Assembly (NCBI GenBank): GCA_022711335.1
Contig: JAKLFF010000001.1
Location: 195,016 to 259,015 of the forward strand
Source of the DNA: Patescibacteria group bacterium
Lineage (GTDB): Bacteria > Patescibacteriota > Minisyncoccia > Moranbacterales > UBA2206
Reading direction: 5' to 3'
DNA length: 64,000 nt
Of this stretch, positions 1 through 64,000 are shown in pieces. Under the pieces are notes generated by a model that worked only from the letters and a program-made list of their open reading frames with translations, did no database searches and was not told the origin of the DNA. Both the position numbers and the translations under genes were made by a program. Numbering within the stretch: position 1 is the first letter of the stretch; each line of letters opens with the position of its first letter.

Positions 1-612
1 TTTCTTTGATTTCTTTTTGGGAAGCACAAGGCCGTCAAAATCATAATCAAATTTTTTCCTTTCGAGCACCGCAATTTCTCTCGCCACGCCGACATAGCTC
101 ATAGCGTCATGAGAGCGGTCAGGCAAGACCTTAATTTCAATAACAGAATCTTTTGATCTGAAATATTTTGAGATGGGGTCGCCAATCTTCGCGCTTTCAG
201 GCAAAATAAGGATTCCTTCGTGATTTTTTCCGAGTCCTAGTTCGTCTTCAGCACAAAGCATTCCAAAAGATTTTTCTCCTCTAATTTCCGCTTCCTTGAT
301 TTTCATGCCATTGGAAAGATTTGTATCAACCAAAGCCACCGGGACTTTGTCTCCGGCTTTTATATTCCATGCTCCACAAACAATATTTAAAGCAGAACCA
401 GCACCAACATCAACTTTCAATAATTGCAGCTTGTCGGCATTTGGATGCTTTTTTATTTCTAAAATTTTTCCGACTATCACGCCGGGAATATTAATCTCGC
501 CCTTTTCCAGTCCTTCCACTTCAAAAGAATGGAACGTCAAATCTTCCATCACTTTCTCGGGCATTTTTTTGGTTCCGGATAATTCTTTTAGCCAGTTATA
601 GGAATATTTCAT
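1..612 (-). CDS. pheT: Phenylalanine--tRNA ligase beta subunit, N-terminal part; gene continues beyond window start
   Basis: Minus-strand translation from the ATG at 610-612 reads MKYSYNWLKEL..., the canonical PheT N-terminus. It lies directly downstream of pheS in the usual pheST order. The + ORF 296..601 is its antisense shadow. Confidence 0.85.
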   Translation of the reverse strand, partial: MKYSYNWLKELSGTKKMPEKVMEDLTFHSFEVEGLEKGEINIPGVIVGKILEIKKHPNADKLQLLKVDVGAGSALNIVCGAWNIKAGDKVPVALVDTNLSNGMKIKEAEIRGEKSFGMLCAEDELGLGKNHEGILILPESAKIGDPISKYFRSKDSVIEIKVLPDRSHDAMSYVGVAREIAVLERKKFDYDFDGLVLPKKKSKK

Positions 613-616
613 AATT

Positions 617-1633
617 TTAAAATTGCCTAATAAACCTCAAATCCCCGCTATGAAAAAGCCTTACATCGTCAATCTTATATTTCATCATTGCCAAGCGTTC
701 AAGCCCGATTCCCCAAGCAAAGCCGGTGTATTTGTTTCTTGGATACCCGGCAGCCACGAAAACATTCTGATTGACCATTCCCGCTCCGCCAAGCTCCAGC
801 CAGCCATTGCCTTTGCAGGCACTACAACCTACGCCTGCGCACATGGTGCAGGAAATGTCATATTCAAATCCCGGCTCCACGAAGGGAAAATAACTTGGCC
901 TTAACCTAATTTTTATATCCTGATGGAAAAACTGTGAAAAAAACACTTCCGCAACGTGCTTTAGATTTCCGACATTTATATTATCTCCTACAACCAGCGC
1001 TTCGAACTGATGAAAAGTATGCTCATGAGTTGTATCGGTCGCTTCGTTTCTGAAACATCTTCCGGGCGCGATAATTTTGAAAGGCGGCTTGTTTTTTTGC
1101 ATATACCGCGCCTGAATCGCCGAAGTCTGCGACCGCATAGCAAGATCGCTGTTTTTCATGAAAAAAGTGTCTTGCATATCCCGCGCCGGATGGCTTTTGG
1201 GAATATTCAAAGAATCAAAATTATAGAATTCTGTTTCCACTTCCGGTCCATCGGCAATTTCAAACCCCATCGAGGTGAAAATATCTTCAATTTCCCTTCG
1301 AACGATTGAAATCGGGTTGAGATGCCCGATTCCGCTTTTCTTTCCAGGAATTGTCACATCAATTCTTTCTTTATTAAAATTCAAGTTTTCGTTTTTGACT
1401 TCCTGCCTTTTGCTTTTTATAATTTCCAAAATTTCTCCCTTGGTTTTATTGGCCAATTCTCCTATTTTTTTTCTTTCTTCCGGCGCCAAATCCTTGAGAT
1501 TTTTAAGGATAGACACGAATTCGCTTTTTCTTCCTAGAAACTTTTTCTCCAAATCAAAAAGTTCTCCATTATCCCTGACTTTGGAAATAGCTTTTAAAAT
1601 CTGATTCTTAATGTCGTTTATTTTTTGTTCCAT
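617..1633 (-). CDS. pheS: Phenylalanine--tRNA ligase alpha subunit
   Basis: 338 aa. Class II aaRS motifs are present: motif 2 GRCFRNEATDTTH and motif 3 GFAWGIGLERLAMM. The length and overall fold match PheS. Confidence 0.93.
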   Translation of the reverse strand: MEQKINDIKNQILKAISKVRDNGELFDLEKKFLGRKSEFVSILKNLKDLAPEERKKIGELANKTKGEILEIIKSKRQEVKNENLNFNKERIDVTIPGKKSGIGHLNPISIVRREIEDIFTSMGFEIADGPEVETEFYNFDSLNIPKSHPARDMQDTFFMKNSDLAMRSQTSAIQARYMQKNKPPFKIIAPGRCFRNEATDTTHEHTFHQFEALVVGDNINVGNLKHVAEVFFSQFFHQDIKIRLRPSYFPFVEPGFEYDISCTMCAGVGCSACKGNGWLELGGAGMVNQNVFVAAGYPRNKYTGFAWGIGLERLAMMKYKIDDVRLFHSGDLRFIRQF

Positions 1634-1639
1634 AATATT

Positions 1640-1716
1640 GTCATTCCCGCGAAAGCGGGAATCTAACCTAATATTCCAGTCTCTTTACTGGATTCCCGTT
1701 TACACGGGAATGACAA
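1640..1716. repeat. Two-hairpin element copy 1, bounded by inverted termini GTCATTCCCG/CGGGAATGAC, in the 5' leader of pheS
   Basis: Hairpin 1 is TCATTCCCGC-GAAA-GCGGGAATC with a GNRA-type loop. Hairpin 2 is GGATTCCCG-TTTACA-CGGGAATG. A near-identical copy sits at 5440-5516. Confidence 0.7.
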
Positions 1717-1795
1717 CTTACTACTTTTATTTTATATTTTAAGCCCAAAAAAGTCAAAACGGGCAGCAACATTGTTGCCACCCGCTCCCATTTTT

Positions 1796-1981
1796 TTAGT
1801 TCGGGGTACTTTTTGAAAAAGCTGTTGGAGAATTTAGAAAAACATCTTGCGGAAGCATAAAATTGCTCTGCCTGCCGCTTGGTTTGAGAAGTTTCTGATA
1901 TTCTCGAATCCTTTCACAACTTGACATACACTTGCTTTTCTCTTCCCACTCCATTGGACACCCGACGCAGGGAGACCTCAT
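1796..1981 (-). CDS. Small Cys-rich protein (CxxC...C...C), paralog A
   Basis: 61 aa beginning MRSPCVGCPMEWEEKSKCMSSCERIREYQK. Clear paralog of the adjacent ORF, with the same M[RK]SPCxxCxxE..K..C...CE.I..[FY]QK pattern. Confidence 0.55.
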   Translation of the reverse strand: MRSPCVGCPMEWEEKSKCMSSCERIREYQKLLKPSGRQSNFMLPQDVFLNSPTAFSKSTPN

Positions 1982-2015
1982 GATGAATAGCTCCTTTCAG
2001 CTTTAAAAATTCCAG

Positions 2016-2198
2016 TCAGACATCTTTTGCCAGTAAAACGAAACCTGTGTTTTTCGGGTAAGTTACATGGTAACTCACCCTGGCCTTGCAACCGCAGTGT
2101 TGTACATTTTTCTGAAAAATCTTTATCTCTTCGCAATTTTCAAGACAAAGCCCTTTGTCTTGAAATTCATTCTGACAATTTCTGCACGGCGACTTCAT
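2016..2198 (-). CDS. Small Cys-rich protein, paralog B
   Basis: 60 aa beginning MKSPCRNCQNEFQDKGLCLENCEEIKIFQK. A strong RBS, AGGGAGG, lies 5 nt upstream of the ATG. Confidence 0.6.
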   Translation of the reverse strand: MKSPCRNCQNEFQDKGLCLENCEEIKIFQKNVQHCGCKARVSYHVTYPKNTGFVLLAKDV

Positions 2199-2371
2199 AA
2201 TTCCTCCCTAAATAGTTAATCGCCAAAATAAAAATCGCCGCCAAAAAACCAATGAACGAGATTATCCTTGCCCAAAGAGGCAAGGGGAGATCCGTTGCCG
2301 AAACAGCTAAAAAAATCACTGCTAAAGCCTTCACACTCTGCCTCCCTTTTTAAAAAAGAGCTTTTATATAT

Positions 2372-2614
2372 TTATAACCCCAGCCTTTGTTTTGCTTGAT
2401 TATACTGTTCCTCGGTTATTTGTCTAGACGCGCGCATTGCATCCATAGCTTTCAGCATTTTATCCTTGTTTTCCGGCTTGAAAGCGTCCTGCATCATTTT
2501 TTCCCGCTCCTGAGAACTCATTTTTTCAAGCTTTTTCATGGCGATTCGCTGGAGCATACCCATTTTTTGGGGATCAGTATCGCCAGGTTTATTTTTTTTG
2601 AATGGATTCCACAT
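2372..2614 (-). CDS. Hypothetical small charged protein
   Basis: 80-aa ORF downstream of secF on the same strand. Rich in K/E/M; no recognisable domain. Confidence 0.4.
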   Translation of the reverse strand: MWNPFKKNKPGDTDPQKMGMLQRIAMKKLEKMSSQEREKMMQDAFKPENKDKMLKAMDAMRASRQITEEQYNQAKQRLGL

Positions 2615-2624
2615 AGATCATGTA

Positions 2625-2668
2625 GCATGAAACATATAACATGTAACAAACTTGCTTTATGTTATATG
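2625..2668. promoter_or_regulatory. Stem-loop (AACATATAACATGT...ACATGTTATATGTT-like inverted repeat) between secF stop and the next ORF
   Basis: Inverted repeat read directly from the sequence. Possibly an intrinsic terminator or attenuator on the minus strand. Confidence 0.4.
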
Positions 2669-2670
2669 TT

Positions 2671-3567
2671 TTATGATTTACTCTGCCAATTATAAATAGT
2701 CACCAAAAGCGCTGATGCAATAAATATCGAAGAATACGTCCCAAACGTCACCCCGACAAGCAGCGCCAGTGAAAAATCTTTTATCGATTCTCCGCCAAAA
2801 ATATGGATCGCTAGCAACGTGATTATCACAGTCAGCGAAGTGTTGATTGAACGCACCAGTGTTTCATTGAGGCTCCGGTTCACAATATCCGGAAATTTTT
2901 CCTTGAGAGAACTTCTTATCAGATTTTCGCGCGTTCTGTCATAAACCACAATAGTATCATGCACTGAAAAACCCAAAATTGTAAGAAGAGCGGCAATAAA
3001 TGGAATTCCCACTTCTATACCATAAAAATGGCCCAAAAATGCAAATACCCCGACGGTTATAAGCACATCGTGAATAAGCGCGATGACCGCCCCAGCTCCA
3101 TATTTCCAAGATTCCACCGGACGAGAAACTTTCCGGAAAGCAAAGGCGATATAAGCCATAATTCCGACTACCGCCCAAAAAATAGCCATGAGGGACTTGC
3201 TTTTCAACTCTTTGGAAACCGACGAATTAATGAAATCAACCCTCTGCTGCACCACTGTCGGATACTTTTCTTCCAATATTTTCATTACGCTCTGATTGGT
3301 TGCATCATCTTCAGACACATATCTTAAAAGCATTGCGTCATTCCCGGAAGGCTGGATAATAAGGCTGCTTAAACCCAATTCTTTGAGATTTTCTTCAATT
3401 TCCTGGTTGGCTGGAACGCCCTGTTCAAATTTAACTTCCATAAGCGTTCCACCGGTAAAATCAATTCCAAATTTCAAGCCCCAAACAAGCAGACTTGCGA
3501 TGCTGACAATTGTAATAATTATAGAAAAAGCATAGGCGTATTTGGTTTTGGAAATAATGTTAAACAT
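2671..3567 (-). CDS. secF: Protein-export membrane protein SecF
   Basis: 298 aa. Typical SecF N-terminal TM, GIDFTGGT motif and C-terminal 6-TM bundle. Adjacent to secD. Confidence 0.9.
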   Translation of the reverse strand: MFNIISKTKYAYAFSIIITIVSIASLLVWGLKFGIDFTGGTLMEVKFEQGVPANQEIEENLKELGLSSLIIQPSGNDAMLLRYVSEDDATNQSVMKILEEKYPTVVQQRVDFINSSVSKELKSKSLMAIFWAVVGIMAYIAFAFRKVSRPVESWKYGAGAVIALIHDVLITVGVFAFLGHFYGIEVGIPFIAALLTILGFSVHDTIVVYDRTRENLIRSSLKEKFPDIVNRSLNETLVRSINTSLTVIITLLAIHIFGGESIKDFSLALLVGVTFGTYSSIFIASALLVTIYNWQSKS

Positions 3568-3672
3568 TAAAATTTTTAATTTTGTAATTTTTAATTTTTA
3601 AATAATTTCTAATTCTTGAATTTTTAAAACATTAAAAATTTTAATTTATTTACAAAATTATAAAATTAAAAA
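3568..3672. repeat. Extremely AT-rich low-complexity spacer (AATTTTTAA-type repeats) between secD and secF
   Basis: Seen in the sequence. About 105 bp with almost no G/C. Confidence 0.6.
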
Positions 3673-5418
3673 TTATAAAATTTTATCTTTTTTATTTATT
3701 CCTACCATCCACATTTTATCTTCCAGCCAGTCGCCTATTATAAACCTCAAAATAGTTCTGGTTATGACGACAGCCGTGAACATGGAAACCAAAACTCCGA
3801 TCAAAAGCGTTACGGCAAAACCTTTGACAAATCCCGTTCCTAATTCCATGAGAATAAGGCAAGTAATAATTGAGGAAACATTTCCGTCTCTAATGGAAGT
3901 CCAGGCACGCCGAAAACCCTCTTCAATAGCGCTAACTGCTCCGCGCCCCCTCCTGATTTCCTCTTTGGTACGCTCAAAAATCAATATATTTGCATCTACT
4001 GCCATTCCAATGGAAAGAATGAATCCGGCAATTCCGGGAAGAGTCAGCGTAATTGACCAGGGAGTAAAACCGGAAATTTTAAAAACAGAAACCATGAGTC
4101 CGGTATAAATCAAAAGCGCGAAAGACGCGATTAGTCCCAAAAGTCTATAATATAAAAGCATAAAAATGACCACCAAAATCAATCCGATCATTCCTGCTTT
4201 AAGGCTTTTTTCAAGTGACACTTGGCCCAAAGATGCTTCTACACTTTGCTGGGAAACCAATGAAATTGGAACGGGAAGAGCGCCTTCATTGAGTCTTTTT
4301 ACCAATTTATTGGCTTCTTCAACGGTAAAATTTCCGGTGATCACCGCCTCTCCGTTGGTAATTTCGCTTTGCACTGTCGGAGCGCTGATTATTTCGCTGT
4401 CAAGATAAATCGCAACTCTCTTTTCCAAATTTCTTTTGGTGATTTCCGCAAACAATTTGGTTCCCTCATCATCAAATTTTAAAGATACTTGCGGTTCGGA
4501 AAGCCCCTGGTTTTGAAATGTCACGCTGGCGCTTTTCAAATTTTTTCCGGAAAGCCCAGTTGAAACAAAAGTCGGCTCTGCTTGCGGCTGTTGCTTCTTC
4601 ATGATCAAAATGTGGGCACCGTGCACTTCAATACCGCCTTCTTCCACGCTGCCCTGCATTTCAACTGGTAGCGCATCTTCACCGGTTGAAGCCGAAGCTT
4701 GCCTCTGTTCAATTTTCTTAATAATATGCCATCCATATTGAGATTCTACAAGCTCCGGATATATTTCTCCGTCTTTCAGGTTTTCATCGAATAATACTTT
4801 TTCGAATTCCGGAACAAACATTCCTTTTTTCGCAAACCCCAAATCGCCTCCGTTATCTTTTGATCCTGGATCCTCGCTGTTGTCTTTGGCAAGAATCGCA
4901 AAATCTTCTCCGGCCAATGCTTTTTTCAGCAGATCATCTGATTTTTGCTTGCCCTCCTCGTTAGATTTATCCAAAACATCCTGCGGAATTTGTTCCGGCT
5001 GTTCTCCTTCCCCTTCTTCCTTGAATTCCAAAAAAGGAGTTTCCTGAATTAGATTTTTGGCTTGATTAATATCTTTTACTCCGGCCAGCTCCACAATAAG
5101 GCGTTGTTCCGATCCTGATCTGGTCGTATAGATGACTGGCTCCGCTACTCCGAATGCATTCACTCTCCGCTCAATCACGTCTTGAACGGCCTGCATCGCG
5201 TCTGCAACCTGTGCGCTGCCGATTTTGCTTGTATCTGCCCTATATTCCATATGAATCCCGCCCTGGAGATCCAGACCAAGATTGATTTTTAGCTTGTTTA
5301 TGGCATTATACACCGGCGGAATTTTAGAAGTCGCCTGCGGATACGAAATCAGCCCTGCAACAAGAGCTAGTAAAATAACAAGCGCGAATTTTGTCTGAAG
5401 TTTTTGCTTATGGGTCAT
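3673..5418 (-). CDS. secD: Protein-export membrane protein SecD with a parvulin-type PPIase-like segment in the periplasmic head
   Basis: 581 aa. SecD hallmarks are present (LGLDLQGGIHMEY; a C-terminal 6-TM domain similar to SecF). Residues ~140-280 carry parvulin motifs: LAGEDFAILAKDNSEDPGS, GGDLGF, GMFVPEFE, GWHIIKK and AHILI. Confidence 0.88.
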   Translation of the reverse strand: MTHKQKLQTKFALVILLALVAGLISYPQATSKIPPVYNAINKLKINLGLDLQGGIHMEYRADTSKIGSAQVADAMQAVQDVIERRVNAFGVAEPVIYTTRSGSEQRLIVELAGVKDINQAKNLIQETPFLEFKEEGEGEQPEQIPQDVLDKSNEEGKQKSDDLLKKALAGEDFAILAKDNSEDPGSKDNGGDLGFAKKGMFVPEFEKVLFDENLKDGEIYPELVESQYGWHIIKKIEQRQASASTGEDALPVEMQGSVEEGGIEVHGAHILIMKKQQPQAEPTFVSTGLSGKNLKSASVTFQNQGLSEPQVSLKFDDEGTKLFAEITKRNLEKRVAIYLDSEIISAPTVQSEITNGEAVITGNFTVEEANKLVKRLNEGALPVPISLVSQQSVEASLGQVSLEKSLKAGMIGLILVVIFMLLYYRLLGLIASFALLIYTGLMVSVFKISGFTPWSITLTLPGIAGFILSIGMAVDANILIFERTKEEIRRGRGAVSAIEEGFRRAWTSIRDGNVSSIITCLILMELGTGFVKGFAVTLLIGVLVSMFTAVVITRTILRFIIGDWLEDKMWMVGINKKDKIL

Positions 5419-5439
5419 GACCTATTTTTGTCATTCCCG

Positions 5440-5516
5440 CGAAAGCGGGAATCTAGTGTTGTAATTTGGCTTGTTTACTGGATTCCGGGTCAAGCCCGGA
5501 ATGACAAAGCAGAATT
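5440..5516. repeat. Two-hairpin element copy 2, in the 5' leader of secD
   Basis: Same termini and same first hairpin as copy 1. The second hairpin differs but stays base-paired (GGATTCCGGG-TCAAG-CCCGGAATG), a compensatory change. Confidence 0.7.
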
Positions 5517-5593
5517 AATTTTAAATAAGTTTTATATTTGCTATTTTACATTAATTGAATAATTTTTTCAAAACCTGATCAAATTACTTATAC

Positions 5594-5782
5594 TTATTGC
5601 AATACGGCTTGTTTTAATTTTTTAATCTCATCTTCTTTTTCATAAATCTTGCCCTTGCTAAGCTTATACAATAAAGGAATTACGCCACATTTCCTGCATT
5701 CGCCCCAATTGCATTTACCATTGCTCTTTTTGTATAACCCTCTGCACATTGCTATTTCTTTTTCAAATGTTTCTTGGTTCAT
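5594..5782 (-). CDS. Small Cys-rich zinc-ribbon-like protein; start taken at the internal Met (ORF could extend to 5908)
   Basis: 62 aa from MNQETFEKEIAMCRGLYKKSNGKCNWGECRKCGV. The Arg-rich N-terminal extension of the longer ORF looks non-coding. Confidence 0.4.
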   Translation of the reverse strand: MNQETFEKEIAMCRGLYKKSNGKCNWGECRKCGVIPLLYKLSKGKIYEKEDEIKKLKQAVLQ

Positions 5783-5984
5783 ATTATTTCCCGCAACACT
5801 TTTTATCCTTCTTCTAGTATAGCAAATGCCACGGGAGCTTAGAGGCTGGGGAAGTTTGCCCATGCGATTAATCCCGACTGCTCGTCTGCGAGGATGCGCG
5901 ATAATCATCTGGTGTTTGTTTATCGTGCTTTCTTCCTCGTAGACGAGTAGGCGAATTTATCTTTTCAATGTTCCTACGGACATT

Positions 5985-6230
5985 TTACTTGTTTGTCAGT
6001 TTCTTGTCAACTTTTTTGGAAGTGGATAACTTTTCACGATCCCTTACTGCTTCCCATACCCAAGTATGGCTTCTCTTGAAGCCATAGAGTTCCTTGAGCA
6101 TTTTGGCAGCGGTGCGCGTATCAAAACCCTGTTTGTAGAGGCGCACCGCTTTTTCCTTCATCTCATTTATTTGCTTTTGTTTGAATACCGATAGAGGCAT
6201 ATGTGTGTTGTTATTAGCTACCTGTATCAT
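5985..6230 (-). CDS. Helix-turn-helix DNA-binding protein (excisionase/regulator-like) next to the integrase
   Basis: 81 aa. The segment TRTAAKMLKELYGFKRSHTWVWEAV resembles an HTH. It sits immediately upstream of the integrase on the same strand. Confidence 0.55.
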   Translation of the reverse strand: MIQVANNNTHMPLSVFKQKQINEMKEKAVRLYKQGFDTRTAAKMLKELYGFKRSHTWVWEAVRDREKLSTSKKVDKKLTNK

Positions 6231-6260
6231 ACTCCCCTGTCAACTTTTGTCAACTTGCGT
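5991..6260. promoter_or_regulatory. TGTCAACTT direct-repeat pairs flanking the HTH gene
   Basis: One pair is at 5991-6019 and one at 6237-6260. Each pair is spaced about one helical turn apart. Confidence 0.4.
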
Positions 6261-7497
6261 AGTGTGGATAAGGCACCTTACCCTTGAATTGCTGGGCGAA
6301 ATAGTTGACCTGCTGTTCGAGATTTTCGGCTGTGACGGATCCGTTGTCTTTGTTCTGATTCTGGACGAAGGCCATGAATCCCTGGAGCGCTTTGCCGAAT
6401 CCCGGGTCGGCTTGTTTCTCGGCGAACCTATCTTTATTGTCCCCGAGGAACAGGCGCGCCCGCTCTTCCAGTTCCTTGCCGCGCATCATCGTGTAGATGG
6501 TCGTGCTTTGCACCGAAGAGTGCCCAAGAATATTCATCACGTCTGATGTCGATCCCCCGCTTTTGATGATATGATGGCCGCGATGATGCCGGAAGCTGTG
6601 AGCATTCATATAGGGCATTTCGGCTTTATTGCAATATCGCCTCAGCATCTCGCCCAGTCCTTTGATGGAAAATCTTTGTCCGTATTTCGAACTGGTAGCC
6701 GATACGAAGAGCGCCTCCGGTTCGTCGAACTTCACCTGCTTCTCCAAATGCTTTCTTTTTTCAATCCAGCGCAGCAGGTAATCGTTGGTGCTTTTGGTCC
6801 AGAATATTTCCCGGAAAGGCCGGCGGGACTTGGCTTTTTCCGTCCGGATGATCGTTCTCATTTCAGTGAGATCTAAATCGTTCACATCGATTGAGCATAT
6901 TTCTCCATTACGCGCCCCAGTATCCCACAGCATACCGATAATCGCCAGGTTTCTGATATGGCGCGGATCATTGGAATCTTTCGGAATAACTGCAATAAGT
7001 TGGTCGAACTGTTCGTCGCTTGCCACGCGCGGAAGTTTCATTACTTTGTCCGGAATCGGGATCAGCTCCTCGTCGATTACTTTGTACCCCTGCAGGCGGT
7101 AAAATTCGAAGAACTTGCGTAGCGCCATGCATTTTCCGACGAAGCTGTTTCTGTCCCAGCCGAGATCCGCCATGCCGTTCAGATATTCCATGACGTCGCT
7201 CAATGTGATATTTTCGATTTCCGGATTGCGCAGGAACAGGCAGAAGTTTCGGAGTTCGCGGTCGTATCCGCGCACCGTATTTATTTTGACTTTGAATTGT
7301 CTCCAGTTGGAGAATTGATAGATAGCGTCTTTTGTTAGCATATAACACGAAAACTCACCGGGATGCGAGCTGCGATGGATTCGGTTCGTTCTCGTCCGTA
7401 GTCCTAAATCGGCAGTCAAAACGCGGAGCGCTTTCAGTGCATATTTCCTTACGATCGCGTCAATCTTCTTTTGACTTTTTTCGAGTATCGAATCCAT
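6250..7497 (-). CDS. int: Tyrosine-type site-specific recombinase (phage integrase)
   Basis: 415 aa. The C-terminal catalytic region carries an R...HxxR...Y pattern (HSFRHHRGHHII...LGHSSVQSTTIYT). The N-terminal SAM-like domain is present. Confidence 0.85.
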   Translation of the reverse strand: MDSILEKSQKKIDAIVRKYALKALRVLTADLGLRTRTNRIHRSSHPGEFSCYMLTKDAIYQFSNWRQFKVKINTVRGYDRELRNFCLFLRNPEIENITLSDVMEYLNGMADLGWDRNSFVGKCMALRKFFEFYRLQGYKVIDEELIPIPDKVMKLPRVASDEQFDQLIAVIPKDSNDPRHIRNLAIIGMLWDTGARNGEICSIDVNDLDLTEMRTIIRTEKAKSRRPFREIFWTKSTNDYLLRWIEKRKHLEKQVKFDEPEALFVSATSSKYGQRFSIKGLGEMLRRYCNKAEMPYMNAHSFRHHRGHHIIKSGGSTSDVMNILGHSSVQSTTIYTMMRGKELEERARLFLGDNKDRFAEKQADPGFGKALQGFMAFVQNQNKDNGSVTAENLEQQVNYFAQQFKGKVPYPHYAS

Positions 7498-7868
7498 CGC
7501 GTCACACCCTCAGATCCAAGATCATTGGCTCCCTTTCGGGAAGCAATGAGGTGAGTGTTTTTTTAAATTAATGTGTTTGACGAAAGACTTTTCGACAGTG
7601 TCTTCCGCTATGCCAAGCGAAACATTACCCCTCCGCGCCAAAGAAGTCAAACGCAATTGGTATAGCGTTTTTAGTTTATAAAAAGCGTTGTATATTTTCG
7701 GTAAAAATTCGCCGAAAGAGGCTTGAAGGCGGGGAAAGAAAAAGGATATTTAGTATCAAGTCGAAATAAATTATTCATAATCAAATCAAGAGATTAAAGT
7801 TATCCCCAGTGATAATCACGCAAAAAAAGCCCAACTAAAGCTGGGCTAATTCGAGTGTTTATCCGTGA

Positions 7869-8051
7869 TTATTTTCCTCCGAATGGTTGCCCGGAGTCTC
7901 CCTTGTTGGAAAAGTAAAAGGAGAATGCCATACCGGCGAGAAGCAAAAATTGATCGCCTGAAATTTTTCCGATGAAAAGAGCGCCGACTGTGGCAAGCGC
8001 CATCAGAATAAATACGATCTTGCTCGCGGACTTTAAAACTTCCATATTCAT
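7869..8051 (-). CDS. Small membrane protein (holin/spanin-like lysis accessory)
   Basis: 60 aa with two hydrophobic segments. Its start overlaps the stop of the amidase gene. Confidence 0.45.
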   Translation of the reverse strand: MNMEVLKSASKIVFILMALATVGALFIGKISGDQFLLLAGMAFSFYFSNKGDSGQPFGGK

Positions 8052-8644
8052 TTTAGTGTTTGTTTTATAATTGCCAATCCTTCTTCGATTTTTTTAATCC
8101 CCTCTTCGACCACAGAGGAAATTGTTGATTGCTGGTTTGAAGTTTGACCGTTGGCCAAAGCAACCAGTTCATTGATAATTTTCTTATCATGCGACGGACA
8201 ATTCGGTTTTTTCGAATAAATTTCGTAATGACCGATGATGTGATTGCGATCGATCGGAATCTGCCAGCGCTGGCAAATCTCACGTATCAATAATGCGCTT
8301 GCCTGTTTCATCGCGTCAGTCCATTTGTCCTCCGGCTTGCCTTCATGTTCGATTCCGATCGTATAGAGATTCGGATTGACATTCGTTTTAATAAGTTTCG
8401 AGCTTGGCGCATCCACTCTTCCCGCATGCCAAGCGGCGTCTTCTTCTTTCACATATTGGTGAATTTCTCCGCTCTTTCCGATGCCGTAGTGTGCGCTTAC
8501 CTGCGAAGCGGGATTGGCAAACCACGCATCGGTGCCGAACAAAGTGCCGTCCATGATATGGATAACGACTAGTTCCGGTTTGTAACCCTTCCGTCCGGTC
8601 CAGAAATTCGGAGAGCCTTTCCAGATTTTTTGAATAGTGTTCAT
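8048..8644 (-). CDS. N-acetylmuramoyl-L-alanine amidase (Amidase_2/PGRP-type endolysin)
   Basis: 198 aa. Motifs: VIHIMDGT, AHYGIGKSGEIHQYV and AWHAG...NCPSHD, which include the zinc-binding His/Cys of the Amidase_2 family. Confidence 0.8.
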   Translation of the reverse strand: MNTIQKIWKGSPNFWTGRKGYKPELVVIHIMDGTLFGTDAWFANPASQVSAHYGIGKSGEIHQYVKEEDAAWHAGRVDAPSSKLIKTNVNPNLYTIGIEHEGKPEDKWTDAMKQASALLIREICQRWQIPIDRNHIIGHYEIYSKKPNCPSHDKKIINELVALANGQTSNQQSTISSVVEEGIKKIEEGLAIIKQTLK

Positions 8645-8649
8645 TTTTG

Positions 8650-8877
8650 TTATTTTTTAATTGTTATCAATAAATTAAGGATGGCCGCAATCAGCCCGCC
8701 GATCGAAGCGGTGGCGACAATCCAGAAAAATCTTTTAAGCCAATCGACGTCCGTGCCTACTTGGGTGAGTTTCGCGCTGATATGCGGAAGATGATTGTCC
8801 TTGATTTCACAGACATGCTTTTCAAGACAATCAAGTCTTTTATCTTGCATCTGATTTTGATAATTTTGTTTTTCCAT
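8650..8877 (-). CDS. Holin-like protein with a C-terminal TM
   Basis: 75 aa. The TM segment FFWIVATASIGGLIAAILNLLITI lies at the C-terminus. It sits directly upstream of the endolysin. Confidence 0.5.
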   Translation of the reverse strand: MEKQNYQNQMQDKRLDCLEKHVCEIKDNHLPHISAKLTQVGTDVDWLKRFFWIVATASIGGLIAAILNLLITIKK

Positions 8878-8882
8878 AAATT

Positions 8883-11800
8883 TTATCGGGATGTTTGTCT
8901 CATCTGTTTCAAGTCCGTTTGCTGCAATCCCTGGCCGGGAAACATCCGGCCCATTGTTGCCGGCGGATTATTTGTTCCTTTAACGTCTTCGTTTTCCAAA
9001 AGTTTGTCATATGCCGATTTTTGAAGTCTGGAGATGTCTTGTATCTGGAAAGTTACCGACGATTGGAGTTTCTGCGCTTCTTGCGGATCGTCTTGGGCGA
9101 GATAGGGCAAAATATCCGGCAACAGTTTTTCCGCTTGGGCGTTCCAGTTGTCGATTATGTTCATGGCCGTTTGGCTATCATTGGCTTCCAGGGCCCGCTT
9201 AGCCTGCTCTCTCGCCGTGTTATAACCGACTACCGTTTCATCTCTCAAATTCCACGCCTGATTCCGTTTCTCTCCACCGGCGGATCGATAGAATCTTTGC
9301 GCCGTAGTTTCCAAAATTTTGGCCGGGTCGATCGCTTCCCGTCCGAACCCTCCGAATAAACCGTTGATGCCGTAGGCCAGTTTCATTGGAGAAACGCCGA
9401 GCGCTCGCCCCACAACTACTGCCGCATACGGTGTTTTATCGTCGTACTGTTCCGTCGGCGCCACCTGTTCAAGACGCCGCGGCACTATTTGCCTGCCGGT
9501 AAAAAATGATTTATTGGTAGACAGTTCGGCCGGCGTACGCAGGATCGGAGGCAATGCTCCAGAGAGAAACTGCGAAGTTGACAGTTCTCCGTCGCGAGTA
9601 AACGGAATAGGCGCCAGCTGGCTCATCCATTCGAGAGCCAGTTTGGCAAAATTGCTCGGTTCGCCTTTTCGAACATACTCGAGAGTATATTCGAGCGGAT
9701 TGTAAAAAATCTGCCCGACGTCGCCTTTTGGAATAAGCACCATCTTCGGTATACGATTGCCTTCCTGATCCTTGTCTTCGCCGACAATAATCGGGAAATA
9801 AGTGTCTTTGATCCAACTCGGTACGTCTTCGTATAAATCCGGATAATTCAATGAGTTCCAGAAATAAGTTGTTATTCCCGGCGTGACAATCAACGCCGCG
9901 GCCTTAGCGGAGGATTTGACCGGACTTTCCTTGAAAACGCAGGCAGTATTTAGAAGCGCCTGCCAGCGGGCGTTTACGAACGGCACCCACATATTGATAA
10001 TCCGCATTTCCTGACCGGATTTGGCGAAATCGATGGTAGAATTCCGGGCCTCATAGGCCGCTTCCAACGTCGAAGCTCCTTTTTTAAGAGACCGTGTGTA
10101 AACACCGAGGCGGGGCGCCAACTCTATGGCTTCTGCAAAATTGCTTATAAGATTGAACGGATTTATGACGGCTTTGGTTCTTTTCCACCAGTTCGGTTCG
10201 AATAATTGCTTTTTCACACCGCTTATTTCTCTGGCTCCCTGAATGAAACCTCCGAATCCTCCGCCGTTTCGGGCAAATTCATCGATCAGTTTCGAGTCCC
10301 AGCCGAAAGCTCCTTTCAAACCTTCGGCAAATCCCTTGACCCAATCAGCCGCATTGAAGCCGTATTTCGAGGTCATGATGGTCATCTGCGCGTCGCGCAC
10401 GGCATTGGAAAGCGAAAAAGGAATATATAGCGTGGTCGCTCCCTTCCGGAAAGCGGCGGAAGTAAATTTCACAAAATTGCCCAATATCCCCGCCTCCACT
10501 TCATTCATCTGATGCATCGCCCAGGAAAGTTCTTCCGGTACGATCCATTTGGTATTTTTTCCATCGGCAAATACGCTGATCGATCCCCAGCCTTTCGGAG
10601 CGCGTTCGCTTTTTTCCAGCGGCTTTATGAATTCTTTGGCTTCCGGCATCACTTCCCTGATGTTTATCAATTTCTGAGCGACTTCGTTTCTCTTGATGAG
10701 ATTGACTGCGTTGGACAATTTATCAATTATAGATTCGAACGGATCGCGGATTATTTTTTCCGTTCCTTCCAATTCATGGATTATCCCCTGCTTGCTGACG
10801 GAAAATATTTCCATGCCCTTCGGCATCCTGTCCAGAGCCGCCTGGTCAGGCAGTTCATCGATCACATGAAACGGCATCCAGTGTCTGTTTTTCTCAATAA
10901 CCGAATCATAGACTCCCTGGGAAATAATTCCTGTTTCCGTAGCGGGCTTAAGAATGGTTTCATCCGCCCATTTTTGAATCGCCTGTTCGGCCGATTCGAA
11001 TTTGCTGAAAATTTCCGGACCGACTTTCGCTTTGAGTTCTTCCATTGCAAGTCTCGCCGTATCGGATGATACACCGGCGGGATTTTCAAATCCCCGATCC
11101 GCTCGTTCCAGGGCGCGACGGGATAAAACAAAACGGGTAAAATCCGCCCGCTCTTTACTGAGAGGCGACAGGACTTTTTGGAGATCGCCGAGATATGATT
11201 CGATGGTTCCCATCCGGCCGGCATACATGCGCGCACCGATATAAGCGCTGGAATTGATATCTATCGGTTTCCCGGCCATATCGCTTACCATTTCTTCGAA
11301 ACGCTTGATCGGCGCAAAGCGATCGCTGAATGCTTCGGTGAATTTCTTAGGCGCGTTTTTTATCCATTCGATGAGACTCTTCGGCTGGCTGGTTTTTCCG
11401 GTCATACCGTCTATGGACTCGAGCGCGCTTCCTTTCGGAACATCAGAAACATTGGCTAACGGATTTTCATCCGATATCCTTGGCGGCGTCGACGGAGGAT
11501 CGATTTTATCCGTTCTGGATTTCAATGGAGCGATTTTTTTTCCTTCTTTTATCACCGGATTGCCTTTTTCATTGATTACTTCCAAAGCCCTTTCCGCATT
11601 CGAAGTCATATTACGAGGCACACCTTTCTCCACGCCTCTGGCAATCTGGGCATCAAACTTTGCTATCGCGTCGGTTGAGACGGCTTCTGAGTGACTCTGC
11701 CGCACAGACTTTATGTCTCTGGTGCCTTTTGTCACCGACATTACGTGGCTTTTCTGGATCGGTTGAATGTCTCCATTCGCATCGCGGATAAGTGGTTTAT

Positions 11801-12593
11801 TACTTTTGACTTCGACAATGTCCCAGTCCTCTGCCAGGTTCCGTACCACGCCAGTCTTGCCTGGCTTGCCGCCCCCTTTCGCCGTAGCGTACATTTCTGC
11901 TGCAAGCGGGTCATCGAAAACATGAACACTTTCGGTATTGAATCCTTCTTTAAGGATTTTTTCTGCGGAACTTTTTGGCGTAGCATGGAAGTATGTAAAA
12001 TCTCCAAGCTTAATGCCTGCCTTTTGCACTGCCTTTTCTCCACCTTCTTCCAGTGCTTTCTTTGCAAATTTTGCTCCGCCTGCCTTGAAAATCGCTTTAG
12101 CCACGTCATCGCCATATCTTTTGATCAACTGTTCTCCGACTTCCTCCGCCATTTTCTTTTTGGGAACACCGGGAATGATATCCATCGCGGTCATAGCGAA
12201 GCCGAGCGGAAGACCGTACTTTTTTGCAGTACCTTCGCTCCCGCCAAATGATTGAATCATTTCTTCACCGGTGCCGCGGATGTTTTGAATCGGCTTATCT
12301 CCGAAAAGAAATTTCTCAAATTTCGGCGCAACGCCTTTTCCGGGAATGAATTCTTTCCCCCCTTCGGCGGAAAGCGTGGCTGAAGCCGCCGCCCTAGGAG
12401 CGGCACGAAGAATGTCTTTGCCGAAATTCAATATCGATATTCCGACTTTTCCCGTCGCTCCCGGCAGTTCGCGGACAAAGTCCCGCGCCCGAACTTCGTC
12501 CGGTACGGGCGCGAAAAAATCGCCGATTGTCTTTTTTGTTTTTTCAGTCGCCTTCCTGAATGGCGACGTTATTGTGTTCCAAAAATTATCCAT
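8883..12593 (-). CDS. Large (1236 aa) phage virion protein (internal/ejection or tape-measure-like)
   Basis: Single long ORF. The coding strand is supported by the antisense position of all + ORFs in this span. It sits between the tail genes and the lysis cassette, as the large core proteins of podoviruses do. Confidence 0.6.
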   Translation of the reverse strand: MDNFWNTITSPFRKATEKTKKTIGDFFAPVPDEVRARDFVRELPGATGKVGISILNFGKDILRAAPRAAASATLSAEGGKEFIPGKGVAPKFEKFLFGDKPIQNIRGTGEEMIQSFGGSEGTAKKYGLPLGFAMTAMDIIPGVPKKKMAEEVGEQLIKRYGDDVAKAIFKAGGAKFAKKALEEGGEKAVQKAGIKLGDFTYFHATPKSSAEKILKEGFNTESVHVFDDPLAAEMYATAKGGGKPGKTGVVRNLAEDWDIVEVKSNKPLIRDANGDIQPIQKSHVMSVTKGTRDIKSVRQSHSEAVSTDAIAKFDAQIARGVEKGVPRNMTSNAERALEVINEKGNPVIKEGKKIAPLKSRTDKIDPPSTPPRISDENPLANVSDVPKGSALESIDGMTGKTSQPKSLIEWIKNAPKKFTEAFSDRFAPIKRFEEMVSDMAGKPIDINSSAYIGARMYAGRMGTIESYLGDLQKVLSPLSKERADFTRFVLSRRALERADRGFENPAGVSSDTARLAMEELKAKVGPEIFSKFESAEQAIQKWADETILKPATETGIISQGVYDSVIEKNRHWMPFHVIDELPDQAALDRMPKGMEIFSVSKQGIIHELEGTEKIIRDPFESIIDKLSNAVNLIKRNEVAQKLINIREVMPEAKEFIKPLEKSERAPKGWGSISVFADGKNTKWIVPEELSWAMHQMNEVEAGILGNFVKFTSAAFRKGATTLYIPFSLSNAVRDAQMTIMTSKYGFNAADWVKGFAEGLKGAFGWDSKLIDEFARNGGGFGGFIQGAREISGVKKQLFEPNWWKRTKAVINPFNLISNFAEAIELAPRLGVYTRSLKKGASTLEAAYEARNSTIDFAKSGQEMRIINMWVPFVNARWQALLNTACVFKESPVKSSAKAAALIVTPGITTYFWNSLNYPDLYEDVPSWIKDTYFPIIVGEDKDQEGNRIPKMVLIPKGDVGQIFYNPLEYTLEYVRKGEPSNFAKLALEWMSQLAPIPFTRDGELSTSQFLSGALPPILRTPAELSTNKSFFTGRQIVPRRLEQVAPTEQYDDKTPYAAVVVGRALGVSPMKLAYGINGLFGGFGREAIDPAKILETTAQRFYRSAGGEKRNQAWNLRDETVVGYNTAREQAKRALEANDSQTAMNIIDNWNAQAEKLLPDILPYLAQDDPQEAQKLQSSVTFQIQDISRLQKSAYDKLLENEDVKGTNNPPATMGRMFPGQGLQQTDLKQMRQTSR

Positions 12594-12602
12594 ATTTGTT
12601 TT

Positions 12603-13688
12603 TTAAACTCCTATGCGGAAAAGTCTCCCCAAGAACCCACCGACTCCCGGAGCGGTCTTAATGCGCCATTCGTCATCGATAATTTCCGTCGGAGATTTTT
12701 TCGAATCACTGAAACCGATATTTCCGTAAGTTTGTTTTAGTTGCTCCGGACTGTAACCTTCTTTCCAGGCGTTTCTGATTTCACGTCGGAAAGTACTCTC
12801 GGCGGTCACTTCTTTTTGAGCGTTTGAAGATGAATCCGTTTGAGGGGATTGTTTTTTGATATAGTCCATTTCCGATTCCAGTTGCACGGCCAATTCTCCG
12901 GTGTATCCGAGTCTGGTCGGATCGAAAATGCCCTGATTGATGAGTCTCTGGGCGGTGGCGCGGAGAGTCGGATCGGGTTCCAATCCCTGATCGATGCGCG
13001 AAGCCGTGTTGCTGCCGCTATTTTTTGACCGCTGATTGGCATCCTGCAGCTTCAACATAAATTCCATCTCCCAACGCTGTTCATCATCCTGACGCGCCAG
13101 TTCCGATTTGATCAGATCCTGATAATCGCTCATTTGTTTCGTAAGATTGGCCAGACTGTATTTCAGCTCGTCCACCTCGCGTTCTTTTTCCGCCGTTTCC
13201 GAGGCGACTTTTTTTGTAACTTCATCAAGAGTGCTGTTGTAGCTTCCTGCCAGACTGTTTCTCTCGTCGACATAATTGTTTATTTTCGAATTGGCCAGCC
13301 TTTCGATTTCCGACGATTCGCCGGTGATTGTGGCCGCGGAGTAATACGGGTTTTGCCGGGTCTTGCTGATCGATTCGTCGCGCGTCCCCTTTTCGCCTGA
13401 AATTTTGGAATCGATATCGGTAATTTTCGCTTTGATATCCCCCAGTCCTCTTTTTTCATATTCCTCGTCATAGCGATCGGTATAATAATTTTTAAGCTTG
13501 CCTTGCGCTTTATCGAGTTTTTTTTCGACCTTATTGATTTGATTTTGCAAAGCCGAAAAGTTATATCCGCCCGAAGAGCCGGCAGTATTGGATGAAGGCT
13601 TCGATTGTCCGCTGATATTTCTCCCTAATTGTTCCATCTGACTGCGGAATTCATTCCAATCGATATTTGTTGCGCTGTTGTCTGCCAT
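12603..13688 (-). CDS. Phage structural protein, coiled-coil rich
   Basis: 361 aa with long heptad-like charged stretches. Lies in the structural operon. Confidence 0.5.
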   Translation of the reverse strand: MADNSATNIDWNEFRSQMEQLGRNISGQSKPSSNTAGSSGGYNFSALQNQINKVEKKLDKAQGKLKNYYTDRYDEEYEKRGLGDIKAKITDIDSKISGEKGTRDESISKTRQNPYYSAATITGESSEIERLANSKINNYVDERNSLAGSYNSTLDEVTKKVASETAEKEREVDELKYSLANLTKQMSDYQDLIKSELARQDDEQRWEMEFMLKLQDANQRSKNSGSNTASRIDQGLEPDPTLRATAQRLINQGIFDPTRLGYTGELAVQLESEMDYIKKQSPQTDSSSNAQKEVTAESTFRREIRNAWKEGYSPEQLKQTYGNIGFSDSKKSPTEIIDDEWRIKTAPGVGGFLGRLFRIGV

Positions 13689-13698
13689 ATGTTTAGGA

Positions 13699-13914
13699 TT
13701 AAGTGTTCGTTTTTTTGTTTTCCGTTATCTTTCCGGTCTTCAAATCGAAGCTGTATTCTTTGACCGGATCAAGACCGTACTTGTGAAACCGGCTCATAAT
13801 AAAAGTCTGTTTTTGCGTTTCCAGAGCCTGTGCGGTCAGCGTATACTGATGGATCATTTCCTGTCTCTTCCTGATTTCTTCAAGATCCGTTTTATCCAGT
13901 TTTTTCTTGAACAT
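13699..13914 (-). CDS. Small phage hypothetical protein
   Basis: Start moved to the internal Met (MFKKKLDK...) to avoid overlapping the upstream gene. Confidence 0.35.
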   Translation of the reverse strand: MFKKKLDKTDLEEIRKRQEMIHQYTLTAQALETQKQTFIMSRFHKYGLDPVKEYSFDLKTGKITENKKTNT

Positions 13915-13955
13915 AAAGTTAAAAGTTATTTTTATTATTAATTGTTCAACCGATT

Positions 13956-15065
13956 TTAAATGTCGTCGTACCAAGCTACTCCGTGCCAACTGTAGCCGTT
14001 GTAAATCATCAGTCTGCCGCCGGATCCCATGCCGTCGGGATCACGCTCCCAGTACATCTGGCCTTCCACCGGATCATCCGGCTGGCTGTTCCCGATGCGA
14101 AGCGACGTAAGAATATCGACAAAACCTCCGCCGACCGCATTGTTTCCGTAAAGCCGCATAATATCGTTTCCGCTGTAAGCTTTAAAGAAAATTCTGTCAT
14201 TGGCTGTCGTATCTATGCAAAGCGGACGGTTTCCCGAAGTATCGACCCATATTCTGGCGTATCCATTCCCTCCGTCGTCAAGCATCAGCCCGTGTCCCGG
14301 ACCGGCCTGAAGCCCGTAGGCGGAAACACCGTTGACCTGGCGCAGATAGCCGATTCGTATTCCGCCGTACGGAGTAGCCAGATATCCGGTCGAAGTCAGA
14401 TTGATTGTTCCGGCCGTAATCTTGTCAGCGCAGACATTGGCGATTTTGGCATTGTCGATGGCGAGGTTTGCGATTTTGGCGTTGGTCACAGCCAGATCCT
14501 GAATCTTGGCCGCGCTCACCGCCAAATTTTCAATATTGGCGTTTTGCACCTCGGCGAGACCAATTTTAGCCGAAGTGATCTGAGCGTCTCCTATTTTGGC
14601 ATTGATAATCGCGCCGTCGATGATTTTAGCCGAAGTGATAATGGCATTTCCGAGATGCGCATTTTGAATCACTCCGGTACCGATATGTGCCCCGATGATT
14701 ATCGCCGTATCGATTTGGGCCGACAAAGTCACGACCGCTTCCGATTGAATGAGTTTCGATGCATTGACCGCTCCGTTTCTTATTTTGGCCGTGGCTACCG
14801 CCGCATCGGCTAATTTCTGTTCTGTGACCGCCAAGGCCTCAAGATGCTGACTGAGCACGGCGCTGTCGATTATTTTATCGGAATCGACAGAATCATCGGC
14901 CAAAGCGATTGTTCCGACCGCTCCGGCTTTTATCTGAAGCGAATCGATCGAAGACGGAGCCAGCAGGGAAGAATTCTCCCCGTCATGCGTATGCGACGGG
15001 ATTTCCGGAAAAGGCTGATCTTCCACTTTCTGATTGCCGAATATTTTTTGTAAAAAATCACCCAT
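13956..15065 (-). CDS. Phage tail fibre/tail spike protein with tandem (I/V)xxAKI repeats
   Basis: 369 aa. Example stretch: ITSAKIIDGAIINAKIGDAQITSAKIGLAEVQNANIENLAVSAAKIQDLAVTNAKIANLAIDNAKIAN. The DNA carries matching imperfect tandem repeats. Confidence 0.65.
   Translation of the reverse strand: MGDFLQKIFGNQKVEDQPFPEIPSHTHDGENSSLLAPSSIDSLQIKAGAVGTIALADDSVDSDKIIDSAVLSQHLEALAVTEQKLADAAVATAKIRNGAVNASKLIQSEAVVTLSAQIDTAIIIGAHIGTGVIQNAHLGNAIITSAKIIDGAIINAKIGDAQITSAKIGLAEVQNANIENLAVSAAKIQDLAVTNAKIANLAIDNAKIANVCADKITAGTINLTSTGYLATPYGGIRIGYLRQVNGVSAYGLQAGPGHGLMLDDGGNGYARIWVDTSGNRPLCIDTTANDRIFFKAYSGNDIMRLYGNNAVGGGFVDILTSLRIGNSQPDDPVEGQMYWERDPDGMGSGGRLMIYNGYSWHGVAWYDDI
14400..14720. repeat. Imperfect tandem DNA repeats (ATTTTGGC...-type) inside the tail-fibre gene
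   Basis: Seen in the sequence. They encode the NAKI repeats. Confidence 0.6.
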
Positions 15066-15069
15066 GGTT

Positions 15070-16512
15070 TTATAAAATTCCGATCGGCTCGAAATAAGTG
15101 CTGGCCACGATTATTTCCGGCGTATCGTTTCCCGAAGGATGCAGGTCGAAAGCCAGTTCGAATGTCTCGCCCTTGCCCTTTTCTTCATCTTCTTCGTCTC
15201 CGGTTTCGATGGTGAAAACCGTTTTGGTTTTTCCTTCTTTGTCGAAACTGTCCGCGCCGTCTTCCAGATACGCCTGTTTCCAATCGCCCTGCTCATTGAT
15301 GCGATAGTACGCTTTTATCCAGCACTGGGCCGGCAGAGGTCTTGTCAAAAGTTTTATGTGCCGGAATCCCTTTTGCAATTCCGGCTCGCCGGCGTCAAAA
15401 ACCAGTCCTTCGTATCTGGCATCTTTTTTGTTATCGGCATCAATCGTATCCACTCCGCATGTCGAACCGTCTTTCCAGGACAGAAAAACCTGATCTCCGT
15501 ATACCGTCACCGCCCCTATTTCCACATCGATTATTTTTCCGTGCGATGGAATATATTCAAGATTCAATGAATACGGTTCGTTCTTGCTTAATCGCCCATA
15601 GGAATATAGCCCGCATTTATCCGAACCTGTCACCCCGAAAAGAGCAATGCCCCTCTGATTGGCCACAGCTCCGGGATTCACCCATCCGCCTCCGGGAAAC
15701 GCTTTGAATCGCATAATGTTTACCGTGTCCCAATAGTAGAGTCCGCCGCTGATACCCGCCTGCGCGATGATAAAGTCGGTCTGAATCATGGCATTGATTC
15801 CTTTTTCGGCAATCATGCGCCGGAGTATCCATGATGGTTGCTGTTTGTCCCACGTCCAGAGCCAGCCTTCTTCGATTTTGTCTCCCTTGGTCGAACCGAT
15901 AATGGCGATCTGATCCTGAGGCAAAATCGTTTTTGTCCGGTTGCCGGCGATGACATCAAGCGCCTGATTGTTGAAATTTCCTTCGTAGTCGACCAGCGCG
16001 ATATATCTGCCGTCGCAAATCTGGAGAACTCCAATAGCCATGGTCATGGTGTGCCAAGCCGGATCACCGTTGAGATTCCCGACCATTTGCACGTCGGTAC
16101 TCCAATTTCCCGAAAGCGGAATGCGTTTGAGTTTCGTCTCGGTCGCCCAATAAAGATACGGCACGTAACTGCCCGAACCGTTGTTATTCGTGTATTCGTA
16201 TGCTCCGCTTATTCGTCCGTCGGGATCGGTATAGACCAGAACCCAAGCAGAGACGAGAGAATCCTTGCGATAAATTTTTCCCGTGTTTCCAAAACCGTAT
16301 AACTTTCCGTTGGAAGCCGGAACGAAAAATAAAATGAGATCGGTAACGATATCTCCCGAATCTTTCTTGAGCGCCTGATTGCATTTCATGGTATCGACAC
16401 CGCCTCTGATATCCAGTCCGTAACCGAACCGGAACGCTCCAGCCACGCCTTTATAGGCATCATCGGCAATGCCGCCCCGAAAACCTTTTATTCTGTAAGC
16501 GTTGAGTCCCAT
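15070..16512 (-). CDS. Phage structural protein (tail/baseplate candidate)
   Basis: 480 aa. Position in the structural operon; acidic C-terminus. Confidence 0.5.
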   Translation of the reverse strand: MGLNAYRIKGFRGGIADDAYKGVAGAFRFGYGLDIRGGVDTMKCNQALKKDSGDIVTDLILFFVPASNGKLYGFGNTGKIYRKDSLVSAWVLVYTDPDGRISGAYEYTNNNGSGSYVPYLYWATETKLKRIPLSGNWSTDVQMVGNLNGDPAWHTMTMAIGVLQICDGRYIALVDYEGNFNNQALDVIAGNRTKTILPQDQIAIIGSTKGDKIEEGWLWTWDKQQPSWILRRMIAEKGINAMIQTDFIIAQAGISGGLYYWDTVNIMRFKAFPGGGWVNPGAVANQRGIALFGVTGSDKCGLYSYGRLSKNEPYSLNLEYIPSHGKIIDVEIGAVTVYGDQVFLSWKDGSTCGVDTIDADNKKDARYEGLVFDAGEPELQKGFRHIKLLTRPLPAQCWIKAYYRINEQGDWKQAYLEDGADSFDKEGKTKTVFTIETGDEEDEEKGKGETFELAFDLHPSGNDTPEIIVASTYFEPIGIL

Positions 16513-16515
16513 GGT

Positions 16516-17172
16516 TTATTGATTAAAGTCATCCGGATTGCAGCTGCGATACAAAAAGCGGGAACTGGTCGCCTGTCCGACGTATCCGGCCTCGCCGATT
16601 TCCTCGTCCTGCCGATCTTTTATCTGCTGCAAAATGGCAGTCGCTTCCATGATTTGCTTGTCGGCCTCACTGCTCCGGTTCGGTTCTTTTTTGAGACAGA
16701 TGCCGAGCGCGAATTTGACGATCGCTTCGTCCATCTCTTCCGGTGTAACCGGTTCGTCGGTATCATTGACAAGCGGTATAAGCCGCCTTCGGTAATAGAC
16801 ATCGATCATTTTTCCGTCCTCCTCAGGCGCCGGTTTTATAAGGTACTGATCGCCCAGAAGGCAAAATACCCGTTCCCATAAATGATTGCCGCTTTGATAA
16901 TTCTCAATGCTCGTTTTCACGTGCTCTTTTCCGTCGACTTTCAGGAAAAGCATTCCGCCCGGCTTATAATCGAAAGGCAGGAAATACGCTTCGACATCTT
17001 TTTCGGTCAGTTGCGTAGAATGATGGTTGAGAAAATTCCAGCGGGCGAACATGCAGACGCGAACGATTGATTTATTGATCCATCTTTTCTTGTCCGTCTC
17101 ACTCCAAAATCCGGTCGTCTTAGCCGCCGACATGCGGGCGTTGAGATCCTGTAAAAATTCTTGTAACTGCAT
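16516..17172 (-). CDS. Phage hypothetical protein
   Basis: Start set at MQLQEFL to abut the upstream gene stop at 17177. Confidence 0.45.
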   Translation of the reverse strand: MQLQEFLQDLNARMSAAKTTGFWSETDKKRWINKSIVRVCMFARWNFLNHHSTQLTEKDVEAYFLPFDYKPGGMLFLKVDGKEHVKTSIENYQSGNHLWERVFCLLGDQYLIKPAPEEDGKMIDVYYRRRLIPLVNDTDEPVTPEEMDEAIVKFALGICLKKEPNRSSEADKQIMEATAILQQIKDRQDEEIGEAGYVGQATSSRFLYRSCNPDDFNQ

Positions 17173-17176
17173 AAAA

Positions 17177-18823
17177 TTAAGGTATAAGTTGTCCGGTGGT
17201 CCGGTAGCGTTTGACGTATTCCAGTAGATTGTCGCCCGGGCAGTTGGTCGCGTCCGGCACTTCCCGGTGTCCCAAGACTTTCTCTTTCGGAATGCCACGC
17301 TCAAGCCTTATTTTGTCGAGCAGTTCCTGAAGCGTGGCCAACTGTTCGGGACTGGGCTGTTCATTAGCGCCGGTCGGATGAAAATCTCCGCAGACCGCGA
17401 TGCCGATCGATCGGTAATTCATCTTTTCCGTATCGGCATGCGCTCCGATTTTATTTTCCGGACGCCCAATGATATGTGCACCGAGCCCGTCCATCGCTCC
17501 GGCAATCCAGTGATGATAAGCGATATCTCCCCAACCGATGCCGATGTGATTGTTCCTGATAGTCGAGAATCTGGTCGAGTCTCTCGGAGTGGCCGTATGA
17601 TGCACGATAATATATTCCGGACAGTTGGCTTTCTCGTATTTCGGAACGTCTTTCTTGCTGGAACGGAAAGTGCGAAGCGTATCCCAGACGACCACGAGTT
17701 TGGCCGCAAACTCTCCGTTGTTCTTCACGTAATCCCACGGCAATTTGTATTGCCCGCCCCAGGAAGAATAATTTTCCAGTACCAGTCCCAAATTGCTCGA
17801 CGTTGTCCAGTCCTCGCGATCGACGATTTCCTGAATAATCTCTTTGAGATCCGGCGATTCATAAACGCTGTTGGCCGACCAGTGAATGCCGACAAATGTT
17901 CCGCTCACTGTTTCGCCGATTGTCCATTCGACTTGCGCTTTGGTTTTTATTCTCGTTGACGGCCGGTTGGAACCATTGACGGAAAATAACGCCGCATCAT
18001 CTTCCGCGAAACCTTTTATCATGAGATTGGGAAAACGATTGTTTTGATCGGCCTCGGTCAGAAGAAGGTAAGCTCCGAGAATATTGGCACGGCGCGGAAT
18101 ATTCAATGCGCTGAATATGAAGCCGCCGTCATTTTCCGATATTCCGTCATGGCCGAGAGTGATAACATTTCCGGTCGGGCTGGATTGCCAGGAAGTTTTG
18201 TCTGTTTCCGTTCCGTCGCGATCGGTGCCGGCGATCGTTCCTATACTTACATTCATGGTTGTGTACCAGATTTCCAACTGCGCTCCGTAATCTTTTCCTT
18301 TGCTGAAGTCATAACATGTTTGGGCCTGATCGGTTGCCGATCCGTTATCTTCGATTGCGAGAGACAAGGAATTGCCGGCTTTCCATCCGGACTGCGCTAC
18401 GATTTCTTCGATCAGAAGTTTGAGATTCGGCGTTTGCGTCCATTCGTGAACCTCCCATTTTTTAACGATATGCCACGGCACACTGTTCACCGTTTTCGTT
18501 CGCTGGCTCGGCCGGGAAGTCTGGGTGAACGGTTTGGTGTCGGTTTCCTTTATTCCTTTTACGATCAGTTTTACGTCAGGATCGGTTGAGTCGGTCACCG
18601 CCGGACGAATTTTGAGTCTCGCCAAGACGATTTTCGAATTTCTCGGAATGTCGATGTGCCGAAAACGGAAGGCACTCGAATAAAGCGAACCGCTCACATT
18701 TCCGAAAGTGATCACGTTGCTGAAATTTCCGATACCGCTCCAAGTCGCCGCGTCCTGCTCGCGCCCGTCATCGATCGTTTCCGCTACCGGAACAATAATT
18801 TTGGCAATATGGTTCATCGGCAT
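17177..18823 (-). CDS. Virion-associated protein with C-terminal Amidase_2 (PGRP) peptidoglycan hydrolase domain and two N-terminal ~60-aa repeats
   Basis: The C-terminal region reads YIIVHHTATP...GIGWGDIAYHHWI...GAHADTE...NCPGDN. The internal repeats are TPNLKLLIEEIVAQSGW... and SPDLKEIIQEIVDREDW.... Start set at MPMNHIAKI, immediately after the upstream stop. Confidence 0.7.
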   Translation of the reverse strand: MPMNHIAKIIVPVAETIDDGREQDAATWSGIGNFSNVITFGNVSGSLYSSAFRFRHIDIPRNSKIVLARLKIRPAVTDSTDPDVKLIVKGIKETDTKPFTQTSRPSQRTKTVNSVPWHIVKKWEVHEWTQTPNLKLLIEEIVAQSGWKAGNSLSLAIEDNGSATDQAQTCYDFSKGKDYGAQLEIWYTTMNVSIGTIAGTDRDGTETDKTSWQSSPTGNVITLGHDGISENDGGFIFSALNIPRRANILGAYLLLTEADQNNRFPNLMIKGFAEDDAALFSVNGSNRPSTRIKTKAQVEWTIGETVSGTFVGIHWSANSVYESPDLKEIIQEIVDREDWTTSSNLGLVLENYSSWGGQYKLPWDYVKNNGEFAAKLVVVWDTLRTFRSSKKDVPKYEKANCPEYIIVHHTATPRDSTRFSTIRNNHIGIGWGDIAYHHWIAGAMDGLGAHIIGRPENKIGAHADTEKMNYRSIGIAVCGDFHPTGANEQPSPEQLATLQELLDKIRLERGIPKEKVLGHREVPDATNCPGDNLLEYVKRYRTTGQLIP

Positions 18824-18825
18824 AT

Positions 18826-19413
18826 TTAGGCTTTGCGAAGAGCGATAAGCGGAACCGGCAAACTCCAGTCGGTCGGGTTGTCGATCGGAAAATTCACCGG
18901 CAGAACACCGTATGTTTGCACTACCGCGTAACCGAGATAAGGCGTGCCGGAAAGAGAATTGTCCAGACCGAGATATGTCGCCAATGCGTCGGCCGCCGGA
19001 ATGGCGGCGACTGCCAGAGACGCCGTATCCTGTCCGAGAAACGCCAGCCAATAAAGCTTTCCGCCTTTCAGTGTCAAATCGATTGCCAGTTCTTTGAGAC
19101 CCAGAGTATTGACGGCGACTTCGCCCGCGTCAAGTTTGAGCGCGCCAGGGTAAACGCTTCCGTCTCCCTTATCTTCATAGACGCCGAGACGGGCTCGCGG
19201 CGTAGTGCCGGTAGCCGCCGTGCTGACGCGGATGGCGATCCGATCGAACCTCGCCGTCTTGGGAACGAAAAACGGGAAAACGCGAAGAGAGTTGGCCGAA
19301 GCCAAAGATTGCACAGTAATAGCACCGCCCGTAAGAAACGGCCCGAAATATCTTCCGGTCTTTCTTATCCTCAAAAACGAAAAGTCGCCTTTTTGTGGAA
19401 TGAATTTGGCCAT
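18826..19413 (-). CDS. Phage structural protein (tail-tube-like size)
   Basis: 195 aa in the structural operon. Confidence 0.45.
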   Translation of the reverse strand: MAKFIPQKGDFSFLRIRKTGRYFGPFLTGGAITVQSLASANSLRVFPFFVPKTARFDRIAIRVSTAATGTTPRARLGVYEDKGDGSVYPGALKLDAGEVAVNTLGLKELAIDLTLKGGKLYWLAFLGQDTASLAVAAIPAADALATYLGLDNSLSGTPYLGYAVVQTYGVLPVNFPIDNPTDWSLPVPLIALRKA

Positions 19414-19417
19414 TAGT

Positions 19418-19711
19418 CTATTGTTCGACGATTAATTCGACTTTGTCTCCGCTGATTTCGGCATCGGCATATACCTTATTGGCATTGCCGATGCGGAGCT
19501 TTACCGCTTCACCCGGTTCCAAGGTGAATTTTCCGGCCTGCGCCTGTTCGGCGGATTCGCCGATTTTAATCGCGCCTTGATTCGTCCGCTTGGCTTTTAC
19601 TACCAGATCGCACGCTTCGCCGACCAAAATATCGGGAAGCTGCACCGCCGTGCCGGCCACTGCAACCGTCGCTTCGCTTACGACAAATTTTGATTTGCTT
19701 TCTACCGCCAT
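19418..19711 (-). CDS. Small phage head/neck-associated protein
   Basis: 97 aa, Ala/Val-rich. Confidence 0.4.
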   Translation of the reverse strand: MAVESKSKFVVSEATVAVAGTAVQLPDILVGEACDLVVKAKRTNQGAIKIGESAEQAQAGKFTLEPGEAVKLRIGNANKVYADAEISGDKVELIVEQ

Positions 19712-19762
19712 AACTTTTTTGATTGATTGAAGGTAATTAATCGACCGTTAATTACCAACGAG

Positions 19763-20194
19763 TTAAAACTTCGGCTGTTTCTTTTTTGTTTTTTCTTTCG
19801 ATGTTTGAACGTCTTCCGGCAAGCCCGATCCCTCTTCTTTTCCTTTGAGCGCCATCTCGCGCTGCCTCAATTCCTCTTCCTTGGCTTTCAACTCCGCCTC
19901 TCTTTCAGCGAGAGATTTAGAGACCAGAGCCGAAGTCACTTCCTTGGTCACTTCCTGATAATCGATGCCGGCGAACGGAGACTTGTCCAAAAATTCCTGC
20001 TCTTGCATGTCGGCGGTTTCGTAAATTCCGTTTTTAAATTCGATCGTTTTCCCCGGCCGGGTCACCGCTATCCCGTTGATCACTTCGGTGACGGTCGGAA
20101 TCATCACGATGCTGTAGTGATGACCGTAGCGTGTCGCGTAGCGTTTGGATTTCACTTTCGGTTTCTCCGGCGTTGATGTTTTATTTTTTGCCAT
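19763..20194 (-). CDS. Phage hypothetical protein with charged C-terminal coiled coil
   Basis: 143 aa. Confidence 0.45.
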   Translation of the reverse strand: MAKNKTSTPEKPKVKSKRYATRYGHHYSIVMIPTVTEVINGIAVTRPGKTIEFKNGIYETADMQEQEFLDKSPFAGIDYQEVTKEVTSALVSKSLAEREAELKAKEEELRQREMALKGKEEGSGLPEDVQTSKEKTKKKQPKF

Positions 20195-20332
20195 ACAAAT
20201 TGATTGTGAATTTTTTATATTTCCGCGGGTCGACCTTTATATCCCGCGGAAACCCTCAAGGGCTTTCCATTTGGTCAGGCGGGTTTGGAAAGCCGGCCCG
20301 TCCGACCAAAACTTGAAGGATTATCTAAGGAA

Positions 20333-21511
20333 CTAGGTGAATTTCACCACGGCATGGCGTTCCGGTTGTTCCATCTGAAGACCGCACTCGGTCAAATATT
20401 CATTCACCGTGGAATCTTCGCCCGGCGTCTGTCTGTTGGTAAGCAGTTTCGTATCGCGATTGGTCAAATACCTGTATGTCAAAGCTTCCATATCGAGACC
20501 TACCGCGCTCTTGCCGTACAAATCTCCCGTCAGCAAATCATGCTTCAAAATATTGAGTGTTCCGTGCGGAGACTGATATTTCACGATGGCCAAACCGAAC
20601 GTCTTGTCGCTTTGCAAAACCTGAAGCTTGTCGTGCGCAAACCCGCTGATCTTGTCCAAAACGTATCCGGACGCAAGCAAATATTTCTCGGTGTTTCCAT
20701 GAGAGAACAATGTTCGCAAAAATCCGTTGAAATCGTCGCGCGTCGCCACGTTCGAAACTACCTGATTGATTCTCTGGAAAATTCCGGCTGTAAATCGTTT
20801 CGGATGAACACCGCTCATAATCAACTCTTTCTTGCCGAACATGAAAGCTCGTTCGACATCGACCAGATGCTCGATACCTTTCTTTCTGGTTTGGTAATCG
20901 AAGTCGCTTTCTTTGGTCCATCCCTTGGTATTCTTGGCAGTTTCCGTGATACCTATAGTCGTTCTGAATATTTGGCAATAGTTGATGGCTTCCGCCACCG
21001 CTGTCGCTTTTATTTCCCGAATGTCGGCGCCTTCTTCGTTGGCGTTTCCGATAATCCAGACAATATCGTTTTGTTGAAGCAGTCCGCCGCCGAGCGATCC
21101 GTCACCCACCTGACGCTGAACGGTCAAAGTGTTGGTATTCACGTTAGTCACCAGCATGACTTCTCCGGTCGGATTGCCCGTAGCTTGGGCCGACTTCACG
21201 CAAAGCAAAACATCGCCGATACTGAAATACGAACCGTTGGTAACGACAAGAGATGTCGCACCGGCCTGGTTGGCCGCCACGATATCTTCCCGCGCGCCGA
21301 ACTTGTCTTCGAACCATTTGAATTCCGGATCGGTCGTTTCTTTTTTCTTGAGCGCGTTACCTTCTTTGGTAACCGGATCTTTTCCGGCATTGGTGAGAAT
21401 CGCCAGAAGCGGATATCGGGCGACATCCAGGAGCGAAATGACATCGGCCACGTCGTATTTTCTTGTTACGCCGAGGTTGTCCGTTCCTCTTACTCCGTTT
21501 GTTGGAGGCAT
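20333..21511 (-). CDS. Major capsid protein candidate
   Basis: 392 aa. Sits immediately after the acidic scaffold gene. The + ORF 20285..21526 is its antisense shadow. Confidence 0.6.
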   Translation of the reverse strand: MPPTNGVRGTDNLGVTRKYDVADVISLLDVARYPLLAILTNAGKDPVTKEGNALKKKETTDPEFKWFEDKFGAREDIVAANQAGATSLVVTNGSYFSIGDVLLCVKSAQATGNPTGEVMLVTNVNTNTLTVQRQVGDGSLGGGLLQQNDIVWIIGNANEEGADIREIKATAVAEAINYCQIFRTTIGITETAKNTKGWTKESDFDYQTRKKGIEHLVDVERAFMFGKKELIMSGVHPKRFTAGIFQRINQVVSNVATRDDFNGFLRTLFSHGNTEKYLLASGYVLDKISGFAHDKLQVLQSDKTFGLAIVKYQSPHGTLNILKHDLLTGDLYGKSAVGLDMEALTYRYLTNRDTKLLTNRQTPGEDSTVNEYLTECGLQMEQPERHAVVKFT

Positions 21512-21560
21512 ATGTTTTTATCTTAAATTAATTAATTATATGGGAGGTTCGACCTTGGAT

Positions 21561-22466
21561 TTATACTCCCAATCCTCCCAAGGGACTTTTTGACCCGCTT
21601 GTTCCGAAGATTTGTTCGAGGCGGCGTTCTTCCGCTCCCTTGTCTTCGCCGTGCGAGGTCGGAGCACCCGCTCCTCTCTCGACTTGCGCTTTGGCTTTTT
21701 TGAGACGAATCTTCTCAACATCCGTCACTTTTGTATCGCCTTTGACTTTTCCGACGAACTCATCCACTTTGGCGCAGGCGTCTTTAAGTGATATGACCGT
21801 TCCTTTCCGGGAAGCGGTATCTATCAAAGACAGCACTAACTCGCGATATTCGGAACTCGTCTTGAGAAGCGGATGATCCTTCTTGGCGTCTCTTATTTCC
21901 TGCGTCACGGAATCGCGCATCTGACTGCGCGTATCATAGGTATCGCTCACGATATTTTTCACCGTCGATACCATCCACTCGGCAAACTGTTTGGGCGTCA
22001 TCTTGGCCAGATCTTCGTCGGAAGGGACTTCGATGCCGCTGCCGGAATCCTTTTTGTCGCTATCTTCTTTTTTCTGAACCTCGGTATCGACCGTTTTTGT
22101 TTCTGTCGGCTTTTTATTTTCCAAATCTTCATACATCTTGATCACTTCCTCGCGGCTTTTGCCGTGCCACTTGTCTTTTTTCTTCGCCTCATCTCCCTCT
22201 TTGTCTTTTTCGGTTTCCTCTTCGTCTTCCGGTTCCTCCCGTTCTTTATCTTTTTTATTTTCATCTTCCTCTTCCGATTCTTCTTCCTTGTTTTTTTCAT
22301 CTTCTTCTTCGGCATTTTCTTCATTCTCCTTATTTTCGTTTTCTTTTTTTTCTTCTTCCTCGCCTTTTTCGCCATTTTCTTCGGATTCGTCCTCGTTCTT
22401 TTTGTTTTCCTCTTCCTGATCGGCGTTAAGAAGCGTATCAAGCTCCTTTTTTCGATCTTTATTCAT
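21561..22466 (-). CDS. Acidic Glu/Lys-rich scaffolding-like protein
   Basis: 301 aa, with an extreme E/K/D low-complexity N-terminal half. Lies between portal and capsid as scaffold genes do. Confidence 0.55.
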   Translation of the reverse strand: MNKDRKKELDTLLNADQEEENKKNEDESEENGEKGEEEEKKENENKENEENAEEEDEKNKEEESEEEDENKKDKEREEPEDEEETEKDKEGDEAKKKDKWHGKSREEVIKMYEDLENKKPTETKTVDTEVQKKEDSDKKDSGSGIEVPSDEDLAKMTPKQFAEWMVSTVKNIVSDTYDTRSQMRDSVTQEIRDAKKDHPLLKTSSEYRELVLSLIDTASRKGTVISLKDACAKVDEFVGKVKGDTKVTDVEKIRLKKAKAQVERGAGAPTSHGEDKGAEERRLEQIFGTSGSKSPLGGLGV

Positions 22467-22537
22467 AAGCGCTGTTATAATTTAATTTTTTATTTTCTGA
22501 AATTGGGCTCGACCTTATCCCAAAATTTTTCTGTTTT

Positions 22538-22819
22538 TTAAATGCTTCTGCTTATAACACTGGCCGCCTCGTCTTTATCCCTGATGGCGGTTTCGACCAT
22601 AGACAGGACTTTTTCATAAGCGTTGGCGTTGGCCCGGTGCTGAAGATAGTCAGAAGCGATTTCTTCGGAAGTTTTTCCCGTTATCTCAAATTCCCGCAGC
22701 TCCTTGTATTCGATTGCCAGCTCCTCTCTGATTTTCCCTTCCAGCCATTTCCAACCGGCAGTTCTGGCCATCTCCAACACCGCCAATCCCGCTTCAAATT
22801 TTTCTTCGTTGGTTTCCAT
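22538..22819 (-). CDS. Phage hypothetical protein
   Basis: 93 aa. Confidence 0.35.
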   Translation of the reverse strand: METNEEKFEAGLAVLEMARTAGWKWLEGKIREELAIEYKELREFEITGKTSEEIASDYLQHRANANAYEKVLSMVETAIRDKDEAASVISRSI

Positions 22820-22824
22820 TGTGT

Positions 22825-23190
22825 TTATTCCGTTTCTTCTCCGGGTTTCGGTTCCGGCTCGGCGGGAATATCCATCTGCGGTCCGCCATAAAGTCCGCCC
22901 AAATTGCCGCTGCCGTCTTCGCTGGCCAGCAAATCCTCCAGGGTGGCAATCATGCTTTCGATCACCTCCCGGAAACTTGATTTTTCCGATTCATAGACAT
23001 CTTTGGCGGCGCTTACGATACTGTCGACCTTCTTCCAGTTCTCATCCGCATCCCCGGCGCCGGCCTTTTCCGGCTTTTGGTTTTTAAAACCGATTTTCTT
23101 TTCGGTTTCTTGATCGGCTTCCTGATCGTTTTCATCCCGGTTCATGTTTTCATCGGCATTTTCATTTTCATTGATTGGTTTGTTTTCCAT
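22825..23190 (-). CDS. Acidic phage hypothetical protein
   Basis: 121 aa, D/E/N-rich. Confidence 0.35.
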   Translation of the reverse strand: MENKPINENENADENMNRDENDQEADQETEKKIGFKNQKPEKAGAGDADENWKKVDSIVSAAKDVYESEKSSFREVIESMIATLEDLLASEDGSGNLGGLYGGPQMDIPAEPEPKPGEETE

Positions 23191-23214
23191 AATGATATTG
23201 ATTCGAATTAATTA

Positions 23215-23412
23215 TTATTTTGACTCGACCTTTTCAAACGTGAATTTCAATTTGTGTCCCAAATCGATTTTGGAAGACTCTTCCCGAGAAAGATAAATAG
23301 TATGCACCCGCCCCTGCTCTTCCTGGAGAGACACGATACAATCCGATCCGCTCAGCGTTTTGCTTATGACGGATACCACGGCGGTTTTGATTGTTGAATT
23401 TGTTTTGGCCAT
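23215..23412 (-). CDS. Small phage hypothetical protein
   Basis: 65 aa. Confidence 0.3.
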   Translation of the reverse strand: MAKTNSTIKTAVVSVISKTLSGSDCIVSLQEEQGRVHTIYLSREESSKIDLGHKLKFTFEKVESK

Positions 23413-23418
23413 AATTTT

Positions 23419-25287
23419 TTATCGGTTAACTAATTTTTTACCCAAGAACGGAACGCGCGAAAGAATTCTTTTTATAAGACTCGGCTTGGACTGTCGCGTT
23501 TGCGGCAAGACTTGAGGCGGAGTCCCGGATTGAGACGCACCAGGAGTTTCCGATTTTTCTTCCTGCTCTTCTTTAACCGGCTCGTTATTTTCGTCTCCCA
23601 AAAGCACTGCCCGATAGGCTTCTTTGTCCATTTCCCCGAGAATCATTTCCTGAATAATCCGCTTGCGTTTTTTCCACTGAGCGAATTCGTCCGTATCGGC
23701 CGGATCCGGCTTGTCCTGAGCCACCAATTTGTCGTAAAGAAGCAAAACCTGATTGAGTCTCGTTTGCTGATCGGGCGGAATGGCCGGATCAACAGACACC
23801 ATCGCATCCACTTTTATTTCTTTATCTTCGGAAGTGAATTCCTTGAAACTCACATCATCGCCGACAACGCGGTAAAGCTTGTCTTCCTCGATAAACTCGC
23901 GATTCATCTCGATGAGTATGTTGGCCAATCTGGTGAGCGTTTCCGAAAGATTTTGGGCGAAAGTGCTGAGACGCAGATTGCTTTGTCCGATAAGCATGGC
24001 CACTTTTCCGACCGGTTCGCCGGCTGATTGCGGCACGCCCTGTACATATTCGGAAATAGCCAGCGTTTTTTCAATCTCATCGTTTAGCATTCTTTCCTCG
24101 TTAACTCCCATAAGAGAAATATCCGGCAATCGTTCCACGACCACATCATCCATTTTTCGCAACTCCCATTTGGCACCCGGCGCAAAAATAATGTCGTTTT
24201 TGGAAATGCCGGAATCTTTCCTGATCTTGACCACGGGATCAAGCATCAAAATGACATCGTCCATGCGCTGATTGCGAAGATCGGCGATTTCGACGATGGT
24301 CGTTTCCACAGGCTCGATATGCCCGATCGCCCACATTTCCCAATTCACTTCATGGTCGGCCAGATTCAAAAATATGCGTCCGTGATTCACTTCCCGATAG
24401 GGCGTTTCATCGTTTCTCATAAGAATTTCCCGATTGCCGATCGTTACCAGTTTTCCTTCTTCGAAGTCATAGCATTCCCACATCTCTATCATTTTCTCCC
24501 GCTCGTATTTTTCGCCCGTCACCTTGATGACCGCTTCGCTTTGCACTTTCGAGCTGGCGCTCTGAATCTGCCCCATCTTTTTGGTGTTGATGTCATAGCG
24601 TTCCTGCTTCCAGTCTTCGACTTGTTTGGAGTGAAGAAAGTTCACATTTTTGTAAAGAGCGTTTTCTCCTCGTGACTTTTCATCGCGCTCGATTTTTTCC
24701 TTCGATTTGATGATCCGGCGGATGAGCCACGGACAATCTTCTTCCAAATCTTCCGTTTCCGGCGCCGGCAAAATATCCCAAAGATCGCAGACGGTCAGAA
24801 ACGGATCGTCGTAATCGATGCCCGCATCGGTCAGCCAGGTGACCATGCCGATGCCGTTGCCGTATGTGATCGCCGATTTTATCCAGCGCGGCAGTTTTTT
24901 CTGAAGCCTTATGACGTCGAAGTCATAGTTGACCAGATCGTCCCAGGCTTGGATCGATTTCGAATCGACGTCTTTCTTCTCGCGTGGCAGAACTCTCGTT
25001 TTTCTTTTGGCCGTCACCATGCGCGATGCCACCGTTTCAACGACCTGAAAAGCGATCGGAGGCATAAGTCTTGTCTGATAGGCATAATTGACTTTTTCCT
25101 GATAAGCGCGATAGAGCTTGTACATCCGAAGCCACTTGGCCCGATACGGCCGCAGATAATTTTCCGCTCTGGTGAATCTCTTTTTCCATTTTTCAATGAG
25201 CGCCGACTCGCTGTCAGTCGGTGAATAGGTCTCGCTGTCAGAAACTTTTTCCTTCTCGTTTTCGTTTTGTGCGTTTGAATCCGCCAT
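23419..25287 (-). CDS. Portal (head-to-tail connector) protein, podovirus-like
   Basis: About 622 aa from MADSNAQNE.... Its size, acidic tail and position as first gene of the structural block match a portal. The longer ORF reaching 25419 overlaps a hairpin. Confidence 0.55.
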   Translation of the reverse strand: MADSNAQNENEKEKVSDSETYSPTDSESALIEKWKKRFTRAENYLRPYRAKWLRMYKLYRAYQEKVNYAYQTRLMPPIAFQVVETVASRMVTAKRKTRVLPREKKDVDSKSIQAWDDLVNYDFDVIRLQKKLPRWIKSAITYGNGIGMVTWLTDAGIDYDDPFLTVCDLWDILPAPETEDLEEDCPWLIRRIIKSKEKIERDEKSRGENALYKNVNFLHSKQVEDWKQERYDINTKKMGQIQSASSKVQSEAVIKVTGEKYEREKMIEMWECYDFEEGKLVTIGNREILMRNDETPYREVNHGRIFLNLADHEVNWEMWAIGHIEPVETTIVEIADLRNQRMDDVILMLDPVVKIRKDSGISKNDIIFAPGAKWELRKMDDVVVERLPDISLMGVNEERMLNDEIEKTLAISEYVQGVPQSAGEPVGKVAMLIGQSNLRLSTFAQNLSETLTRLANILIEMNREFIEEDKLYRVVGDDVSFKEFTSEDKEIKVDAMVSVDPAIPPDQQTRLNQVLLLYDKLVAQDKPDPADTDEFAQWKKRKRIIQEMILGEMDKEAYRAVLLGDENNEPVKEEQEEKSETPGASQSGTPPQVLPQTRQSKPSLIKRILSRVPFLGKKLVNR

Positions 25288-25303
25288 AAGGGAAAAATAT
25301 AAA

Positions 25304-25340
25304 AGCCGAACCCTTCCGGGAGTTCGGCTCCAATTTTTTC
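25304..25340. terminator. GC-rich hairpin (AGCCGAACCC-TTCC-GGGAGTTCGGCT) flanked by T-runs on both strands
   Basis: Seen in the sequence. Lies at the right edge of the phage block. Confidence 0.5.
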
Positions 25341-25659
25341 CAATCAAGTTCTCGTCGTATCGATGCAAGGCCGAAGCCTCAAAAGGATGCGGTACTTTTC
25401 CTTGGCATCCGCCAACCAAACAAAAAACGAGACTGCCACTTCATGTCATCAAAACCCGACCGATGATTCGGTCAAAACATTTTTGATAACAGAAGTCACA
25501 GCCCCGTCTCGTTTAGTTCCGATTTGATCGGAACGCCGTCAGGCAAAAACCTCCTGCGCTTTTTGTGATTTTATTTTATCAAATAAGAAAAATATGTCAA
25601 CAACGCAACTGATCCGCACAATGTCAAAAGTATTCTGTCGTCTGTCCCGTTATTATGGC

Positions 25660-27432
25660 TCAATTAACTTTTCGACTCATATCATACAAAAATGAATTTT
25701 GATCATTAATAAGATTTTTGTATGTCCCTTCTTCCACAATTTTGCCCTGGTCAAAAACATAAATCCTGTCTGTTTTTTCCAGGGTCTGTATATGGTGAGC
25801 AATAGCAATGATAGTTTTGTCTGGAAAATTTTCCTCCAGTGCTTCATATATTTTCTTTTCCGTTCGGGAATCCAGTGATGAAGTAGCTTCGTCGAGAATT
25901 AATATCTGGCTGTTTTGGCATATAGACCTGGCAATTGCCAGTCGTTGTCTTTCGCCGCCCGATAGACGATAGCCTTTTTCACCAATCAACGTGTCCGGTC
26001 CTTCCGGCAAAGTATCAATTACTTCTTGCAATTGGGCAATCTGAATAGCGCGCTCAAAAATCTCCGACTCAATTTTTCGAAACAAAGTAATGTTTTCAGC
26101 AAAACTCATATTAAACATCTCGATTTCTTGAGGTACAACAGAAATATTTTTAAAAACAAAGTCGGAGTTGATGTTATAGAAATTTTGATTATCAATCAAA
26201 AATTTTCCTTTTTCAATGGGGTATAGTCCAAGAAGAATTTTGGCTAATGTTGACTTGCCGCTTCCCGTCTTTCCAACTACACCGATGCGTTCTCCTTTTC
26301 TAATTTTAAAATTCAGTTCCCTTAAACCATTATCTGATTTATATAAAAACTGGCCACCAATAATTTTTATATTTTGCCAAACTTCAGGAAAATTTTCATC
26401 ACCTGTTTTTACTTCTGTCTTTTTTTCAAAAACACTCATCATTTGTCCAATGCCTGCCTTGGTTTGAATAAGGTCGCCATAAAGATTCATAACCTGCTCT
26501 CCAATAGTGGTTATTTTGTCAAAATAACTGTAAAAAATTACAATCTCACCAATATTCAAAAGTCCCCTAAAAACATCCCGGCCAATAAGAAATATGAATA
26601 TGCTTGCGCTTACGGCATTAAAGGTTTGGAAAACTTTCCATTGATTATTATTAACTTTTATTATCTTATCAGCAAAGGATTTGGAAACAACCTCTCTTTC
26701 CACAATTTTGGATTGGAAATGTTTTTCCGAACCTAACGATTTTAATGTGGAAATGTTACTGAGGCCTTCTACATAAACCCCGCTAGACTTTTCCAGAGCA
26801 TCATATCTCATGAAATTCAGTTTTTGAAGGTACTTAGTAAATGTTTTTAAAATGACAAAGTAGATTATGGCATAAACAAAAAGGAAAATGGCATATGTGT
26901 ATCGGAGGTACAAAAATATGGCAATTATACCGACAAGTGATGCTATGGCAGATAGTATCTGATTGGAAAATGTCCGCGTAAAAAGATAGAATGAATCAAG
27001 GCCGTTTTGTATTTTTTGCACTTTTTCGCCGGTTGTTTTTTGTGATGTATCAATGAGGGACTGCGAAAGCATCAGTTCAAATCCTTTGACCTTGATTTGA
27101 TAGGCGGTTTCATTGACCCAAAGAGCCAGCTTCTGTTTAACGTATAGCCTTATCAAGGGGACGACAAGCATTGATCCGCCCAAAAAAATTGCGAGAAAAT
27201 AAAATCGATTGAGAGATTGTCCAATTTTAAAATTGGTAAAAAAGTTAATCACCGCTCCTATTATGAGCGGGGGGACGATATTATAAGCAAGAATTATAAA
27301 AAGAACACCAGTTCCGACTAGATATCTTCTCTTAATTTTTCCCAAATCAAAAAGAAATAAAAGTGACCGGGCTAATTCTATCCAGCTATATTTAAATTCC
27401 AAATCTTCTTTTTTGAAAATATTTCTCGCCAT
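25660..27432 (-). CDS. ABC transporter ATP-binding/permease protein (MsbA-like exporter)
   Basis: 590 aa. N-terminal 6-TM domain, Walker A GKTGSGKST, signature LSGGERQRLAIAR and Walker B ILILDEATS. Confidence 0.88.
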   Translation of the reverse strand: MARNIFKKEDLEFKYSWIELARSLLFLFDLGKIKRRYLVGTGVLFIILAYNIVPPLIIGAVINFFTNFKIGQSLNRFYFLAIFLGGSMLVVPLIRLYVKQKLALWVNETAYQIKVKGFELMLSQSLIDTSQKTTGEKVQKIQNGLDSFYLFTRTFSNQILSAIASLVGIIAIFLYLRYTYAIFLFVYAIIYFVILKTFTKYLQKLNFMRYDALEKSSGVYVEGLSNISTLKSLGSEKHFQSKIVEREVVSKSFADKIIKVNNNQWKVFQTFNAVSASIFIFLIGRDVFRGLLNIGEIVIFYSYFDKITTIGEQVMNLYGDLIQTKAGIGQMMSVFEKKTEVKTGDENFPEVWQNIKIIGGQFLYKSDNGLRELNFKIRKGERIGVVGKTGSGKSTLAKILLGLYPIEKGKFLIDNQNFYNINSDFVFKNISVVPQEIEMFNMSFAENITLFRKIESEIFERAIQIAQLQEVIDTLPEGPDTLIGEKGYRLSGGERQRLAIARSICQNSQILILDEATSSLDSRTEKKIYEALEENFPDKTIIAIAHHIQTLEKTDRIYVFDQGKIVEEGTYKNLINDQNSFLYDMSRKVN

Positions 27433-27560
27433 AAAATATCAAATGCCCTCAAATTCATATTTAGCAGCCCAAATTTGCCATCAAACTATGTGCCACCAAC
27501 AAACATTTGCTCTCTCTTAATGACAGTAATTTTTCCATAATTGGAATATCCTGAAAAATA

Positions 27561-28424
27561 TTATTTTATTGTTAACTCTTTTTCTTCGAATATCAACGCG
27601 TATCCCCCGACTTTCACTTTATCTTTCACCGTCACACACATCTTTCCGCCTTTCCCCATGCAGTAACCCTGTTCTATTACAAAATCGTTTTTGTTGGAAA
27701 TTTTATGCTTCACGGCATAAGCGCCCAGCGCTCCGGCCGCCACTCCGGTAATCGGATCCTCGTCGATTCCGGCAAGCGGATTAAACTGCCTGGCGTGAAA
27801 ATCCGAATCCTTGTCCATCGTTTCGACAGTGAACGGATAAAATCCTTTTACCAGATGCTCCTTACAATATAGTTTCATCCCTTCCAGATCCGGCTTTATT
27901 TTGAGCAATGTTTTCAGTGAATTGACCCCGACCATCAACTTCGGAGTTCCGGTGGAGACCGTCTGAATCGGGCAATCCATAACTTCGTCCATGGATATTC
28001 CCAAAAGCCTCGTAACTTCATTTTTACTATGCTCGTCTCCCCAAAATTGCGGTTCGGTCTGGGTCATCACAATCAAGCCGTCCTTGTCGACTTCGACGGA
28101 TATGATTCCCGCTCTTGTTTCGAAAGTTACCGTTTTGGATTTTTCCCTGCCCAGATAAATTTTTCTTTTCTTAAGCAACGCGTGAGTAGCCGCTATCGTC
28201 GCGTGTCCGCATAAGTCCACTTCCTGCGTCGGCGTGAAAAATCTGATTCTGAATTTGGATTTGTCCGATTTGAAGATAAAGGCGGACTCGGAAAATCCCA
28301 GTGCCTTGGAGATATCGATCATTTGATGTTCCTGCAACTTTTCGGCATCAAAAATCACCCCGGCCGGATTGCCCTGATTTTTGTCCTTGGTAAATGCTTT
28401 TACTAAAATCGCTTTCATAGCCAA
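27561..28424 (-). CDS. PhzF-family (phenazine biosynthesis-like) isomerase
   Basis: 287 aa. A PhzF/YddE-like fold is suggested by GNPAGVIFD...FFTPTQEVDLCGHATIA. Confidence 0.7.
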   Translation of the reverse strand: MAMKAILVKAFTKDKNQGNPAGVIFDAEKLQEHQMIDISKALGFSESAFIFKSDKSKFRIRFFTPTQEVDLCGHATIAATHALLKKRKIYLGREKSKTVTFETRAGIISVEVDKDGLIVMTQTEPQFWGDEHSKNEVTRLLGISMDEVMDCPIQTVSTGTPKLMVGVNSLKTLLKIKPDLEGMKLYCKEHLVKGFYPFTVETMDKDSDFHARQFNPLAGIDEDPITGVAAGALGAYAVKHKISNKNDFVIEQGYCMGKGGKMCVTVKDKVKVGGYALIFEEKELTIK

Positions 28425-29203
28425 AATTTTTCAGTTACATCGATTGTTCCGATATCGAGTCGTTCGATCATTTTTTCTATTTCCTCGTCTCCCGCTTCTT
28501 CGGAATAATAAATTCTTTGCACCTCCCCGCTTTTTTCCTGCTTGGCTATCTTCCAGTTGGAAAGAATCGACTTCCGACTGATCGGTTTCCTGACCTCCTT
28601 TTGATTTATCAGTCCGATTATTTCTTTAAGATCAAGGTTGAAATTCTTGAATATCTGGAACAAGTCGTAAAAATCCCGGTATCTGGCCCGGTCGCTGGTC
28701 GCCCGTATTTTCTCGGCGGCGATTTCGCGAATATCCATCGTCCGCACCTTCGTATCGACTTTCCAAATATTTTTATACTCCGAATCTTTGGCCGGCAGGA
28801 CGACATTCTGGATGAAATCGATTTCCAGTTTCAGGGAATTCGGCTGTCCGAGCGGACCATTGTAAGTCAGTCTTTCGATTTTTATGGTGGCTTTGGAAAC
28901 GTACTCCTTTTTGACTGACAGAAAATCGTAAGGCTCGAATATTTTTTTCACGTCTTCCAATTTCAAATCCCTGTCGAGCGACGTGAAATCCAGATCTTCG
29001 GAAAACCGCATCTGCTTGAGATAACAATGATGAAGAGCCGTCCCGCCTTTGAAAACCAAAATGTCCCGAAGCGGCGAATCGTAAACGATCTTTGAGACCA
29101 GAGCCAGAAAATAATCTTTTTCGGCCACCATCAGAGGGTAGCGAAGTTCTTTTTTATTGATCACTTCCATCTCCCGCCGGGTCATGATGTTTATGTTCGG
29201 CAT
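28415..29203 (-). CDS. Nucleotidyltransferase AbiEii/AbiGii-type toxin (DUF1814)
   Basis: 262 aa. Motifs LVFKGGTALHHCYL...RFSEDLDF are characteristic of the family. Paired with the upstream AbiEi. Confidence 0.7.
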   Translation of the reverse strand: MPNINIMTRREMEVINKKELRYPLMVAEKDYFLALVSKIVYDSPLRDILVFKGGTALHHCYLKQMRFSEDLDFTSLDRDLKLEDVKKIFEPYDFLSVKKEYVSKATIKIERLTYNGPLGQPNSLKLEIDFIQNVVLPAKDSEYKNIWKVDTKVRTMDIREIAAEKIRATSDRARYRDFYDLFQIFKNFNLDLKEIIGLINQKEVRKPISRKSILSNWKIAKQEKSGEVQRIYYSEEAGDEEIEKMIERLDIGTIDVTEKFWL

Positions 29204-29214
29204 AATTTTTTGTT

Positions 29215-29997
29215 TTATTCGCTTGAGGCGAAATGATTATGATAATAAAGATTCCATTTGCCGCTGAAAACATCGCTGTCTTTTGTCATAAAACTCGCGC
29301 CGTCTTTGCTTTTCAGAAGTTTATGTATCGAGCCGGAATCTATCCCCGCCTTATCCAAAAGAAAACCGAGAATTCTTTGCACGGTAATCGACTGACCTTT
29401 GGCCAGATCGTTCAGTTTCTCGAAGTTGAAATTGTCTTTATATTCTTTCAGTTTTTCCAGCACCAAATCCAGCGAATGGATGGAGCGCCGGGATTGAATC
29501 ATATCAAGAACGGCTTTTTCCAATGTGGCTACCTTCACTGTTCGTCCCTCGATTTGTGAATCTTGCCAGCCGTAGAAGTTTTTCCCGGCAACCTTGATAA
29601 ACCGATACGTTATTCCCTGAATCGTTTTATCGGCTTTCTTTTTGAGACACACGGAAGTTACCGTTCTCGTATGCTGGTCGAAAACCCCGTGATACTGGAG
29701 AGCGGCCTCGAATGAAACATACGATTCGTCCATAATAGCCTGAGCGATAACCAAAACCGACGCTCCGGCAAAGCCCCGCGATTCCAAGTTGGTGATATAA
29801 TAAACTCCTTTTTTAATCCGTACAAGCCAGCCATTTTTGGTCAGTTTGATGACCGTTTTTTTGGCTTTTTGCCTGGTATAGTCCTGCCCCAGTTCGGCAT
29901 AAATTTGGTCAAAATTGACAAATAAGCCGTATTTGGTAATAAGGTTTTCCAACAAAAGGCTCTCTTTTTCGGATAAAATAGTATTGTTTTGGGTCAT
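29215..29997 (-). CDS. AbiEi-type antitoxin/transcriptional regulator
   Basis: 260 aa. N-terminal wHTH-like region. Lies immediately upstream of the AbiEii gene on the same strand. Confidence 0.6.
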   Translation of the reverse strand: MTQNNTILSEKESLLLENLITKYGLFVNFDQIYAELGQDYTRQKAKKTVIKLTKNGWLVRIKKGVYYITNLESRGFAGASVLVIAQAIMDESYVSFEAALQYHGVFDQHTRTVTSVCLKKKADKTIQGITYRFIKVAGKNFYGWQDSQIEGRTVKVATLEKAVLDMIQSRRSIHSLDLVLEKLKEYKDNFNFEKLNDLAKGQSITVQRILGFLLDKAGIDSGSIHKLLKSKDGASFMTKDSDVFSGKWNLYYHNHFASSE

Positions 29998-30090
29998 ATA
30001 GTTCCAATATTTGGTTACTATCTACCCCTATTTTATACTATAAGTCCGCTTTGTCAAGTGACGGTCCGGACTGTGTGAAATGCCCTGTTT

Positions 30091-31083
30091 TCAAGAAGAT
30101 TTGAGATATTTGTCTATATTCGCCTGATGCTCCTCCAAGGTTTTGGCGCAGTGGATTTGCCGGTTGTTGTCATGGATATAATACAGGCATTCTGTTTCTG
30201 TCGGATGAAGAACCGCTTCGATTGCAGGAAGACCCGGGTTGCCGATCGGATATGGAGGCAATCCTTTGTTTTTATATGTGTTATATGGCGAATCGATGTT
30301 TCTGATTTCATCCGCCGTAACCGGCGCCCACCAACTATCGCCGGTTTTGCCCCTTGCGTATTGGACAGTCGCGTCGATTTCGAGATTCATGTCATTGTTC
30401 AACCTGTTCCAAAGTATTCCGGCGATAAGCGGCATGTCATCTTTTCCCGCCGCTTCTCTTTGAATGACAGAGGCTAGCTTCAGTCCTGTCGTCCATTTGA
30501 TATTTTGCTGGGCGAACTGGCCGACATAGGGCGCGAATTTTTCATCGAAATTCCTGATCATCCGGTTGGCTATATCCAATTCGCTGTCCGAAACGGGAAT
30601 GAGATAAGTGTCGGGAAAATACGTTCCTTCGATGTAATCGATTTTCATCTTGGTAACTTCCGTATTCCATCTGTCGAGATCGTCGTCGTTCCAATCGAAA
30701 GTCTTTTGGAGAAGTTCCCCTATCTGTTCTTTTCGGAATCCCTCCGGAATCACCACCCATTTCATGTCGGGATTGCCGGTTAGCTTGTCCGCCAACTGCC
30801 AGGCGGTCATATTTTTGGAAACATCATATCCGCCCGGCTGTATCGCATTATGCTTTCGTTTAAGAGACAGCACTGTATCAAAGGCGATTTTATTTTTTAT
30901 AAGACCCTGGCCTTTCAGCTTATCCAAAATTTGCGATTCGTTTTGTTTCAACCCTGCCGTGAAAATTTCATTCTCTTCCTGAGACTCCGGCGCACCGAAA
31001 AATACGCGCTGTGCTATGAACAAGCCCGCGATCATAAGCACGACCGCTCCGATAACTATGCCGATTTTCAGTCTTCTGTTCAT
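30091..31083 (-). CDS. mltG: Endolytic murein transglycosylase MltG (YceG-like)
   Basis: 330 aa. N-terminal TM followed by the YceG/MltG catalytic region. Confidence 0.75.
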   Translation of the reverse strand: MNRRLKIGIVIGAVVLMIAGLFIAQRVFFGAPESQEENEIFTAGLKQNESQILDKLKGQGLIKNKIAFDTVLSLKRKHNAIQPGGYDVSKNMTAWQLADKLTGNPDMKWVVIPEGFRKEQIGELLQKTFDWNDDDLDRWNTEVTKMKIDYIEGTYFPDTYLIPVSDSELDIANRMIRNFDEKFAPYVGQFAQQNIKWTTGLKLASVIQREAAGKDDMPLIAGILWNRLNNDMNLEIDATVQYARGKTGDSWWAPVTADEIRNIDSPYNTYKNKGLPPYPIGNPGLPAIEAVLHPTETECLYYIHDNNRQIHCAKTLEEHQANIDKYLKSS

Positions 31084-31171
31084 GTCTCAAGTTTCTCACG
31101 AATGACTGTTTCAGTCAAAATAACATGTAGCATCGCAAACTCTGTAAAAAAACGATTTATTGATTTTTCCC

Positions 31172-31207
31172 GTGAGCCGTAAAAATACCGGTATTTTTAC
31201 GGCTCAC
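31172..31207. promoter_or_regulatory. 36-bp perfect palindrome GTGAGCCGTAAAAATACCGGTATTTTTACGGCTCAC in a divergent intergenic region
   Basis: Seen directly in the sequence. Lies between mltG (minus) and the + strand secreted-protein gene. Confidence 0.6.
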
Positions 31208-31260
31208 AATTGCCGAAATGTCTGATTAAAAATACCACTGTGGATAACTTTATTTTCGAC

Positions 31261-31289
31261 TTGACTTTACCCTTCGCCTATCCTAACAT
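31261..31289 (+). promoter_or_regulatory. Candidate sigma70-type promoter TTGACT-17 bp-TAACAT
   Basis: Consensus-like hexamers with a 17-bp spacer, upstream of the 31577 gene. Confidence 0.35.
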
Positions 31290-31576
31290 CACAACACTTC
31301 GGGAAAGATAATGGCTTGTTTAAAGCTCGGCATACGAACGCCGGAATAAAAAAGCTCAATAAATATTGACCGGACTTGCACGGGAATTTTACGGAAACTT
31401 TACCGGCATTATTTTATACTGAAGCCATAATTAAAGATTTGCACATTTGATCCGATAGAGCATTCAAACGTTTATCTGCCCGTAGGCAGACAGGTCTCGA
31501 GAAGACCAAATAATATTTACGAATGTCTCGAAAGAAAAAATTTGCAGATCGCCTAATCATTAAAGTATTGCATATG

Positions 31577-32335
31577 AAAACACAATACTCGAAAAAGAAA
31601 TTCCTGAAGCTGGCGGGAGTCACGGCTCTGACGTTGGCCTTGGGAATCGGCGCGGCGAGCGCTTTCGCTTCCAGCGACAGCGGCAAAACCACACAGGAGA
31701 AAATCCAATCCTTATTGGATAAATTGAGAGTCGCATCGGAGAACGAGCAAAAAAACGGTCAGCTGGTCGACACTCCGCAAGGAAAAATGTTCGCCGGAGA
31801 ATCGGCGGAGAAAATGAAAAAGTTGCATGATGAAACAATGGCGGAAGTAGACGCTCTGACTGCCCGGCCGGAAAGCGAAAGGCAAAAAGCTGTCGACGAG
31901 ATCAAGAAATTCGCCGATAAAAAAGACCTGAATGTCAATTACAAAAGAACGACCAAATCTGTCTATAACCCCGGTATAGCGGAAGAAGTGTACACAACCG
32001 ACTATGATCAATACGAAGTGGACGCGCGAAACAACAAGATTATCCAATTCGGACCTCGTCCGCTCGCTGTTGGCGAAAAAGGAAAGACTTTCAATACCGA
32101 GGACAAATATTCCAAAAACGAACTGGAATCTATGGCCCGCCAATTTATCGCCAAAAATGCTCCTGAAGTAAAAATCGATGATCTCTCCGCCAATTTCGGC
32201 GACAAAGAGGGCGTGAACTTTTTCTTCCGTTGGGAAGATACAACACGGGAAATCGAGGATATCCATCCTTTTATCCAGGTCGGGTTTTCCCGGGGAGGCG
32301 ACTTGCTGAGCTACATGAATTCTCTCGGTCTGTAG
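31577..32335 (+). CDS. Secreted hypothetical protein (signal peptide)
   Basis: Start taken at MKTQYSKKKFLKLAGVTALTLALGIGAASAFA, which has a signal-peptide shape. The ORF track begins at 31523. Confidence 0.55.
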   Translation, partial: KTQYSKKKFLKLAGVTALTLALGIGAASAFASSDSGKTTQEKIQSLLDKLRVASENEQKNGQLVDTPQGKMFAGESAEKMKKLHDETMAEVDALTARPESERQKAVDEIKKFADKKDLNVNYKRTTKSVYNPGIAEEVYTTDYDQYEVDARNNKIIQFGPRPLAVGEKGKTFNTEDKYSKNELESMARQFIAKNAPEVKIDDLSANFGDKEGVNFFFRWEDTTREIEDIHPFIQVGFSRGGDLLSYMNSLGL

Positions 32336-32371
32336 CCGCCGGGGTTTAACAATTAATATCGAAACAAAAAT

Positions 32372-32899
32372 ATGAGAATTTTGAAGACGAGGCGGGCGAT
32401 GCTATTCTCGATGATTGCGATGGTGGCATTGCTTGCGGGAGGCGTCAAATCGGCGCTGGCTCTCTCGGGAACTTACAATTTTGCCAGTAGCGGTAACTAC
32501 TATACGAGCTACGGTCCCAGTGAATACTGGCATACGACAACCAATGCCGGTTATTGCGGACACATCAGCGGGAGCTGCAGCCCGAACAGCATGCGATGGA
32601 CATATACCAATGGTTGCTTTCCAAGCAATCAGGCGAAGTGGGATAATCCGAACTCGGCTCAGGACGGAGCGCACAGAGTTTTTATTCCGAGTGTCAATGC
32701 AACGACCACCAACGCGCCTTACACAATCACCTATGACGGAGCCAGCTCGTCGGTTTGGTATATAAATCAGAACGCTTATTATGATACATGGATTTGGACC
32801 GGAGATTATTACGACATCCGAAATACTTGGCTGTCCGACGCTACCTGCGAAGGAGGTTCACCGAAAATCGGATTTGATGAAGTGCGGATCACTTATTAA
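32372..32899 (+). CDS. Secreted hypothetical protein, Cys/Trp/Tyr/Asn-rich
   Basis: 175 aa with an N-terminal signal peptide. Confidence 0.55.
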   Translation: MRILKTRRAMLFSMIAMVALLAGGVKSALALSGTYNFASSGNYYTSYGPSEYWHTTTNAGYCGHISGSCSPNSMRWTYTNGCFPSNQAKWDNPNSAQDGAHRVFIPSVNATTTNAPYTITYDGASSSVWYINQNAYYDTWIWTGDYYDIRNTWLSDATCEGGSPKIGFDEVRITY

Positions 32900-32924
32900 A
32901 GATAGCTGCGAAAGAAGGAGGAAT

Positions 32925-32953
32925 AAAACGGGATCAATCCCGTTTTATTTTTG
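32925..32953. terminator. Rho-independent terminator (AAAACGGGATCAATCCCGTTTT + T-run), bidirectional between convergent genes
   Basis: Seen in the sequence. Confidence 0.7.
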
Positions 32954-32973
32954 TCGGATCACACAATCTTTTC

Positions 32974-33918
32974 TCATACCCACGAATCCATGTCTATTCC
33001 CTTCCGGTGCGCAAATTTGGCCTCTGCTTCGCTCAATATGCCCAGGTAGTGCTTACATGTGGTCTGGATGTCGGAATGCCCCAGAAGGGCCTGAATATGG
33101 CCCAAGCCGATGCCCTTCTTTAGCAGCATGGTCGCGAAGCTGTGGCGAATGACATGCGCCGTATAATTCTTCTTGATCCCCGACTTTTTCCGGTAATTTC
33201 TGAAATTTCTCTGGGCGTCGTTTCTGTCCCACCGGTTCGTTTTGCTTTCGGCGACAAAAACGTATTCTCCCTCGTATCCCCTTCTCTCGATATATTCACG
33301 GATGCAATCGAGAGACAGCTTCGTGAAATACAATTTTCTCTCTTTGTTTCCTTTTCCGACAATCAGCGCTTCTTTCCTCCGCCAGCTTATGTCTTCGATC
33401 TTCAAATCCAATGCTTCGCTTATCCGGCATCCGGTCGAAATAAGAATGGCGATAAATGCCCGGAATCTCAAATCTCTCATACTCCGTTGTCCGACCGAAC
33501 TGAAAACCTGTTTCAGTTCTTCTTCCGTCAGATACTCGACCGTTCTTTTGGGCACTTTCGGTCTTCTTATTTTTTCGGCATCCATGACATTGAGTCGCAA
33601 TTCGCCCCTACAAAATCTCATCAGATTTCTGATCACGGAAAAATTATGCGCTTTGGTCGTCTGTTTCAACTCCCGCCAGTTATATTCCTTCTTGAGAGCG
33701 ATTATATGTTCCATGTTTATTTTTTCCACCTCCAGATCTCCCAGTATGTCTATCGTCCATCTTATCGTTCTTTTATATTTGGCAATGGAAGACGCAGCCA
33801 TTTCGCCTTCCACTTCGCAGTAATCCAAATACAATTTTCCGGCTTCGCCGATCGTTATTCTTTTTCTTTTACAAAAAAATGACATCATATGGTTTATTCT
33901 TAAGAAATTAAAAAACAA
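32974..33918 (-). CDS. Tyrosine recombinase (XerC/D-like or phage integrase family)
   Basis: 314 aa. Catalytic region ARHSFATMLL...LLGHSDIQTTCKHYL carries the R/H/R/Y pattern. Confidence 0.8.
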   Translation of the reverse strand: MFFNFLRINHMMSFFCKRKRITIGEAGKLYLDYCEVEGEMAASSIAKYKRTIRWTIDILGDLEVEKINMEHIIALKKEYNWRELKQTTKAHNFSVIRNLMRFCRGELRLNVMDAEKIRRPKVPKRTVEYLTEEELKQVFSSVGQRSMRDLRFRAFIAILISTGCRISEALDLKIEDISWRRKEALIVGKGNKERKLYFTKLSLDCIREYIERRGYEGEYVFVAESKTNRWDRNDAQRNFRNYRKKSGIKKNYTAHVIRHSFATMLLKKGIGLGHIQALLGHSDIQTTCKHYLGILSEAEAKFAHRKGIDMDSWV

Positions 33919-34058
33919 CCCTTGGTAGAGTTGTCGTTATTAAACACAAACCTTTTCTATTTTATTAAGAAGGGTAGTCGAAATTCGAGTACCCTTCATC
34001 CTTGTTGTCTTGTCATTGCAAGACATTTTGTTGTGTTAAGGAGTACGGAAAAGTGAGT

Positions 34059-34241
34059 CTATTGCTTTCTACCTAGAAGCCAGCCGATGGAGTAAAACGA
34101 CGCTATGACAGCGATTGCGCCAATTGCTGGAGTAAGCTGGTAAAGCAACGGAATCGTTTTTAATTCTGCCATTATGGCAGGCCCATTCCAGAACGCAAAA
34201 GAATAATTACAAGGATCCAACATGGAATCACCTCCCCTCAT
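34059..34241 (-). CDS. Small membrane protein
   Basis: 60 aa with one or two TM segments. Confidence 0.3.
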   Translation of the reverse strand: MRGGDSMLDPCNYSFAFWNGPAIMAELKTIPLLYQLTPAIGAIAVIASFYSIGWLLGRKQ

Positions 34242-34313
34242 TAGAAAGTATAAGCAAATAGCCGAAAGATTCTAAAACCTCCTTCTTTCAATATTTTATC
34301 ATAGAAACCAATG

Positions 34314-35375
34314 CTATAAACCGCTATTTAACTCTGACCGTATGATACTTGCAACCTGCTTCATTATCCCATTTACCCCAACAGTCAACCTAATATATCT
34401 TGTTAGCGGATTTGGTGTTTCTTTGAATTCTATATTATTATTCTCAAAAGCTTTTAACATAGTGTCTCTTTTAGATCCAAAATTGATTAAAACAAAATTT
34501 CCGCCACCCTCGATCACATCAAATCCCATTTTTTTTAATTCTTTAGCAAATTTTTTTCTTGCGATTAGTATCTTATTTACTGAATTCTTCAAATATTTAC
34601 CGTCAGTACAAACAACCTCGACCGCTCTTGCCGCTAACGCAGTCACTTCTCTGAAAGGTTTAAATCTTCCTATCATTTTGGCTAATCCCTCATTGGTCAG
34701 TATATAACCAATTCTTAACCCCGCTAATCCGACATTCTTAGAAAAACTACGTATTATAATAACATTCGAAAATTCATCAACTAAAGGTGACGCGTCAATA
34801 CGCCCAAAATCAGCATATACTTCATCAATGACAACTAAAATATCTCTCTCTTCGGCTTTTCTGACGAATTCTCTTAGCCTATCAACAGAAAAAATATATC
34901 CTGTAGCACCATTGGGGTTAGCAATAAGTACTACTTTTACATCAGGTGAAATTAATTTAGCCAAGGTGTCATCTGAACAACTACCATCATCCTCACAATA
35001 AACTTCAATCAACTTACAATTTAATTCCTGTGAATGTATCTTATACATTTCAAATGTTGGAGCAATGGTTGCGATAACAGCGCCCGGATCACAAAATGTC
35101 TCTAGTATCATTTTCATTGCGCCATCCGCTCCATTTGACAATATCAAATTTTCGTTGGGCTGATTTAAAAACTGAGATAATGCATTATATGCCCTGCTTA
35201 CTTCAGGATAAGCACTAGCCATTTCTGCCGAAAAACCTTTTATTATTTTCCTAAATAAAGATTTTGGCATAGATGGTACATATTCATTCATTCCCAATCT
35301 GACTCTGTCGAGACGAGTGAGAAAATCCTGGTTGTTACGCACAATATCATTTACATGTTCTCTGCATTTAATCAT
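34314..35375 (-). CDS. Class I/II PLP-dependent aminotransferase (HisC/CobD-like)
   Basis: 353 aa. Motifs VIANPNGATG and SFSKNVGLAGLRIGY, the latter holding the PLP-lysine. Confidence 0.75.
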   Translation of the reverse strand: MIKCREHVNDIVRNNQDFLTRLDRVRLGMNEYVPSMPKSLFRKIIKGFSAEMASAYPEVSRAYNALSQFLNQPNENLILSNGADGAMKMILETFCDPGAVIATIAPTFEMYKIHSQELNCKLIEVYCEDDGSCSDDTLAKLISPDVKVVLIANPNGATGYIFSVDRLREFVRKAEERDILVVIDEVYADFGRIDASPLVDEFSNVIIIRSFSKNVGLAGLRIGYILTNEGLAKMIGRFKPFREVTALAARAVEVVCTDGKYLKNSVNKILIARKKFAKELKKMGFDVIEGGGNFVLINFGSKRDTMLKAFENNNIEFKETPNPLTRYIRLTVGVNGIMKQVASIIRSELNSGL

Positions 35376-35600
35376 AAAATTGAATTTAACAATTTAACGT
35401 ATAAGCTAAGCCTATGCTTGCTTTTTTATGGTATCACCGGATAAAAATTAATTCAAGATTCTTAACAAATCTAGGAGAATTCGATAAAATGGATAATAAG
35501 GATAAAGCAGCCAGCGGTTAGCGGTCTCAGTCATTGCTAAAAATGACAATATGTGGTATGATTAGAAGCCATCAGACACCCTACTAATTATTTTAAACAT

Positions 35601-37502
35601 ATGGGTATATTTAAAAAAGTCGAATTAAACCTAAATATTAAGCAGCAGGAAATATCCCCAAACGATATATTTTTTGTTATTGATAAAAATAAAAAAATAA
35701 CAACTTTTAGCATTAATAACATCTCCTTAAAATTGCCTGAATTACCGCTAGAAAGACCCTCTATAATAAAATCAGGAGTTGGATTTATTACTCTTGAAGA
35801 TCTTGAAATACATCCCATGAACTTGGCAAATAGATGGGATATTTTAAAAGATTTTCCTAATTATAAAACATCTGATCACCAAAAAAGATTTATTATTACT
35901 ATTGAAGAATCTGGAATGCTTGAAAGTTATGTCATTCCAAAATTTTTTGAAGAATCCGAGCCAATTGCCAAAATCGTCTTAAACAAAAATCAGTTACCCA
36001 TTCAATTTACTATTGAAATATCGGAAATAAAGAACGGGAAAATTCAATCAGTTAAACCTCAAAAACCAAAAGAATCCGCCAAGATTCTTATGGGTACTCA
36101 AATATTAGGACATGTTCAGGATGCGGCTAAGATTATACGATGGGCAGAAAAAAACGGAACATTGCAGAGTAAGTGGAAATTTGCCTTACCAGCGACAAAA
36201 AGAACTGAAGTTACTAAGAGCTCCTTAAAAAAAGAAGGTATAGACACGAAAAAAATAATTAGCGATTGGTCATATGCGGGAGGAAAAAATTTTAGAACAA
36301 ACCAGGAATACATAGGCGATTTTAGTAAAAAAGAATCGTTTTCAACTGTCGTAGCATTTATTGCTGCGAATGCCAGATTATGTATTGATGTTGCAAAAGG
36401 AAAATATGCTGTGGTATCGACAAATTTTCGATCAGAAGCGCGGATTATGAAAATAATAAATCCAAATATTATTACTATGGGAGTTTCCCACACGTTTTTG
36501 TCAGGAAAATTAGAAAAACGTATAGGTTTACACGATGATCTTCCAAGATTTGCAGCCATGCTTCGGGAGGTACAACAATCTCTTGATCTTGTGCCTAATC
36601 GAATTACCTCTTTAGGAGGAAACGTAAATTATATTGATTATTATTGGAAAGTTTGCGAAGAGAAAATACAAGTACTCGACATATTGCTTTATCGTACTTT
36701 GGATTTTGACACCACTATTCCTCCAGTATTCAATGGCATAACCCAAGTCATTCAGATTCCTCTAGCAATTCGCGACACAAAGATATCAAAAAATAAAGCC
36801 AGGGAAAATATCGCTTCAATAATAGGAAAAAAATTAAAGTCATCTGATAAAATAATCATCCTTTCTGGAGAAAGTGACGATGGATCATTTAAAAAAAGGA
36901 TTGAGAAAGTCATTTGTTTCGCGAAATCAAATCCGAATGTACATGTTGTTATGCCATTAGACCCTAACGATGAAAGAATTTCCGATATCGATATGCCTTC
37001 AAACGCATATACGATAGGGTTCAGGAGAGATTGGCGCGAAATTATTCCTGGAGGGGACATTACTTTTATACGAGGAAGTTGGGGCGAGTTAATTGACCTA
37101 ATATTTTCTGAAACGGTTCCAATAATAACTTCTCCAGGAACGGTACCGACAAATGCAGATTTAAGCACTACGCAATTTTTAACTGAAGTGTCAGAAGAGC
37201 GCGCTTGCAATGTGTCATTGTTTGTAAAAATATTACAATCATACGGCATAAAGACGGAAATGATAAATAGATTATTAGTTGATCTTAATAATCCGTCAAA
37301 TAAATACACCCTACAAAACGCGATAGAGTACGCATTACAATCTGACGTTGCGAATAAAATAAAAGAGGCTCTTTCGGCTATTCCAAAGGACAATATTGCG
37401 GGATGCATTGGAAAATTACATGAGCAATTGCTTGATCTTAAAAAACCTTTTTCAACCGAAAATCTTAAAAATTTGCATCAGAATATTTGGCACCGAAAAT
37501 AA
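35601..37502 (+). CDS. Large hypothetical protein (633 aa)
   Basis: Long + strand ORF in AT-rich DNA with no recognisable domain. It runs divergently from the rSAM/PheRS-like array. Confidence 0.6.
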   Translation: MGIFKKVELNLNIKQQEISPNDIFFVIDKNKKITTFSINNISLKLPELPLERPSIIKSGVGFITLEDLEIHPMNLANRWDILKDFPNYKTSDHQKRFIITIEESGMLESYVIPKFFEESEPIAKIVLNKNQLPIQFTIEISEIKNGKIQSVKPQKPKESAKILMGTQILGHVQDAAKIIRWAEKNGTLQSKWKFALPATKRTEVTKSSLKKEGIDTKKIISDWSYAGGKNFRTNQEYIGDFSKKESFSTVVAFIAANARLCIDVAKGKYAVVSTNFRSEARIMKIINPNIITMGVSHTFLSGKLEKRIGLHDDLPRFAAMLREVQQSLDLVPNRITSLGGNVNYIDYYWKVCEEKIQVLDILLYRTLDFDTTIPPVFNGITQVIQIPLAIRDTKISKNKARENIASIIGKKLKSSDKIIILSGESDDGSFKKRIEKVICFAKSNPNVHVVMPLDPNDERISDIDMPSNAYTIGFRRDWREIIPGGDITFIRGSWGELIDLIFSETVPIITSPGTVPTNADLSTTQFLTEVSEERACNVSLFVKILQSYGIKTEMINRLLVDLNNPSNKYTLQNAIEYALQSDVANKIKEALSAIPKDNIAGCIGKLHEQLLDLKKPFSTENLKNLHQNIWHRK

Positions 37503-37563
37503 ATAAAATAGCCCGACAAAGTTATTGGGCTATTTTAATAGAATTTATGTGGCTTTATTTAGT

Positions 37564-38520
37564 CTATTCGGGAACAGAGCAATGTCTGCAAATTTTAATT
37601 TTATTCGTTCCATTCAACATACTTTTTAATATTTTTTTCCTGTTTTCAGTATTCCACCAATTATTATCTCTTAATATATTGCCCAAATTAAAATCGGCAT
37701 TGTAGTCATGGAAGCACAGACCAATATCACCATTTGCATTAACGAGTAGATTTTCCCATGGCCACATACAATGGTTTATAGTGTAATTGTCTGAGATTTC
37801 TTTTGCTTTAGTTGTTTTATATCTGGTGTTTTTAGTACTTGTTGGCACAAACTTTAGATTGACTTTTCTATCTTCATATCCGCTCATATAAGCGTTAAAA
37901 GTTTTAAAGATAGTTTTGTCTACTCCTATATTTTTGCAAATATCCGAAAATTTATCCATTTCGTTTTCGTTATGCTTCATAACAATAAATTGGGCTACAA
38001 CAACGGGCTTTTTAGCTCTCATGTTTTTTTTAAGTTCTGTGAGATCTTTGATATTTTTTAACAAAACATTTAAATCGCCTCCTGAACGATATTTCTTGTA
38101 CGTTTCATTAGATGCTCCATCAATAGAGATGTTGATATAATCCAGACCTGATTTAATTAATTTTTTTGAAACTTCTTTATTTAATAACAACCCATTGGAG
38201 TGAAACCCGACTGTTTCTATTTTATTGTCCTTTGCAAATTTTACCATTTTAGCAATATCCGGATTCATCAATGGCTCTCCATAATTAAACAGTGCTATTT
38301 CTCGCACGCTATCGTTAATCAGCCTGATTATTTTTTTGAAATTATCATATGACATCAAGGTCTCATTTTTAATTTTTCCTCTCCCCATGGGACACGAGAA
38401 ACATCTCAAGTTGCAAAAACGACTAACCTCTATCCTAGCTCTTATCGGCATCGGAATATTGTTAGCATCAAATTTTGATGGCATATTCTTCTTATTGTTA
38501 CTAAATGTAATTTTTCTCAT
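37564..38520 (-). CDS. Radical SAM protein with C-terminal SPASM/twitch-like Cys cluster
   Basis: 318 aa. CNLRCFSC matches the CxxxCxxC radical SAM cluster. The C-terminal cysteines in CMWPWEN...CFHDYN...CRHC fit an auxiliary cluster. Confidence 0.75.
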   Translation of the reverse strand: MRKITFSNNKKNMPSKFDANNIPMPIRARIEVSRFCNLRCFSCPMGRGKIKNETLMSYDNFKKIIRLINDSVREIALFNYGEPLMNPDIAKMVKFAKDNKIETVGFHSNGLLLNKEVSKKLIKSGLDYINISIDGASNETYKKYRSGGDLNVLLKNIKDLTELKKNMRAKKPVVVAQFIVMKHNENEMDKFSDICKNIGVDKTIFKTFNAYMSGYEDRKVNLKFVPTSTKNTRYKTTKAKEISDNYTINHCMWPWENLLVNANGDIGLCFHDYNADFNLGNILRDNNWWNTENRKKILKSMLNGTNKIKICRHCSVPE

Positions 38521-38533
38521 ACTTCACTGATTA

Positions 38534-40150
38534 CTATTTTAATGGATGGGCATGTTCCGACTCCAAATCAACATTTGCATTTTTAAAATCAAACCGTGAA
38601 TCAATTTCTTTTTTCAGTTTTACCAAAAATTTTACGAACTTGGAATTTGATTCCGTACTGGAATAGGGAGACATTATATAAGCCTTCAGCGAATATAAAG
38701 GATAGGGATTGGCGCCTGTAGAATTGCTGGGCATTTCATCCAAGTAATAAGGATTTCCCAATTCAGAAATTTTCTTTAGAAAAAATGTTGTATAGTTGTT
38801 TCTAACATTCGCCTCTTCTTCATAGCTAGTGAAAGAAATATTTTGGGGTATGCGAGGCACAAACATAACACAAACGCCCAAACCATTTGAATTGATAATT
38901 TCAAAACTATCCGTTTCTTGCAACTTATTTTGCAAATCAACCGCTACCTCAGTCAGATATGCAACCAAACATTGAAATCCTGTTACTCCAAGAACATTCA
39001 ATGCGACATAGGCCGAATTCGGTCCGTCTCCCGGTCTGGAATTTTCAATAGAATATTTAAATGGCCATCTCCAAAAATCACTGTTTTTATACAAAGATTT
39101 TTTATCTTTTACCATAAAAGCACATGACATATATGGACAAAAACCCATCTTGTGAAAATCTATGCCAAACGAATCAGCCTGATAGAGATCTTTCAAATAT
39201 TTTATTATTTCTGATATCCTTTCCCGCGCTACTGGTTCGATTTTTAAAGGATTCAACTGAAAATCATAATCTTTGAAAAATATCCACGGAAATGCGACAA
39301 CAGCATCCACATGCACATGAGGTGTATAATTTAGATCAAGCTCTTTAACTAATCTGTCTCTTAACGCAACAACTTCTCTAATAGGATCAACAACCATATT
39401 GTTGGTTGATCCTCCTGAGATAATAATAGCGGCAATCTTCTTTCCCTCTTTGCTTTTTTCTCTAATAACTCTTTCCATTTCTACTAGATCAACTCTGCTA
39501 TCCTTGCCAGTTTTTATTTTAAACATGTTGTTTATCCCGATGCCAAGCCAATCAACATCTTGTTTGTGCGCAGGATGTCCTGATGCAGTTGAAAGAACTA
39601 TAACGTCTTCTTTTACGCCTTTCTCCGAAGATTCCGGGGAACAATTTTTTAAGCCTAACTTTATTCCATACATTATTGTTGCTTTTCCTCCCCAAGTAAA
39701 AGCTCCTCCGGCTTCTTGCCAATTCCAGCCGATATATTCAGCAATGGATTTTATAACCTTTTGTTCGATTATTAGGCTATCCCCGCAAGCAGTATCAAGA
39801 CAAAGATTGGGATTGTACAGGGCCGTAAATGTCTTAGCGGCAACAGTAGGCATAACGGGAGAAGCAACGACGTTATACATCGAATTTGGTGAATGCCATC
39901 TGCAAACACCCTGAAATAACTCAGCTATAAGCGCTGAATGTTGCCCTTTTGAGATGCCTTCGCTCGGGATCCTAAAATTCTGAATAGCTGATTCGGCATA
40001 CTCGGCTTTTGAAGACAAAGTGCATTTTGATAAATCAGTAATTTTCAATATTTCATCATGCGTATTTCTAATGTCTTGAAGCAAAGAAGAAATCGAATCC
40101 GTCTCAGGATTATAAAACAAATCTCTTATTTTTTTAGACAATTTAACCAT
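38534..40150 (-). CDS. PLP-dependent group II decarboxylase
   Basis: 538 aa. DFHKMGFCPY matches the PLP-lysine motif (S/D-x-HK) of group II amino-acid decarboxylases. Confidence 0.65.
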   Translation of the reverse strand: MVKLSKKIRDLFYNPETDSISSLLQDIRNTHDEILKITDLSKCTLSSKAEYAESAIQNFRIPSEGISKGQHSALIAELFQGVCRWHSPNSMYNVVASPVMPTVAAKTFTALYNPNLCLDTACGDSLIIEQKVIKSIAEYIGWNWQEAGGAFTWGGKATIMYGIKLGLKNCSPESSEKGVKEDVIVLSTASGHPAHKQDVDWLGIGINNMFKIKTGKDSRVDLVEMERVIREKSKEGKKIAAIIISGGSTNNMVVDPIREVVALRDRLVKELDLNYTPHVHVDAVVAFPWIFFKDYDFQLNPLKIEPVARERISEIIKYLKDLYQADSFGIDFHKMGFCPYMSCAFMVKDKKSLYKNSDFWRWPFKYSIENSRPGDGPNSAYVALNVLGVTGFQCLVAYLTEVAVDLQNKLQETDSFEIINSNGLGVCVMFVPRIPQNISFTSYEEEANVRNNYTTFFLKKISELGNPYYLDEMPSNSTGANPYPLYSLKAYIMSPYSSTESNSKFVKFLVKLKKEIDSRFDFKNANVDLESEHAHPLK

Positions 40151-40188
40151 AAGGTTTTCGAGAGTTTAAAAACTTGGTAAATCTTCAA

Positions 40189-41349
40189 TTATCTTAACGT
40201 GACTCCTAAATCTTTTTCTGTCATTTTGCGAATTTCCTCTTGAATTTTATTTATCTCTTCATTAGTCAAAGTTCTTTCCATTGAACGATAAATTATGCGA
40301 AATGTGTAACTTTTTTTGCCTTCACCAAATTTTTCTTCATTTTCATATTCATCCAATAATTTAACCTCTTCAATCAGATCATTCGAATAGTCTCTAACAA
40401 TTTCATAATAATTGTTAAGACTTATGTTTTTGTCAATGATAAACGAAATGTCTCTCATTGTAGCTGGGAATTTGCTGACCTCTTCAAACTTACTATTTAT
40501 ATCTCGAAACTGACTGGTAATCCTCGGGTCATTCGACCATAAAACTCTGATGTCGCCAATATCCATCTTTATCATTGCCAATCTTTCTCCAAAACCGAAA
40601 GCCCAGCCGTTGTAAACTTCCGGATCCAAACCGAAATTTCTCAAAACGATCGGGTTTACTAATCCAGCTCCATTTACCTCCATCCAATCCCCGTTAAATT
40701 TAATGTCCATTTCAAGACTCTGTACCGTATAGGGAAATGTGTCTTCAATGAATTTATACTCTATATCTGAACCGAAAATACCCTTAGCCAAATCGACTTG
40801 TACGCTCTTTAGATCGTTTTGTGTTATAACTTTTTTTTCTTTTTTGCAAATTAGTAACCCATCAATTTGATGGAAAGCTGGATAATGGCTTCTGTCAATT
40901 TCGTCCTTTCTAAAAACGATACCAGGCGCCAGAGCCTTTATTTCCCCCTCACGCTCTAATCTTTTTAGAACTTCTGGGTCTTTCAGATAAAAAGACCAGA
41001 AAGCCGTCATTTGAGTTCGCAAGATATGATCCTTATCTAAGTAGTAAGTATCTGTTTCATTTCTGGAGGGATGATCCTTCGGTGCATTCAATAAATCAAA
41101 ACACTGTTCAACGGTAACTACTCGAGGAAATTCTACAATATCGAAATCTTTAAATGTCGACAGATTGATTATCTGATCGAATAAAATTTTTACAGGCGAG
41201 TTTTCTTTTTTAGAAAGATCCGGCAGTGCTAAAAATCTTTTTATACGCTCTGCTTTTGTATCATTTCTTTTATTCAATCCGTCAATCAATGTTTTTTCAT
41301 TTTTGTTCTCTATTATAATTTTTCTCATATTTGATTTGCTAAGTTTCAC
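40189..41349 (-). CDS. Monomeric-type phenylalanyl-tRNA synthetase paralog: PheS-like catalytic core fused to a PheT-like C-terminal FDX-ACB anticodon-binding domain
   Basis: 386 aa. It aligns by eye to the window's own pheS across motif 1, motif 2 (FRKDEIDRSHYPAFHQ versus FRNEATDTTHEHTFHQ) and motif 3 (GWAFGFGERLAMI versus GFAWGIGLERLAMM). The C-terminal segment FPATMRDISFIIDKNI...EGKKSYTFRIIYRSMERTLTNEEINKIQEEI matches the PheT FDX-ACB consensus (FPAVxRDLAFVVD...GKKSLAFRLTFRS.ERTLTDEEV). Confidence 0.75.
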   Translation of the reverse strand: MKLSKSNMRKIIIENKNEKTLIDGLNKRNDTKAERIKRFLALPDLSKKENSPVKILFDQIINLSTFKDFDIVEFPRVVTVEQCFDLLNAPKDHPSRNETDTYYLDKDHILRTQMTAFWSFYLKDPEVLKRLEREGEIKALAPGIVFRKDEIDRSHYPAFHQIDGLLICKKEKKVITQNDLKSVQVDLAKGIFGSDIEYKFIEDTFPYTVQSLEMDIKFNGDWMEVNGAGLVNPIVLRNFGLDPEVYNGWAFGFGERLAMIKMDIGDIRVLWSNDPRITSQFRDINSKFEEVSKFPATMRDISFIIDKNISLNNYYEIVRDYSNDLIEEVKLLDEYENEEKFGEGKKSYTFRIIYRSMERTLTNEEINKIQEEIRKMTEKDLGVTLR

Positions 41350-41458
41350 CCTGTGGCATTAACTTAATATCTTATTATTTCATAAATATTACCTTTTAAA
41401 ATGGTTTTTGTCAAAATTTGTGTAATAAATTTGAAATCATAAAATTAGAATGATTTTG

Positions 41459-42316
41459 TCATCCCAAGTCTCTCATATCGGGCTCGCCTTCTATAAATTC
41501 TGATTCAAGGCCAATATTTTCAAAATACTCCGTCATTTTTATACAAGCAAATTTTTCGGTCGAGTAATGCGTTCCGCCAATCATGTTTATTTTATTTTCC
41601 TTGGCAATTTTGTGAGCTTCAATCGACGGCTCATAATTATTATGGAATGTCACGCCGGTCAGAAACGTATTGATACCAAGCCGCGCGATTTCGGAAAGTA
41701 TTTCATTATCACATCCTCCGCCAGCCACCATCGCTACTTTGCCGTCTTTTATTTCTGACTCACCGTAGTTCCATATTTTAACCTCGTGACCGACAGCATT
41801 CTTGAATACCTCCACTAATTCGGAAATATTTTTACAATCCGTTTTACCGATCACGCCACTTAAAAATCCGAAATATTCAGCGAACTCGTCCATCTGATCC
41901 AGACCAAGCGCTTTTGCAAAATTAACCGACGTGGAATATTCTCCGTTCCTATCAAGCGGAGTGTGCATGGTATAAATTGAGATCTTGTTTTCTTTGAATT
42001 TTTGGAGTAAATCACCGTTCAGATTCACAAACGGCGATTGGCTCTTCTTAATCTTCCAATCTACTGGATGATGCGTAAAAAGCAGAATATTTTGTTCTCT
42101 CTTTTCTAAAAGTTCCTGCATAATTTTCTCGCTCGGAAAAACAGCTGTGTAGGTCTTAGTGATTTCATCCGTATTATCCGCCAGAATTCCCATATACCTT
42201 CTCCTGAAATTTTCCGTAACAAATTTCGGGTCAAATTCAACATTGCTCCAATCGTCTTGGCATTTTTCGAGTTCAAAGTCAGTTTCTAATTTTTGATATA
42301 AGTCCTTAGCATTCAT
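41459..42316 (-). CDS. NIF3-family dinuclear metal-centre protein (YqfO-like)
   Basis: 285 aa. The metal-ligand motifs LLFTHHP...YTMHTPLD fit NIF3. Confidence 0.65.
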   Translation of the reverse strand: MNAKDLYQKLETDFELEKCQDDWSNVEFDPKFVTENFRRRYMGILADNTDEITKTYTAVFPSEKIMQELLEKREQNILLFTHHPVDWKIKKSQSPFVNLNGDLLQKFKENKISIYTMHTPLDRNGEYSTSVNFAKALGLDQMDEFAEYFGFLSGVIGKTDCKNISELVEVFKNAVGHEVKIWNYGESEIKDGKVAMVAGGGCDNEILSEIARLGINTFLTGVTFHNNYEPSIEAHKIAKENKINMIGGTHYSTEKFACIKMTEYFENIGLESEFIEGEPDMRDLG

Positions 42317-42320
42317 AAAA

Positions 42321-43118
42321 TTAAATTAACTTGTATATTTTTTCGGCATTGACTGAAAATATTTTTTCTTCAATCTCTTTTTCTAAACTTAACGACTTTA
42401 CCAGTTCGATATGATCTTCAATCTTACACATCGGCCAATCAGTACCAAAAAGAATTTTGTCCGGCCGGTCGGCGATAGTCTTTTTCAGTATTTCTCTTAT
42501 CTTTTCAATTCCTCCGCTTTTTCCGATCACTTCCTCATCCGCCAAGGCCGCTATTTCAAAGTAAATATTTGGAACATCTTTCGTAATTTCATAGCAATAT
42601 TCAAGCTTTGGCCAATAATAATGAGTAATAATAACTTTTAGTTTCGGATATCTCCTGGCTACTTCAATAATATATTTCGGATCATTCCACTTGGCGCATT
42701 CGCTATCGCCTGAGTTTTCTCCTGTATGAAACAAAACTGGAACATCTAATTTTTCACATAGCTCGTAATACGGCAAACATCTTTCATCGGTTGGATAATA
42801 CGGATCATGACCTGGAAAAAATTTAAGTCCTTTGATTTTTTTATCTTCCAAAAGTCGTTTGTATTTTTCCGCCTCACCCGATCTTCTTTGGATGATTTGC
42901 GGGCTGCCGAGCAAAAACAGATTTTCACGTTTACCGATCAAATCAATGACTTTATCCAGATCGGCAATTTGATCACTTCCCTCAACATTGTCCGGAATAA
43001 TAATGGCCGCGTCTATATTATTTTTTTTCATTTCATCCAAATATAATCTAAAAGCCTCTTCAAGAGAGGCCGCGTTTTTACCATATTTGGAAATGTGAAC
43101 ATGGGAATCAATAACCAT
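42321..43118 (-). CDS. Metal-dependent amidohydrolase (TIM-barrel, Amidohydro_2-like)
   Basis: 265 aa. Starts MVIDSHVHI; a later HTGE...D pattern is present. Confidence 0.6.
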   Translation of the reverse strand: MVIDSHVHISKYGKNAASLEEAFRLYLDEMKKNNIDAAIIIPDNVEGSDQIADLDKVIDLIGKRENLFLLGSPQIIQRRSGEAEKYKRLLEDKKIKGLKFFPGHDPYYPTDERCLPYYELCEKLDVPVLFHTGENSGDSECAKWNDPKYIIEVARRYPKLKVIITHYYWPKLEYCYEITKDVPNIYFEIAALADEEVIGKSGGIEKIREILKKTIADRPDKILFGTDWPMCKIEDHIELVKSLSLEKEIEEKIFSVNAEKIYKLI

Positions 43119-43136
43119 ATATTCTCAGCATACTTT

Positions 43137-43520
43137 TTATTTCCTATTCTCCAAGAACTTTTTTATCCTGTCTGCCATTTCTTGGGGAATTGTTTCTGAC
43201 TTGATAATATAATCGGCAGCGCCAAGTTTTTCCGCCCTATCCTTATACTCTTTCTTGTCTGTATTAGTGAAAACAAAAACTGGAATATCCTTGGTGCTTG
43301 GATCTTTTTTCAACTTCTCCATTATATCCAATCCGTTCTCGTGCCAAAGTATTATGTCTAAAAGAACGATATCCGGTCTATCCAGAGAAACCATTTTCAA
43401 AGCATCGGCAATATTGGTAGCCGGTATTGTAAGAAGACCCTTTACATTGAAAACCTGTTGAAAAAGAAATAGTTGCTCTGGATCGTCTTCAACAAGTAAA
43501 ACTTTTATTATATCAGACAT
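43137..43520 (-). CDS. Single-domain response regulator (CheY-like receiver)
   Basis: 127 aa. VLLVEDDPEQ...D(54)IIL carries the phospho-acceptor Asp; a later K is present. Confidence 0.8.
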   Translation of the reverse strand: MSDIIKVLLVEDDPEQLFLFQQVFNVKGLLTIPATNIADALKMVSLDRPDIVLLDIILWHENGLDIMEKLKKDPSTKDIPVFVFTNTDKKEYKDRAEKLGAADYIIKSETIPQEMADRIKKFLENRK

Positions 43521-43542
43521 ATTTTTTTCTTTTTTCTAATGA

Positions 43543-45339
43543 TTACATTTTTATGTCTGCCCTTTTTTTGATATATTCCTTTATATCCACCTTGTTCTTA
43601 GGTTTGATTGGCAGCTTCACAAAAAATTCCGCTCCTTTGCCAAGTTCGCTTTCTACCCAAACTTTTCCACCGTGTCCCTCCACAATTTCCTTGATAATGA
43701 ATAATCCCAACCCTGTTCCGTCAGTATACATATCTACAGCATTTTGAGCACGGGCAAATTTTTTGAACAAATTTGGAATTTCTTCAGCTGGAATTCCAAT
43801 TCCATTGTCTTTAACCGAGAAAATGACATCGTCACCATCCCTGCGATTTCCAATAATTATTGTTGCCTTGCCATCCCGCTTATCGCGGACATCAGGCGTT
43901 TGTTTCGGTGAAGGCGTGTATTTGATAGCATTGGTCAGTAAATTGGAAAACGCCTCTTCCAGATATTTCCTTTGCCCAAAAACTTCCGGTACGCTTGCAT
44001 CCAAATCGCCTATCGACAAATCAATCTCCCTTTCCAGTGTTTCCGCCTTGAACCCGTCAATCATTTTTTCAAAAAATTCTTTGACATCTATCTTTTCTAT
44101 TTCCTTGTCCATAACATTGAATTTCTTGTTGGTCAGAGAAGTGGCATTCAAAATATCATTAATAATATCTTCCAGTTTTTGACACTTTGACCTGGCGCCA
44201 TCATAAAACTTCTTCTTTTGTTCTCCGTTAAACGAATCCATTGTTCCGTCCTGAAGCATTGAAATTGTCCCTTTGATGACAGTAATAGGAGTTCTTAATT
44301 GATGCGAAGCAATATTGATAAATTCATTTTTGGCCTGATCGGCTTTTTTTAATTCGACATTGGCAACCTCCAACTGATCATTCTGGCTGGATATTTTTGC
44401 ATTTGCAATTTTTAATTCTTCTTTTTGCTTAATTTCAGCCTTTACGGATTTTACCAACCACCAACCAAATGTTGATACGATTGCCAATGTTACGGCCGTA
44501 AGAATCCTGTTGGTAGAGTCTTGAATAAATGCAAACTGAGAAGCAATAAGTATAATAGTTCCTATTACCAATGCTTGAGCAGCAAAAAGTTTTATATGAA
44601 ACGCTCTATATCGAACAATCAAATACGCCAATAATCCGATAAATATATCCATGCCGAACAGACCGTAATATTCAAGTCGCGAATCGGACAATATACCCAA
44701 GTCGGTAAGATATGCCGCTAGAAATGTTACCATAAAGAAAGAAAAGAGAAATAATTCCATTCCCAATCCCATGAGCCATATCTGTTTCTTAAAATCAACT
44801 TCTGATTTTCGATATTTGCGAATGAGCAGAACGAGTATCCAAGTCATTGCTAATATTCCGAAAAAGACGCGGGAGAACTGAAACAAGGGTCCTTCAAACA
44901 TAAACGCATCGCAATTTGTTATATTAAACCCACTTAAATTTATACTGGTCGGGGATAAAACAATGATAGGAACTGTGAGTATTAAAAAAATACTTTTAAG
45001 CAGAGTAGATACGTCTTTCTTTTCCAGAAAAACGTAAATAAAATATATGCTGAGAATAGATATGAGAGTGGATAATACCCGAAGAAAAGACCACACAAAC
45101 AACATAAGATCGCTATAAATATTTGTCCATAAAATAAGATTTGAAATTACCCAAAGAGAAAAGCATACAGAAATAGCAAATAATAATTTATTTATCAGAA
45201 ATTGTTTACCTTTCCAAAAAACAAAAAAACCAACCAGGAGTGCAATTATGGCTGTTGGTATATGCGAATAATACAGAAGTGCTGGCACATCCGAAGAAAA
45301 TAAAAAATATAGAGGTTTTGAGAATGAATAGCAGATCAT
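43543..45339 (-). CDS. Membrane sensor histidine kinase
   Basis: 598 aa. Seven or eight N-terminal TM helices, a HisKA box (IASHQLRTPIT) and a HATPase_c region (DNGIGIP, GTGLGL). Confidence 0.85.
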   Translation of the reverse strand: MICYSFSKPLYFLFSSDVPALLYYSHIPTAIIALLVGFFVFWKGKQFLINKLLFAISVCFSLWVISNLILWTNIYSDLMLFVWSFLRVLSTLISILSIYFIYVFLEKKDVSTLLKSIFLILTVPIIVLSPTSINLSGFNITNCDAFMFEGPLFQFSRVFFGILAMTWILVLLIRKYRKSEVDFKKQIWLMGLGMELFLFSFFMVTFLAAYLTDLGILSDSRLEYYGLFGMDIFIGLLAYLIVRYRAFHIKLFAAQALVIGTIILIASQFAFIQDSTNRILTAVTLAIVSTFGWWLVKSVKAEIKQKEELKIANAKISSQNDQLEVANVELKKADQAKNEFINIASHQLRTPITVIKGTISMLQDGTMDSFNGEQKKKFYDGARSKCQKLEDIINDILNATSLTNKKFNVMDKEIEKIDVKEFFEKMIDGFKAETLEREIDLSIGDLDASVPEVFGQRKYLEEAFSNLLTNAIKYTPSPKQTPDVRDKRDGKATIIIGNRRDGDDVIFSVKDNGIGIPAEEIPNLFKKFARAQNAVDMYTDGTGLGLFIIKEIVEGHGGKVWVESELGKGAEFFVKLPIKPKNKVDIKEYIKKRADIKM

Positions 45340-45773
45340 AAGTTGTCGTTATTTATTTCATTATTTTGTGGAGATTCTTCTTCGGTACTGTCTTTGTTGT
45401 TTTGAATATCGACCTCTGTTGCACAAGCATCACCGTCAACTTCGGGATCGCAATATGTTTTGGAACAATCGTGATCTCCCAGAAGGCACGAACTAGCTGC
45501 CTCGCAATCAGTTATATCCTCACCACATTCTTTGTATAAATCGGGTGAATATTTTACCATTTTTGAGTAATAGTATTTTTCGGTGCAAGCATCATCGCTA
45601 CAACCCGCAAAACATTTATTTCCATTTACAGCAAGATCACAGGCTCCTTCATATCCAACCAAGTAGTCTTGTTTGGTCATAAAACGATAATAAGAAAAAA
45701 CACCAGCCATAAAGACAAGTGCTACAAGTATGTAGAGAAAGGAGTGATTGTGAATTTTTTGTTTTATATCCAT
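45336..45773 (-). CDS. Cys-rich exported/membrane-anchored protein
   Basis: 145 aa with one TM, then a CxxC-rich acidic domain. Confidence 0.45.
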   Translation of the reverse strand: MDIKQKIHNHSFLYILVALVFMAGVFSYYRFMTKQDYLVGYEGACDLAVNGNKCFAGCSDDACTEKYYYSKMVKYSPDLYKECGEDITDCEAASSCLLGDHDCSKTYCDPEVDGDACATEVDIQNNKDSTEEESPQNNEINNDNL

Positions 45774-45846
45774 AGTCGTTTGCTACATTAATATTATACA
45801 CAAATAATGTTGCTTACGCAATAAGAAGACAAGAGTCCTTCTGTAT

Positions 45847-46806
45847 TTACTTTTTGACAACGTCTTTCGTGTAGTTCTTAAAATCATTCTCCTGGGCATC
45901 ATTAAGCGAAACCGTATACCTTTTGAGAAAATCAACCGGGCGATAACCTAATTTTGTTTCCCTTAAATTTTTGATATTTAAGTCTTGTTGCCAATTCCAC
46001 AATTTAATATCAAGAGTTGTCAGATATCGGGCTAATTCCCTATTAAAAAATTCGTATATACCGCTAAAAGAATTATCGGCTTTGATAAAGTGAGATACCG
46101 CATTTCGATTGGGCAATGTTTCATCGATACCAAAGCAAAGCATTGTGCCATGCAAAAAAACGCAGGATAAAATCAGCTCATGGCTTTTGGCATTTTCCAA
46201 TAAACGACGGAGTGCTTTTTCCTCAAATCTTAGATCGCATGTTTTATTTTGCAATTTTTTTCGACACTCCCATTGTCGCAATGTAAGATAAATTTTGCTT
46301 TGTATCGATAAATCGCTCGGATCTTTTAATCGAAAAACTGCATCGGGATATTCTTTTGAAAATTTTTTAGCAAGACGCCTAAGATCTTTAAACTTAGCGC
46401 CTTGGAGTTCGGATAACTTAGACGGAGAAAATAAGTAATCAAAATTATTGCGATCCTCTTCCACAAGCAAATTTGCAGATTGCAAATGCTTGATTGATTC
46501 TTCCGTTATGAAACGAAGTTTGGGACATATTTTTGAATTGCAAGCAAAAGTCAAAAGCGTGAATGCGGTACTTTCACATTTATTAGTGCCCAAAAAAGAA
46601 AGAAATGGCTCTTTTGTTTCATAGTCCGTAAAACGAATAACCAAATTTCCATTCAGTTTCGCTATTTCACGATCAGCTCTTATATCCCACGCCCATAGAT
46701 TAGTAAAATTAAAAGCCGAATACGGTGGAAATTTTGAAACAAATCTTTCGATCTCTTTTTTGTCCGACAGCTCAAGTTTTTTGAAATTCGGGAATTCAGG
46801 TATCAT
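45847..46806 (-). CDS. Putative aminoacyl-tRNA-dependent transferase (DUF2156/MprF C-terminal LPG-synthase-like)
   Basis: 319 aa. The assignment is by pattern recall only: an N-terminal ...SAFNFTNLWAWD... segment, a domain of about 300 aa and a GNAT-like layout. No search was run. Confidence 0.4.
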   Translation of the reverse strand: MIPEFPNFKKLELSDKKEIERFVSKFPPYSAFNFTNLWAWDIRADREIAKLNGNLVIRFTDYETKEPFLSFLGTNKCESTAFTLLTFACNSKICPKLRFITEESIKHLQSANLLVEEDRNNFDYLFSPSKLSELQGAKFKDLRRLAKKFSKEYPDAVFRLKDPSDLSIQSKIYLTLRQWECRKKLQNKTCDLRFEEKALRRLLENAKSHELILSCVFLHGTMLCFGIDETLPNRNAVSHFIKADNSFSGIYEFFNRELARYLTTLDIKLWNWQQDLNIKNLRETKLGYRPVDFLKRYTVSLNDAQENDFKNYTKDVVKK

Positions 46807-46828
46807 ATTTCAATATGTCGAATTAATT

Positions 46829-47749
46829 TTATTTATAAAAAAGTAGAAGATAGGTGCCGGTTCCTGTTATGCCAATTGCGATGATTTTCTGCCAAACATG
46901 TTTCAGTTCCATTTTCTCAACTACTATCATCGGAAAGAAAACGGTCAGTATCGCGCCAATAATGAAAACGAAAATTGGCTGAAATGATTCCGCAAGCAAT
47001 ACAAGCCCAACTGGGGCGAGAAGATACGCGTAAGCAACGGACACGTCTCCCAATATGTATATAAACTCATTGAAAACATTTAGTGATAAAATATTTTTAG
47101 AGTTATTTTTTAACGCCAATATGAAATTTTCACGATAAGAGCGCATAAAAATAAATATACCGATACCCGTCAATAAGAGCATGGAGTGTCCCCAGAACAA
47201 CGACCTCCAGAGATTTTCTTCAAGTGCTACCGCTTTAAAAATAGTTCCGCCCGATGCCCAAAAAAAAGAAGCCGCCAGCATCGGTATGACAGTACTTTTT
47301 CGAAGTTTGAAATGATTATCCGAATCTATTTCAAAAGCGATGATTGTCGTACCGAAAATAATGATCGCCATGGAAATTAACTGCATGTGAGTTAAAACTT
47401 CCCCAAGCAAAAGATAACCCAATATAGCTCCGAACACAGGAACAAGCTGGTAAAATACTATCACTATGGAGGTTTCTTCGTTCTTAAGGGCTATCAAATA
47501 ACACCACAGCACCCCCACGCTCAACATGCCTCTGACTGCAAGAATAAGAATATTTGTAAAACTAACATCCAGCACTGTTCTGTCCATGAAAAAGAAAAAA
47601 GGTAATGCAAATACGGAAATCAAAGAAGAGAAAAGCAAGATAGTGCCGATCCCGCTCTTTTTAAAATATCTCTCCAAGAGAATTTTATCTATATAATTTG
47701 TCAGAGCATACAAAAACGGCCCGATAAGGGCGATAAAAAACCAGGTCAT
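46829..47749 (-). CDS. EamA/DMT-family transporter
   Basis: 306 aa. About 10 TM helices in two EamA-like halves. Confidence 0.75.
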   Translation of the reverse strand: MTWFFIALIGPFLYALTNYIDKILLERYFKKSGIGTILLFSSLISVFALPFFFFMDRTVLDVSFTNILILAVRGMLSVGVLWCYLIALKNEETSIVIVFYQLVPVFGAILGYLLLGEVLTHMQLISMAIIIFGTTIIAFEIDSDNHFKLRKSTVIPMLAASFFWASGGTIFKAVALEENLWRSLFWGHSMLLLTGIGIFIFMRSYRENFILALKNNSKNILSLNVFNEFIYILGDVSVAYAYLLAPVGLVLLAESFQPIFVFIIGAILTVFFPMIVVEKMELKHVWQKIIAIGITGTGTYLLLFYK

Positions 47750-47974
47750 ATAATTTCTACATATCTAGTAAACTTTAAAATTTCCAATATTTCTTTTTTA
47801 TCCATGTTTTCAATTGTTTATTGCTGATTAAAATATATCACATCCTAGGGCTTTTTCAAGCCTTCAACATCGGATGTAAAATTTTGGTCAAGAAAAAGTA
47901 TACTAGGCCCAAATGGCGCCACAAAAAAAAGAGACTACTGAGTCTCAATAGCCTCCGAGATAAAATGCATGATT

Positions 47975-48322
47975 TTATAATCCCTTAATTCTTTTTTTTC
48001 TTGGTTTCAGCAAAATATTGCAGTGATCATGAACATACATCAAATCACTGATAATTCCTTTTAATGTTTTGTCATGTCTTTTCTGCCATCCCTTTATAGA
48101 AATGTCCTCTCTGATCAGGTTTAAGATTGTTGCCATTTGAGCATGTAACTCATTGTTCTGAATATTAAATTCCAATTGTTTCTTGCGTTGATTATCCACG
48201 TCTTTATGATTTTTTAAATGCAAAAAAGGTCTCCCGTCGGCGGCACCCTTGCGGGCACCCAACACCCTTTCGAGCATTGACCCATGTGAACAGATACCGA
48301 TCAGAAGACCGTTTTTGTTCAC
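47975..48322 (-). CDS. Hypothetical protein
   Basis: 115-aa ORF. Its 5' end overlaps a long hairpin (48281-48327). Confidence 0.3.
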   Translation of the reverse strand: MNKNGLLIGICSHGSMLERVLGARKGAADGRPFLHLKNHKDVDNQRKKQLEFNIQNNELHAQMATILNLIREDISIKGWQKRHDKTLKGIISDLMYVHDHCNILLKPRKKRIKGL

Positions 48323-48400
48323 ATGGGAATTTCATATATTGCGCCATGCCTATGCCCGAAAGCATAAGTTTAGGCAATGTTGTAAATATATTCTATCGTT

Positions 48401-49159
48401 TTAAGTCTTGTCAGTCAATTCGGATATATTTTTATAACCTGTCATTTTTTTGTTTTTCTGCGCATTGGCCACGTGCTTGCTCAATGGCTCATGCACTTCC
48501 CTAAATACCTTGCCTGTCCTGTTATCTTTTACCACTTCGTCATACCAATCTTTCTCCCTATTGATATTCATAAGTCGGTCTACTCCGTCAGGATGGCGCT
48601 CTTTATTTACGCTCGCCTGATAACCCTGAAATATTTTCTTGATATATTTTTTAATACCAAATCGTCGTTGTTCAATTCCCAATGATTCTTTCGTTTTTAC
48701 CTGCTCAGTCAAAGTAATCTTGAATAGATTCCCTGTCTCTTTTTGGCATTCATCGCAATATTTTTTCGTTTTTTCTTTTTCACACTCAATACAATACGTC
48801 CGATGTGATTTTGATTTTTTCTTTGATAAGTATGATATTAACAAATAAAGAATAACCGAATAAAAACTGGCGGTTAGTATCATTCCAAAAACTGAAACCT
48901 CCGGTCCGGAAGCCATTATAAACAAACTGCTATGATATTCCCACATGCCGAGAGGAGCTAAAATTGGCTTAAGCGGAAACGCCATCAGTAATATTATTCC
49001 GTATGCAAATATCATAACAAACAGCTGCATGCTCATCAGGGCGCCAGCAAGAGGAAAAGAGAACGGAATCTCCACCAAAAAAGAAGGCATAAGTAATACC
49101 GGCACAAATGGCGCAAGAGATATTATGACTTTTTTCCTTGTTGGTTTCAAAAATTTCAT
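48401..49159 (-). CDS. Membrane protein with internal CxxC...CxxC zinc ribbon
   Basis: 252 aa. Four TM segments followed by YCIECEKEKTKKYCDECQKE. Confidence 0.45.
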   Translation of the reverse strand: MKFLKPTRKKVIISLAPFVPVLLMPSFLVEIPFSFPLAGALMSMQLFVMIFAYGIILLMAFPLKPILAPLGMWEYHSSLFIMASGPEVSVFGMILTASFYSVILYLLISYLSKKKSKSHRTYCIECEKEKTKKYCDECQKETGNLFKITLTEQVKTKESLGIEQRRFGIKKYIKKIFQGYQASVNKERHPDGVDRLMNINREKDWYDEVVKDNRTGKVFREVHEPLSKHVANAQKNKKMTGYKNISELTDKT

Positions 49160-49227
49160 TTACTTTTGTTTAATTTTTTTATTTTAAAGACTATTACTGA
49201 ATTAATTCAGTAATTTAGTTCCTGAAA

Positions 49228-51933
49228 TTAAAGATGGAATTTTGATGATAACAACGCCACATCCTTTATGCTATTCTTCCTTATTAAGCTGCTCAATACC
49301 TTACTTTCAGTTTCTGGCGTCCAGTATATTTTTAGCTTTTCTCTTGCTCGTGTTATAGCTGTATAAAAAATATTATGTGTAATCATTTCTTCAATCTCAT
49401 CTGTAATAACGATTTTAACTGAATTATATTCCAATCCCTGAGCCTTATGAATTGAAACGGCGTAAGCAACTTGAAAAGGGACTACAGCATTTGAAAAAGC
49501 GTCATCGTCTTCATCAGTACTTCTGTGTTTATTAACAAAAAAACGAATTACCGAGTTACCATTGTCAGAATTAGGCATCAATTGAAAATCATATCCTCCT
49601 GCCTCAAACTGATTTATAACCTTATCAATCTCAATATCGAATTGTATTTTATCATCAAATGTTTCTATATTAACTATTTTTCCCTTCAGATTATTATAAA
49701 TCAAGGGAGCGAATCTTTCTGATTCATTAAACAAAATAGGATCATTAATTTTGTAGGTCTGAATACCCCACTGTATAGAAGTATTTCTATTGTTGCTTTG
49801 CAAGAACTTGTTAATATTATTTATTCCATAAAGACCATCGTAGTTCAAACATAAAATTATTTCATCCTCTTCGGAATGCTCAAAAATTGAATCATCTAAG
49901 GTAACAGAATAATTGTTTTTTGTAATATGCTCCAAAATATCATCACTTATATTTCTAACCCTATTCCATAATTCGAGCAACTTAGAATTCTTGGTGCGGT
50001 ATGGCTTAGTCAATTCAAATATAGAAGTTGGTGGAACAAAAGACTGCGCTATATTAAACCAATTTCCAAAGAGTATTGACTCTATCTGAAAAACATCACC
50101 CACTAAAACCAACAATTTAAACGATGCTTTATTTAAAACTTTAAGCATATCAGAATTACTAACCGTACTACATTCATCAATTATCAATAAATCAAATTCC
50201 GTATCATCATTTCTCTCTGATAAAAATTTAGTAATTGTTTTAAAAGTACAATTAGCAACTTTTACTTTTCTTTTCAGATTATCAATCGCCGGATTGGTAT
50301 TAGCTAAATAAAGTTTTTTATAATCATTAAAAAAGTTCGATATATGGTTTATTATCGTTGACTTTCCAGTTCCCGCTGATCCGTAAATCAAAGCTACTCC
50401 TGAATTCTCAAATATTTGTCTCAAAGCGGCTTTTTTCTCATCACAATCAATTCCATGATTAGCTGTTTGCAACCAAGAATCAACAGAGCTTGTATAGTTT
50501 TTAATACCAGCAGAAGACAATTCTTTAAGTTTTTTAATAATTTTAAATGTATCTTCTTCGTAACCATTTATATAAATATGGTCTTTGCAATTTTCTAATC
50601 TGCGATGTGCATGCTTATAATATAGGGAACTATTATGCAATTGCATTAGACCATCGATATTTTCAAAGTTGGTTATATCTTTTTTGGGGGTGTACAGCTG
50701 TCCTTTTATTTCTGTATTATTTTTCATAAATCTTGCAAATAATTCATGCTCTCGGTTAGCTGAATCTATGCAATCAAATAAATCTGAAATTTTTGGATTG
50801 TGTCCTGCCAATGAAGTATTAAAGGGCATCTTATCGAATGGGACACATTTAATATCGAGTTGTAAATTAGACAATAGATTGCAACCACCAAACTTATATT
50901 GCTGTTTTAGAACTTTATTATTTAACCTATAAAGCAGATACCTAACCACATTACTACCTGAGTTGTTGTTTTTTGTTAGTTCACGGCATTTGTCTAAAAC
51001 ATTAAAAAAATGAGCCGTTTTCACTCCCTGAATTATTTGGCTTTTTATGTCCTGGTAGTAATTATCTGTGAAATCAATGAACTCAACCAAGCTAATACCT
51101 GTTTTAGTTAGAAATTCCATCAACTTTCGATATTCAAGGAGGTTGCTTTGAATCTTAGAATGATTTCCAAATATATCAGCAAAATGATCGAGCTCGCATG
51201 GACGAATTGACACAACCCAATTATCAATAATTTGAATAGGCATTTCTTTACCTAAAATCTGTATACTGTCATTACTTACAGAAAGCTTAACTGCGTAGTT
51301 ATGAGATATGTCCAATTTTGTAAACGCAATAATTCTATCAAATTTGCTTGCCTTATCATTAGCAGTTGTAAAAGTCACTTCATAATATACCTCATGCTCG
51401 ACAAAAAACGGCTTTATTTTTTGAATATAATATCGATCACTATAAACGCTCCTTGTTCTTGTTGATTCCGGCTGATTAATTTTTTCAGCTATCTTTTCGT
51501 AATATGCCTTCAGCGCCAAATCAATCGCAATTGGAAATTCATCAATATTTCCTAAAACATCCAAATTGTATGTCTTTTTTAGAAATGATTTTATTTTGAT
51601 CAAATATTCATAATATTTCAACATTATTCTTTCAGAGTTTTCTTCATCAAGAGTATAATGAGAAGCTGTGATTTGTAGAAGCTTGTGAAATTTGGTTAAA
51701 AATTTAAGATTACCTCTTGTTTTCACAAAAGCCTCTGCCTTTTTTATATTTTCATAATTATTTTCAATATCTTGTCCATTACTATATATTTTCAAAAAAA
51801 TATGATCAACAAAATTTCTGAGTTGAGATAGAATATTCTGTGACAACAACCCTCTTTCAGAGACATCAAATTTATCGATATTACTACAAATCACCTTATC
51901 AATATCTATAATTAAATTATCAATTTTATTCAT
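49228..51933 (-). CDS. SF1 (RecD/UvrD-like) helicase with a ~450-aa N-terminal domain of unknown function
   Basis: 901 aa. Walker A GSAGTGKST, Walker B LLIIDECS and a C-terminal IHKAQGLEYNSVKIV motif (UvrD_C_2-like). Confidence 0.7.
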   Translation of the reverse strand: MNKIDNLIIDIDKVICSNIDKFDVSERGLLSQNILSQLRNFVDHIFLKIYSNGQDIENNYENIKKAEAFVKTRGNLKFLTKFHKLLQITASHYTLDEENSERIMLKYYEYLIKIKSFLKKTYNLDVLGNIDEFPIAIDLALKAYYEKIAEKINQPESTRTRSVYSDRYYIQKIKPFFVEHEVYYEVTFTTANDKASKFDRIIAFTKLDISHNYAVKLSVSNDSIQILGKEMPIQIIDNWVVSIRPCELDHFADIFGNHSKIQSNLLEYRKLMEFLTKTGISLVEFIDFTDNYYQDIKSQIIQGVKTAHFFNVLDKCRELTKNNNSGSNVVRYLLYRLNNKVLKQQYKFGGCNLLSNLQLDIKCVPFDKMPFNTSLAGHNPKISDLFDCIDSANREHELFARFMKNNTEIKGQLYTPKKDITNFENIDGLMQLHNSSLYYKHAHRRLENCKDHIYINGYEEDTFKIIKKLKELSSAGIKNYTSSVDSWLQTANHGIDCDEKKAALRQIFENSGVALIYGSAGTGKSTIINHISNFFNDYKKLYLANTNPAIDNLKRKVKVANCTFKTITKFLSERNDDTEFDLLIIDECSTVSNSDMLKVLNKASFKLLVLVGDVFQIESILFGNWFNIAQSFVPPTSIFELTKPYRTKNSKLLELWNRVRNISDDILEHITKNNYSVTLDDSIFEHSEEDEIILCLNYDGLYGINNINKFLQSNNRNTSIQWGIQTYKINDPILFNESERFAPLIYNNLKGKIVNIETFDDKIQFDIEIDKVINQFEAGGYDFQLMPNSDNGNSVIRFFVNKHRSTDEDDDAFSNAVVPFQVAYAVSIHKAQGLEYNSVKIVITDEIEEMITHNIFYTAITRAREKLKIYWTPETESKVLSSLIRKNSIKDVALLSSKFHL

Positions 51934-51971
51934 AATTTTGCCTCCTATCTATACGCCATTAATTTATGTAT

Positions 51972-52466
51972 CTATAAATTATTCAAATTCCACTCTCGAC
52001 AAAGTTGCTTTCTTCTTACGGTAGCATTAAACTTCTTTTTTCCCTTACCCGGACATTTAAAATGAGGTAGCTTATCAAGCTCATTCATTAAAGATTCCAG
52101 TTTGGGGGCTATAACATCCAGTCTGTTAATAATATCTTCATTTATAAATCTGATAGTAATTATTCTTTTTTTATCCCAAATCTCTTTTTCCCTCATGATG
52201 TCTTTAACTTTCTGATCTTCCGTAAAATGATACCCGCCGTCAACCTCTATATTTAATCCGTATTTGCTTATAAAAATATCAGAAAATCTAACACCATTTT
52301 TTGTATAGATTTCCCTCTCTAATACAGGCTTAAATTGCCTTTTTTTGCCGATTATCTTCAGGACATCAAACAATTTATTTTGAGCCAGCGTACAGCCATC
52401 CATTCTTTCTCTTTTAAACCTGTCTCTTATTTTATTTTGTCTTTTTAGCCTATCTACCCAAGTCAT
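51972..52466 (-). CDS. DUF559/Vsr-like endonuclease-fold protein
   Basis: 164 aa. The stretch FDV...NIEVDGGYHF...D..R...L...K..IITIRF fits the DUF559 pattern. Confidence 0.5.
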   Translation of the reverse strand: MTWVDRLKRQNKIRDRFKRERMDGCTLAQNKLFDVLKIIGKKRQFKPVLEREIYTKNGVRFSDIFISKYGLNIEVDGGYHFTEDQKVKDIMREKEIWDKKRIITIRFINEDIINRLDVIAPKLESLMNELDKLPHFKCPGKGKKKFNATVRRKQLCREWNLNNL

Positions 52467-52631
52467 TTTTTTATCTCTTTTTATGTTTTAATTTGCTCTC
52501 ATTTAAAGAAAACCGGCCCGTATTTCGCCAAATTTCGCCCACACGGGCGATTACCGTCCGAAAGCGTCCGAACATGCTTATTTTCCGAAAATGGTCCCGG
52601 ATTCGTTCAAAAAGCTTATGACATTGATTCC

Positions 52632-53579
52632 TCATTCTCCGATATATTTCCTGGGTGTTACGCCGTTAGCCGTCTCAACGAGCCCATTTTCCTCCAAGAG
52701 ATCCAACAATCTGGCGGCTCGAGCGTAGCCGACTCTCAACTTTCTTTGAATCAGCGAAGCCGAAATGCGGCCGTTTTCTTTGGCAATTTCCACCGCGTAT
52801 GGATACAGATCGTCATCGTTTTTTCCGGAATATTCTTCTTTTTTTTCCTGCTCTTCTTTTTTAAAATCCGCGTATTTATGTTTTATGGCATCCAAGTCTT
52901 TTTTTAATTCACCTTCTTCAACAGCAGGCAACTCCAGCTTCTTTATTTCAAATGATGACAGTTCTCTTAATAAAAAGTGTCCGGTTTCCGGCAATTCCTC
53001 CGCACCTTCTTTTCCAATAACAACGGCTGAATCTTTCCCTGTTGCTGTTTTGAAGGCAATTCTTGTCGAGAAACAATCCAACACATTTTTTGTTACCACA
53101 TTTTTCGGGTCTGGTCTGGATGTGGAAATGACAAGATATATTTCGGTTAGTCCGGAAAGAGCGGTTATTTTTCTGAAATATTCTTCATATAATTTCTTGT
53201 CATCGGCCATCAAATCCGAGAATTCATCCACGAATACATACAGTTTGGGAAGTTTGTTTTTGGTGTACTTCAGTTTATTATATTTCTGAACCGATGAGCA
53301 ATTCAATTCTTCCATCACTCTCAAGCGCCGGAAAGATTCGCTCCATAGCCACCGGAAAGCGCTCCTCGCTTTGTCAGTCTTGGTTATGACATCAGTCAAA
53401 AGATGAGGTATTCCGTCGTATAATGAAAATTCCACCATCTTGGGGTCTATCAAAATCAATCGCAAATCGTGCGGGCTATTTTCATTGAGCAAGTCCTCTA
53501 TCATTGTATGCAAAAAATTAGACTTGCCCGATCCGGTCACGCCGGCGATTAAAATGTTTTTTGAGTTGAATTTTTTCAT
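52632..53579 (-). CDS. Short FtsK/SpoIIIE-family ATPase with C-terminal gamma (winged-helix) domain
   Basis: 315 aa. Starts directly with Walker A (GVTGSGKSN). Walker B VFVDEFSDL is present. The C-terminus LIQRKLRVGYARAARLLDLLEENGLV looks like an FtsK-gamma domain. Translocase N-terminal domains are absent. Confidence 0.6.
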   Translation of the reverse strand: MKKFNSKNILIAGVTGSGKSNFLHTMIEDLLNENSPHDLRLILIDPKMVEFSLYDGIPHLLTDVITKTDKARSAFRWLWSESFRRLRVMEELNCSSVQKYNKLKYTKNKLPKLYVFVDEFSDLMADDKKLYEEYFRKITALSGLTEIYLVISTSRPDPKNVVTKNVLDCFSTRIAFKTATGKDSAVVIGKEGAEELPETGHFLLRELSSFEIKKLELPAVEEGELKKDLDAIKHKYADFKKEEQEKKEEYSGKNDDDLYPYAVEIAKENGRISASLIQRKLRVGYARAARLLDLLEENGLVETANGVTPRKYIGE

Positions 53580-53632
53580 GTTGTTATAATTGATATTTTT
53601 ATGTAACTTCCAAAGCGTACCTATTATCTAAA

Positions 53633-56600
53633 TCAATGTTTTGGGTTAGTCATTTCTTGTCCTTCATCCAAATGCCTTTTAATATCTCTAGAAACTGAAT
53701 CTCTGAGTGAATCTATCAGATTCTTAATTATACCTGGCGAAGATTTGTCGTATATCTCCTCAAGCGCCTCTTTTTTTGCAACTAAAGCAGCGGGAGCTTC
53801 TCCTAATTTTGCGCTGTATCCGCCAGTTACTACCTGATGCCAAAGAACACTTTTTGCATCATCAAATATACTTGTTTCCTCAGAAGCTTTTAGAGCATTT
53901 AAAAATAATTCTGCCGTATCTTTCCCAAAATGAACTCCATGTAATGCGTTGATTGCTATCTTCAAGTTTTTCTCATCCCCTTGTTTAATTTTTCCCCCAA
54001 TATATCGGCTCAAATAATTATCACATTCCTCATCTGATCGTTTACAGTTACGCAAAAGATGTTCCATATCGAATGAATAAAGAATTTCCTTTTCTTTCCA
54101 TTTATTGATTTTATCCATCAATCTTGCAAAATCATTATAATTTTTTACTAAATTTTCTAACGAACGAAACCCGTCATAAGGAATTGGATCGAAGTGAGTT
54201 GATTTACCATTTTCAGTATCTTTAATATACCTTTTTAGGCGATAATCGATCAGTTCAACAAATTTATCCAGATCCTCATTAATTACAAATTTAATTAGGT
54301 TATCCACATGATATTCTATGCTTTCAATATTTTTTATGATATCAAATAAGGAAATGCGTAATTTTTCTAAGCTTTCCTGTGAAATATCCCACTTAATTGC
54401 GCTGGAAAGTAAAAAATCAAACATATCAAGAACATGAGTTTCCACTTCACCTTGTAAAGAAAGTTCGAGAATTTTCGTTACTTTATTTTTTTCATCTTGT
54501 GACCGATCATTAAATATAAAATAAGCCCGGTGTAGTATATTGCTTTTGAGAAACTTATCAGCATTTTTTATAATCACAGAAAACCACGGCATAAAAATAT
54601 TAACTGCTATTCTATGCTCAGTAATCAATTCGATGAGAATATTAACCTTTTCTGACTTAATATTTTCTGGATGACTTATGATCTCTTTGGCGAGACTGGT
54701 AATGTGGCCTTTATCCTTTACTGAAGCTACTCTATATATTCCAAGGTGAAAGATCTCTGGAACTTGGTCCAACAGTTTTCTATCTCTTGTAATCTCAAGA
54801 AATGCAGACTCGCCAAACTTAGCCCATGTTTCAATTAAAGGGACATGTCCCCATTGGCGAATATTTTTTGTTTCTTTCTCAATAGCATTTAGATATCCAA
54901 TAATTTCGAATGTATCCTTATATTTTTTCGATAGCCGGATTGCTAATTGATCTAACAATTTTTGATCAAACTCATGTCTATGAAAATGGTTATGAACTAG
55001 CCATGACCATCTTTCTGTTTCAGGTGCTTCTTTTTCAATTTTACTGAAATCGGAAATAATAAAATCGCGTGAAATGAAATGTCTAAATATTAAATATTCC
55101 GGAGTTCTTGGAAAATCTCTCAGAATAATTGCAGTCTCTTTGCTTAAATCATCATGAAAATTATTAATAGACCAATATTTAATCAAAACATCTTCCATTT
55201 CGCTAAGTACTTCAAGAGAAGTTGTTTTGATTAGTAATTCTTTAATCCAAGCTATTGCTTTTTTTCTATCGGAAATAATTCTCTCATTAAATTCAGCATT
55301 AATAGATCCCGAATCTCTTCCAATATCATCCACAGTTTCAATGCCTATTTTTTTAATAGCATCGTTCGGATGAAAAATAAGTTTTTTCAGAAGTGACATC
55401 GCCTTATCTCTATATTGGTCAATAGTTTCTATAAATTTATTTTCATATAGTAATATCTTCCGGCCCCAGGTTATTTTATTACCATAAGTTTCATTGTATT
55501 CATGCGATCCTGCCAACGATTCTTTTACTCCAGCGCTTGCCACTGTCGCTTCTAAAAGAGTACATTTATCGCTAGTAACCAAATTTTCCATCTCAGCCAA
55601 AGAATCCCCAGCTAATGAGATATTAATTTCGAGTGGAGAAGTTAATTGTCGAGCAAAAGTAACTAACTCATAGTTACTATATCCACCCTTCAATCCGCGT
55701 TTTTCCATATATAAAATTAGATCCAGAATAGATTTTTGCAATTTTGGCAAATGTAATAATTGATAAACGATAGATCCGTATGCATCTCTATCTAATCCGT
55801 AATCAGTATCCTTAGTGCTATCGATGTATGCATAAATCAAATCTATTACCTCATTTGGAGCTAAATATGCAACTGGTTTTATAAGCTTTATATTCACTGC
55901 CTTCTGAGAATCAGACGTGCGAGATACTTCGGATATCCATTTTTTTACAATGTTTTTAATCGCCTTGCTTGCTGAATCCGTTTCTCCATGTCTTGAAGCC
56001 GCCGCAATATTTGCTGTGATTTTTTCTGGTTGTATTGAAATCCAATTTTCAAACATTTGGTTAACCAATTTTTCTCCATTTTTATTGTCCAGCTCAACAG
56101 ATAAATAAATATCGCCTTTCATGTCTGGATTAAATCTTAAGGATGATCCAACAATTCTTAAAATCTTAGCATAAACTAATTTATCTATCCCATCCTTAAT
56201 AATTTCAGTATCGATCTTTAATAAATCTGCTAACTTATCAATAACATAGTTATTATGTTCGGAAGAAAACGGCACAATAACAGACAACTCTCTCAGAAGT
56301 CTTTCAATTTTGTTTTCATCTAATAACACTTTTCTCAAGGCATTTTTTGCTTCATGAATAAGATTTTCTTTTATTTGCTTTTTTATTAATTTAGGGTCAA
56401 CTTTTCCACCTTTTATTAATTTGCCAGTAGTAACTATAAGAAATAAATTTCCATTTAAGTCTTTTACTATCCGCCCTGGTTTATTTATAGTTTTATTTCC
56501 CGCAGAGCTGGTTAATATTTTTATTAGGCCCGCATTCGATATTTCAGGTAATTCAAACTCGGAGTATTTTTCTACTCTTTGTAAATTTGCTAAGTTTTCT

Positions 56601-57481
56601 ATAATTTCCCTTCCCGAATCTCTGCACGATAAAATAACTTTTAGATTGCCCGGTAAATACGTTTTTGTATGAGCAATCAATTTAGTCGCTTCATCTAAAT
56701 ATCTCTCTGCATCATCTAAAAAAACTACATAGTTTCGAGAGTGATTTAACTCATTCATCGCTTCATTAACATCTCTAATATTAGGCATGCAGAACCTAGT
56801 TTGAAAATTAGGATTCAGAATATGACATTTTTTACCAAACTCAGAAATAAAGCGCGTTTTTCCACAACCACCAGCAGTATGGATTATTAACAATTTAGAT
56901 TCACTAGAAATAAATTCTTCGATTTTTTTTATTTCCTCGACTCTTTCTACTAATGGGCCACCGAATAACTCTTCTCCCTTAGAAAATATTTGAGGAGGAA
57001 CAAACATAGGCTCTTGGCAATCACCAAAATAATAATATCTTAACCAAGGATGTTGAATAATCTTACTTTCTAAATCGGCCTTCTGCTGGATAAAAAGATG
57101 TTTAACATATTTATTGCCTTTATTTAATTGCTCGAGTTTTCCTACATGACCATCAGTTCCGATAGTTAAATCTGCGTTAGTAGCAAATAATAATATATCG
57201 ACTTTATTTTTTTTCGCTTTTTCAAGCTCCTTTTTTAACTCTTCGCGTAATTGCTGATACGCCTTAGTTAAGTCATGTTTGGTCTGTTTAGACTGAAAAC
57301 TCCATACACCATTTATGCCCATAAATTTTCCGATGTATCTACCATCCCATCCCCCATCCGCACCAATTTCAGGGCTACTCGCAAGGAATGCTGGATTGTT
57401 TATTTCCAATGCAAATAGGTCATTTACCAAGCACTGAAATTTCTTATCATTATCTATTTTTTTCCAATCCAACTTTTCCAT
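53633..57481 (-). CDS. STAND-class NTPase (Avs/AVAST-like antiviral protein): N-terminal nuclease-like domain + P-loop NTPase + long helical-repeat C-terminus
   Basis: 1282 aa. N-terminal GADGGWDG...SFQSKQ resembles a PD-(D/E)xK/Mrr-like nuclease. The P-loop is IHTAGGCGKT with DDAE as Walker B. More than 700 aa of alpha-helical repeats follow. Confidence 0.6.
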   Translation of the reverse strand: MEKLDWKKIDNDKKFQCLVNDLFALEINNPAFLASSPEIGADGGWDGRYIGKFMGINGVWSFQSKQTKHDLTKAYQQLREELKKELEKAKKNKVDILLFATNADLTIGTDGHVGKLEQLNKGNKYVKHLFIQQKADLESKIIQHPWLRYYYFGDCQEPMFVPPQIFSKGEELFGGPLVERVEEIKKIEEFISSESKLLIIHTAGGCGKTRFISEFGKKCHILNPNFQTRFCMPNIRDVNEAMNELNHSRNYVVFLDDAERYLDEATKLIAHTKTYLPGNLKVILSCRDSGREIIENLANLQRVEKYSEFELPEISNAGLIKILTSSAGNKTINKPGRIVKDLNGNLFLIVTTGKLIKGGKVDPKLIKKQIKENLIHEAKNALRKVLLDENKIERLLRELSVIVPFSSEHNNYVIDKLADLLKIDTEIIKDGIDKLVYAKILRIVGSSLRFNPDMKGDIYLSVELDNKNGEKLVNQMFENWISIQPEKITANIAAASRHGETDSASKAIKNIVKKWISEVSRTSDSQKAVNIKLIKPVAYLAPNEVIDLIYAYIDSTKDTDYGLDRDAYGSIVYQLLHLPKLQKSILDLILYMEKRGLKGGYSNYELVTFARQLTSPLEINISLAGDSLAEMENLVTSDKCTLLEATVASAGVKESLAGSHEYNETYGNKITWGRKILLYENKFIETIDQYRDKAMSLLKKLIFHPNDAIKKIGIETVDDIGRDSGSINAEFNERIISDRKKAIAWIKELLIKTTSLEVLSEMEDVLIKYWSINNFHDDLSKETAIILRDFPRTPEYLIFRHFISRDFIISDFSKIEKEAPETERWSWLVHNHFHRHEFDQKLLDQLAIRLSKKYKDTFEIIGYLNAIEKETKNIRQWGHVPLIETWAKFGESAFLEITRDRKLLDQVPEIFHLGIYRVASVKDKGHITSLAKEIISHPENIKSEKVNILIELITEHRIAVNIFMPWFSVIIKNADKFLKSNILHRAYFIFNDRSQDEKNKVTKILELSLQGEVETHVLDMFDFLLSSAIKWDISQESLEKLRISLFDIIKNIESIEYHVDNLIKFVINEDLDKFVELIDYRLKRYIKDTENGKSTHFDPIPYDGFRSLENLVKNYNDFARLMDKINKWKEKEILYSFDMEHLLRNCKRSDEECDNYLSRYIGGKIKQGDEKNLKIAINALHGVHFGKDTAELFLNALKASEETSIFDDAKSVLWHQVVTGGYSAKLGEAPAALVAKKEALEEIYDKSSPGIIKNLIDSLRDSVSRDIKRHLDEGQEMTNPKH

Positions 57482-57493
57482 AATAATTCTTGA

Positions 57494-58051
57494 TTAATAA
57501 GCATTGCCAAAATTATAATAATTATAAATCCCTATTTTTTTTGTAAAATCTATGCGCCCATATACACAGCCCTCCGATGCTGGTAAAAATGCAAATGTTT
57601 CAATATCATTACAGGGATTATTAATTGGCTGATCAGCTAAAATTTTTACCAACAATTTCACAAAGGCAAGCCAATTATTTTTATCGATGGCAAGAGATTG
57701 TGGTAAGCCATACTCACATAAAAAATTTTTCATTTCTGTCTGCAAATCTTCCATATACATAAATCCAATGATCCTTGTTTTGCTGCTTGCAAGCGCCGGA
57801 TTATGGATTTGCACCTCAATATCATGATAAATATCTTCCATTATTTTCTCCATTTCCCCAGTTATTTTATCCTTTTCTGTATGCACAGACCAATCACAGT
57901 AAAATCGTAAGATTGGATACCGCTTATTGCTATCTCGATCAAGTATTTTTCTGATTTCAACAAGCAAATAAACAACCTGGCATTCTTCTTTTAATAAAAG
58001 ATGCTTCTTAAAGAATTTTTCCAATTTGCCTAATATTTCTATTCTTCCCAT
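57494..58051 (-). CDS. Hypothetical protein
   Basis: 185 aa, no recognisable domain. Confidence 0.35.
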   Translation of the reverse strand: MGRIEILGKLEKFFKKHLLLKEECQVVYLLVEIRKILDRDSNKRYPILRFYCDWSVHTEKDKITGEMEKIMEDIYHDIEVQIHNPALASSKTRIIGFMYMEDLQTEMKNFLCEYGLPQSLAIDKNNWLAFVKLLVKILADQPINNPCNDIETFAFLPASEGCVYGRIDFTKKIGIYNYYNFGNAY

Positions 58052-58144
58052 ACACCACCCCCCCTAGAATACTCTAATGTATTTTAACTAAATAAATATA
58101 GCAATCTTGCCCTAGTACGGCCAAATATACTACTCCCTTATTTT

Positions 58145-58627
58145 CTATTTCAAAGCGATACCCAACAAATCCCCACCCCCTTTAATCTTAATCAATTTGT
58201 TAACAGCTTTAATATTTAATGTCGTTATTTCCGCGTTACCTGGATCAAGCATACTTATTCGATTATCATCCAATTCACAACATACACGGATGTGCCATCC
58301 TAAAAAAAATGAACCTGTTTGTACAGGAAGAGACAGAAGAATTGGCGAATCTTTTTTTAAATACTCTTTAATTTTATCAATGCGTGATTGATCATCTGTC
58401 GGGTTATAATGCTCAAATGAAAAATAATTAAAATTCGATTCATTCTCTAGAGCTTTTTTATAATTACCGAAACTGAAGCCCGCATTATTTATTCTAGCAA
58501 TATCCTCCTGAGACATTAAGAATCCGGGCATTAGATATTTTAGGGCAATTTCTATTGATGCTGGTATACACCAATCATTTTTAATTTGGCGAATCTTAGG
58601 CAACGCCTTATTTAGCTTAATAATCAT
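58145..58627 (-). CDS. Hypothetical protein, possibly a papain-like Cys peptidase (C39-like)
   Basis: 160 aa. The N-terminal DWCIPASIEIAL and a later His (GWHIR) hint at a Cys-His peptidase; the assignment is weak. Confidence 0.3.
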   Translation of the reverse strand: MIIKLNKALPKIRQIKNDWCIPASIEIALKYLMPGFLMSQEDIARINNAGFSFGNYKKALENESNFNYFSFEHYNPTDDQSRIDKIKEYLKKDSPILLSLPVQTGSFFLGWHIRVCCELDDNRISMLDPGNAEITTLNIKAVNKLIKIKGGGDLLGIALK

Positions 58628-58634
58628 AATCTTC

Positions 58635-61600
58635 TTATTGAATATTTTCTATAATGCCCTCCCCTTCCACTAGCCTTATTTCCTCCTCTGTTAGCCCATA
58701 AAGATTATAGAACATCTGGTCAATCTGACGCTCGTATTTCTTGACGTTATTTTGCTTTTCCTTACTTTCTAAATAACCAGCATCTCTAGTAATATCAAGA
58801 ATCTTGTCTACAAGATCAACGAATGGCTTCTCATTTTTATCGGAAAGCTTCATAACCGGAACTTTTTCCAATGCAAACTTCTTCCATTGAATCGTAGCCA
58901 TTCCGGAACTGTTGCAAATTAAGGAAAAATAGAACCTGCATAATTTTGAGTTCAGAAAAGAGAGTAGATATTTTAATGATTCACCGACTAAGAAAAAAGC
59001 TCCGGCAAGAAGATAATCTTCTTTATTTGAATAGGCGAATTTATTTTCATTCGTCAGCTCAATCCATATTATTTTTTCCTTTGCGAAATCATCCATAAAG
59101 GCACAGTCTCTAAGATTATATATTGTCGACCCCTTATCCTGACGTTCATTAAGCTGGCGGATATACCCATTCAGATGATTCTTAACCGAAGGATGTTCGT
59201 CGATATTTACAGCATCAATAACATTGCCATTTTCCAATTTGTATCCATTATGAGTAACTATTAAATATTTTCCTGAGCTAACGTAGCAGTATCTCTTAAT
59301 GTCTCGCCCTCTTATTATTGGCTTTATTATTTCATTAGAGCCGGGATCGCCCTTTATTAAATCTTCCCTAGTTGAATCGTTGATAATGAAAGCCTCGTTG
59401 TAACCTGTTTTAAGCCCGTAATTAATTTCTATTTTCCAGTTCTTCAATACCATGCCAACTCGTTCAACTTTCTTTTTTAGATTAATCACTTCCGGCTTAT
59501 CAATTGTCCATTCGCTGCCTTGCAACTCGTTTTGAGCAAATTTTGTCTTATTTGGCTCGTCAATATTATCCGAAAAATTTAAAAGATTATTATCAGTCTT
59601 TTCCTTGGAAGCAATGAAAATCAACGTGTTTGTTATAGCATCGAACATATGCTTATCGCCAAAGTTGATAATATTTTTGATAGTCAAATTGTCTTTCAAA
59701 TAGTTTCTGAGAGAAATTCCGTATTTTGCTCGTAAAAATTTATTCGAAGTTATGAATGTTAATACCCCGGAATCCTTCAATAATTCAAACCCTTTCTCAT
59801 AAAAATAGGTATATAGATCGGATACCGCGGTATATATTTGGTACTCGCTCTGTAAAACGGATTTGTATTTTATTTCTTCCTGTCTGACATACGGTGGATT
59901 TGCAATCACGATATCGAAGCCTTCTCTTTCCTGAAACACTTCCGCAAAATTAAGCTTCCAAAGGAAAAATGGCTTAGTATTTGATTTTTTAAATTCCTCC
60001 AGTTTCTTTAATTCGGAGATTTTACCTTCTTTTTTTAGAGTCGCTTCAATAAGCTCCCATTCCAATCTTTCAATCTGTTTTTTTAGGTCATCCTTCTTTT
60101 TCTTCTGCGTTGTTTCAAAAAATTCTTTATGAAGTTGTTTCAATCTTTCCGCCTTTTCTATCGCTTCGTCGGAAGCGTCAAATAATCCGGAATTGTTATT
60201 TTTTTCAACCGGCGCTGACATTTTCTTCAGTTGGGCACTTATTTTCTTGAGCTCTGAGTTTATTTCTATTTTTCTTGTATCGGTCAATTTATTTTCCTGA
60301 TGAAGTCTTATATATTCCCCGGATAATTTATTTTGTATGCTTTTAAGATCTTCAATCCGCTTTTCCTTGCTGAAATCAGCCGAAGAAATCAGCTTTTCGT
60401 CAAAAAGCTTCACACCTTCAAATTCTTCCAACAAGCTATTGCCCTGCATAATCTTGTAATCAAGGTTTGGCAACGGCTTGATGTGCTTTATGTCATCCTC
60501 CTCGACAACCAATGACAGCCAAAGTCGAAGTTTGGCTATTTCTACCGCGCCGGGATCAATATCCACTCCGTATATGCAATTTTGTATAGTCTCTTCTCTT
60601 AAAGAATATTCACTTATTTTTTTATCATTAAACAGCTGTAACATTTTTCTGGCTTTTACGATCTCCTGAAGCATGCCCACAAGAAAAGCCCCTGACCCGC
60701 AAGCCGGATCCACAATTTTAATGTTTTTTAAAGCCTTGTCCAAATTATAATCCTCGCCTTCCCACAAAACCATGACCTTATTCTTCTTGTCTTCGATATC
60801 TTTCTTTGTCAAAAATATATCCTGAGTTACTAATTGCCTGACTCTATATTCGTCAACTTTGGCTTCGACTTTCAAATAGTTCACCAGACTTTCCTGGCAC
60901 ATATAATGCACAATTTCACGAGGAGTATAATATGTTCCTTTGGATTTTCTGTCCTTGACTTCCAATAAATTCTCAAAAACTTTTCCGAGCATTTCCGGAT
61001 CGACCGCTACTTCTTTTTCCAATGGTTCATCTTCTTTCACAGTAAAATTGTAACGATCGAAAATATCCAATATTCCATTACCTCTGTCCTTTTCTTTGGT
61101 CAGGTTGTTATTGGAAAACAATTCATCAGGCAAATTTATAGCCGTATTCACCCAGTCGTAATTACTTATCGGGTCAAAAAGACCTCCGTTTAAGAACGGT
61201 ATTTTGCAATTGAATCTGCTGTAATAGTCATCGTCTCTTTCTTTGGCCAAGGCTTCATAAAACAAAGGCTCGAGATAATCATTGAAATAGTTTTTTCCTC
61301 TTTTTTGCGCTTCATCAAAAAGAGTTCTCAAAAATTTTTTGTCTCCATCGCCCCATCCTTTATCCATCGGCACTCCGAACCAACCTTTTTTCTGAAGAAA
61401 ATAAAGAAATACTACCTGACCAAGAAGTTTTTTTATAAAATTGCCGATAAACCTTTCGACTTCTTCGTCTTTTGCGGCTCCAGAAATTTCCTGAAAATTG
61501 TTAAATACTCTTTTGTCGCTTTTTACAATATCATTAAGCGATTCGGAAGCTTTGAAAAACAGCTCCCTGTATTTTTCGAAAAATTCCCTGGTGACTTTTT

Positions 61601-62180
61601 CGATGTTGAAGGCATCCTCAACTTGCGCAAGTGTAGGATTATGTACATCATCCTCAACGATTGGAGCAAGTCGGCTCTGGGCAGTATGACTGTTTTCATT
61701 GGCGCCGACTAAAAAAGACCAGCGTTTGGCTGATGTGAATTCTTCTTTAACCTTGATTTTGCCACTTTTTCCTTCTTCGAATTTGTATTCCATCTTCACC
61801 AGAGAAAATCTCCAATCAACCGGATCGGGAGAAACAAAAGCCACCAGTCCGGCGTCTTTTTGGTTGCGGTCTTTTAGATAATGAGCCACAAAATCACGTT
61901 GAGCGGTTCTGGCTTTGTCGATGGATTTTGGTTTTTGCAAATAGACCACCAAGATATCTATTTTTTTGCCTTCCGGGTCGGTGTAAGTTCCAAGCCTTTC
62001 GTATGTTTTGATTATCCCGGTTTCTTTTTTGAAACTGTCTTTTATATATCCTCTGGCATGGAAAGCCTTGGACTCATCAATGGAATTGAGAAAATTTTTC
62101 ACAAAATAAAGAAACTTCTCCTTATCAAAAGAGTTTTGTAGCGTTTCTACAACGATGTTTTGAGCTTGATTTTTGTCCAT
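58635..62180 (-). CDS. Eco57I/PglX-family N6-adenine DNA methyltransferase (type IIG, BREX or DISARM-like, 1181 aa)
   Basis: Motifs GTYYTPREIV, DPACGSGAFLV (motif I) and IANPPYV (motif IV). A C-terminal TaqI_C-like TRD is present (KNWKIEINYGLKTGYNEAFII). Confidence 0.8.
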   Translation of the reverse strand: MDKNQAQNIVVETLQNSFDKEKFLYFVKNFLNSIDESKAFHARGYIKDSFKKETGIIKTYERLGTYTDPEGKKIDILVVYLQKPKSIDKARTAQRDFVAHYLKDRNQKDAGLVAFVSPDPVDWRFSLVKMEYKFEEGKSGKIKVKEEFTSAKRWSFLVGANENSHTAQSRLAPIVEDDVHNPTLAQVEDAFNIEKVTREFFEKYRELFFKASESLNDIVKSDKRVFNNFQEISGAAKDEEVERFIGNFIKKLLGQVVFLYFLQKKGWFGVPMDKGWGDGDKKFLRTLFDEAQKRGKNYFNDYLEPLFYEALAKERDDDYYSRFNCKIPFLNGGLFDPISNYDWVNTAINLPDELFSNNNLTKEKDRGNGILDIFDRYNFTVKEDEPLEKEVAVDPEMLGKVFENLLEVKDRKSKGTYYTPREIVHYMCQESLVNYLKVEAKVDEYRVRQLVTQDIFLTKKDIEDKKNKVMVLWEGEDYNLDKALKNIKIVDPACGSGAFLVGMLQEIVKARKMLQLFNDKKISEYSLREETIQNCIYGVDIDPGAVEIAKLRLWLSLVVEEDDIKHIKPLPNLDYKIMQGNSLLEEFEGVKLFDEKLISSADFSKEKRIEDLKSIQNKLSGEYIRLHQENKLTDTRKIEINSELKKISAQLKKMSAPVEKNNNSGLFDASDEAIEKAERLKQLHKEFFETTQKKKKDDLKKQIERLEWELIEATLKKEGKISELKKLEEFKKSNTKPFFLWKLNFAEVFQEREGFDIVIANPPYVRQEEIKYKSVLQSEYQIYTAVSDLYTYFYEKGFELLKDSGVLTFITSNKFLRAKYGISLRNYLKDNLTIKNIINFGDKHMFDAITNTLIFIASKEKTDNNLLNFSDNIDEPNKTKFAQNELQGSEWTIDKPEVINLKKKVERVGMVLKNWKIEINYGLKTGYNEAFIINDSTREDLIKGDPGSNEIIKPIIRGRDIKRYCYVSSGKYLIVTHNGYKLENGNVIDAVNIDEHPSVKNHLNGYIRQLNERQDKGSTIYNLRDCAFMDDFAKEKIIWIELTNENKFAYSNKEDYLLAGAFFLVGESLKYLLSFLNSKLCRFYFSLICNSSGMATIQWKKFALEKVPVMKLSDKNEKPFVDLVDKILDITRDAGYLESKEKQNNVKKYERQIDQMFYNLYGLTEEEIRLVEGEGIIENIQ

Positions 62181-62183
62181 CTT

Positions 62184-64000
62184 TTAATTGTTCGTCAAAT
62201 ATTCGGACAGGATTACTTCCCTTTTGCTGGAAGCATAACGTCCTGATTCTGCAAAATGTCCCTCCAATAATTTAGCCGGTATATTGGATTGCAAAACTGA
62301 CAAAATCTTCATGGGATTCACTCCCTTTTTTATTTCCTCACTCAAAGACTGAAAGATGATTTTGCAGGTTTGTTTTGGCAATCCTCCTTCTTCCAGTTGG
62401 ATTATCACTTTTCTCAAATATTCTTCTTGGTCTTCGGTTAACTGGCGAACATCATGCATCACGGCTTTCAAAATCTTGATAGCTTGCGTGGCGCTGTCTC
62501 TACCACCCCTTAGTTTAGTCTCGGGTATTTCTTCGGTAGTAGCAAAAATGAAAGCCTGCTTGTTCTTATCCAGTAGCTGATAAAAATCCTTGCCGGCTTT
62601 TTGTTTTTTGTCATCCCTGGCAGATTCCAATACTTTGGCCGCAGACATAAAATCCAATTCCTCTGCGTCTTTTTTGTCTTTGGAAATATAGAACTTTTGG
62701 ATTTTCCCCCGGCGGAAATACGTGAGTAGATTACCGCCAAATTTTTTGTCAGCCTTGGCGGTTCTGGATTTTTTCGGCAAACGCTTTATCTTTTCAAAAA
62801 CATCCGGCTCGTTATCCCTGACATTTTTTATGAGATGCAGATATTTCAGCTCGCTTTCTTCGGCTTCGTCTTCTCCGGTAATAGTATTTTTGGAAGTCAA
62901 TCGAGAAAATAACTCGTGCTGTTCTATCGGCTCACCCTCGGTCAGAAGTCTTGCGTCAGCACCAAGCAAGGTTATGAAAGCGTTGATTTTGGCTTCAGCG
63001 GCTTCCTTGAGTTTTATCTGGTCATTGGATTGTTGGGTTGGAAAAAAGTTGAAAGTGTAAACCTTATTGAATTTGGTATCCACCCGGTTGACCCGACCCA
63101 CTCTCTGCATCATCCGTGTCGGATTCCAAGGCAAGTCGTAGTTAATAACCACATTGGAACGGTGCAGATTGACTCCTTCCGCCAGAATCTCGGTGCATAC
63201 CAAAATACGGTAATCATCTTTGGGATATTTGGTCTTGGCATCAAAGTTTTCTATCACTTGTTCCCGGGTAGCTTCTCCGGATGAACCGGTAAAGCACAGC
63301 GTCTCATTGGAAAATTTTGCATTGATATTTTTTGCCAGATATTCGGCTGTTTCTTTAGATTCGGTAAAAATTATCAGCTTATTTTTCTTCAATATCTGAC
63401 TTGTTGACAACTTGTCCAAAAATGTCAGCAGTTTCGGATCTCGTTTAACATCCAGCCACATTTTCTTAATATCGTGTAAAATATCCAAATCTTTTTGCAG
63501 GTGATCCCTAAATTCTTTTTTGAATTCGGAGCTCTTGAATTTTTCTACTTTTCCTTCGGTTATCATTTTTTCTATTGCCTCATCATTGTCGTTTTCCAAG
63601 AGTTCAAAGACTTTACTGGAATACTTTTTGCTGACGTAAACATTTCCTTTGTCGTATTCCGTTATGAATCGTTCGTAATTAGCAATAAACCTGTCGATTG
63701 AATTTCTGAAGGCGTAAAAACTACTCTCTAAACGTTTGATAAGCAAAATCTTCATAAACTTGCCCATGTTCTTTTGCGACAGTTGTTCCGGCTGGGTAAG
63801 CTCTCCTTTGAAATAGAGCATGGGAGTATAACGGGCATAATTGAATTTTTTGGCAATCAGCTCGATTGTGCTGGAAAATATCTCGTCTTCTTTTTCGTTC
63901 ATTTCATAAAAAATAGGCTCCGGCTTTTCTATGTCCGGGAATCGCAGTTTTTGCTTTGACAGGTCTTCGGTAAAATACCGGTTGATTTCCGCCCTGGTTC
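62184..64000 (-). CDS. SNF2-family helicase, C-terminal part; ORF stays open past the window end
   Basis: Helicase_C motifs ILVCTEILAEGVNLHRSNVVINYDLPWNP...QRVGRVNR. The minus-strand frame has no stop upstream of the first Met at 63902, through to 64000. Confidence 0.7.
   Translation of the reverse strand, partial: TRAEINRYFTEDLSKQKLRFPDIEKPEPIFYEMNEKEDEIFSSTIELIAKKFNYARYTPMLYFKGELTQPEQLSQKNMGKFMKILLIKRLESSFYAFRNSIDRFIANYERFITEYDKGNVYVSKKYSSKVFELLENDNDEAIEKMITEGKVEKFKSSEFKKEFRDHLQKDLDILHDIKKMWLDVKRDPKLLTFLDKLSTSQILKKNKLIIFTESKETAEYLAKNINAKFSNETLCFTGSSGEATREQVIENFDAKTKYPKDDYRILVCTEILAEGVNLHRSNVVINYDLPWNPTRMMQRVGRVNRVDTKFNKVYTFNFFPTQQSNDQIKLKEAAEAKINAFITLLGADARLLTEGEPIEQHELFSRLTSKNTITGEDEAEESELKYLHLIKNVRDNEPDVFEKIKRLPKKSRTAKADKKFGGNLLTYFRRGKIQKFYISKDKKDAEELDFMSAAKVLESARDDKKQKAGKDFYQLLDKNKQAFIFATTEEIPETKLRGGRDSATQAIKILKAVMHDVRQLTEDQEEYLRKVIIQLEEGGLPKQTCKIIFQSLSEEIKKGVNPMKILSVLQSNIPAKLLEGHFAESGRYASSKREVILSEYLTNN

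Follow-up and report, generated by a model that had tools for sequence, protein, structure and literature searches.

Dedicated aminoacyl-tRNA synthetases (aaRS) working together with GNAT-type aminoacyl-tRNA (aa-tRNA) transferases are found in several known systems, LysX being one case; in valanimycin biosynthesis the partners of VlmA are VlmL and VlmD, and in other antibiotic clusters an aaRS copy provides immunity, as with IleRS for mupirocin and TrpRS for indolmycin. VlmA uses Ser-tRNA (PMC6103681, PMC12945691), and ErdS, a fusion of AspRS with a DUF2156 domain, unites a dedicated aaRS and a transferase of the GNAT type (PMC9437257); an aaRS-like gene of another kind, tyrS, adjoins the tyrosine decarboxylase gene in a tyramine cluster and responds to tyrosine and pH (PMC3315439).

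The locus considered here lies within a window of 64 kb, the whole stretch of DNA analysed, from a metagenome-assembled genome of Candidatus Moranbacteria, ultra-small bacteria of the CPR. A preliminary description had read ten of its genes as one aa-tRNA-dependent system and had called the combination undescribed, although ErdS, LysX and VlmA already exemplify the pairing of a GNAT-type aa-tRNA transferase with a dedicated aaRS. The ten genes are probably a juxtaposition of two independently conserved modules, rather than one system, in a near-uniformly co-directional and tightly packed genome. The genes, with two neighbours, are the following:

46829..47749, minus strand: EamA/DMT-family transporter with 10 TM helices, 306 aa (Pfam EamA, 57 bits)
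45847..46806, minus strand: stand-alone soluble DUF2156 protein, 319 aa, tandem-GNAT, aa-tRNA-transferase-like
45336..45773, minus strand: Cys-rich small protein, 145 aa, with an N-terminal TM helix; 4-bp overlap with the kinase gene
43543..45339, minus strand: sensor histidine kinase (HisKA and HATPase_c) with an N-terminal multi-TM, 7TM-like region and a weak HisKA_7TM match
43137..43520, minus strand: REC-only response regulator, 127 aa, without output domain (Response_reg, 70.6 bits)
42321..43118, minus strand: Amidohydro_2 metal-dependent hydrolase (Pfam, 106 bits)
41459..42316, minus strand: NIF3/DUF34 family protein (Pfam DUF34_NIF3, 104.5 bits)
40189..41349, minus strand: monomeric mitochondrial-type PheRS paralog, catalytic core and FDX-ACB domain
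38534..40150, minus strand: divergent group II PLP-dependent decarboxylase-like enzyme, 538 aa (Pyridoxal_deC, 48 bits)
37564..38520, minus strand: radical SAM/SPASM enzyme, 318 aa (Radical_SAM, 79 bits; SPASM, 36 bits)
35601..37502, plus strand: orphan 633-aa protein, predicted GT-B fold (glycosyltransferase-like) with an N-terminal beta-rich domain
34314..35375, minus strand: HisC-like class I/II aminotransferase, 353 aa (Aminotran_1_2, 138 bits), a variable member of the second module

The ten minus-strand open reading frames at 37564-47749 were confirmed at these coordinates, together with the 4-bp overlap and the spacers, which measure 22, 73, -4 (the overlap), 22, 18, 4, 109, 38 and 13 bp from EamA to radical SAM (the 109-bp spacer between the PheRS-like and NIF3 genes being 41350-41458); all nine domain calls hold as well, with scores above the curated Pfam cut-offs by which they were judged, NCBIfam being searched in addition. 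Such packing is the background of this genome, since, of the window's 49 ORFs with a length of 100 aa or more, 41 are on the minus strand, and 24 of 34 pairs of same-strand neighbours have a spacer no longer than 110 bp (median 60 bp); the ten-gene arrangement is thus no greater than chance expectation in this window. The upstream edge of the first module is marked by one further feature:

47930..47956, minus strand: terminator-like hairpin upstream of EamA, 12 pairs and a T-run

It is followed by a promoter-like site (47859-47832); both are weak signals, because the site counts of the promoter and terminator scan stay near those of shuffled sequence and do not exceed them.

To judge from its recurrence, module 1 (43543-47749) is a conserved unit of EamA transporter, stand-alone DUF2156 protein, Cys-rich membrane-anchored protein and 7TM histidine kinase. 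The DUF2156 protein, for which an HMM check had been advised, passes it, matching Pfam LPG_synthase_C over profile positions 10-297 of 298 (72.5 bits, E 4e-20); a profile search of the PDB returned 2HQY as the sole match (E 3.5e-35), and Foldseek placed the AF2 model (pLDDT 90.8) closest to 2HQY (TM 0.8) and then to MprF C-domains, FemX and Sbb17 (TM ~0.6), so that after 2HQY the fold neighbours are aa-tRNA-dependent transferases only. The family named in the preliminary description therefore stands, while its MprF-C-like character does not quite: the profile match to 2HQY alone assigns the protein to a stand-alone, functionally uncharacterised 2HQY-like subfamily, MprF proper being another group. 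Of 80 DUF2156 loci, 40 have the kinase family nearby, 30 have EamA and 26 an alternative membrane protein of 275 aa; a 93-aa protein occurs in 21, and the Cys-rich protein and an AdoMet decarboxylase, which often accompanies the module, in 20 each; in the 15 loci with full flanks, a membrane protein occurs in 14, a kinase in 13 and a small protein in 13. The position of EamA relative to DUF2156 varies (before, after or divergent), the kinase is found on either side, and the 275-aa protein may stand in for EamA; gene order and orientation shift, and adjacency is kept down to ~33-35% DUF2156 identity. The Cys-rich protein, which has no family match in Pfam or NCBIfam, belongs to a family with ~9 conserved Cys after the TM helix, and in its 20 loci it is invariably encoded immediately upstream of the kinase. 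A response regulator lies within five genes of DUF2156 in just 7 of the 80 loci; in this genome the REC-only protein probably pairs with the kinase and belongs with module 1.

Module 2 (34314-41349) likewise appears from gene-neighbourhood comparison to be a conserved unit, composed of a PheRS-family gene, the PLP decarboxylase, the radical SAM/SPASM enzyme and the 633-aa protein, with or without the HisC-like aminotransferase. The PheRS-family member (tRNA-synt_2d, 181 bits; FDX-ACB, 92 bits; start placed 7 codons later in databases, giving 379 aa) has human mitochondrial PheRS as its top PDB match (E 1e-56) and falls below the NCBIfam cut-offs of both pheS_mito (243.7 vs 258.35) and SrmL, the "PheS-related mystery ligase" (241.2 vs 300); its orthologs share 45-87% identity across Paceibacteria. 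It had been called a PheRS-like paralog, and a true paralog it is, because the genome also has canonical pheST, which begins in the same window:

617..1633, minus strand: canonical pheS, alpha subunit (TIGR00468, 324 bits, cut-off 237)
1..612, minus strand: canonical pheT, beta subunit, N-terminal 204 aa, clipped by the window edge (TIGR00472, 218 bits, profile positions 1-192)

The radical SAM/SPASM enzyme carries CX3CX2C at residues 36-43 and has no equivalog match in the NCBIfam search; the 633-aa protein, for which Pfam and NCBIfam return nothing, is predicted from its modelled fold to be a GT-B glycosyltransferase-like enzyme; the aminotransferase scores 212 bits against TIGR01141 hisC, under the 276.55 cut-off.

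The association of a private PheRS-family gene with decarboxylase and radical SAM, as first proposed, recurs in L126, L127/128, L129/130 and L138, where the radical SAM homologs are 60-68% identical. Three gene orders are seen. The order of the quartet (decarboxylase, 633-aa protein, radical SAM/SPASM, PheRS) is shared by the window and L126, it is rearranged in L127/128 and L138, and in L129/130 the monomeric enzyme gives way to canonical PheS-PheT, encoded 5 bp ahead of the decarboxylase. Homologs of the aminotransferase (72-78% identity) occur in L126 and L129/130, an AsnB-like gene taking its place in L127/128. Only 11 distinct decarboxylase contexts were encountered, and in 8 of them a PheS-family gene adjoins the decarboxylase or is near it. 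Where the decarboxylase is 52-62% identical, this neighbour is a true SrmL in three loci (371-389 bits, cut-off 300), and in L134 it is a 399-aa PheS-like protein 69-76% identical to those SrmLs. The PheS-family partner may thus be monomeric PheRS, canonical PheST or SrmL.

Archaeal homologs of the decarboxylase adjoin TyrRS-like genes (L135, L137), and the best NCBIfam match of the window enzyme, which carries the D-F-H-K-M PLP-lysine motif, is the Enterococcus-type tyrosine decarboxylase (only 63 bits). Together with the tyrS precedent (PMC3315439), these observations are those expected if module 2 were an amino-acid-decarboxylation locus of the TDC/HDC type of lactic acid bacteria, turning Phe or Tyr into an amine for pH or energy homeostasis, with the aaRS-like neighbour acting as sensor, regulator or co-regulated housekeeping gene and not as biosynthetic partner. 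This is unlikely: an amino acid/amine antiporter is adjacent in 0 of 11 contexts, the PDB matches to GADL1, TyrDC (5HSI, 7CWX) and DABA-DC are equally weak and single out no substrate, and the conserved partners (radical SAM/SPASM, GT-B-fold protein, aminotransferases, APH-like kinases, GFO/IDH/MocA oxidoreductases) count against it, being of biosynthetic and not of acid-resistance type.

That one decarboxylase family is accompanied by three PheS subfamilies, that in the window (32974-33918), L129/130 and L133 the module is bordered by integrase or transposase genes, that pheST is retained, and that the window and L129 share 81% identity in the decarboxylase and 78% in the aminotransferase against 40% in canonical PheS (copies which may be non-orthologous) would also suit a laterally mobile cassette for a Phe analogue or PheRS-directed antimetabolite, the PheRS-family gene being the producer's immunity copy. 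We consider this improbable; such a product is not known, and the monomeric PheRS occurs in 43 species with no cassette nearby, in a translation-gene context (flanked by TyrRS/TapR-like and ValRS/GyrB genes), so that immunity is not its primary role.

The comparison loci all belong to a single superphylum, several are near-identical copies (L051/52, L093-95, L127/128, L129/130), the neighbourhood samples are phylogenetically non-independent, and CPR genomes are densely packed, which makes conserved adjacency cheap; neither module might then be a functional unit, the adjacencies being gene order inherited by descent among related Paceibacteria. There is little likelihood of this, given that adjacency outlasts inversions, order swaps and partner substitution (EamA by the 275-aa protein; monomeric PheRS by PheST or SrmL) down to 33-36% identity, that radical SAM-decarboxylase adjacency extends into DPANN archaea, and that genes just outside the modules change already at 70-88% identity.

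Starting from the gene content, the domain and fold assignments and the conservation patterns observed, we infer substrates, tRNA dependence and regulation of the two modules from family, fold and neighbourhood. Module 1 would be a split, MprF-like envelope-modification unit, in which the kinase and the Cys-rich partner translationally coupled to it may detect an extracytoplasmic cue, the DUF2156 protein would move an aminoacyl group (from aa-tRNA, by analogy) to a membrane or amine acceptor, and the EamA transporter would carry the aminoacylated product. Module 2 would be a phenylalanine-centred small-molecule cassette, in which the PheRS-family enzyme could give activated Phe (Phe-AMP or Phe-tRNA) or tune Phe supply to the pathway, the remaining enzymes possibly performing decarboxylation, glycosylation and tailoring of the product.

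The modules lie ~2 kb apart, with the response regulator, Amidohydro_2 and NIF3 genes between them. Amidohydro_2 and NIF3 homologs are absent from all 43 PheRS, 80 DUF2156 and 12 decarboxylase loci, and on this comparison the two genes are tied to neither module; in the closest relatives, contigs stop short of the inter-module genes. When all window proteins were searched by tblastn in 43 other Patescibacteria genomes (PheRS identity 45-83%), the PheRS ortholog had none of the nine other cluster genes within 10 kb; the 80 DUF2156 loci hold no PLP decarboxylase, radical SAM, 633-aa protein or aminotransferase, nor an aaRS-like gene of the window PheRS type beside DUF2156, and the 12 decarboxylase loci no DUF2156, EamA or Cys-rich gene. 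Neighbourhood conservation, chosen in the preliminary description as the refuting test of a single system, is hence negative, and the central link of such a system, a DUF2156 enzyme fed by the PheRS paralog, is left unsupported (0/43, 0/80 and 0/12).

A single pathway resembling those of valanimycin, LysX or ErdS, in which PheRS would charge tRNA, DUF2156 would place Phe on the decarboxylase-made amine, radical SAM would tailor the product and EamA export it under two-component control, is consequently very improbable; either half is conserved separately and with other partners, and short spacers and co-directionality are shared by the surroundings. In its favour are the presence of every required enzyme class within 10 kb, the fact that the DUF2156 model has aa-tRNA transferases alone as its closest characterised relatives in structure, the precedents of VlmA (PMC6103681, PMC12945691) and ErdS (PMC9437257), and three of the 80 DUF2156 loci (L061, L085, L121) in which a true SrmL lies no more than 10 kb away, slightly above the ~1 locus that chance is estimated to give over 640 kb of flanking sequence if genomes are ~1 Mb and carry one or two copies of SrmL. 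Also in its favour, in L129/130 a homolog of the window kinase, along with response regulators, immediately precedes PheST and the decarboxylase, and an AdoMet decarboxylase and a kinase are near the decarboxylase in L133; for this reason, the two independently conserved modules may be more loosely associated at a larger scale.

The ten minus-strand ORFs between 37564 and 47749, taken in the preliminary description for one aminoacyl-tRNA-dependent system, are exact in their coordinates and closely packed, with spacers of 4-109 bp and one 4-bp overlap (between the ORF of the Cys-rich protein and that of the histidine kinase); the domain calls made for them also hold, all lying above the Pfam curated cut-offs. 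The families confirmed are EamA, LPG_synthase_C/DUF2156, HisKA with HATPase_c, a response regulator with a REC domain only, Amidohydro_2, NIF3, tRNA-synt_2d with FDX-ACB, a weak Pyridoxal_deC (48 bits), and Radical_SAM with SPASM; neither the Cys-rich protein nor the divergent 633-aa protein has a family match in Pfam or NCBIfam. In particular, the HMM check of the DUF2156 call gave a match to LPG_synthase_C of 72.5 bits, against a cut-off of 27.5, over nearly the full-length profile. The layout of the ten genes is ordinary for this genome and not special: over the whole 64 kb, 41 of the 49 ORFs that reach 100 aa are on the minus strand, and spacers of 110 bp or less are found in 24 of the 34 same-strand neighbour pairs.

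The idea of a single system was put to the test through the conservation of gene neighbourhoods. In 43 loci orthologous to the PheRS-like gene (45-83% identity, 10-kb flanks, one-genome-per-species Patescibacteria), a tblastn search with all window proteins found neither the other nine genes nor the flanking ones at any locus; none of 80 metagenomic loci anchored on DUF2156 (32-88% identity) contains the amidohydrolase, NIF3, decarboxylase, radical SAM, 633-aa protein or aminotransferase genes; and DUF2156, EamA and the Cys-rich gene are absent from the 12 loci anchored on the decarboxylase. The aaRS and the transferase, on whose pairing the proposal depended, are never co-located, DUF2156 occurring in 0 of the 43 PheRS loci and the monomeric PheRS type in 0 of the 80 DUF2156 loci. 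The two halves of the gene set are not neighbours in any of the three samples, and lack of co-occurrence, named beforehand as the outcome that would speak against one system, is exactly what was found; a single ten-gene aminoacyl-tRNA-dependent pathway is left without evidence in its favour. The earlier interpretation is nevertheless partly supported, since the association of a PheRS-family gene with an amine-forming decarboxylase and a radical SAM protein is conserved. What emerges, on good comparative evidence, is two separate modules, neither described before, whose functions are those that we infer below:

34314-41349: module 2, the genes of the PheRS-like protein, the PLP decarboxylase, the radical SAM/SPASM protein and the 633-aa protein, with or without that of a HisC-like aminotransferase
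43137-43520, minus strand: the response regulator, probably to be counted with module 1
43543-47749, minus strand: module 1, the genes of EamA, DUF2156, the Cys-rich protein and the histidine kinase

One speculative ten-gene cluster is in this way turned into two testable units, in a group of organisms (Patescibacteria, or CPR) which makes up a large share of bacterial diversity and in which most conserved genes have no assigned function. Literature searches for SrmL (the NCBIfam "PheS-related mystery ligase"), for monomeric bacterial PheRS and for DUF2156 in CPR returned, within the library searched, no relevant paper, and none on either module.

The composition of module 1 was analysed by clustering, across the 80 loci, all ORFs no more than five genes away from DUF2156; most of these loci lie on short contigs.

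Families found as neighbours of DUF2156 (loci out of 80)
Histidine kinase: 40
EamA: 30
Unrelated 275-aa polytopic membrane protein: 26
93-aa soluble protein: 21
Cys-rich protein: 20
S-adenosylmethionine decarboxylase (PF02675): 20
192-aa membrane protein: 11
Response regulator: 7
Pyruvoyl arginine decarboxylase: 4

Flanks of 3 kb or more upstream and 4 kb or more downstream of DUF2156 are available for 15 loci; of these, EamA or the 275-aa protein is present in 14, a kinase in 13, the Cys-rich or the 93-aa protein in 13, and a polyamine-pathway decarboxylase in seven. Two types of module can be distinguished: the one of the window, composed of EamA, DUF2156, the Cys-rich protein and a kinase of 545-598 aa with a multi-TM N-terminus, and a second one (L076, L079, L090, L093, L104, L107 and L111 among others), composed of DUF2156, the 275-aa membrane protein, the 93-aa protein and a kinase of 445-488 aa lacking the 7TM region. 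Neither the 275-aa nor the 93-aa protein has a Pfam match; HMM searches for the former as a detached kinase 7TM domain or as a divergent EamA were also without a match. Despite changes of order and orientation, the members of the set remain neighbours as far as about 35% identity in DUF2156, and the genes directly outside it vary even at 70-88% identity, which points to selection for proximity rather than to inherited gene order alone.

The Cys-rich protein carries an N-terminal TM helix followed by about nine conserved cysteines and an acidic tail, and its gene always lies immediately 5' of the kinase gene, overlapping it in the window; it is read as an extracytoplasmic accessory of the sensor. 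The features of a two-component system are present, the H-box of the kinase ("SHQLRTP") and the receiver Asp (in "VLLDI") being seen in the translations; the response regulator of the window has no DNA-binding output domain. As for the polyamine-pathway genes, the S-adenosylmethionine decarboxylase gene lies on the same strand and immediately upstream of DUF2156 in its 20 loci (L057, L063, L075, L076, L099, L104, L107 and others), and L103, L109 and L111 are further polyamine-linked DUF2156 loci, a pyruvoyl arginine decarboxylase gene being found near DUF2156 in four of the 80. Neither the AdoMet nor the arginine decarboxylase adjoins module 1 in the window. These neighbours hint at a polyamine connection of the DUF2156 family.

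The known system with which module 1 can be compared is MprF. A profile built from the DUF2156 family alignment, searched against PDB sequences, has as its sole match 2HQY, a stand-alone DUF2156 protein of Bacteroides thetaiotaomicron (E 3.5e-35; profile positions 8-302 aligned with residues 4-296), MprF chains not being reached at E values up to 1; no NCBIfam model matches the window protein. The AlphaFold model of the latter (pLDDT 90.8) leads Foldseek to 2HQY first (TM 0.8, or 0.79/0.84, with 26% identity), then to MprF C-domains, FemX and Sbb17/Sba18 (TM 0.5-0.63, 10-14% identity), with acyl-CoA GNATs below those; the MprF C-domains appear at E about 1e-11 and TM about 0.6. By its Pfam family and its modelled fold the protein is an MprF-like tandem GNAT. 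The protein is soluble, 319 aa long and, in its model, wholly alpha/beta globular with no fused membrane domain; it is a single-domain protein of about 300 aa alignable end to end with 2HQY, and its best 120 homologs measure 185-377 aa, nearly all of them about 300-330 aa. It therefore belongs to an uncharacterised soluble subfamily devoid of the membrane domain that defines MprF, for which the use of aminoacyl-tRNA would be a reasonable analogy.

With MprF and the aminoacyl-phosphatidylglycerol synthases the window protein shares the fold of the tandem-GNAT C-domain and a score above the LPG_synthase_C cut-off, and the adjoining membrane transporter gene recalls their synthase-plus-flippase logic; however, the transporter is of the DMT/EamA type and not an MprF flippase domain, identity to the MprF and FemX structures is 10-13%, and DUF2156 genes of this family are tied to a histidine kinase, a small accessory protein and often an AdoMet decarboxylase. 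A DMT transporter as partner suggests that synthase and translocator are here split between two proteins, and since AdoMet and arginine decarboxylases are frequent neighbours, the acceptor may as plausibly be an amine or polyamine as a lipid. Through module 1 a function could be assigned to the stand-alone DUF2156 subfamily, of which the structure 2HQY was solved in 2006, and the widely conserved combination of DUF2156, transporter and kinase could show how lipid-auxotrophic epibionts remodel or sense their envelope.

The PheRS-like gene of module 2 had been called a paralog, and the window itself bears this out, since canonical PheRS genes are found at its beginning and the gene in module 2 is then a second member of the family:

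1-612, minus strand: pheT, first 204 residues
617-1633, minus strand: canonical pheS (TIGR00468, 324 bits)
40189-41349, minus strand: second PheRS-family gene, of monomeric type

The encoded protein, annotated by NCBI as "hypothetical protein", scores 181 bits with tRNA-synt_2d and 92 bits with FDX-ACB, and its best solved relative is the human mitochondrial PheRS (E 1e-56; bacterial PheS reaches 1e-39); the pheS_mito model TIGR00469 is a near miss (243.7 bits, below the cut-off of 258.35). Like the human enzyme (3CMQ, 8P8X), it is a monomeric alpha-core with FDX-ACB and intact class II motifs 2 and 3; unlike it, it is a bacterial (CPR) protein encoded beside a canonical pheST of the (alpha-beta)2 type. 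Such a coexistence bears on the origin of monomeric PheRS. The protein also has the architecture of SrmL, a PheS core with an FDX-ACB-like C-terminus, but forms a family of its own, much more conserved and closest to mitochondrial PheRS: membership in SrmL was rejected, the score against NF051887 being 241.2 bits, below the cut-off of 300, with 31-35% identity to SrmLs, whereas true SrmLs (L061, L121, L131-L133) score 371-401 bits. The conservation of the window protein is unusual, the 120 clusters among the matches listed being all at least 77% identical to it. Across Paceibacteria (loci L002-L044) identity is 45-87%, and the window genome has canonical pheST as well.

Its conservation (77-87%) and its TyrRS and ValRS neighbours had raised the suspicion that the monomeric PheRS is the sole housekeeping enzyme, which is refuted for this genome by the presence of the canonical pheS and pheT. 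In other genomes TyrRS and a free-standing, TapR-like tRNA-binding domain usually come before the gene, and ValRS or GyrB after it, a context which argues for a role in or near translation, independent of module 2; the monomeric PheRS may still act in translation.

Homologs of the decarboxylase and of the monomeric PheRS are confirmed at one locus in L126, L128 and L138, and the following arrangements were found.

Gene orders of module 2 at comparison loci (decarboxylase identity in brackets)
L126 (81%): the window order, that is, monomeric PheRS, decarboxylase, radical SAM/SPASM, divergent 630-aa gene, aminotransferase
L127/128 (65%): decarboxylase, 620-626-aa gene on the opposite strand, radical SAM/SPASM, monomeric PheRS
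L138 (62%): as L127/128, lacking the AsnB-like insertion
L129/130 (81%): canonical PheS-PheT, 5 bp, decarboxylase, radical SAM/SPASM, 636-aa gene, aminotransferase

The insertion in L127/128 is an AsnB-like gene, and TyrRS and HisRS genes follow the module there. At three further loci, with decarboxylases of 52-62% identity, the adjoining gene is an SrmL (L131, L132 with two copies, and L133; 371-389 bits against the cut-off of 300), and in L134 a 399-aa PheS-like protein, with 69-76% identity to the SrmLs of L131-L133, adjoins the decarboxylase. These four loci also contain APH-like kinases, HisC-like or class IV aminotransferases, GFO/IDH/MocA oxidoreductases and an inositol-phosphatase-like gene. 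The distant decarboxylase homologs (L131-L134 and L137) also stand amid 2-hydroxyacid dehydrogenase, carbamoyltransferase and ROK kinase genes; the enzyme set around them recalls aminocyclitol or sugar-amine biosynthesis. At the archaea-like loci the decarboxylase has a TyrRS-like gene beside it in L135, a radical SAM/SPASM gene in L136, and two TyrRS-like genes a few genes away in L137; these three are probably from DPANN, L136 being labelled Woesearchaeota. Altogether, a PheS-family gene lies beside or near the decarboxylase in 8 of 11 distinct contexts, and these partners belong to three subfamilies with a mutual identity of only 26-35%. Phenylalanine activation is the common denominator of the module 2 contexts. 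The cassette of decarboxylase, radical SAM and GT-B protein is the first genomic context for SrmL and for the monomeric PheRS paralog.

As to the other proteins of module 2, the decarboxylase scores 48.2 bits with Pyridoxal_deC (cut-off 27) and keeps the PLP-lysine motif, its "DFHKM" aligning with "NPHKM" of GADL1; its matches to GADL1, tyrosine decarboxylases and DABA decarboxylase are about equally weak. The aminotransferase is HisC-like (212 bits, below the equivalog cut-off). The 633-aa protein has no Pfam, NCBIfam or PDB sequence match, even when the profile of its family is used; its two Rossmann-like domains of GT-B fold are seen in the predicted structure only. The radical SAM/SPASM protein (79 bits for Radical_SAM, 36 for SPASM; motif C36-x3-C40-x2-C43) reaches no peptide-maturase equivalog. 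A RiPP pathway was also considered: the cross-locus matches among ORFs of 20-100 aa are all frame or strand shadows inside large genes, none being intergenic, and with no conserved small ORF by the radical SAM gene this reading is unsupported. The 52-aa "gene" of L126 is probably the split 5' end of its radical SAM gene, given that 52 and 267 aa add up to about the 318 aa of the window protein. Taken together, the PLP decarboxylase, the GT-fold protein, the radical SAM protein and the aminotransferase or amidotransferase make module 2 look like a biosynthetic rather than an acid-resistance locus.

Module 2 can be compared with the tyrosine decarboxylase (TDC) clusters and with pathways employing aaRS-paralog ligases. 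In the mycothiol and bacillithiol pathways, a GT-B enzyme (MshA or BshA) and, as MshC, an aaRS-paralog ligase are employed; the presence of a GT-B glycosyltransferase and an aaRS-family amino-acid ligase in a small-molecule pathway is shared with module 2, and the structural matches to the model of the 633-aa protein include BshA and MshA. The differences are that there is no sequence relationship, that the ligase of module 2 is of the PheS and not of the CysRS family, and that no deacetylase is conserved. The pairing of an aaRS-like gene with an aromatic decarboxylase has a real precedent in the tyrS-tdc clusters of enterococci and lactobacilli, where a group II PLP decarboxylase is the immediate neighbour of an aaRS-like gene specific to an aromatic amino acid (PMC3315439). 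Unlike these clusters (tyrS-tdcA-tyrP), module 2 has no antiporter, neither a permease nor an antiporter being found next to the decarboxylase in 11 contexts; its decarboxylase is distant (63 bits to TIGR03811), and a radical SAM/SPASM protein, a GT-B-fold protein and an aminotransferase are added as conserved partners.

The ten-gene set as a whole resembles the valanimycin, LysX and ErdS systems in its enzyme classes, with a tandem-GNAT transferase, an amine-forming decarboxylase and a paralog of an aaRS. In the first of these systems the partners of VlmA are a SerRS (VlmL) and a decarboxylase (VlmD). Contrary to all three, here the transferase and the aaRS and decarboxylase are unfused, not co-conserved, and neighbours in this genome only. 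For VlmA the sources are PMC6103681 and PMC12945691; ErdS is described in PMC9437257.

Some loci carry elements of both modules. In L129/130 a homolog of the window kinase, response regulators and a spermidine synthase gene lie upstream of the PheST and decarboxylase genes, and in L133 an AdoMet decarboxylase, the 192-aa membrane protein and a kinase are found at 3-6 kb from the decarboxylase. Moreover, SrmL genes lie within 10 kb (0.8-7 kb) of DUF2156 in 3 of the 80 loci (L061, 2263-3498; L121, 2037-3152; L085, 2-463), the first two being full-length (374 and 401 bits) and the third a fragment assigned by similarity only; this is slightly above a chance expectation of about one locus, estimated for 640 kb of flanks on the assumption that a genome measures about 1 Mb and holds SrmL once or twice. 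A looser amine-metabolism neighbourhood is possible, but these hints are far from the tight co-conservation within each module.

The module 2 proteins of the window and of L129 are 65-81% identical overall (decarboxylase 81%, aminotransferase 78%), whereas the canonical PheS proteins, perhaps not orthologs, are only 40% identical, and integrase or transposase genes flank module 2 in the window (32974-33918, minus strand), in L129 (18140-19057), as also in L129/130, and in L133 (15809-16847). High identity of the cassette against low identity of PheS, together with the flanking mobile genes, is compatible with lateral transfer of the cassette.

A joint reading of both modules, as a phenylalanine-product cassette (module 2) and a split analogue of MprF (module 1), can be formulated, although we consider it improbable in its entirety. 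According to it, module 2 would be a laterally exchanged cassette of ultra-small bacteria and archaea bringing its own PheS-family enzyme (monomeric PheRS, PheST or SrmL), and activated phenylalanine, as Phe-tRNA or Phe-AMP, would serve as a building block which the PLP enzyme, the radical SAM/SPASM protein and the hidden GT-B glycosyltransferase would convert into an amine or amide derived from phenylalanine and glycosylated. Such a product could serve at the surface or in signalling, or else be an antimetabolite directed at PheRS, with the synthetase as immunity. Module 1 would combine a soluble DUF2156 protein and a DMT transporter with a dedicated sensor kinase, in organisms unable to synthesise lipids of their own. 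If true, this would provide the first functional context for SrmL, and the importance of the two modules would rise if either the link to phenylalanine activation or the idea of a split MprF were borne out.

Regulatory elements were also searched for in the window. Rfam finds a LOOT RNA (RF03000) at 48242-48376 on the minus strand (69.5 bits, gathering threshold 46.4), which overlaps the 5' part of a 115-aa ORF (47975-48322), so that the latter probably does not represent a true gene. The RNA is separated from EamA, downstream of it, by about 490 nt that include a strong hairpin resembling a terminator (47956-47930), and it is absent from nine other module 1 loci. A T-box or riboswitch ahead of either module was discarded, this RNA being the only Rfam find, and no tRNA genes were found in the window. 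The promoter scan (59 sites against 53.7 +/- 8.8 in shuffled sequence) was rejected as evidence of operon boundaries, promoters not exceeding the shuffles; terminators are mildly above shuffled. Just upstream of the LOOT RNA lie the genes of a 252-aa protein with no significant family match (48401-49159, minus strand) and of a 901-aa superfamily 1 helicase (49228-51933, minus strand), with Viral_helicase1, AAA_30 and UvrD_C_2 in its C-terminal half and an unannotated N-terminal region of about 480 aa.

A prophage-like element occupies 6250-25419 and includes the following genes:

6250-7497: integrase
8883-12593: LPD38 large polyvalent protein
17177-19051: Amidase_2 lysin-like protein
20333-21511: SU10-type major capsid protein
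23419-25419: P22-like portal

Its GC content is 45-51%, against about 34% in the rest of the window; an integrated phage about 15 GC points above its CPR host is unusual.

Follow-up and report, generated by a model that had tools for sequence, protein, structure and literature searches.

Why would a bacterium that encodes the usual two-subunit phenylalanyl-tRNA synthetase (PheRS) also carry a single-chain enzyme of the mitochondrial type? In the textbooks, monomeric PheRS is confined to organelles, and the (alpha-beta)2 enzyme is the one ascribed to bacteria. The question is raised by a 64,000-nucleotide stretch of a Moranbacteria genome (assembly GCA_022711335.1, contig JAKLFF010000001.1, positions 195,016 to 259,015; hereafter the window), which encodes a PheRS-like protein that NCBI labels 'hypothetical protein' (HRZ95517.1) and that is here called mPheRS. 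A first-pass annotation had placed this gene in an accessory operon and had offered three roles for it: tRNA charging for a dedicated pathway, an antibiotic-resistant spare for self-immunity, or a diverged amino-acid ligase. In this study, we examined its architecture, relatives and gene neighbourhoods, and we consider it probable that mPheRS is the lineage-conserved, single-chain, mitochondrial-type PheRS of the Parcubacteria/Paceibacteria.

Results

Gene, domains and active site

The mechanically called open reading frame (40189..41349, minus strand) starts from a GTG at 41349 and would encode the 386-aa protein described previously. This frame is real. Translation almost certainly begins farther in, at the ATG at 41328, because database orthologues are nearly all 379-381 aa long and neither of the two nearest relatives (loci L010 and L011) shares the GTG. 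The protein is therefore 379 aa long (Table 1). In its single chain, a PheS-type class II core precedes a ferredoxin-fold domain for anticodon binding (FDX-ACB) at the C-terminus, and both score far above the Pfam gathering scores. The best PDB match was human mitochondrial PheRS (mtPheRS; E 1e-56, versus 3.5e-39 for bacterial PheS). In agreement with this, the AlphaFold model (pLDDT 80.3, with low confidence only at the inter-domain hinge, residues 258-285) aligned over the whole chain with 3CMQ, the closed form of the human enzyme (Foldseek E 3e-27; TM 0.73/0.69 over 388 columns). The fused architecture proposed from the sequence was thus confirmed.

The catalytic residues of motifs 2 and 3 and of the Phe pocket are also retained: R147, H155, FHQ, T208, A250 and R256 are invariant among the 121 sequences of the mPheRS clade. 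The pocket Thr and the motif 3 Ala align with T251 and A294 of E. coli PheS. In the anticodon domain, mPheRS has the motifs RDIS and FRI in common with the PheT B8 domain and with human mtPheRS. Three deviations were observed at the active site, namely D163 in place of Glu (HQID versus HQLE), Y207 in place of Phe (a Tyr in 121/121 clade members) and a clade-specific one-residue deletion in motif 3 relative to GWAFGLGLERL. Potentially, these differences could change the specificity of the enzyme. HQxD and FPY are present in further fused PheRS-type sequences.

Table 1. Features of the mPheRS locus and of the canonical PheRS genes in the window.
Feature	Position	Strand	Remarks
Canonical pheT, first 204 codons (B1-B2 region)	1..612	-	Runs off the window edge
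Canonical pheS, alpha subunit, 338 aa	617..1633	-	Complete; TIGR00468 324 bits versus cut-off 237
Downstream cassette, whole span	34314..40150		
Class I/II aminotransferase	34314-35375	-	Downstream cassette
633-aa protein of unknown kind	35601-37502	+	Downstream cassette
Radical SAM/SPASM enzyme	37564-38520	-	Downstream cassette
PLP decarboxylase (aromatic-type)	38534-40150	-	Downstream cassette
mPheRS, 379 aa	40189..41328	-	Start ATG at 41328; stop codon 40189-40191
FDX-ACB domain	40192..40476	-	aa 292-386 (386-aa numbering); E 2.5e-26
Motif 3, GWAFGFGERLAMIK	40567..40608	-	aa 248-261; Ala and invariant Arg retained
FPYT, Phe-pocket strand	40726..40737	-	Thr retained; second Phe of usual FPFT is Tyr
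Class II PheS-type core (Pfam tRNA-synt_2d)	40507..41214	-	aa 46-281 (386-aa numbering); E 4e-53
Motif 2, GIVFRKDEIDRSHYPAFHQIDG	40858..40923	-	aa 143-164; Arg, His, FHQ retained; Asp for usual Glu
Promoter-like site, TTGACA-17 nt-TAATAT	41386..41414	-	In the NIF3/mPheRS gap; conserved in L010 and L011
Upstream block: NIF3, Amidohydro_2, response regulator, 7TM histidine kinase, 145-aa unknown, DUF2156/LPG_synthase_C, EamA	41459..47749	-	

Relation to known PheRS families

A PheS-type core with a C-terminal FDX-ACB is the arrangement of mitochondrial PheRS (human FARS2, 3CMQ/3TUP; yeast MSF1; TIGR00469), the monomeric enzyme called 'PheRS-M' by AARS Online (PMC11580382). Human mtPheRS and mPheRS share about 31% identity, and both lack the editing domain and domains B1-B7 of the beta subunit. 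In contrast to its human counterpart, mPheRS is bacterial, coexists with a canonical PheRS and has no equivalent of the insertion by which the alignment with the human enzyme is broken into two parts; its motif 3 is shortened, FPYT stands in place of FPFT, and HQID in place of HQLE. The protein scored below the equivalog cut-off of TIGR00469 (pheS_mito; 243.7 versus 258.35 bits), as did an orthologue with 241.1 bits (P0028). In neighbour-joining (NJ) trees, in which most representatives carry no taxon label, the TIGR00469-type group was monophyletic without mPheRS (99/100), and the mPheRS clade of the candidate phyla radiation (CPR) grouped with other bacterial sequences (98/100). These trees indicate that mPheRS forms a bacterial clade of its own. 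The nearest relatives outside the CPR were P0122, from an Oligoflexia metagenome-assembled genome, and P0126.

The nearest sister group in the NJ trees (81/100) was SrmL, the 'PheS-related mystery ligase' (NF051887), a bacterial, fused PheS-like protein of about 350 aa with a profile that extends over the FDX-ACB region too. Assignment of mPheRS to SrmL was rejected by both score and motifs: it reached 241.2 bits against a cut-off of 300, and true SrmL proteins (P0197, P0241, P0260 and P0173) scored 400-446. The latter gave no match in searches with the FHQ and FPFT patterns, signatures that the mPheRS clade keeps. The gene neighbourhoods of P0241, P0122 and P0126 added no further information. 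Literature searches returned no paper on SrmL or mPheRS and nothing relevant on monomeric PheRS in CPR/Parcubacteria.

A canonical PheRS in the same genome

The window also holds the canonical genes, as stated in the first-pass annotation, although there only pheS is complete. On other contigs, an identical PheS is followed by a full-length PheT of 780-796 aa, of which the 796-aa form reached 775 bits on TIGR00472 (cut-off 403). The canonical pair and mPheRS lie on one shared contig of 470,928 bp, so that a second PheRS-like gene is indeed present beside pheS/pheT in one genome. The canonical (alpha-beta)2 enzyme shares its catalytic fold and motifs with mPheRS (32.5% identity between mPheRS and this genome's PheS), and domain B8 of its PheT is an anticodon domain of the same kind (about 27% identity). 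However, mPheRS lacks the Phe_tRNA-synt_N coiled coil and the beta subunit, and is therefore without the B3/B4 editing domain. It is not a second canonical PheS, as it scored 170.5 bits on TIGR00468 (cut-off 237.45), lacks the N-terminal domain and is encoded apart from the pheS/pheT pair of the window. In a genome streamlined to about 1 Mb, the retention of two intact PheRS systems suggests that they are not simply redundant.

Distribution and inheritance

Relatives of mPheRS were found in at least 488 GTDB species genomes. A second, self-sufficient PheRS-like enzyme had been regarded as unusual in a bacterium; within this lineage, the mPheRS gene itself is not unusual. The best 80 matches carried Patescibacteria/Parcubacteria-type names or generic/automated labels. 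Identity across relatives was 65-94%, and 219 of the 386 positions were at least 95% conserved in the 121 sequences. The homologue at rank 120 was 77% identical, versus 65% for canonical PheS. Moreover, the GC content of the gene tracks that of its flanks over a range of 0.33-0.58 (r 0.92, slope 1.02). From the identities and this GC relation it follows that mPheRS is vertically inherited. Recent horizontal transfer and an immunity gene were rejected on the GC relation, and the idea of an acquired or self-resistant spare synthetase fell likewise, given the number of species genomes, the GC relation and the housekeeping neighbours described below. The gene belongs to the old core of the Parcubacteria/Paceibacteria as a whole and not to the adjoining accessory cluster.

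Gene neighbourhoods

Fifteen neighbouring proteins of the window (34.3-51.9 kb, plus two genes just past the aminotransferase) were compared by tblastn with 91 mPheRS loci. Of the 90 other loci, 88 have housekeeping genes beside mPheRS, in the settings gyrB-secE-nusG-rplK, rpsB-tsf or tyrS-[free PheT B1-B2 protein]-gene-valS; gyrB lies downstream in 40 loci, and genes for TyrRS (14), ValRS, EF-Ts and NusG (13 each), S2 and L11 (9 each) recur. The PLP decarboxylase, the radical SAM enzyme and the 633-aa protein recurred near mPheRS in just two loci, L010 and L011, of which L010 alone also has the aminotransferase. The decarboxylase-radical SAM order after mPheRS is retained in both of these loci. 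NIF3, amidohydrolase, DUF2156 and EamA occurred within 10 kb of mPheRS in 0/90 other loci, and the upstream block is linked to mPheRS in no other locus. Because the downstream cassette is shared by L010 and L011 alone, a conserved operon was rejected. The neighbours named in the first-pass annotation are all present and on the same strand, but their description as an accessory operon is not supported by these 90 loci and by the gap and promoter-like site 5' of the gene.

This gap of 109-130 bp, directly 5' of mPheRS, is the largest in the gene run. The promoter-like site within it is conserved in the two nearest relatives, and the DNA farther 5' differs there; in L011, whose mPheRS is 94% identical, it is unrelated to NIF3. 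Downstream, 38-151 bp separate mPheRS from the decarboxylase here and in L010 and L011, and no terminator was predicted in the 38-bp gap of the window. Since the decarboxylase follows closely without a terminator, local co-expression of mPheRS with the cassette is possible. A dedicated tRNA was rejected, as the window contains no tRNA gene and no tRNA recurred next to mPheRS in 44 related loci, among which one tRNA-Phe was found. A T-box-like leader was rejected as well, because an Rfam scan of the window at gathering thresholds returned only a LOOT RNA elsewhere. A search for att repeats of a prophage found none.

A different neighbour recurs in related loci. Directly upstream of mPheRS, 17-19 of them carry a gene for a 131-169-aa protein resembling the PheT B1-B2 region and the free PheT N-terminal (tRNA_bind) proteins of the YtpR/TapR type (NF045760, NF045867); such a gene is absent beside mPheRS in the window. 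The one example scanned, from L007, scored 120 bits for YtpR (cut-off 100). These free proteins are 55-74% identical to the PheT N-termini of Moranbacteria; among themselves, these N-termini are 67% identical. As the gene for the free protein is placed between tyrS and mPheRS, its partner is ambiguous.

Discussion

Most likely, mPheRS is a working, editing-free PheRS, an activity that we infer from the homologous human mtPheRS. Its class II core would bind Phe and ATP and form Phe-AMP, the hinged FDX-ACB would bind the GAA anticodon of tRNA(Phe), and Phe would then be passed to A76 of the tRNA. As the B3/B4 domain is missing, no proofreading would take place. Transcription appears to be driven by the gene's own promoter, judged from the conserved promoter-like site. 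The position of mPheRS beside the decarboxylase/radical SAM cassette and the NIF3-DUF2156-EamA block seems to reflect a local rearrangement, within a region that is variable and integrase-flanked, rather than a functional operon. In the closest sub-lineages, mPheRS would be paired instead with the free-standing copy of the tRNA-binding B1-B2 module of PheT.

It is tempting to speculate further that Parcubacteria/Paceibacteria translate with the monomeric PheRS and a free B1-B2 module acting in trans, that the heterotetramer has been displaced in much of the lineage, and that this Moranbacteria genome still holds both. Slight hints in this direction are that the 470,928-bp contig is the only long one common to the relatives of canonical PheS and those of mPheRS/B1-B2 (by a rough estimate, about 2-3 shared contigs were expected if all genomes had both), and that the free B1-B2 proteins are as close to PheT N-termini as PheT orthologues are to each other. 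We regard this displacement as possible but rather doubtful. An alternative that we judge unlikely is a specialised second enzyme, a true Phe-tRNA(Phe) synthetase used beside the canonical one under a distinct condition. It might, for example, provide editing-free high turnover next to an enzyme that edits, escape a PheRS inhibitor made by hosts or competitors, or be regulated differently. Two intact systems on one contig, the separate promoter-like site and the missing editing domain would suit such a role, and the active-site differences could alter the binding of inhibitors or analogues. However, the class-wide, vertical distribution in housekeeping settings misfits the sporadic, cluster-linked pattern typical of resistance copies of aminoacyl-tRNA synthetases (aaRSs), and none of the window's genes was identified as part of a biosynthetic cluster for an inhibitor. 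The proposal of a self-immunity spare is thus not upheld.

A diverged ligase, similar to SrmL and acting on another aromatic amino acid than Phe (Tyr, m-Tyr or other) or on an acceptor other than tRNA(Phe), would account for the grouping with SrmL (81% bootstrap), the 241 bits on the SrmL model and the three active-site deviations. This option was weakened, because the PheRS signature residues that the pattern searches did not match in true SrmL are retained here, as are the Phe-pocket Thr and motif 3 Ala; in addition, the score stays under the SrmL cut-off, HQxD and FPY are shared with other fused PheRS-type sequences, and the RDIS and FRI motifs are those of genuine PheRS anticodon domains. 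We therefore consider it quite unlikely. Dedicated pairs of an aaRS and an aminoacyl-tRNA transferase are known from VlmL/VlmA (valanimycin), LysX (LysRS-MprF) and fungal ErdS (AspRS-DUF2156). The window resembles them in that one same-strand run with short gaps contains both an additional gene of the aaRS type and one for a DUF2156/LPG_synthase_C protein. mPheRS might feed this transferase (45847-46806, 4.5 kb upstream) or the decarboxylase/radical SAM/aminotransferase cassette (38 bp downstream, its first two genes kept in order in L010 and L011), with a product exported via EamA. In the known systems, however, the two partners are fused or constantly adjacent, whereas the mPheRS-DUF2156 pairing occurs in 1/91 loci and the cassette in 2/90 others. 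Furthermore, mPheRS is far more widespread than DUF2156, EamA or its other neighbours, its GC content follows the host, and in L011 the DNA 5' of the promoter-like site is unrelated to NIF3. By synteny, charging for a dedicated pathway appears largely refuted, and we rate it as very improbable.

The reading of mPheRS as a lineage-conserved PheRS removes the case for a novel aminoacyl-tRNA-dependent biosynthetic operon in this window. Recently, monomeric PheRS was extended phylogenetically to giant viruses (PMC11304981). The present analysis adds a tightly conserved bacterial clade across the Parcubacteria with the organelle-type architecture, which bears on the origin of the domain fusion in mitochondrial PheRS. 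If the heterotetramer has been displaced, the fusion of PheS with B8 would have arisen in bacteria, either before mitochondria or independently of them, and would not be an organellar novelty. The logic of marker genes and completeness estimates for CPR genomes would be affected if some of them lack pheS/pheT. In summary, mPheRS offers what may be a minimal, editing-free bacterial PheRS to study.

Results

In this study, the mPheRS ORF (a monomeric PheRS-like gene) was confirmed to fuse a PheS-type core to FDX-ACB within 386 aa, as the first-pass annotation had claimed. Pfam places tRNA-synt_2d on residues 46-281 (E 4e-53) and FDX-ACB on residues 292-386 (E 2.5e-26), and human mitochondrial PheRS (8P8X/3CMQ), the best solved relative by sequence (E 1e-56), aligned over both domains; bacterial PheS ranked after it (E 3.5e-39). 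The AlphaFold model (mean pLDDT 80.3, pTM 0.77), in which low confidence is limited to 145-147 and the inter-domain hinge 258-285, matched 3CMQ along its entire length (TM 0.73/0.69); the fit to the open, tRNA-bound 3TUP was poorer. The ATG at 41328 is almost certainly the true start, since nearly all database orthologues (379-381 aa) open with the Met equivalent to residue 8 of this ORF, and the GTG is not kept in L010 or L011, two other loci with mPheRS relatives. The identical protein is recorded at NCBI as HRZ95517.1, for a Candidatus Moranbacteria MAG (Patescibacteria/CPR). Labels for 40189-41328 disagree ('hypothetical protein' at NCBI, 'phenylalanyl-tRNA synthetase alpha chain' at JGI), and a Wolfebacteria orthologue is named 'phenylalanine--tRNA ligase' in UniRef.

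Features of the window
Feature	Position	Strand	Remarks
pheT, first 204 codons only inside window	612..1	-	downstream of pheS
pheS, complete	617..1633	-	Phe_tRNA-synt_N and tRNA-synt_2d; TIGR00468 324 bits (cut-off 237)
Tyrosine integrase	6250-7497		apparent prophage
LPD38 polyvalent protein			apparent prophage; 1236 aa
Amidase_2 protein			apparent prophage
SU10-type major capsid protein	20333-21511		apparent prophage
P22-portal-like match	23419-25419		apparent prophage; weak, sub-threshold
mPheRS ORF	40189..41349	-	386 aa counted from GTG
Promoter-like TTGACA-17-TAATAT	41414..41386		in gap directly upstream of mPheRS
Upstream block, NIF3 to EamA	41459-47749	-	includes stand-alone DUF2156/LPG_synthase_C
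LOOT RNA (RF03000)	48242-48376	-	Rfam 69.5 bits (gathering score 46.4), full model covered
SF1 helicase, 901 aa, and short FtsK/SpoIIIE-like protein	within 49228-63902		defence-island-like run
1282-aa protein	within 49228-63902		same run; weak, sub-threshold STAND NTPase match
C39-like peptidase	within 49228-63902		same run
Eco57I/MmeI-type restriction-modification fusion, 1181 aa, and helicase	within 49228-63902		same run

In an alignment with the 120 closest homologues (77-100% identical), 219 of the 386 positions were at least 95% conserved, and the motif 2 core GIV[FY]RKDEID.xH[YF]P.FHQIDG, the FPYT strand and motif 3 GWAFGFG[ED]RL were invariant. The Thr and Ala that align with E. coli PheS T251 and A294 are both kept, and the RDIS and FRI motifs of FDX-ACB are common to B8, the FDX-ACB of the organism's own PheT, and to human mtPheRS. 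From these residues and motifs we infer that recognition of Phe and of the GAA anticodon would be retained.

With each GTDB species represented by one genome, a pattern scan gave at least 488 genomes with a relative. The best 80 of these are 65-83% identical and carry the names Moran-, Wildermuth-, Nealson-, Staskawicz-, Taylor- and Ryanbacteria, Paceibacteria and Parcubacteria; some stand under automated labels (e.g., Bdellovibrionales, Gammaproteobacteria, Nanoarchaeota), which we judged to be mislabels. Over 74 loci (GC range 0.33-0.58) the GC of the gene follows that of its flanks (r 0.92, slope 1.02), which indicates long-standing vertical inheritance. In the nearest relatives of this organism, mPheRS diverged more slowly than canonical PheS (identities 94/94, 87/83 and ~84/78%), and the match at rank 120 has 77% against 65%. 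Of 1.84 billion representatives of clusters made at 50% identity, only 252 scored below 1e-30, and the best match listed is 49% identical. In a tree built by NJ only (100 bootstraps, most representatives without taxon label), support was 100 for the CPR clade of mPheRS, 98 for this clade with the homologues P0121, P0122 (Oligoflexia MAG) and P0124-P0126, 81 for the joining of SrmL ('PheS-related mystery ligase') to that group, 99 for the TIGR00469-type clade and 100 for all fused proteins against canonical PheS.

In the window, mPheRS lies in a same-strand run ordered EamA, DUF2156/LPG_synthase_C, 145-aa unknown, 7TM histidine kinase, response regulator, Amidohydro_2, NIF3, mPheRS, PLP decarboxylase and radical SAM/SPASM, beyond which lie a 633-aa ORF in convergent orientation and an aminotransferase. 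The DUF2156 protein is possibly an aminoacyl-tRNA-dependent transferase. Terminator-like and promoter-like sites lie by the upstream block at 47830-47956, and just upstream of it the LOOT RNA overlaps ORF 47975-48322, which is probably spurious. The gap directly 5' of mPheRS is the largest in the run (109-130 bp). Its promoter-like site is kept in L010 (protein 87% identical) and L011 (94%); farther upstream, L011 DNA showed no similarity to the NIF3 end.

Operon-based functional readings of mPheRS, as first proposed, are not supported by comparison with the 90 other loci: NIF3, the amidohydrolase, the 145-aa protein, DUF2156 and EamA were near mPheRS in none, and the downstream cassette recurs in L010 and L011 only (decarboxylase, radical SAM enzyme and 633-aa protein in both, the aminotransferase in L010 alone). 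The neighbours that recur are housekeeping genes: 40 loci have gyrB downstream, typically in the order gyrB-ybaB-secE-nusG-rplK, 13 have ValRS immediately downstream, and TyrRS, EF-Ts and S2 occur in 14, 13 and 9 loci, respectively. Since secE-nusG-rplK-rplA come after the cassette in L010, insertion of the cassette into an ancestral mPheRS...secE neighbourhood is suggested. A XerC-like integrase (32974-33918) adjoins the cassette and the window composition is mosaic; this tyrosine recombinase, the second in the window, stands at a GC boundary beside the aminotransferase/radical SAM genes. Judged from the locus tables, 11 of 91 contigs (L001-L003, L010, L011, L017, L021, L036, L052, L053, L065) end within 600 nt upstream of mPheRS; these may be assembly breaks where the highly conserved gene borders a variable region.

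Directly upstream of mPheRS on the same strand, a 131-169-aa protein corresponding to PheT residues 1-150, the B1-B2 tRNA_bind region, is encoded in 17-19 loci, every one of which belongs to the closest relatives (mostly 80-84% identity). It usually lies between tyrS and mPheRS, ~20-180 nt from the latter (L001, L007-L009, L012-L018, L020, L058, L078, L079, L083, L085, L087). The sole example scanned, from L007, scored 120 against a YtpR cut-off of 100. Their identity to Moranbacteria PheT N-termini is 55-74%, as close as those N-termini are among themselves (67%), and free-standing forms number in the hundreds in metagenomes; none was found near the window mPheRS. The recurrence of this tRNA-binding protein supports a tRNA-directed role. 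Potentially, pheT has been reduced to the B1-B2 module in the genomes carrying it.

Sixteen contigs with identical PheS encode a full PheT after it (780-796 aa; tRNA_bind, B3_4, B5, tRNA_synthFbeta, FDX-ACB), and the 796-aa form reaches 775 bits on TIGR00472 (cut-off 403). Both PheRS systems share one 470,928-bp contig, with protein accessions 86 apart; therefore, the claim of a second PheRS beside the canonical pair holds for this genome. Between secF and pheS (window ~1640-2670; L096-L103), some identical-PheS contigs show a series of very short called ORFs (34-80 aa) and others only one, which indicates strain-level variation. In no locus was canonical pheS or pheT found within 10 kb of mPheRS. 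Co-occurrence was checked by long contigs common to the lists of PheS, mPheRS and B1-B2 relatives, where adjacent genes pair readily and mPheRS/B1-B2 pairings were many. The sole contig shared with the PheS list was the window genome's own, against a roughly estimated 2-3 if every genome had both; there is a weak hint that mPheRS and canonical PheS are mutually exclusive elsewhere.

Other features include an apparent prophage in this CPR genome (6250-25419, minus strand) with GC 0.48-0.50 and GC3 0.52-0.61 against ~0.41 for pheS and secDF. Its capsid protein is <=29% identical to any INPHARED phage, and a search for att repeats found none. An AbiEii/AbiEi type IV toxin-antitoxin pair lies at 28415-29997 and a defence-island-like run at 49228-63902 (minus strand).

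Discussion

Literature searches found no paper on this bacterial clade. A mitochondrial-like form, PheRS-M, appears in AARS Online and related work (PMC11580382, PMC10810186), and giant-virus PheRS cluster with organellar sequences (PMC11304981).

A rival reading is that mPheRS is a diverged ligase. It scores just under the pheS_mito equivalog cut-off of NCBIfam (243.7 against 258.35) and, compared with organellar and canonical enzymes, its clade has Asp where Glu follows HQx, Tyr for the second Phe of FPFT and a one-residue deletion in motif 3. The Asp is also common in other fused PheRS-type sequences, and the Tyr is shared with the nearest bacterial relatives; the deletion appears clade-specific. 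On the SrmL model it also stays under the equivalog cut-off (241.2 against 300), whereas true SrmL representatives reach 402-446, and the FHQ and FPFT signatures, unmatched in true SrmL by pattern search, are both kept in mPheRS. A specialised second PheRS is another rival. We rank lowest a pathway-dedicated enzyme.

The reading we lean towards is that mPheRS is a monomeric PheRS that lacks editing, has been passed down vertically throughout the lineage, has a promoter of its own and coexists here with canonical PheRS. In this organism it would charge as an editing-free monomeric enzyme and would be transcribed from its own predicted promoter.
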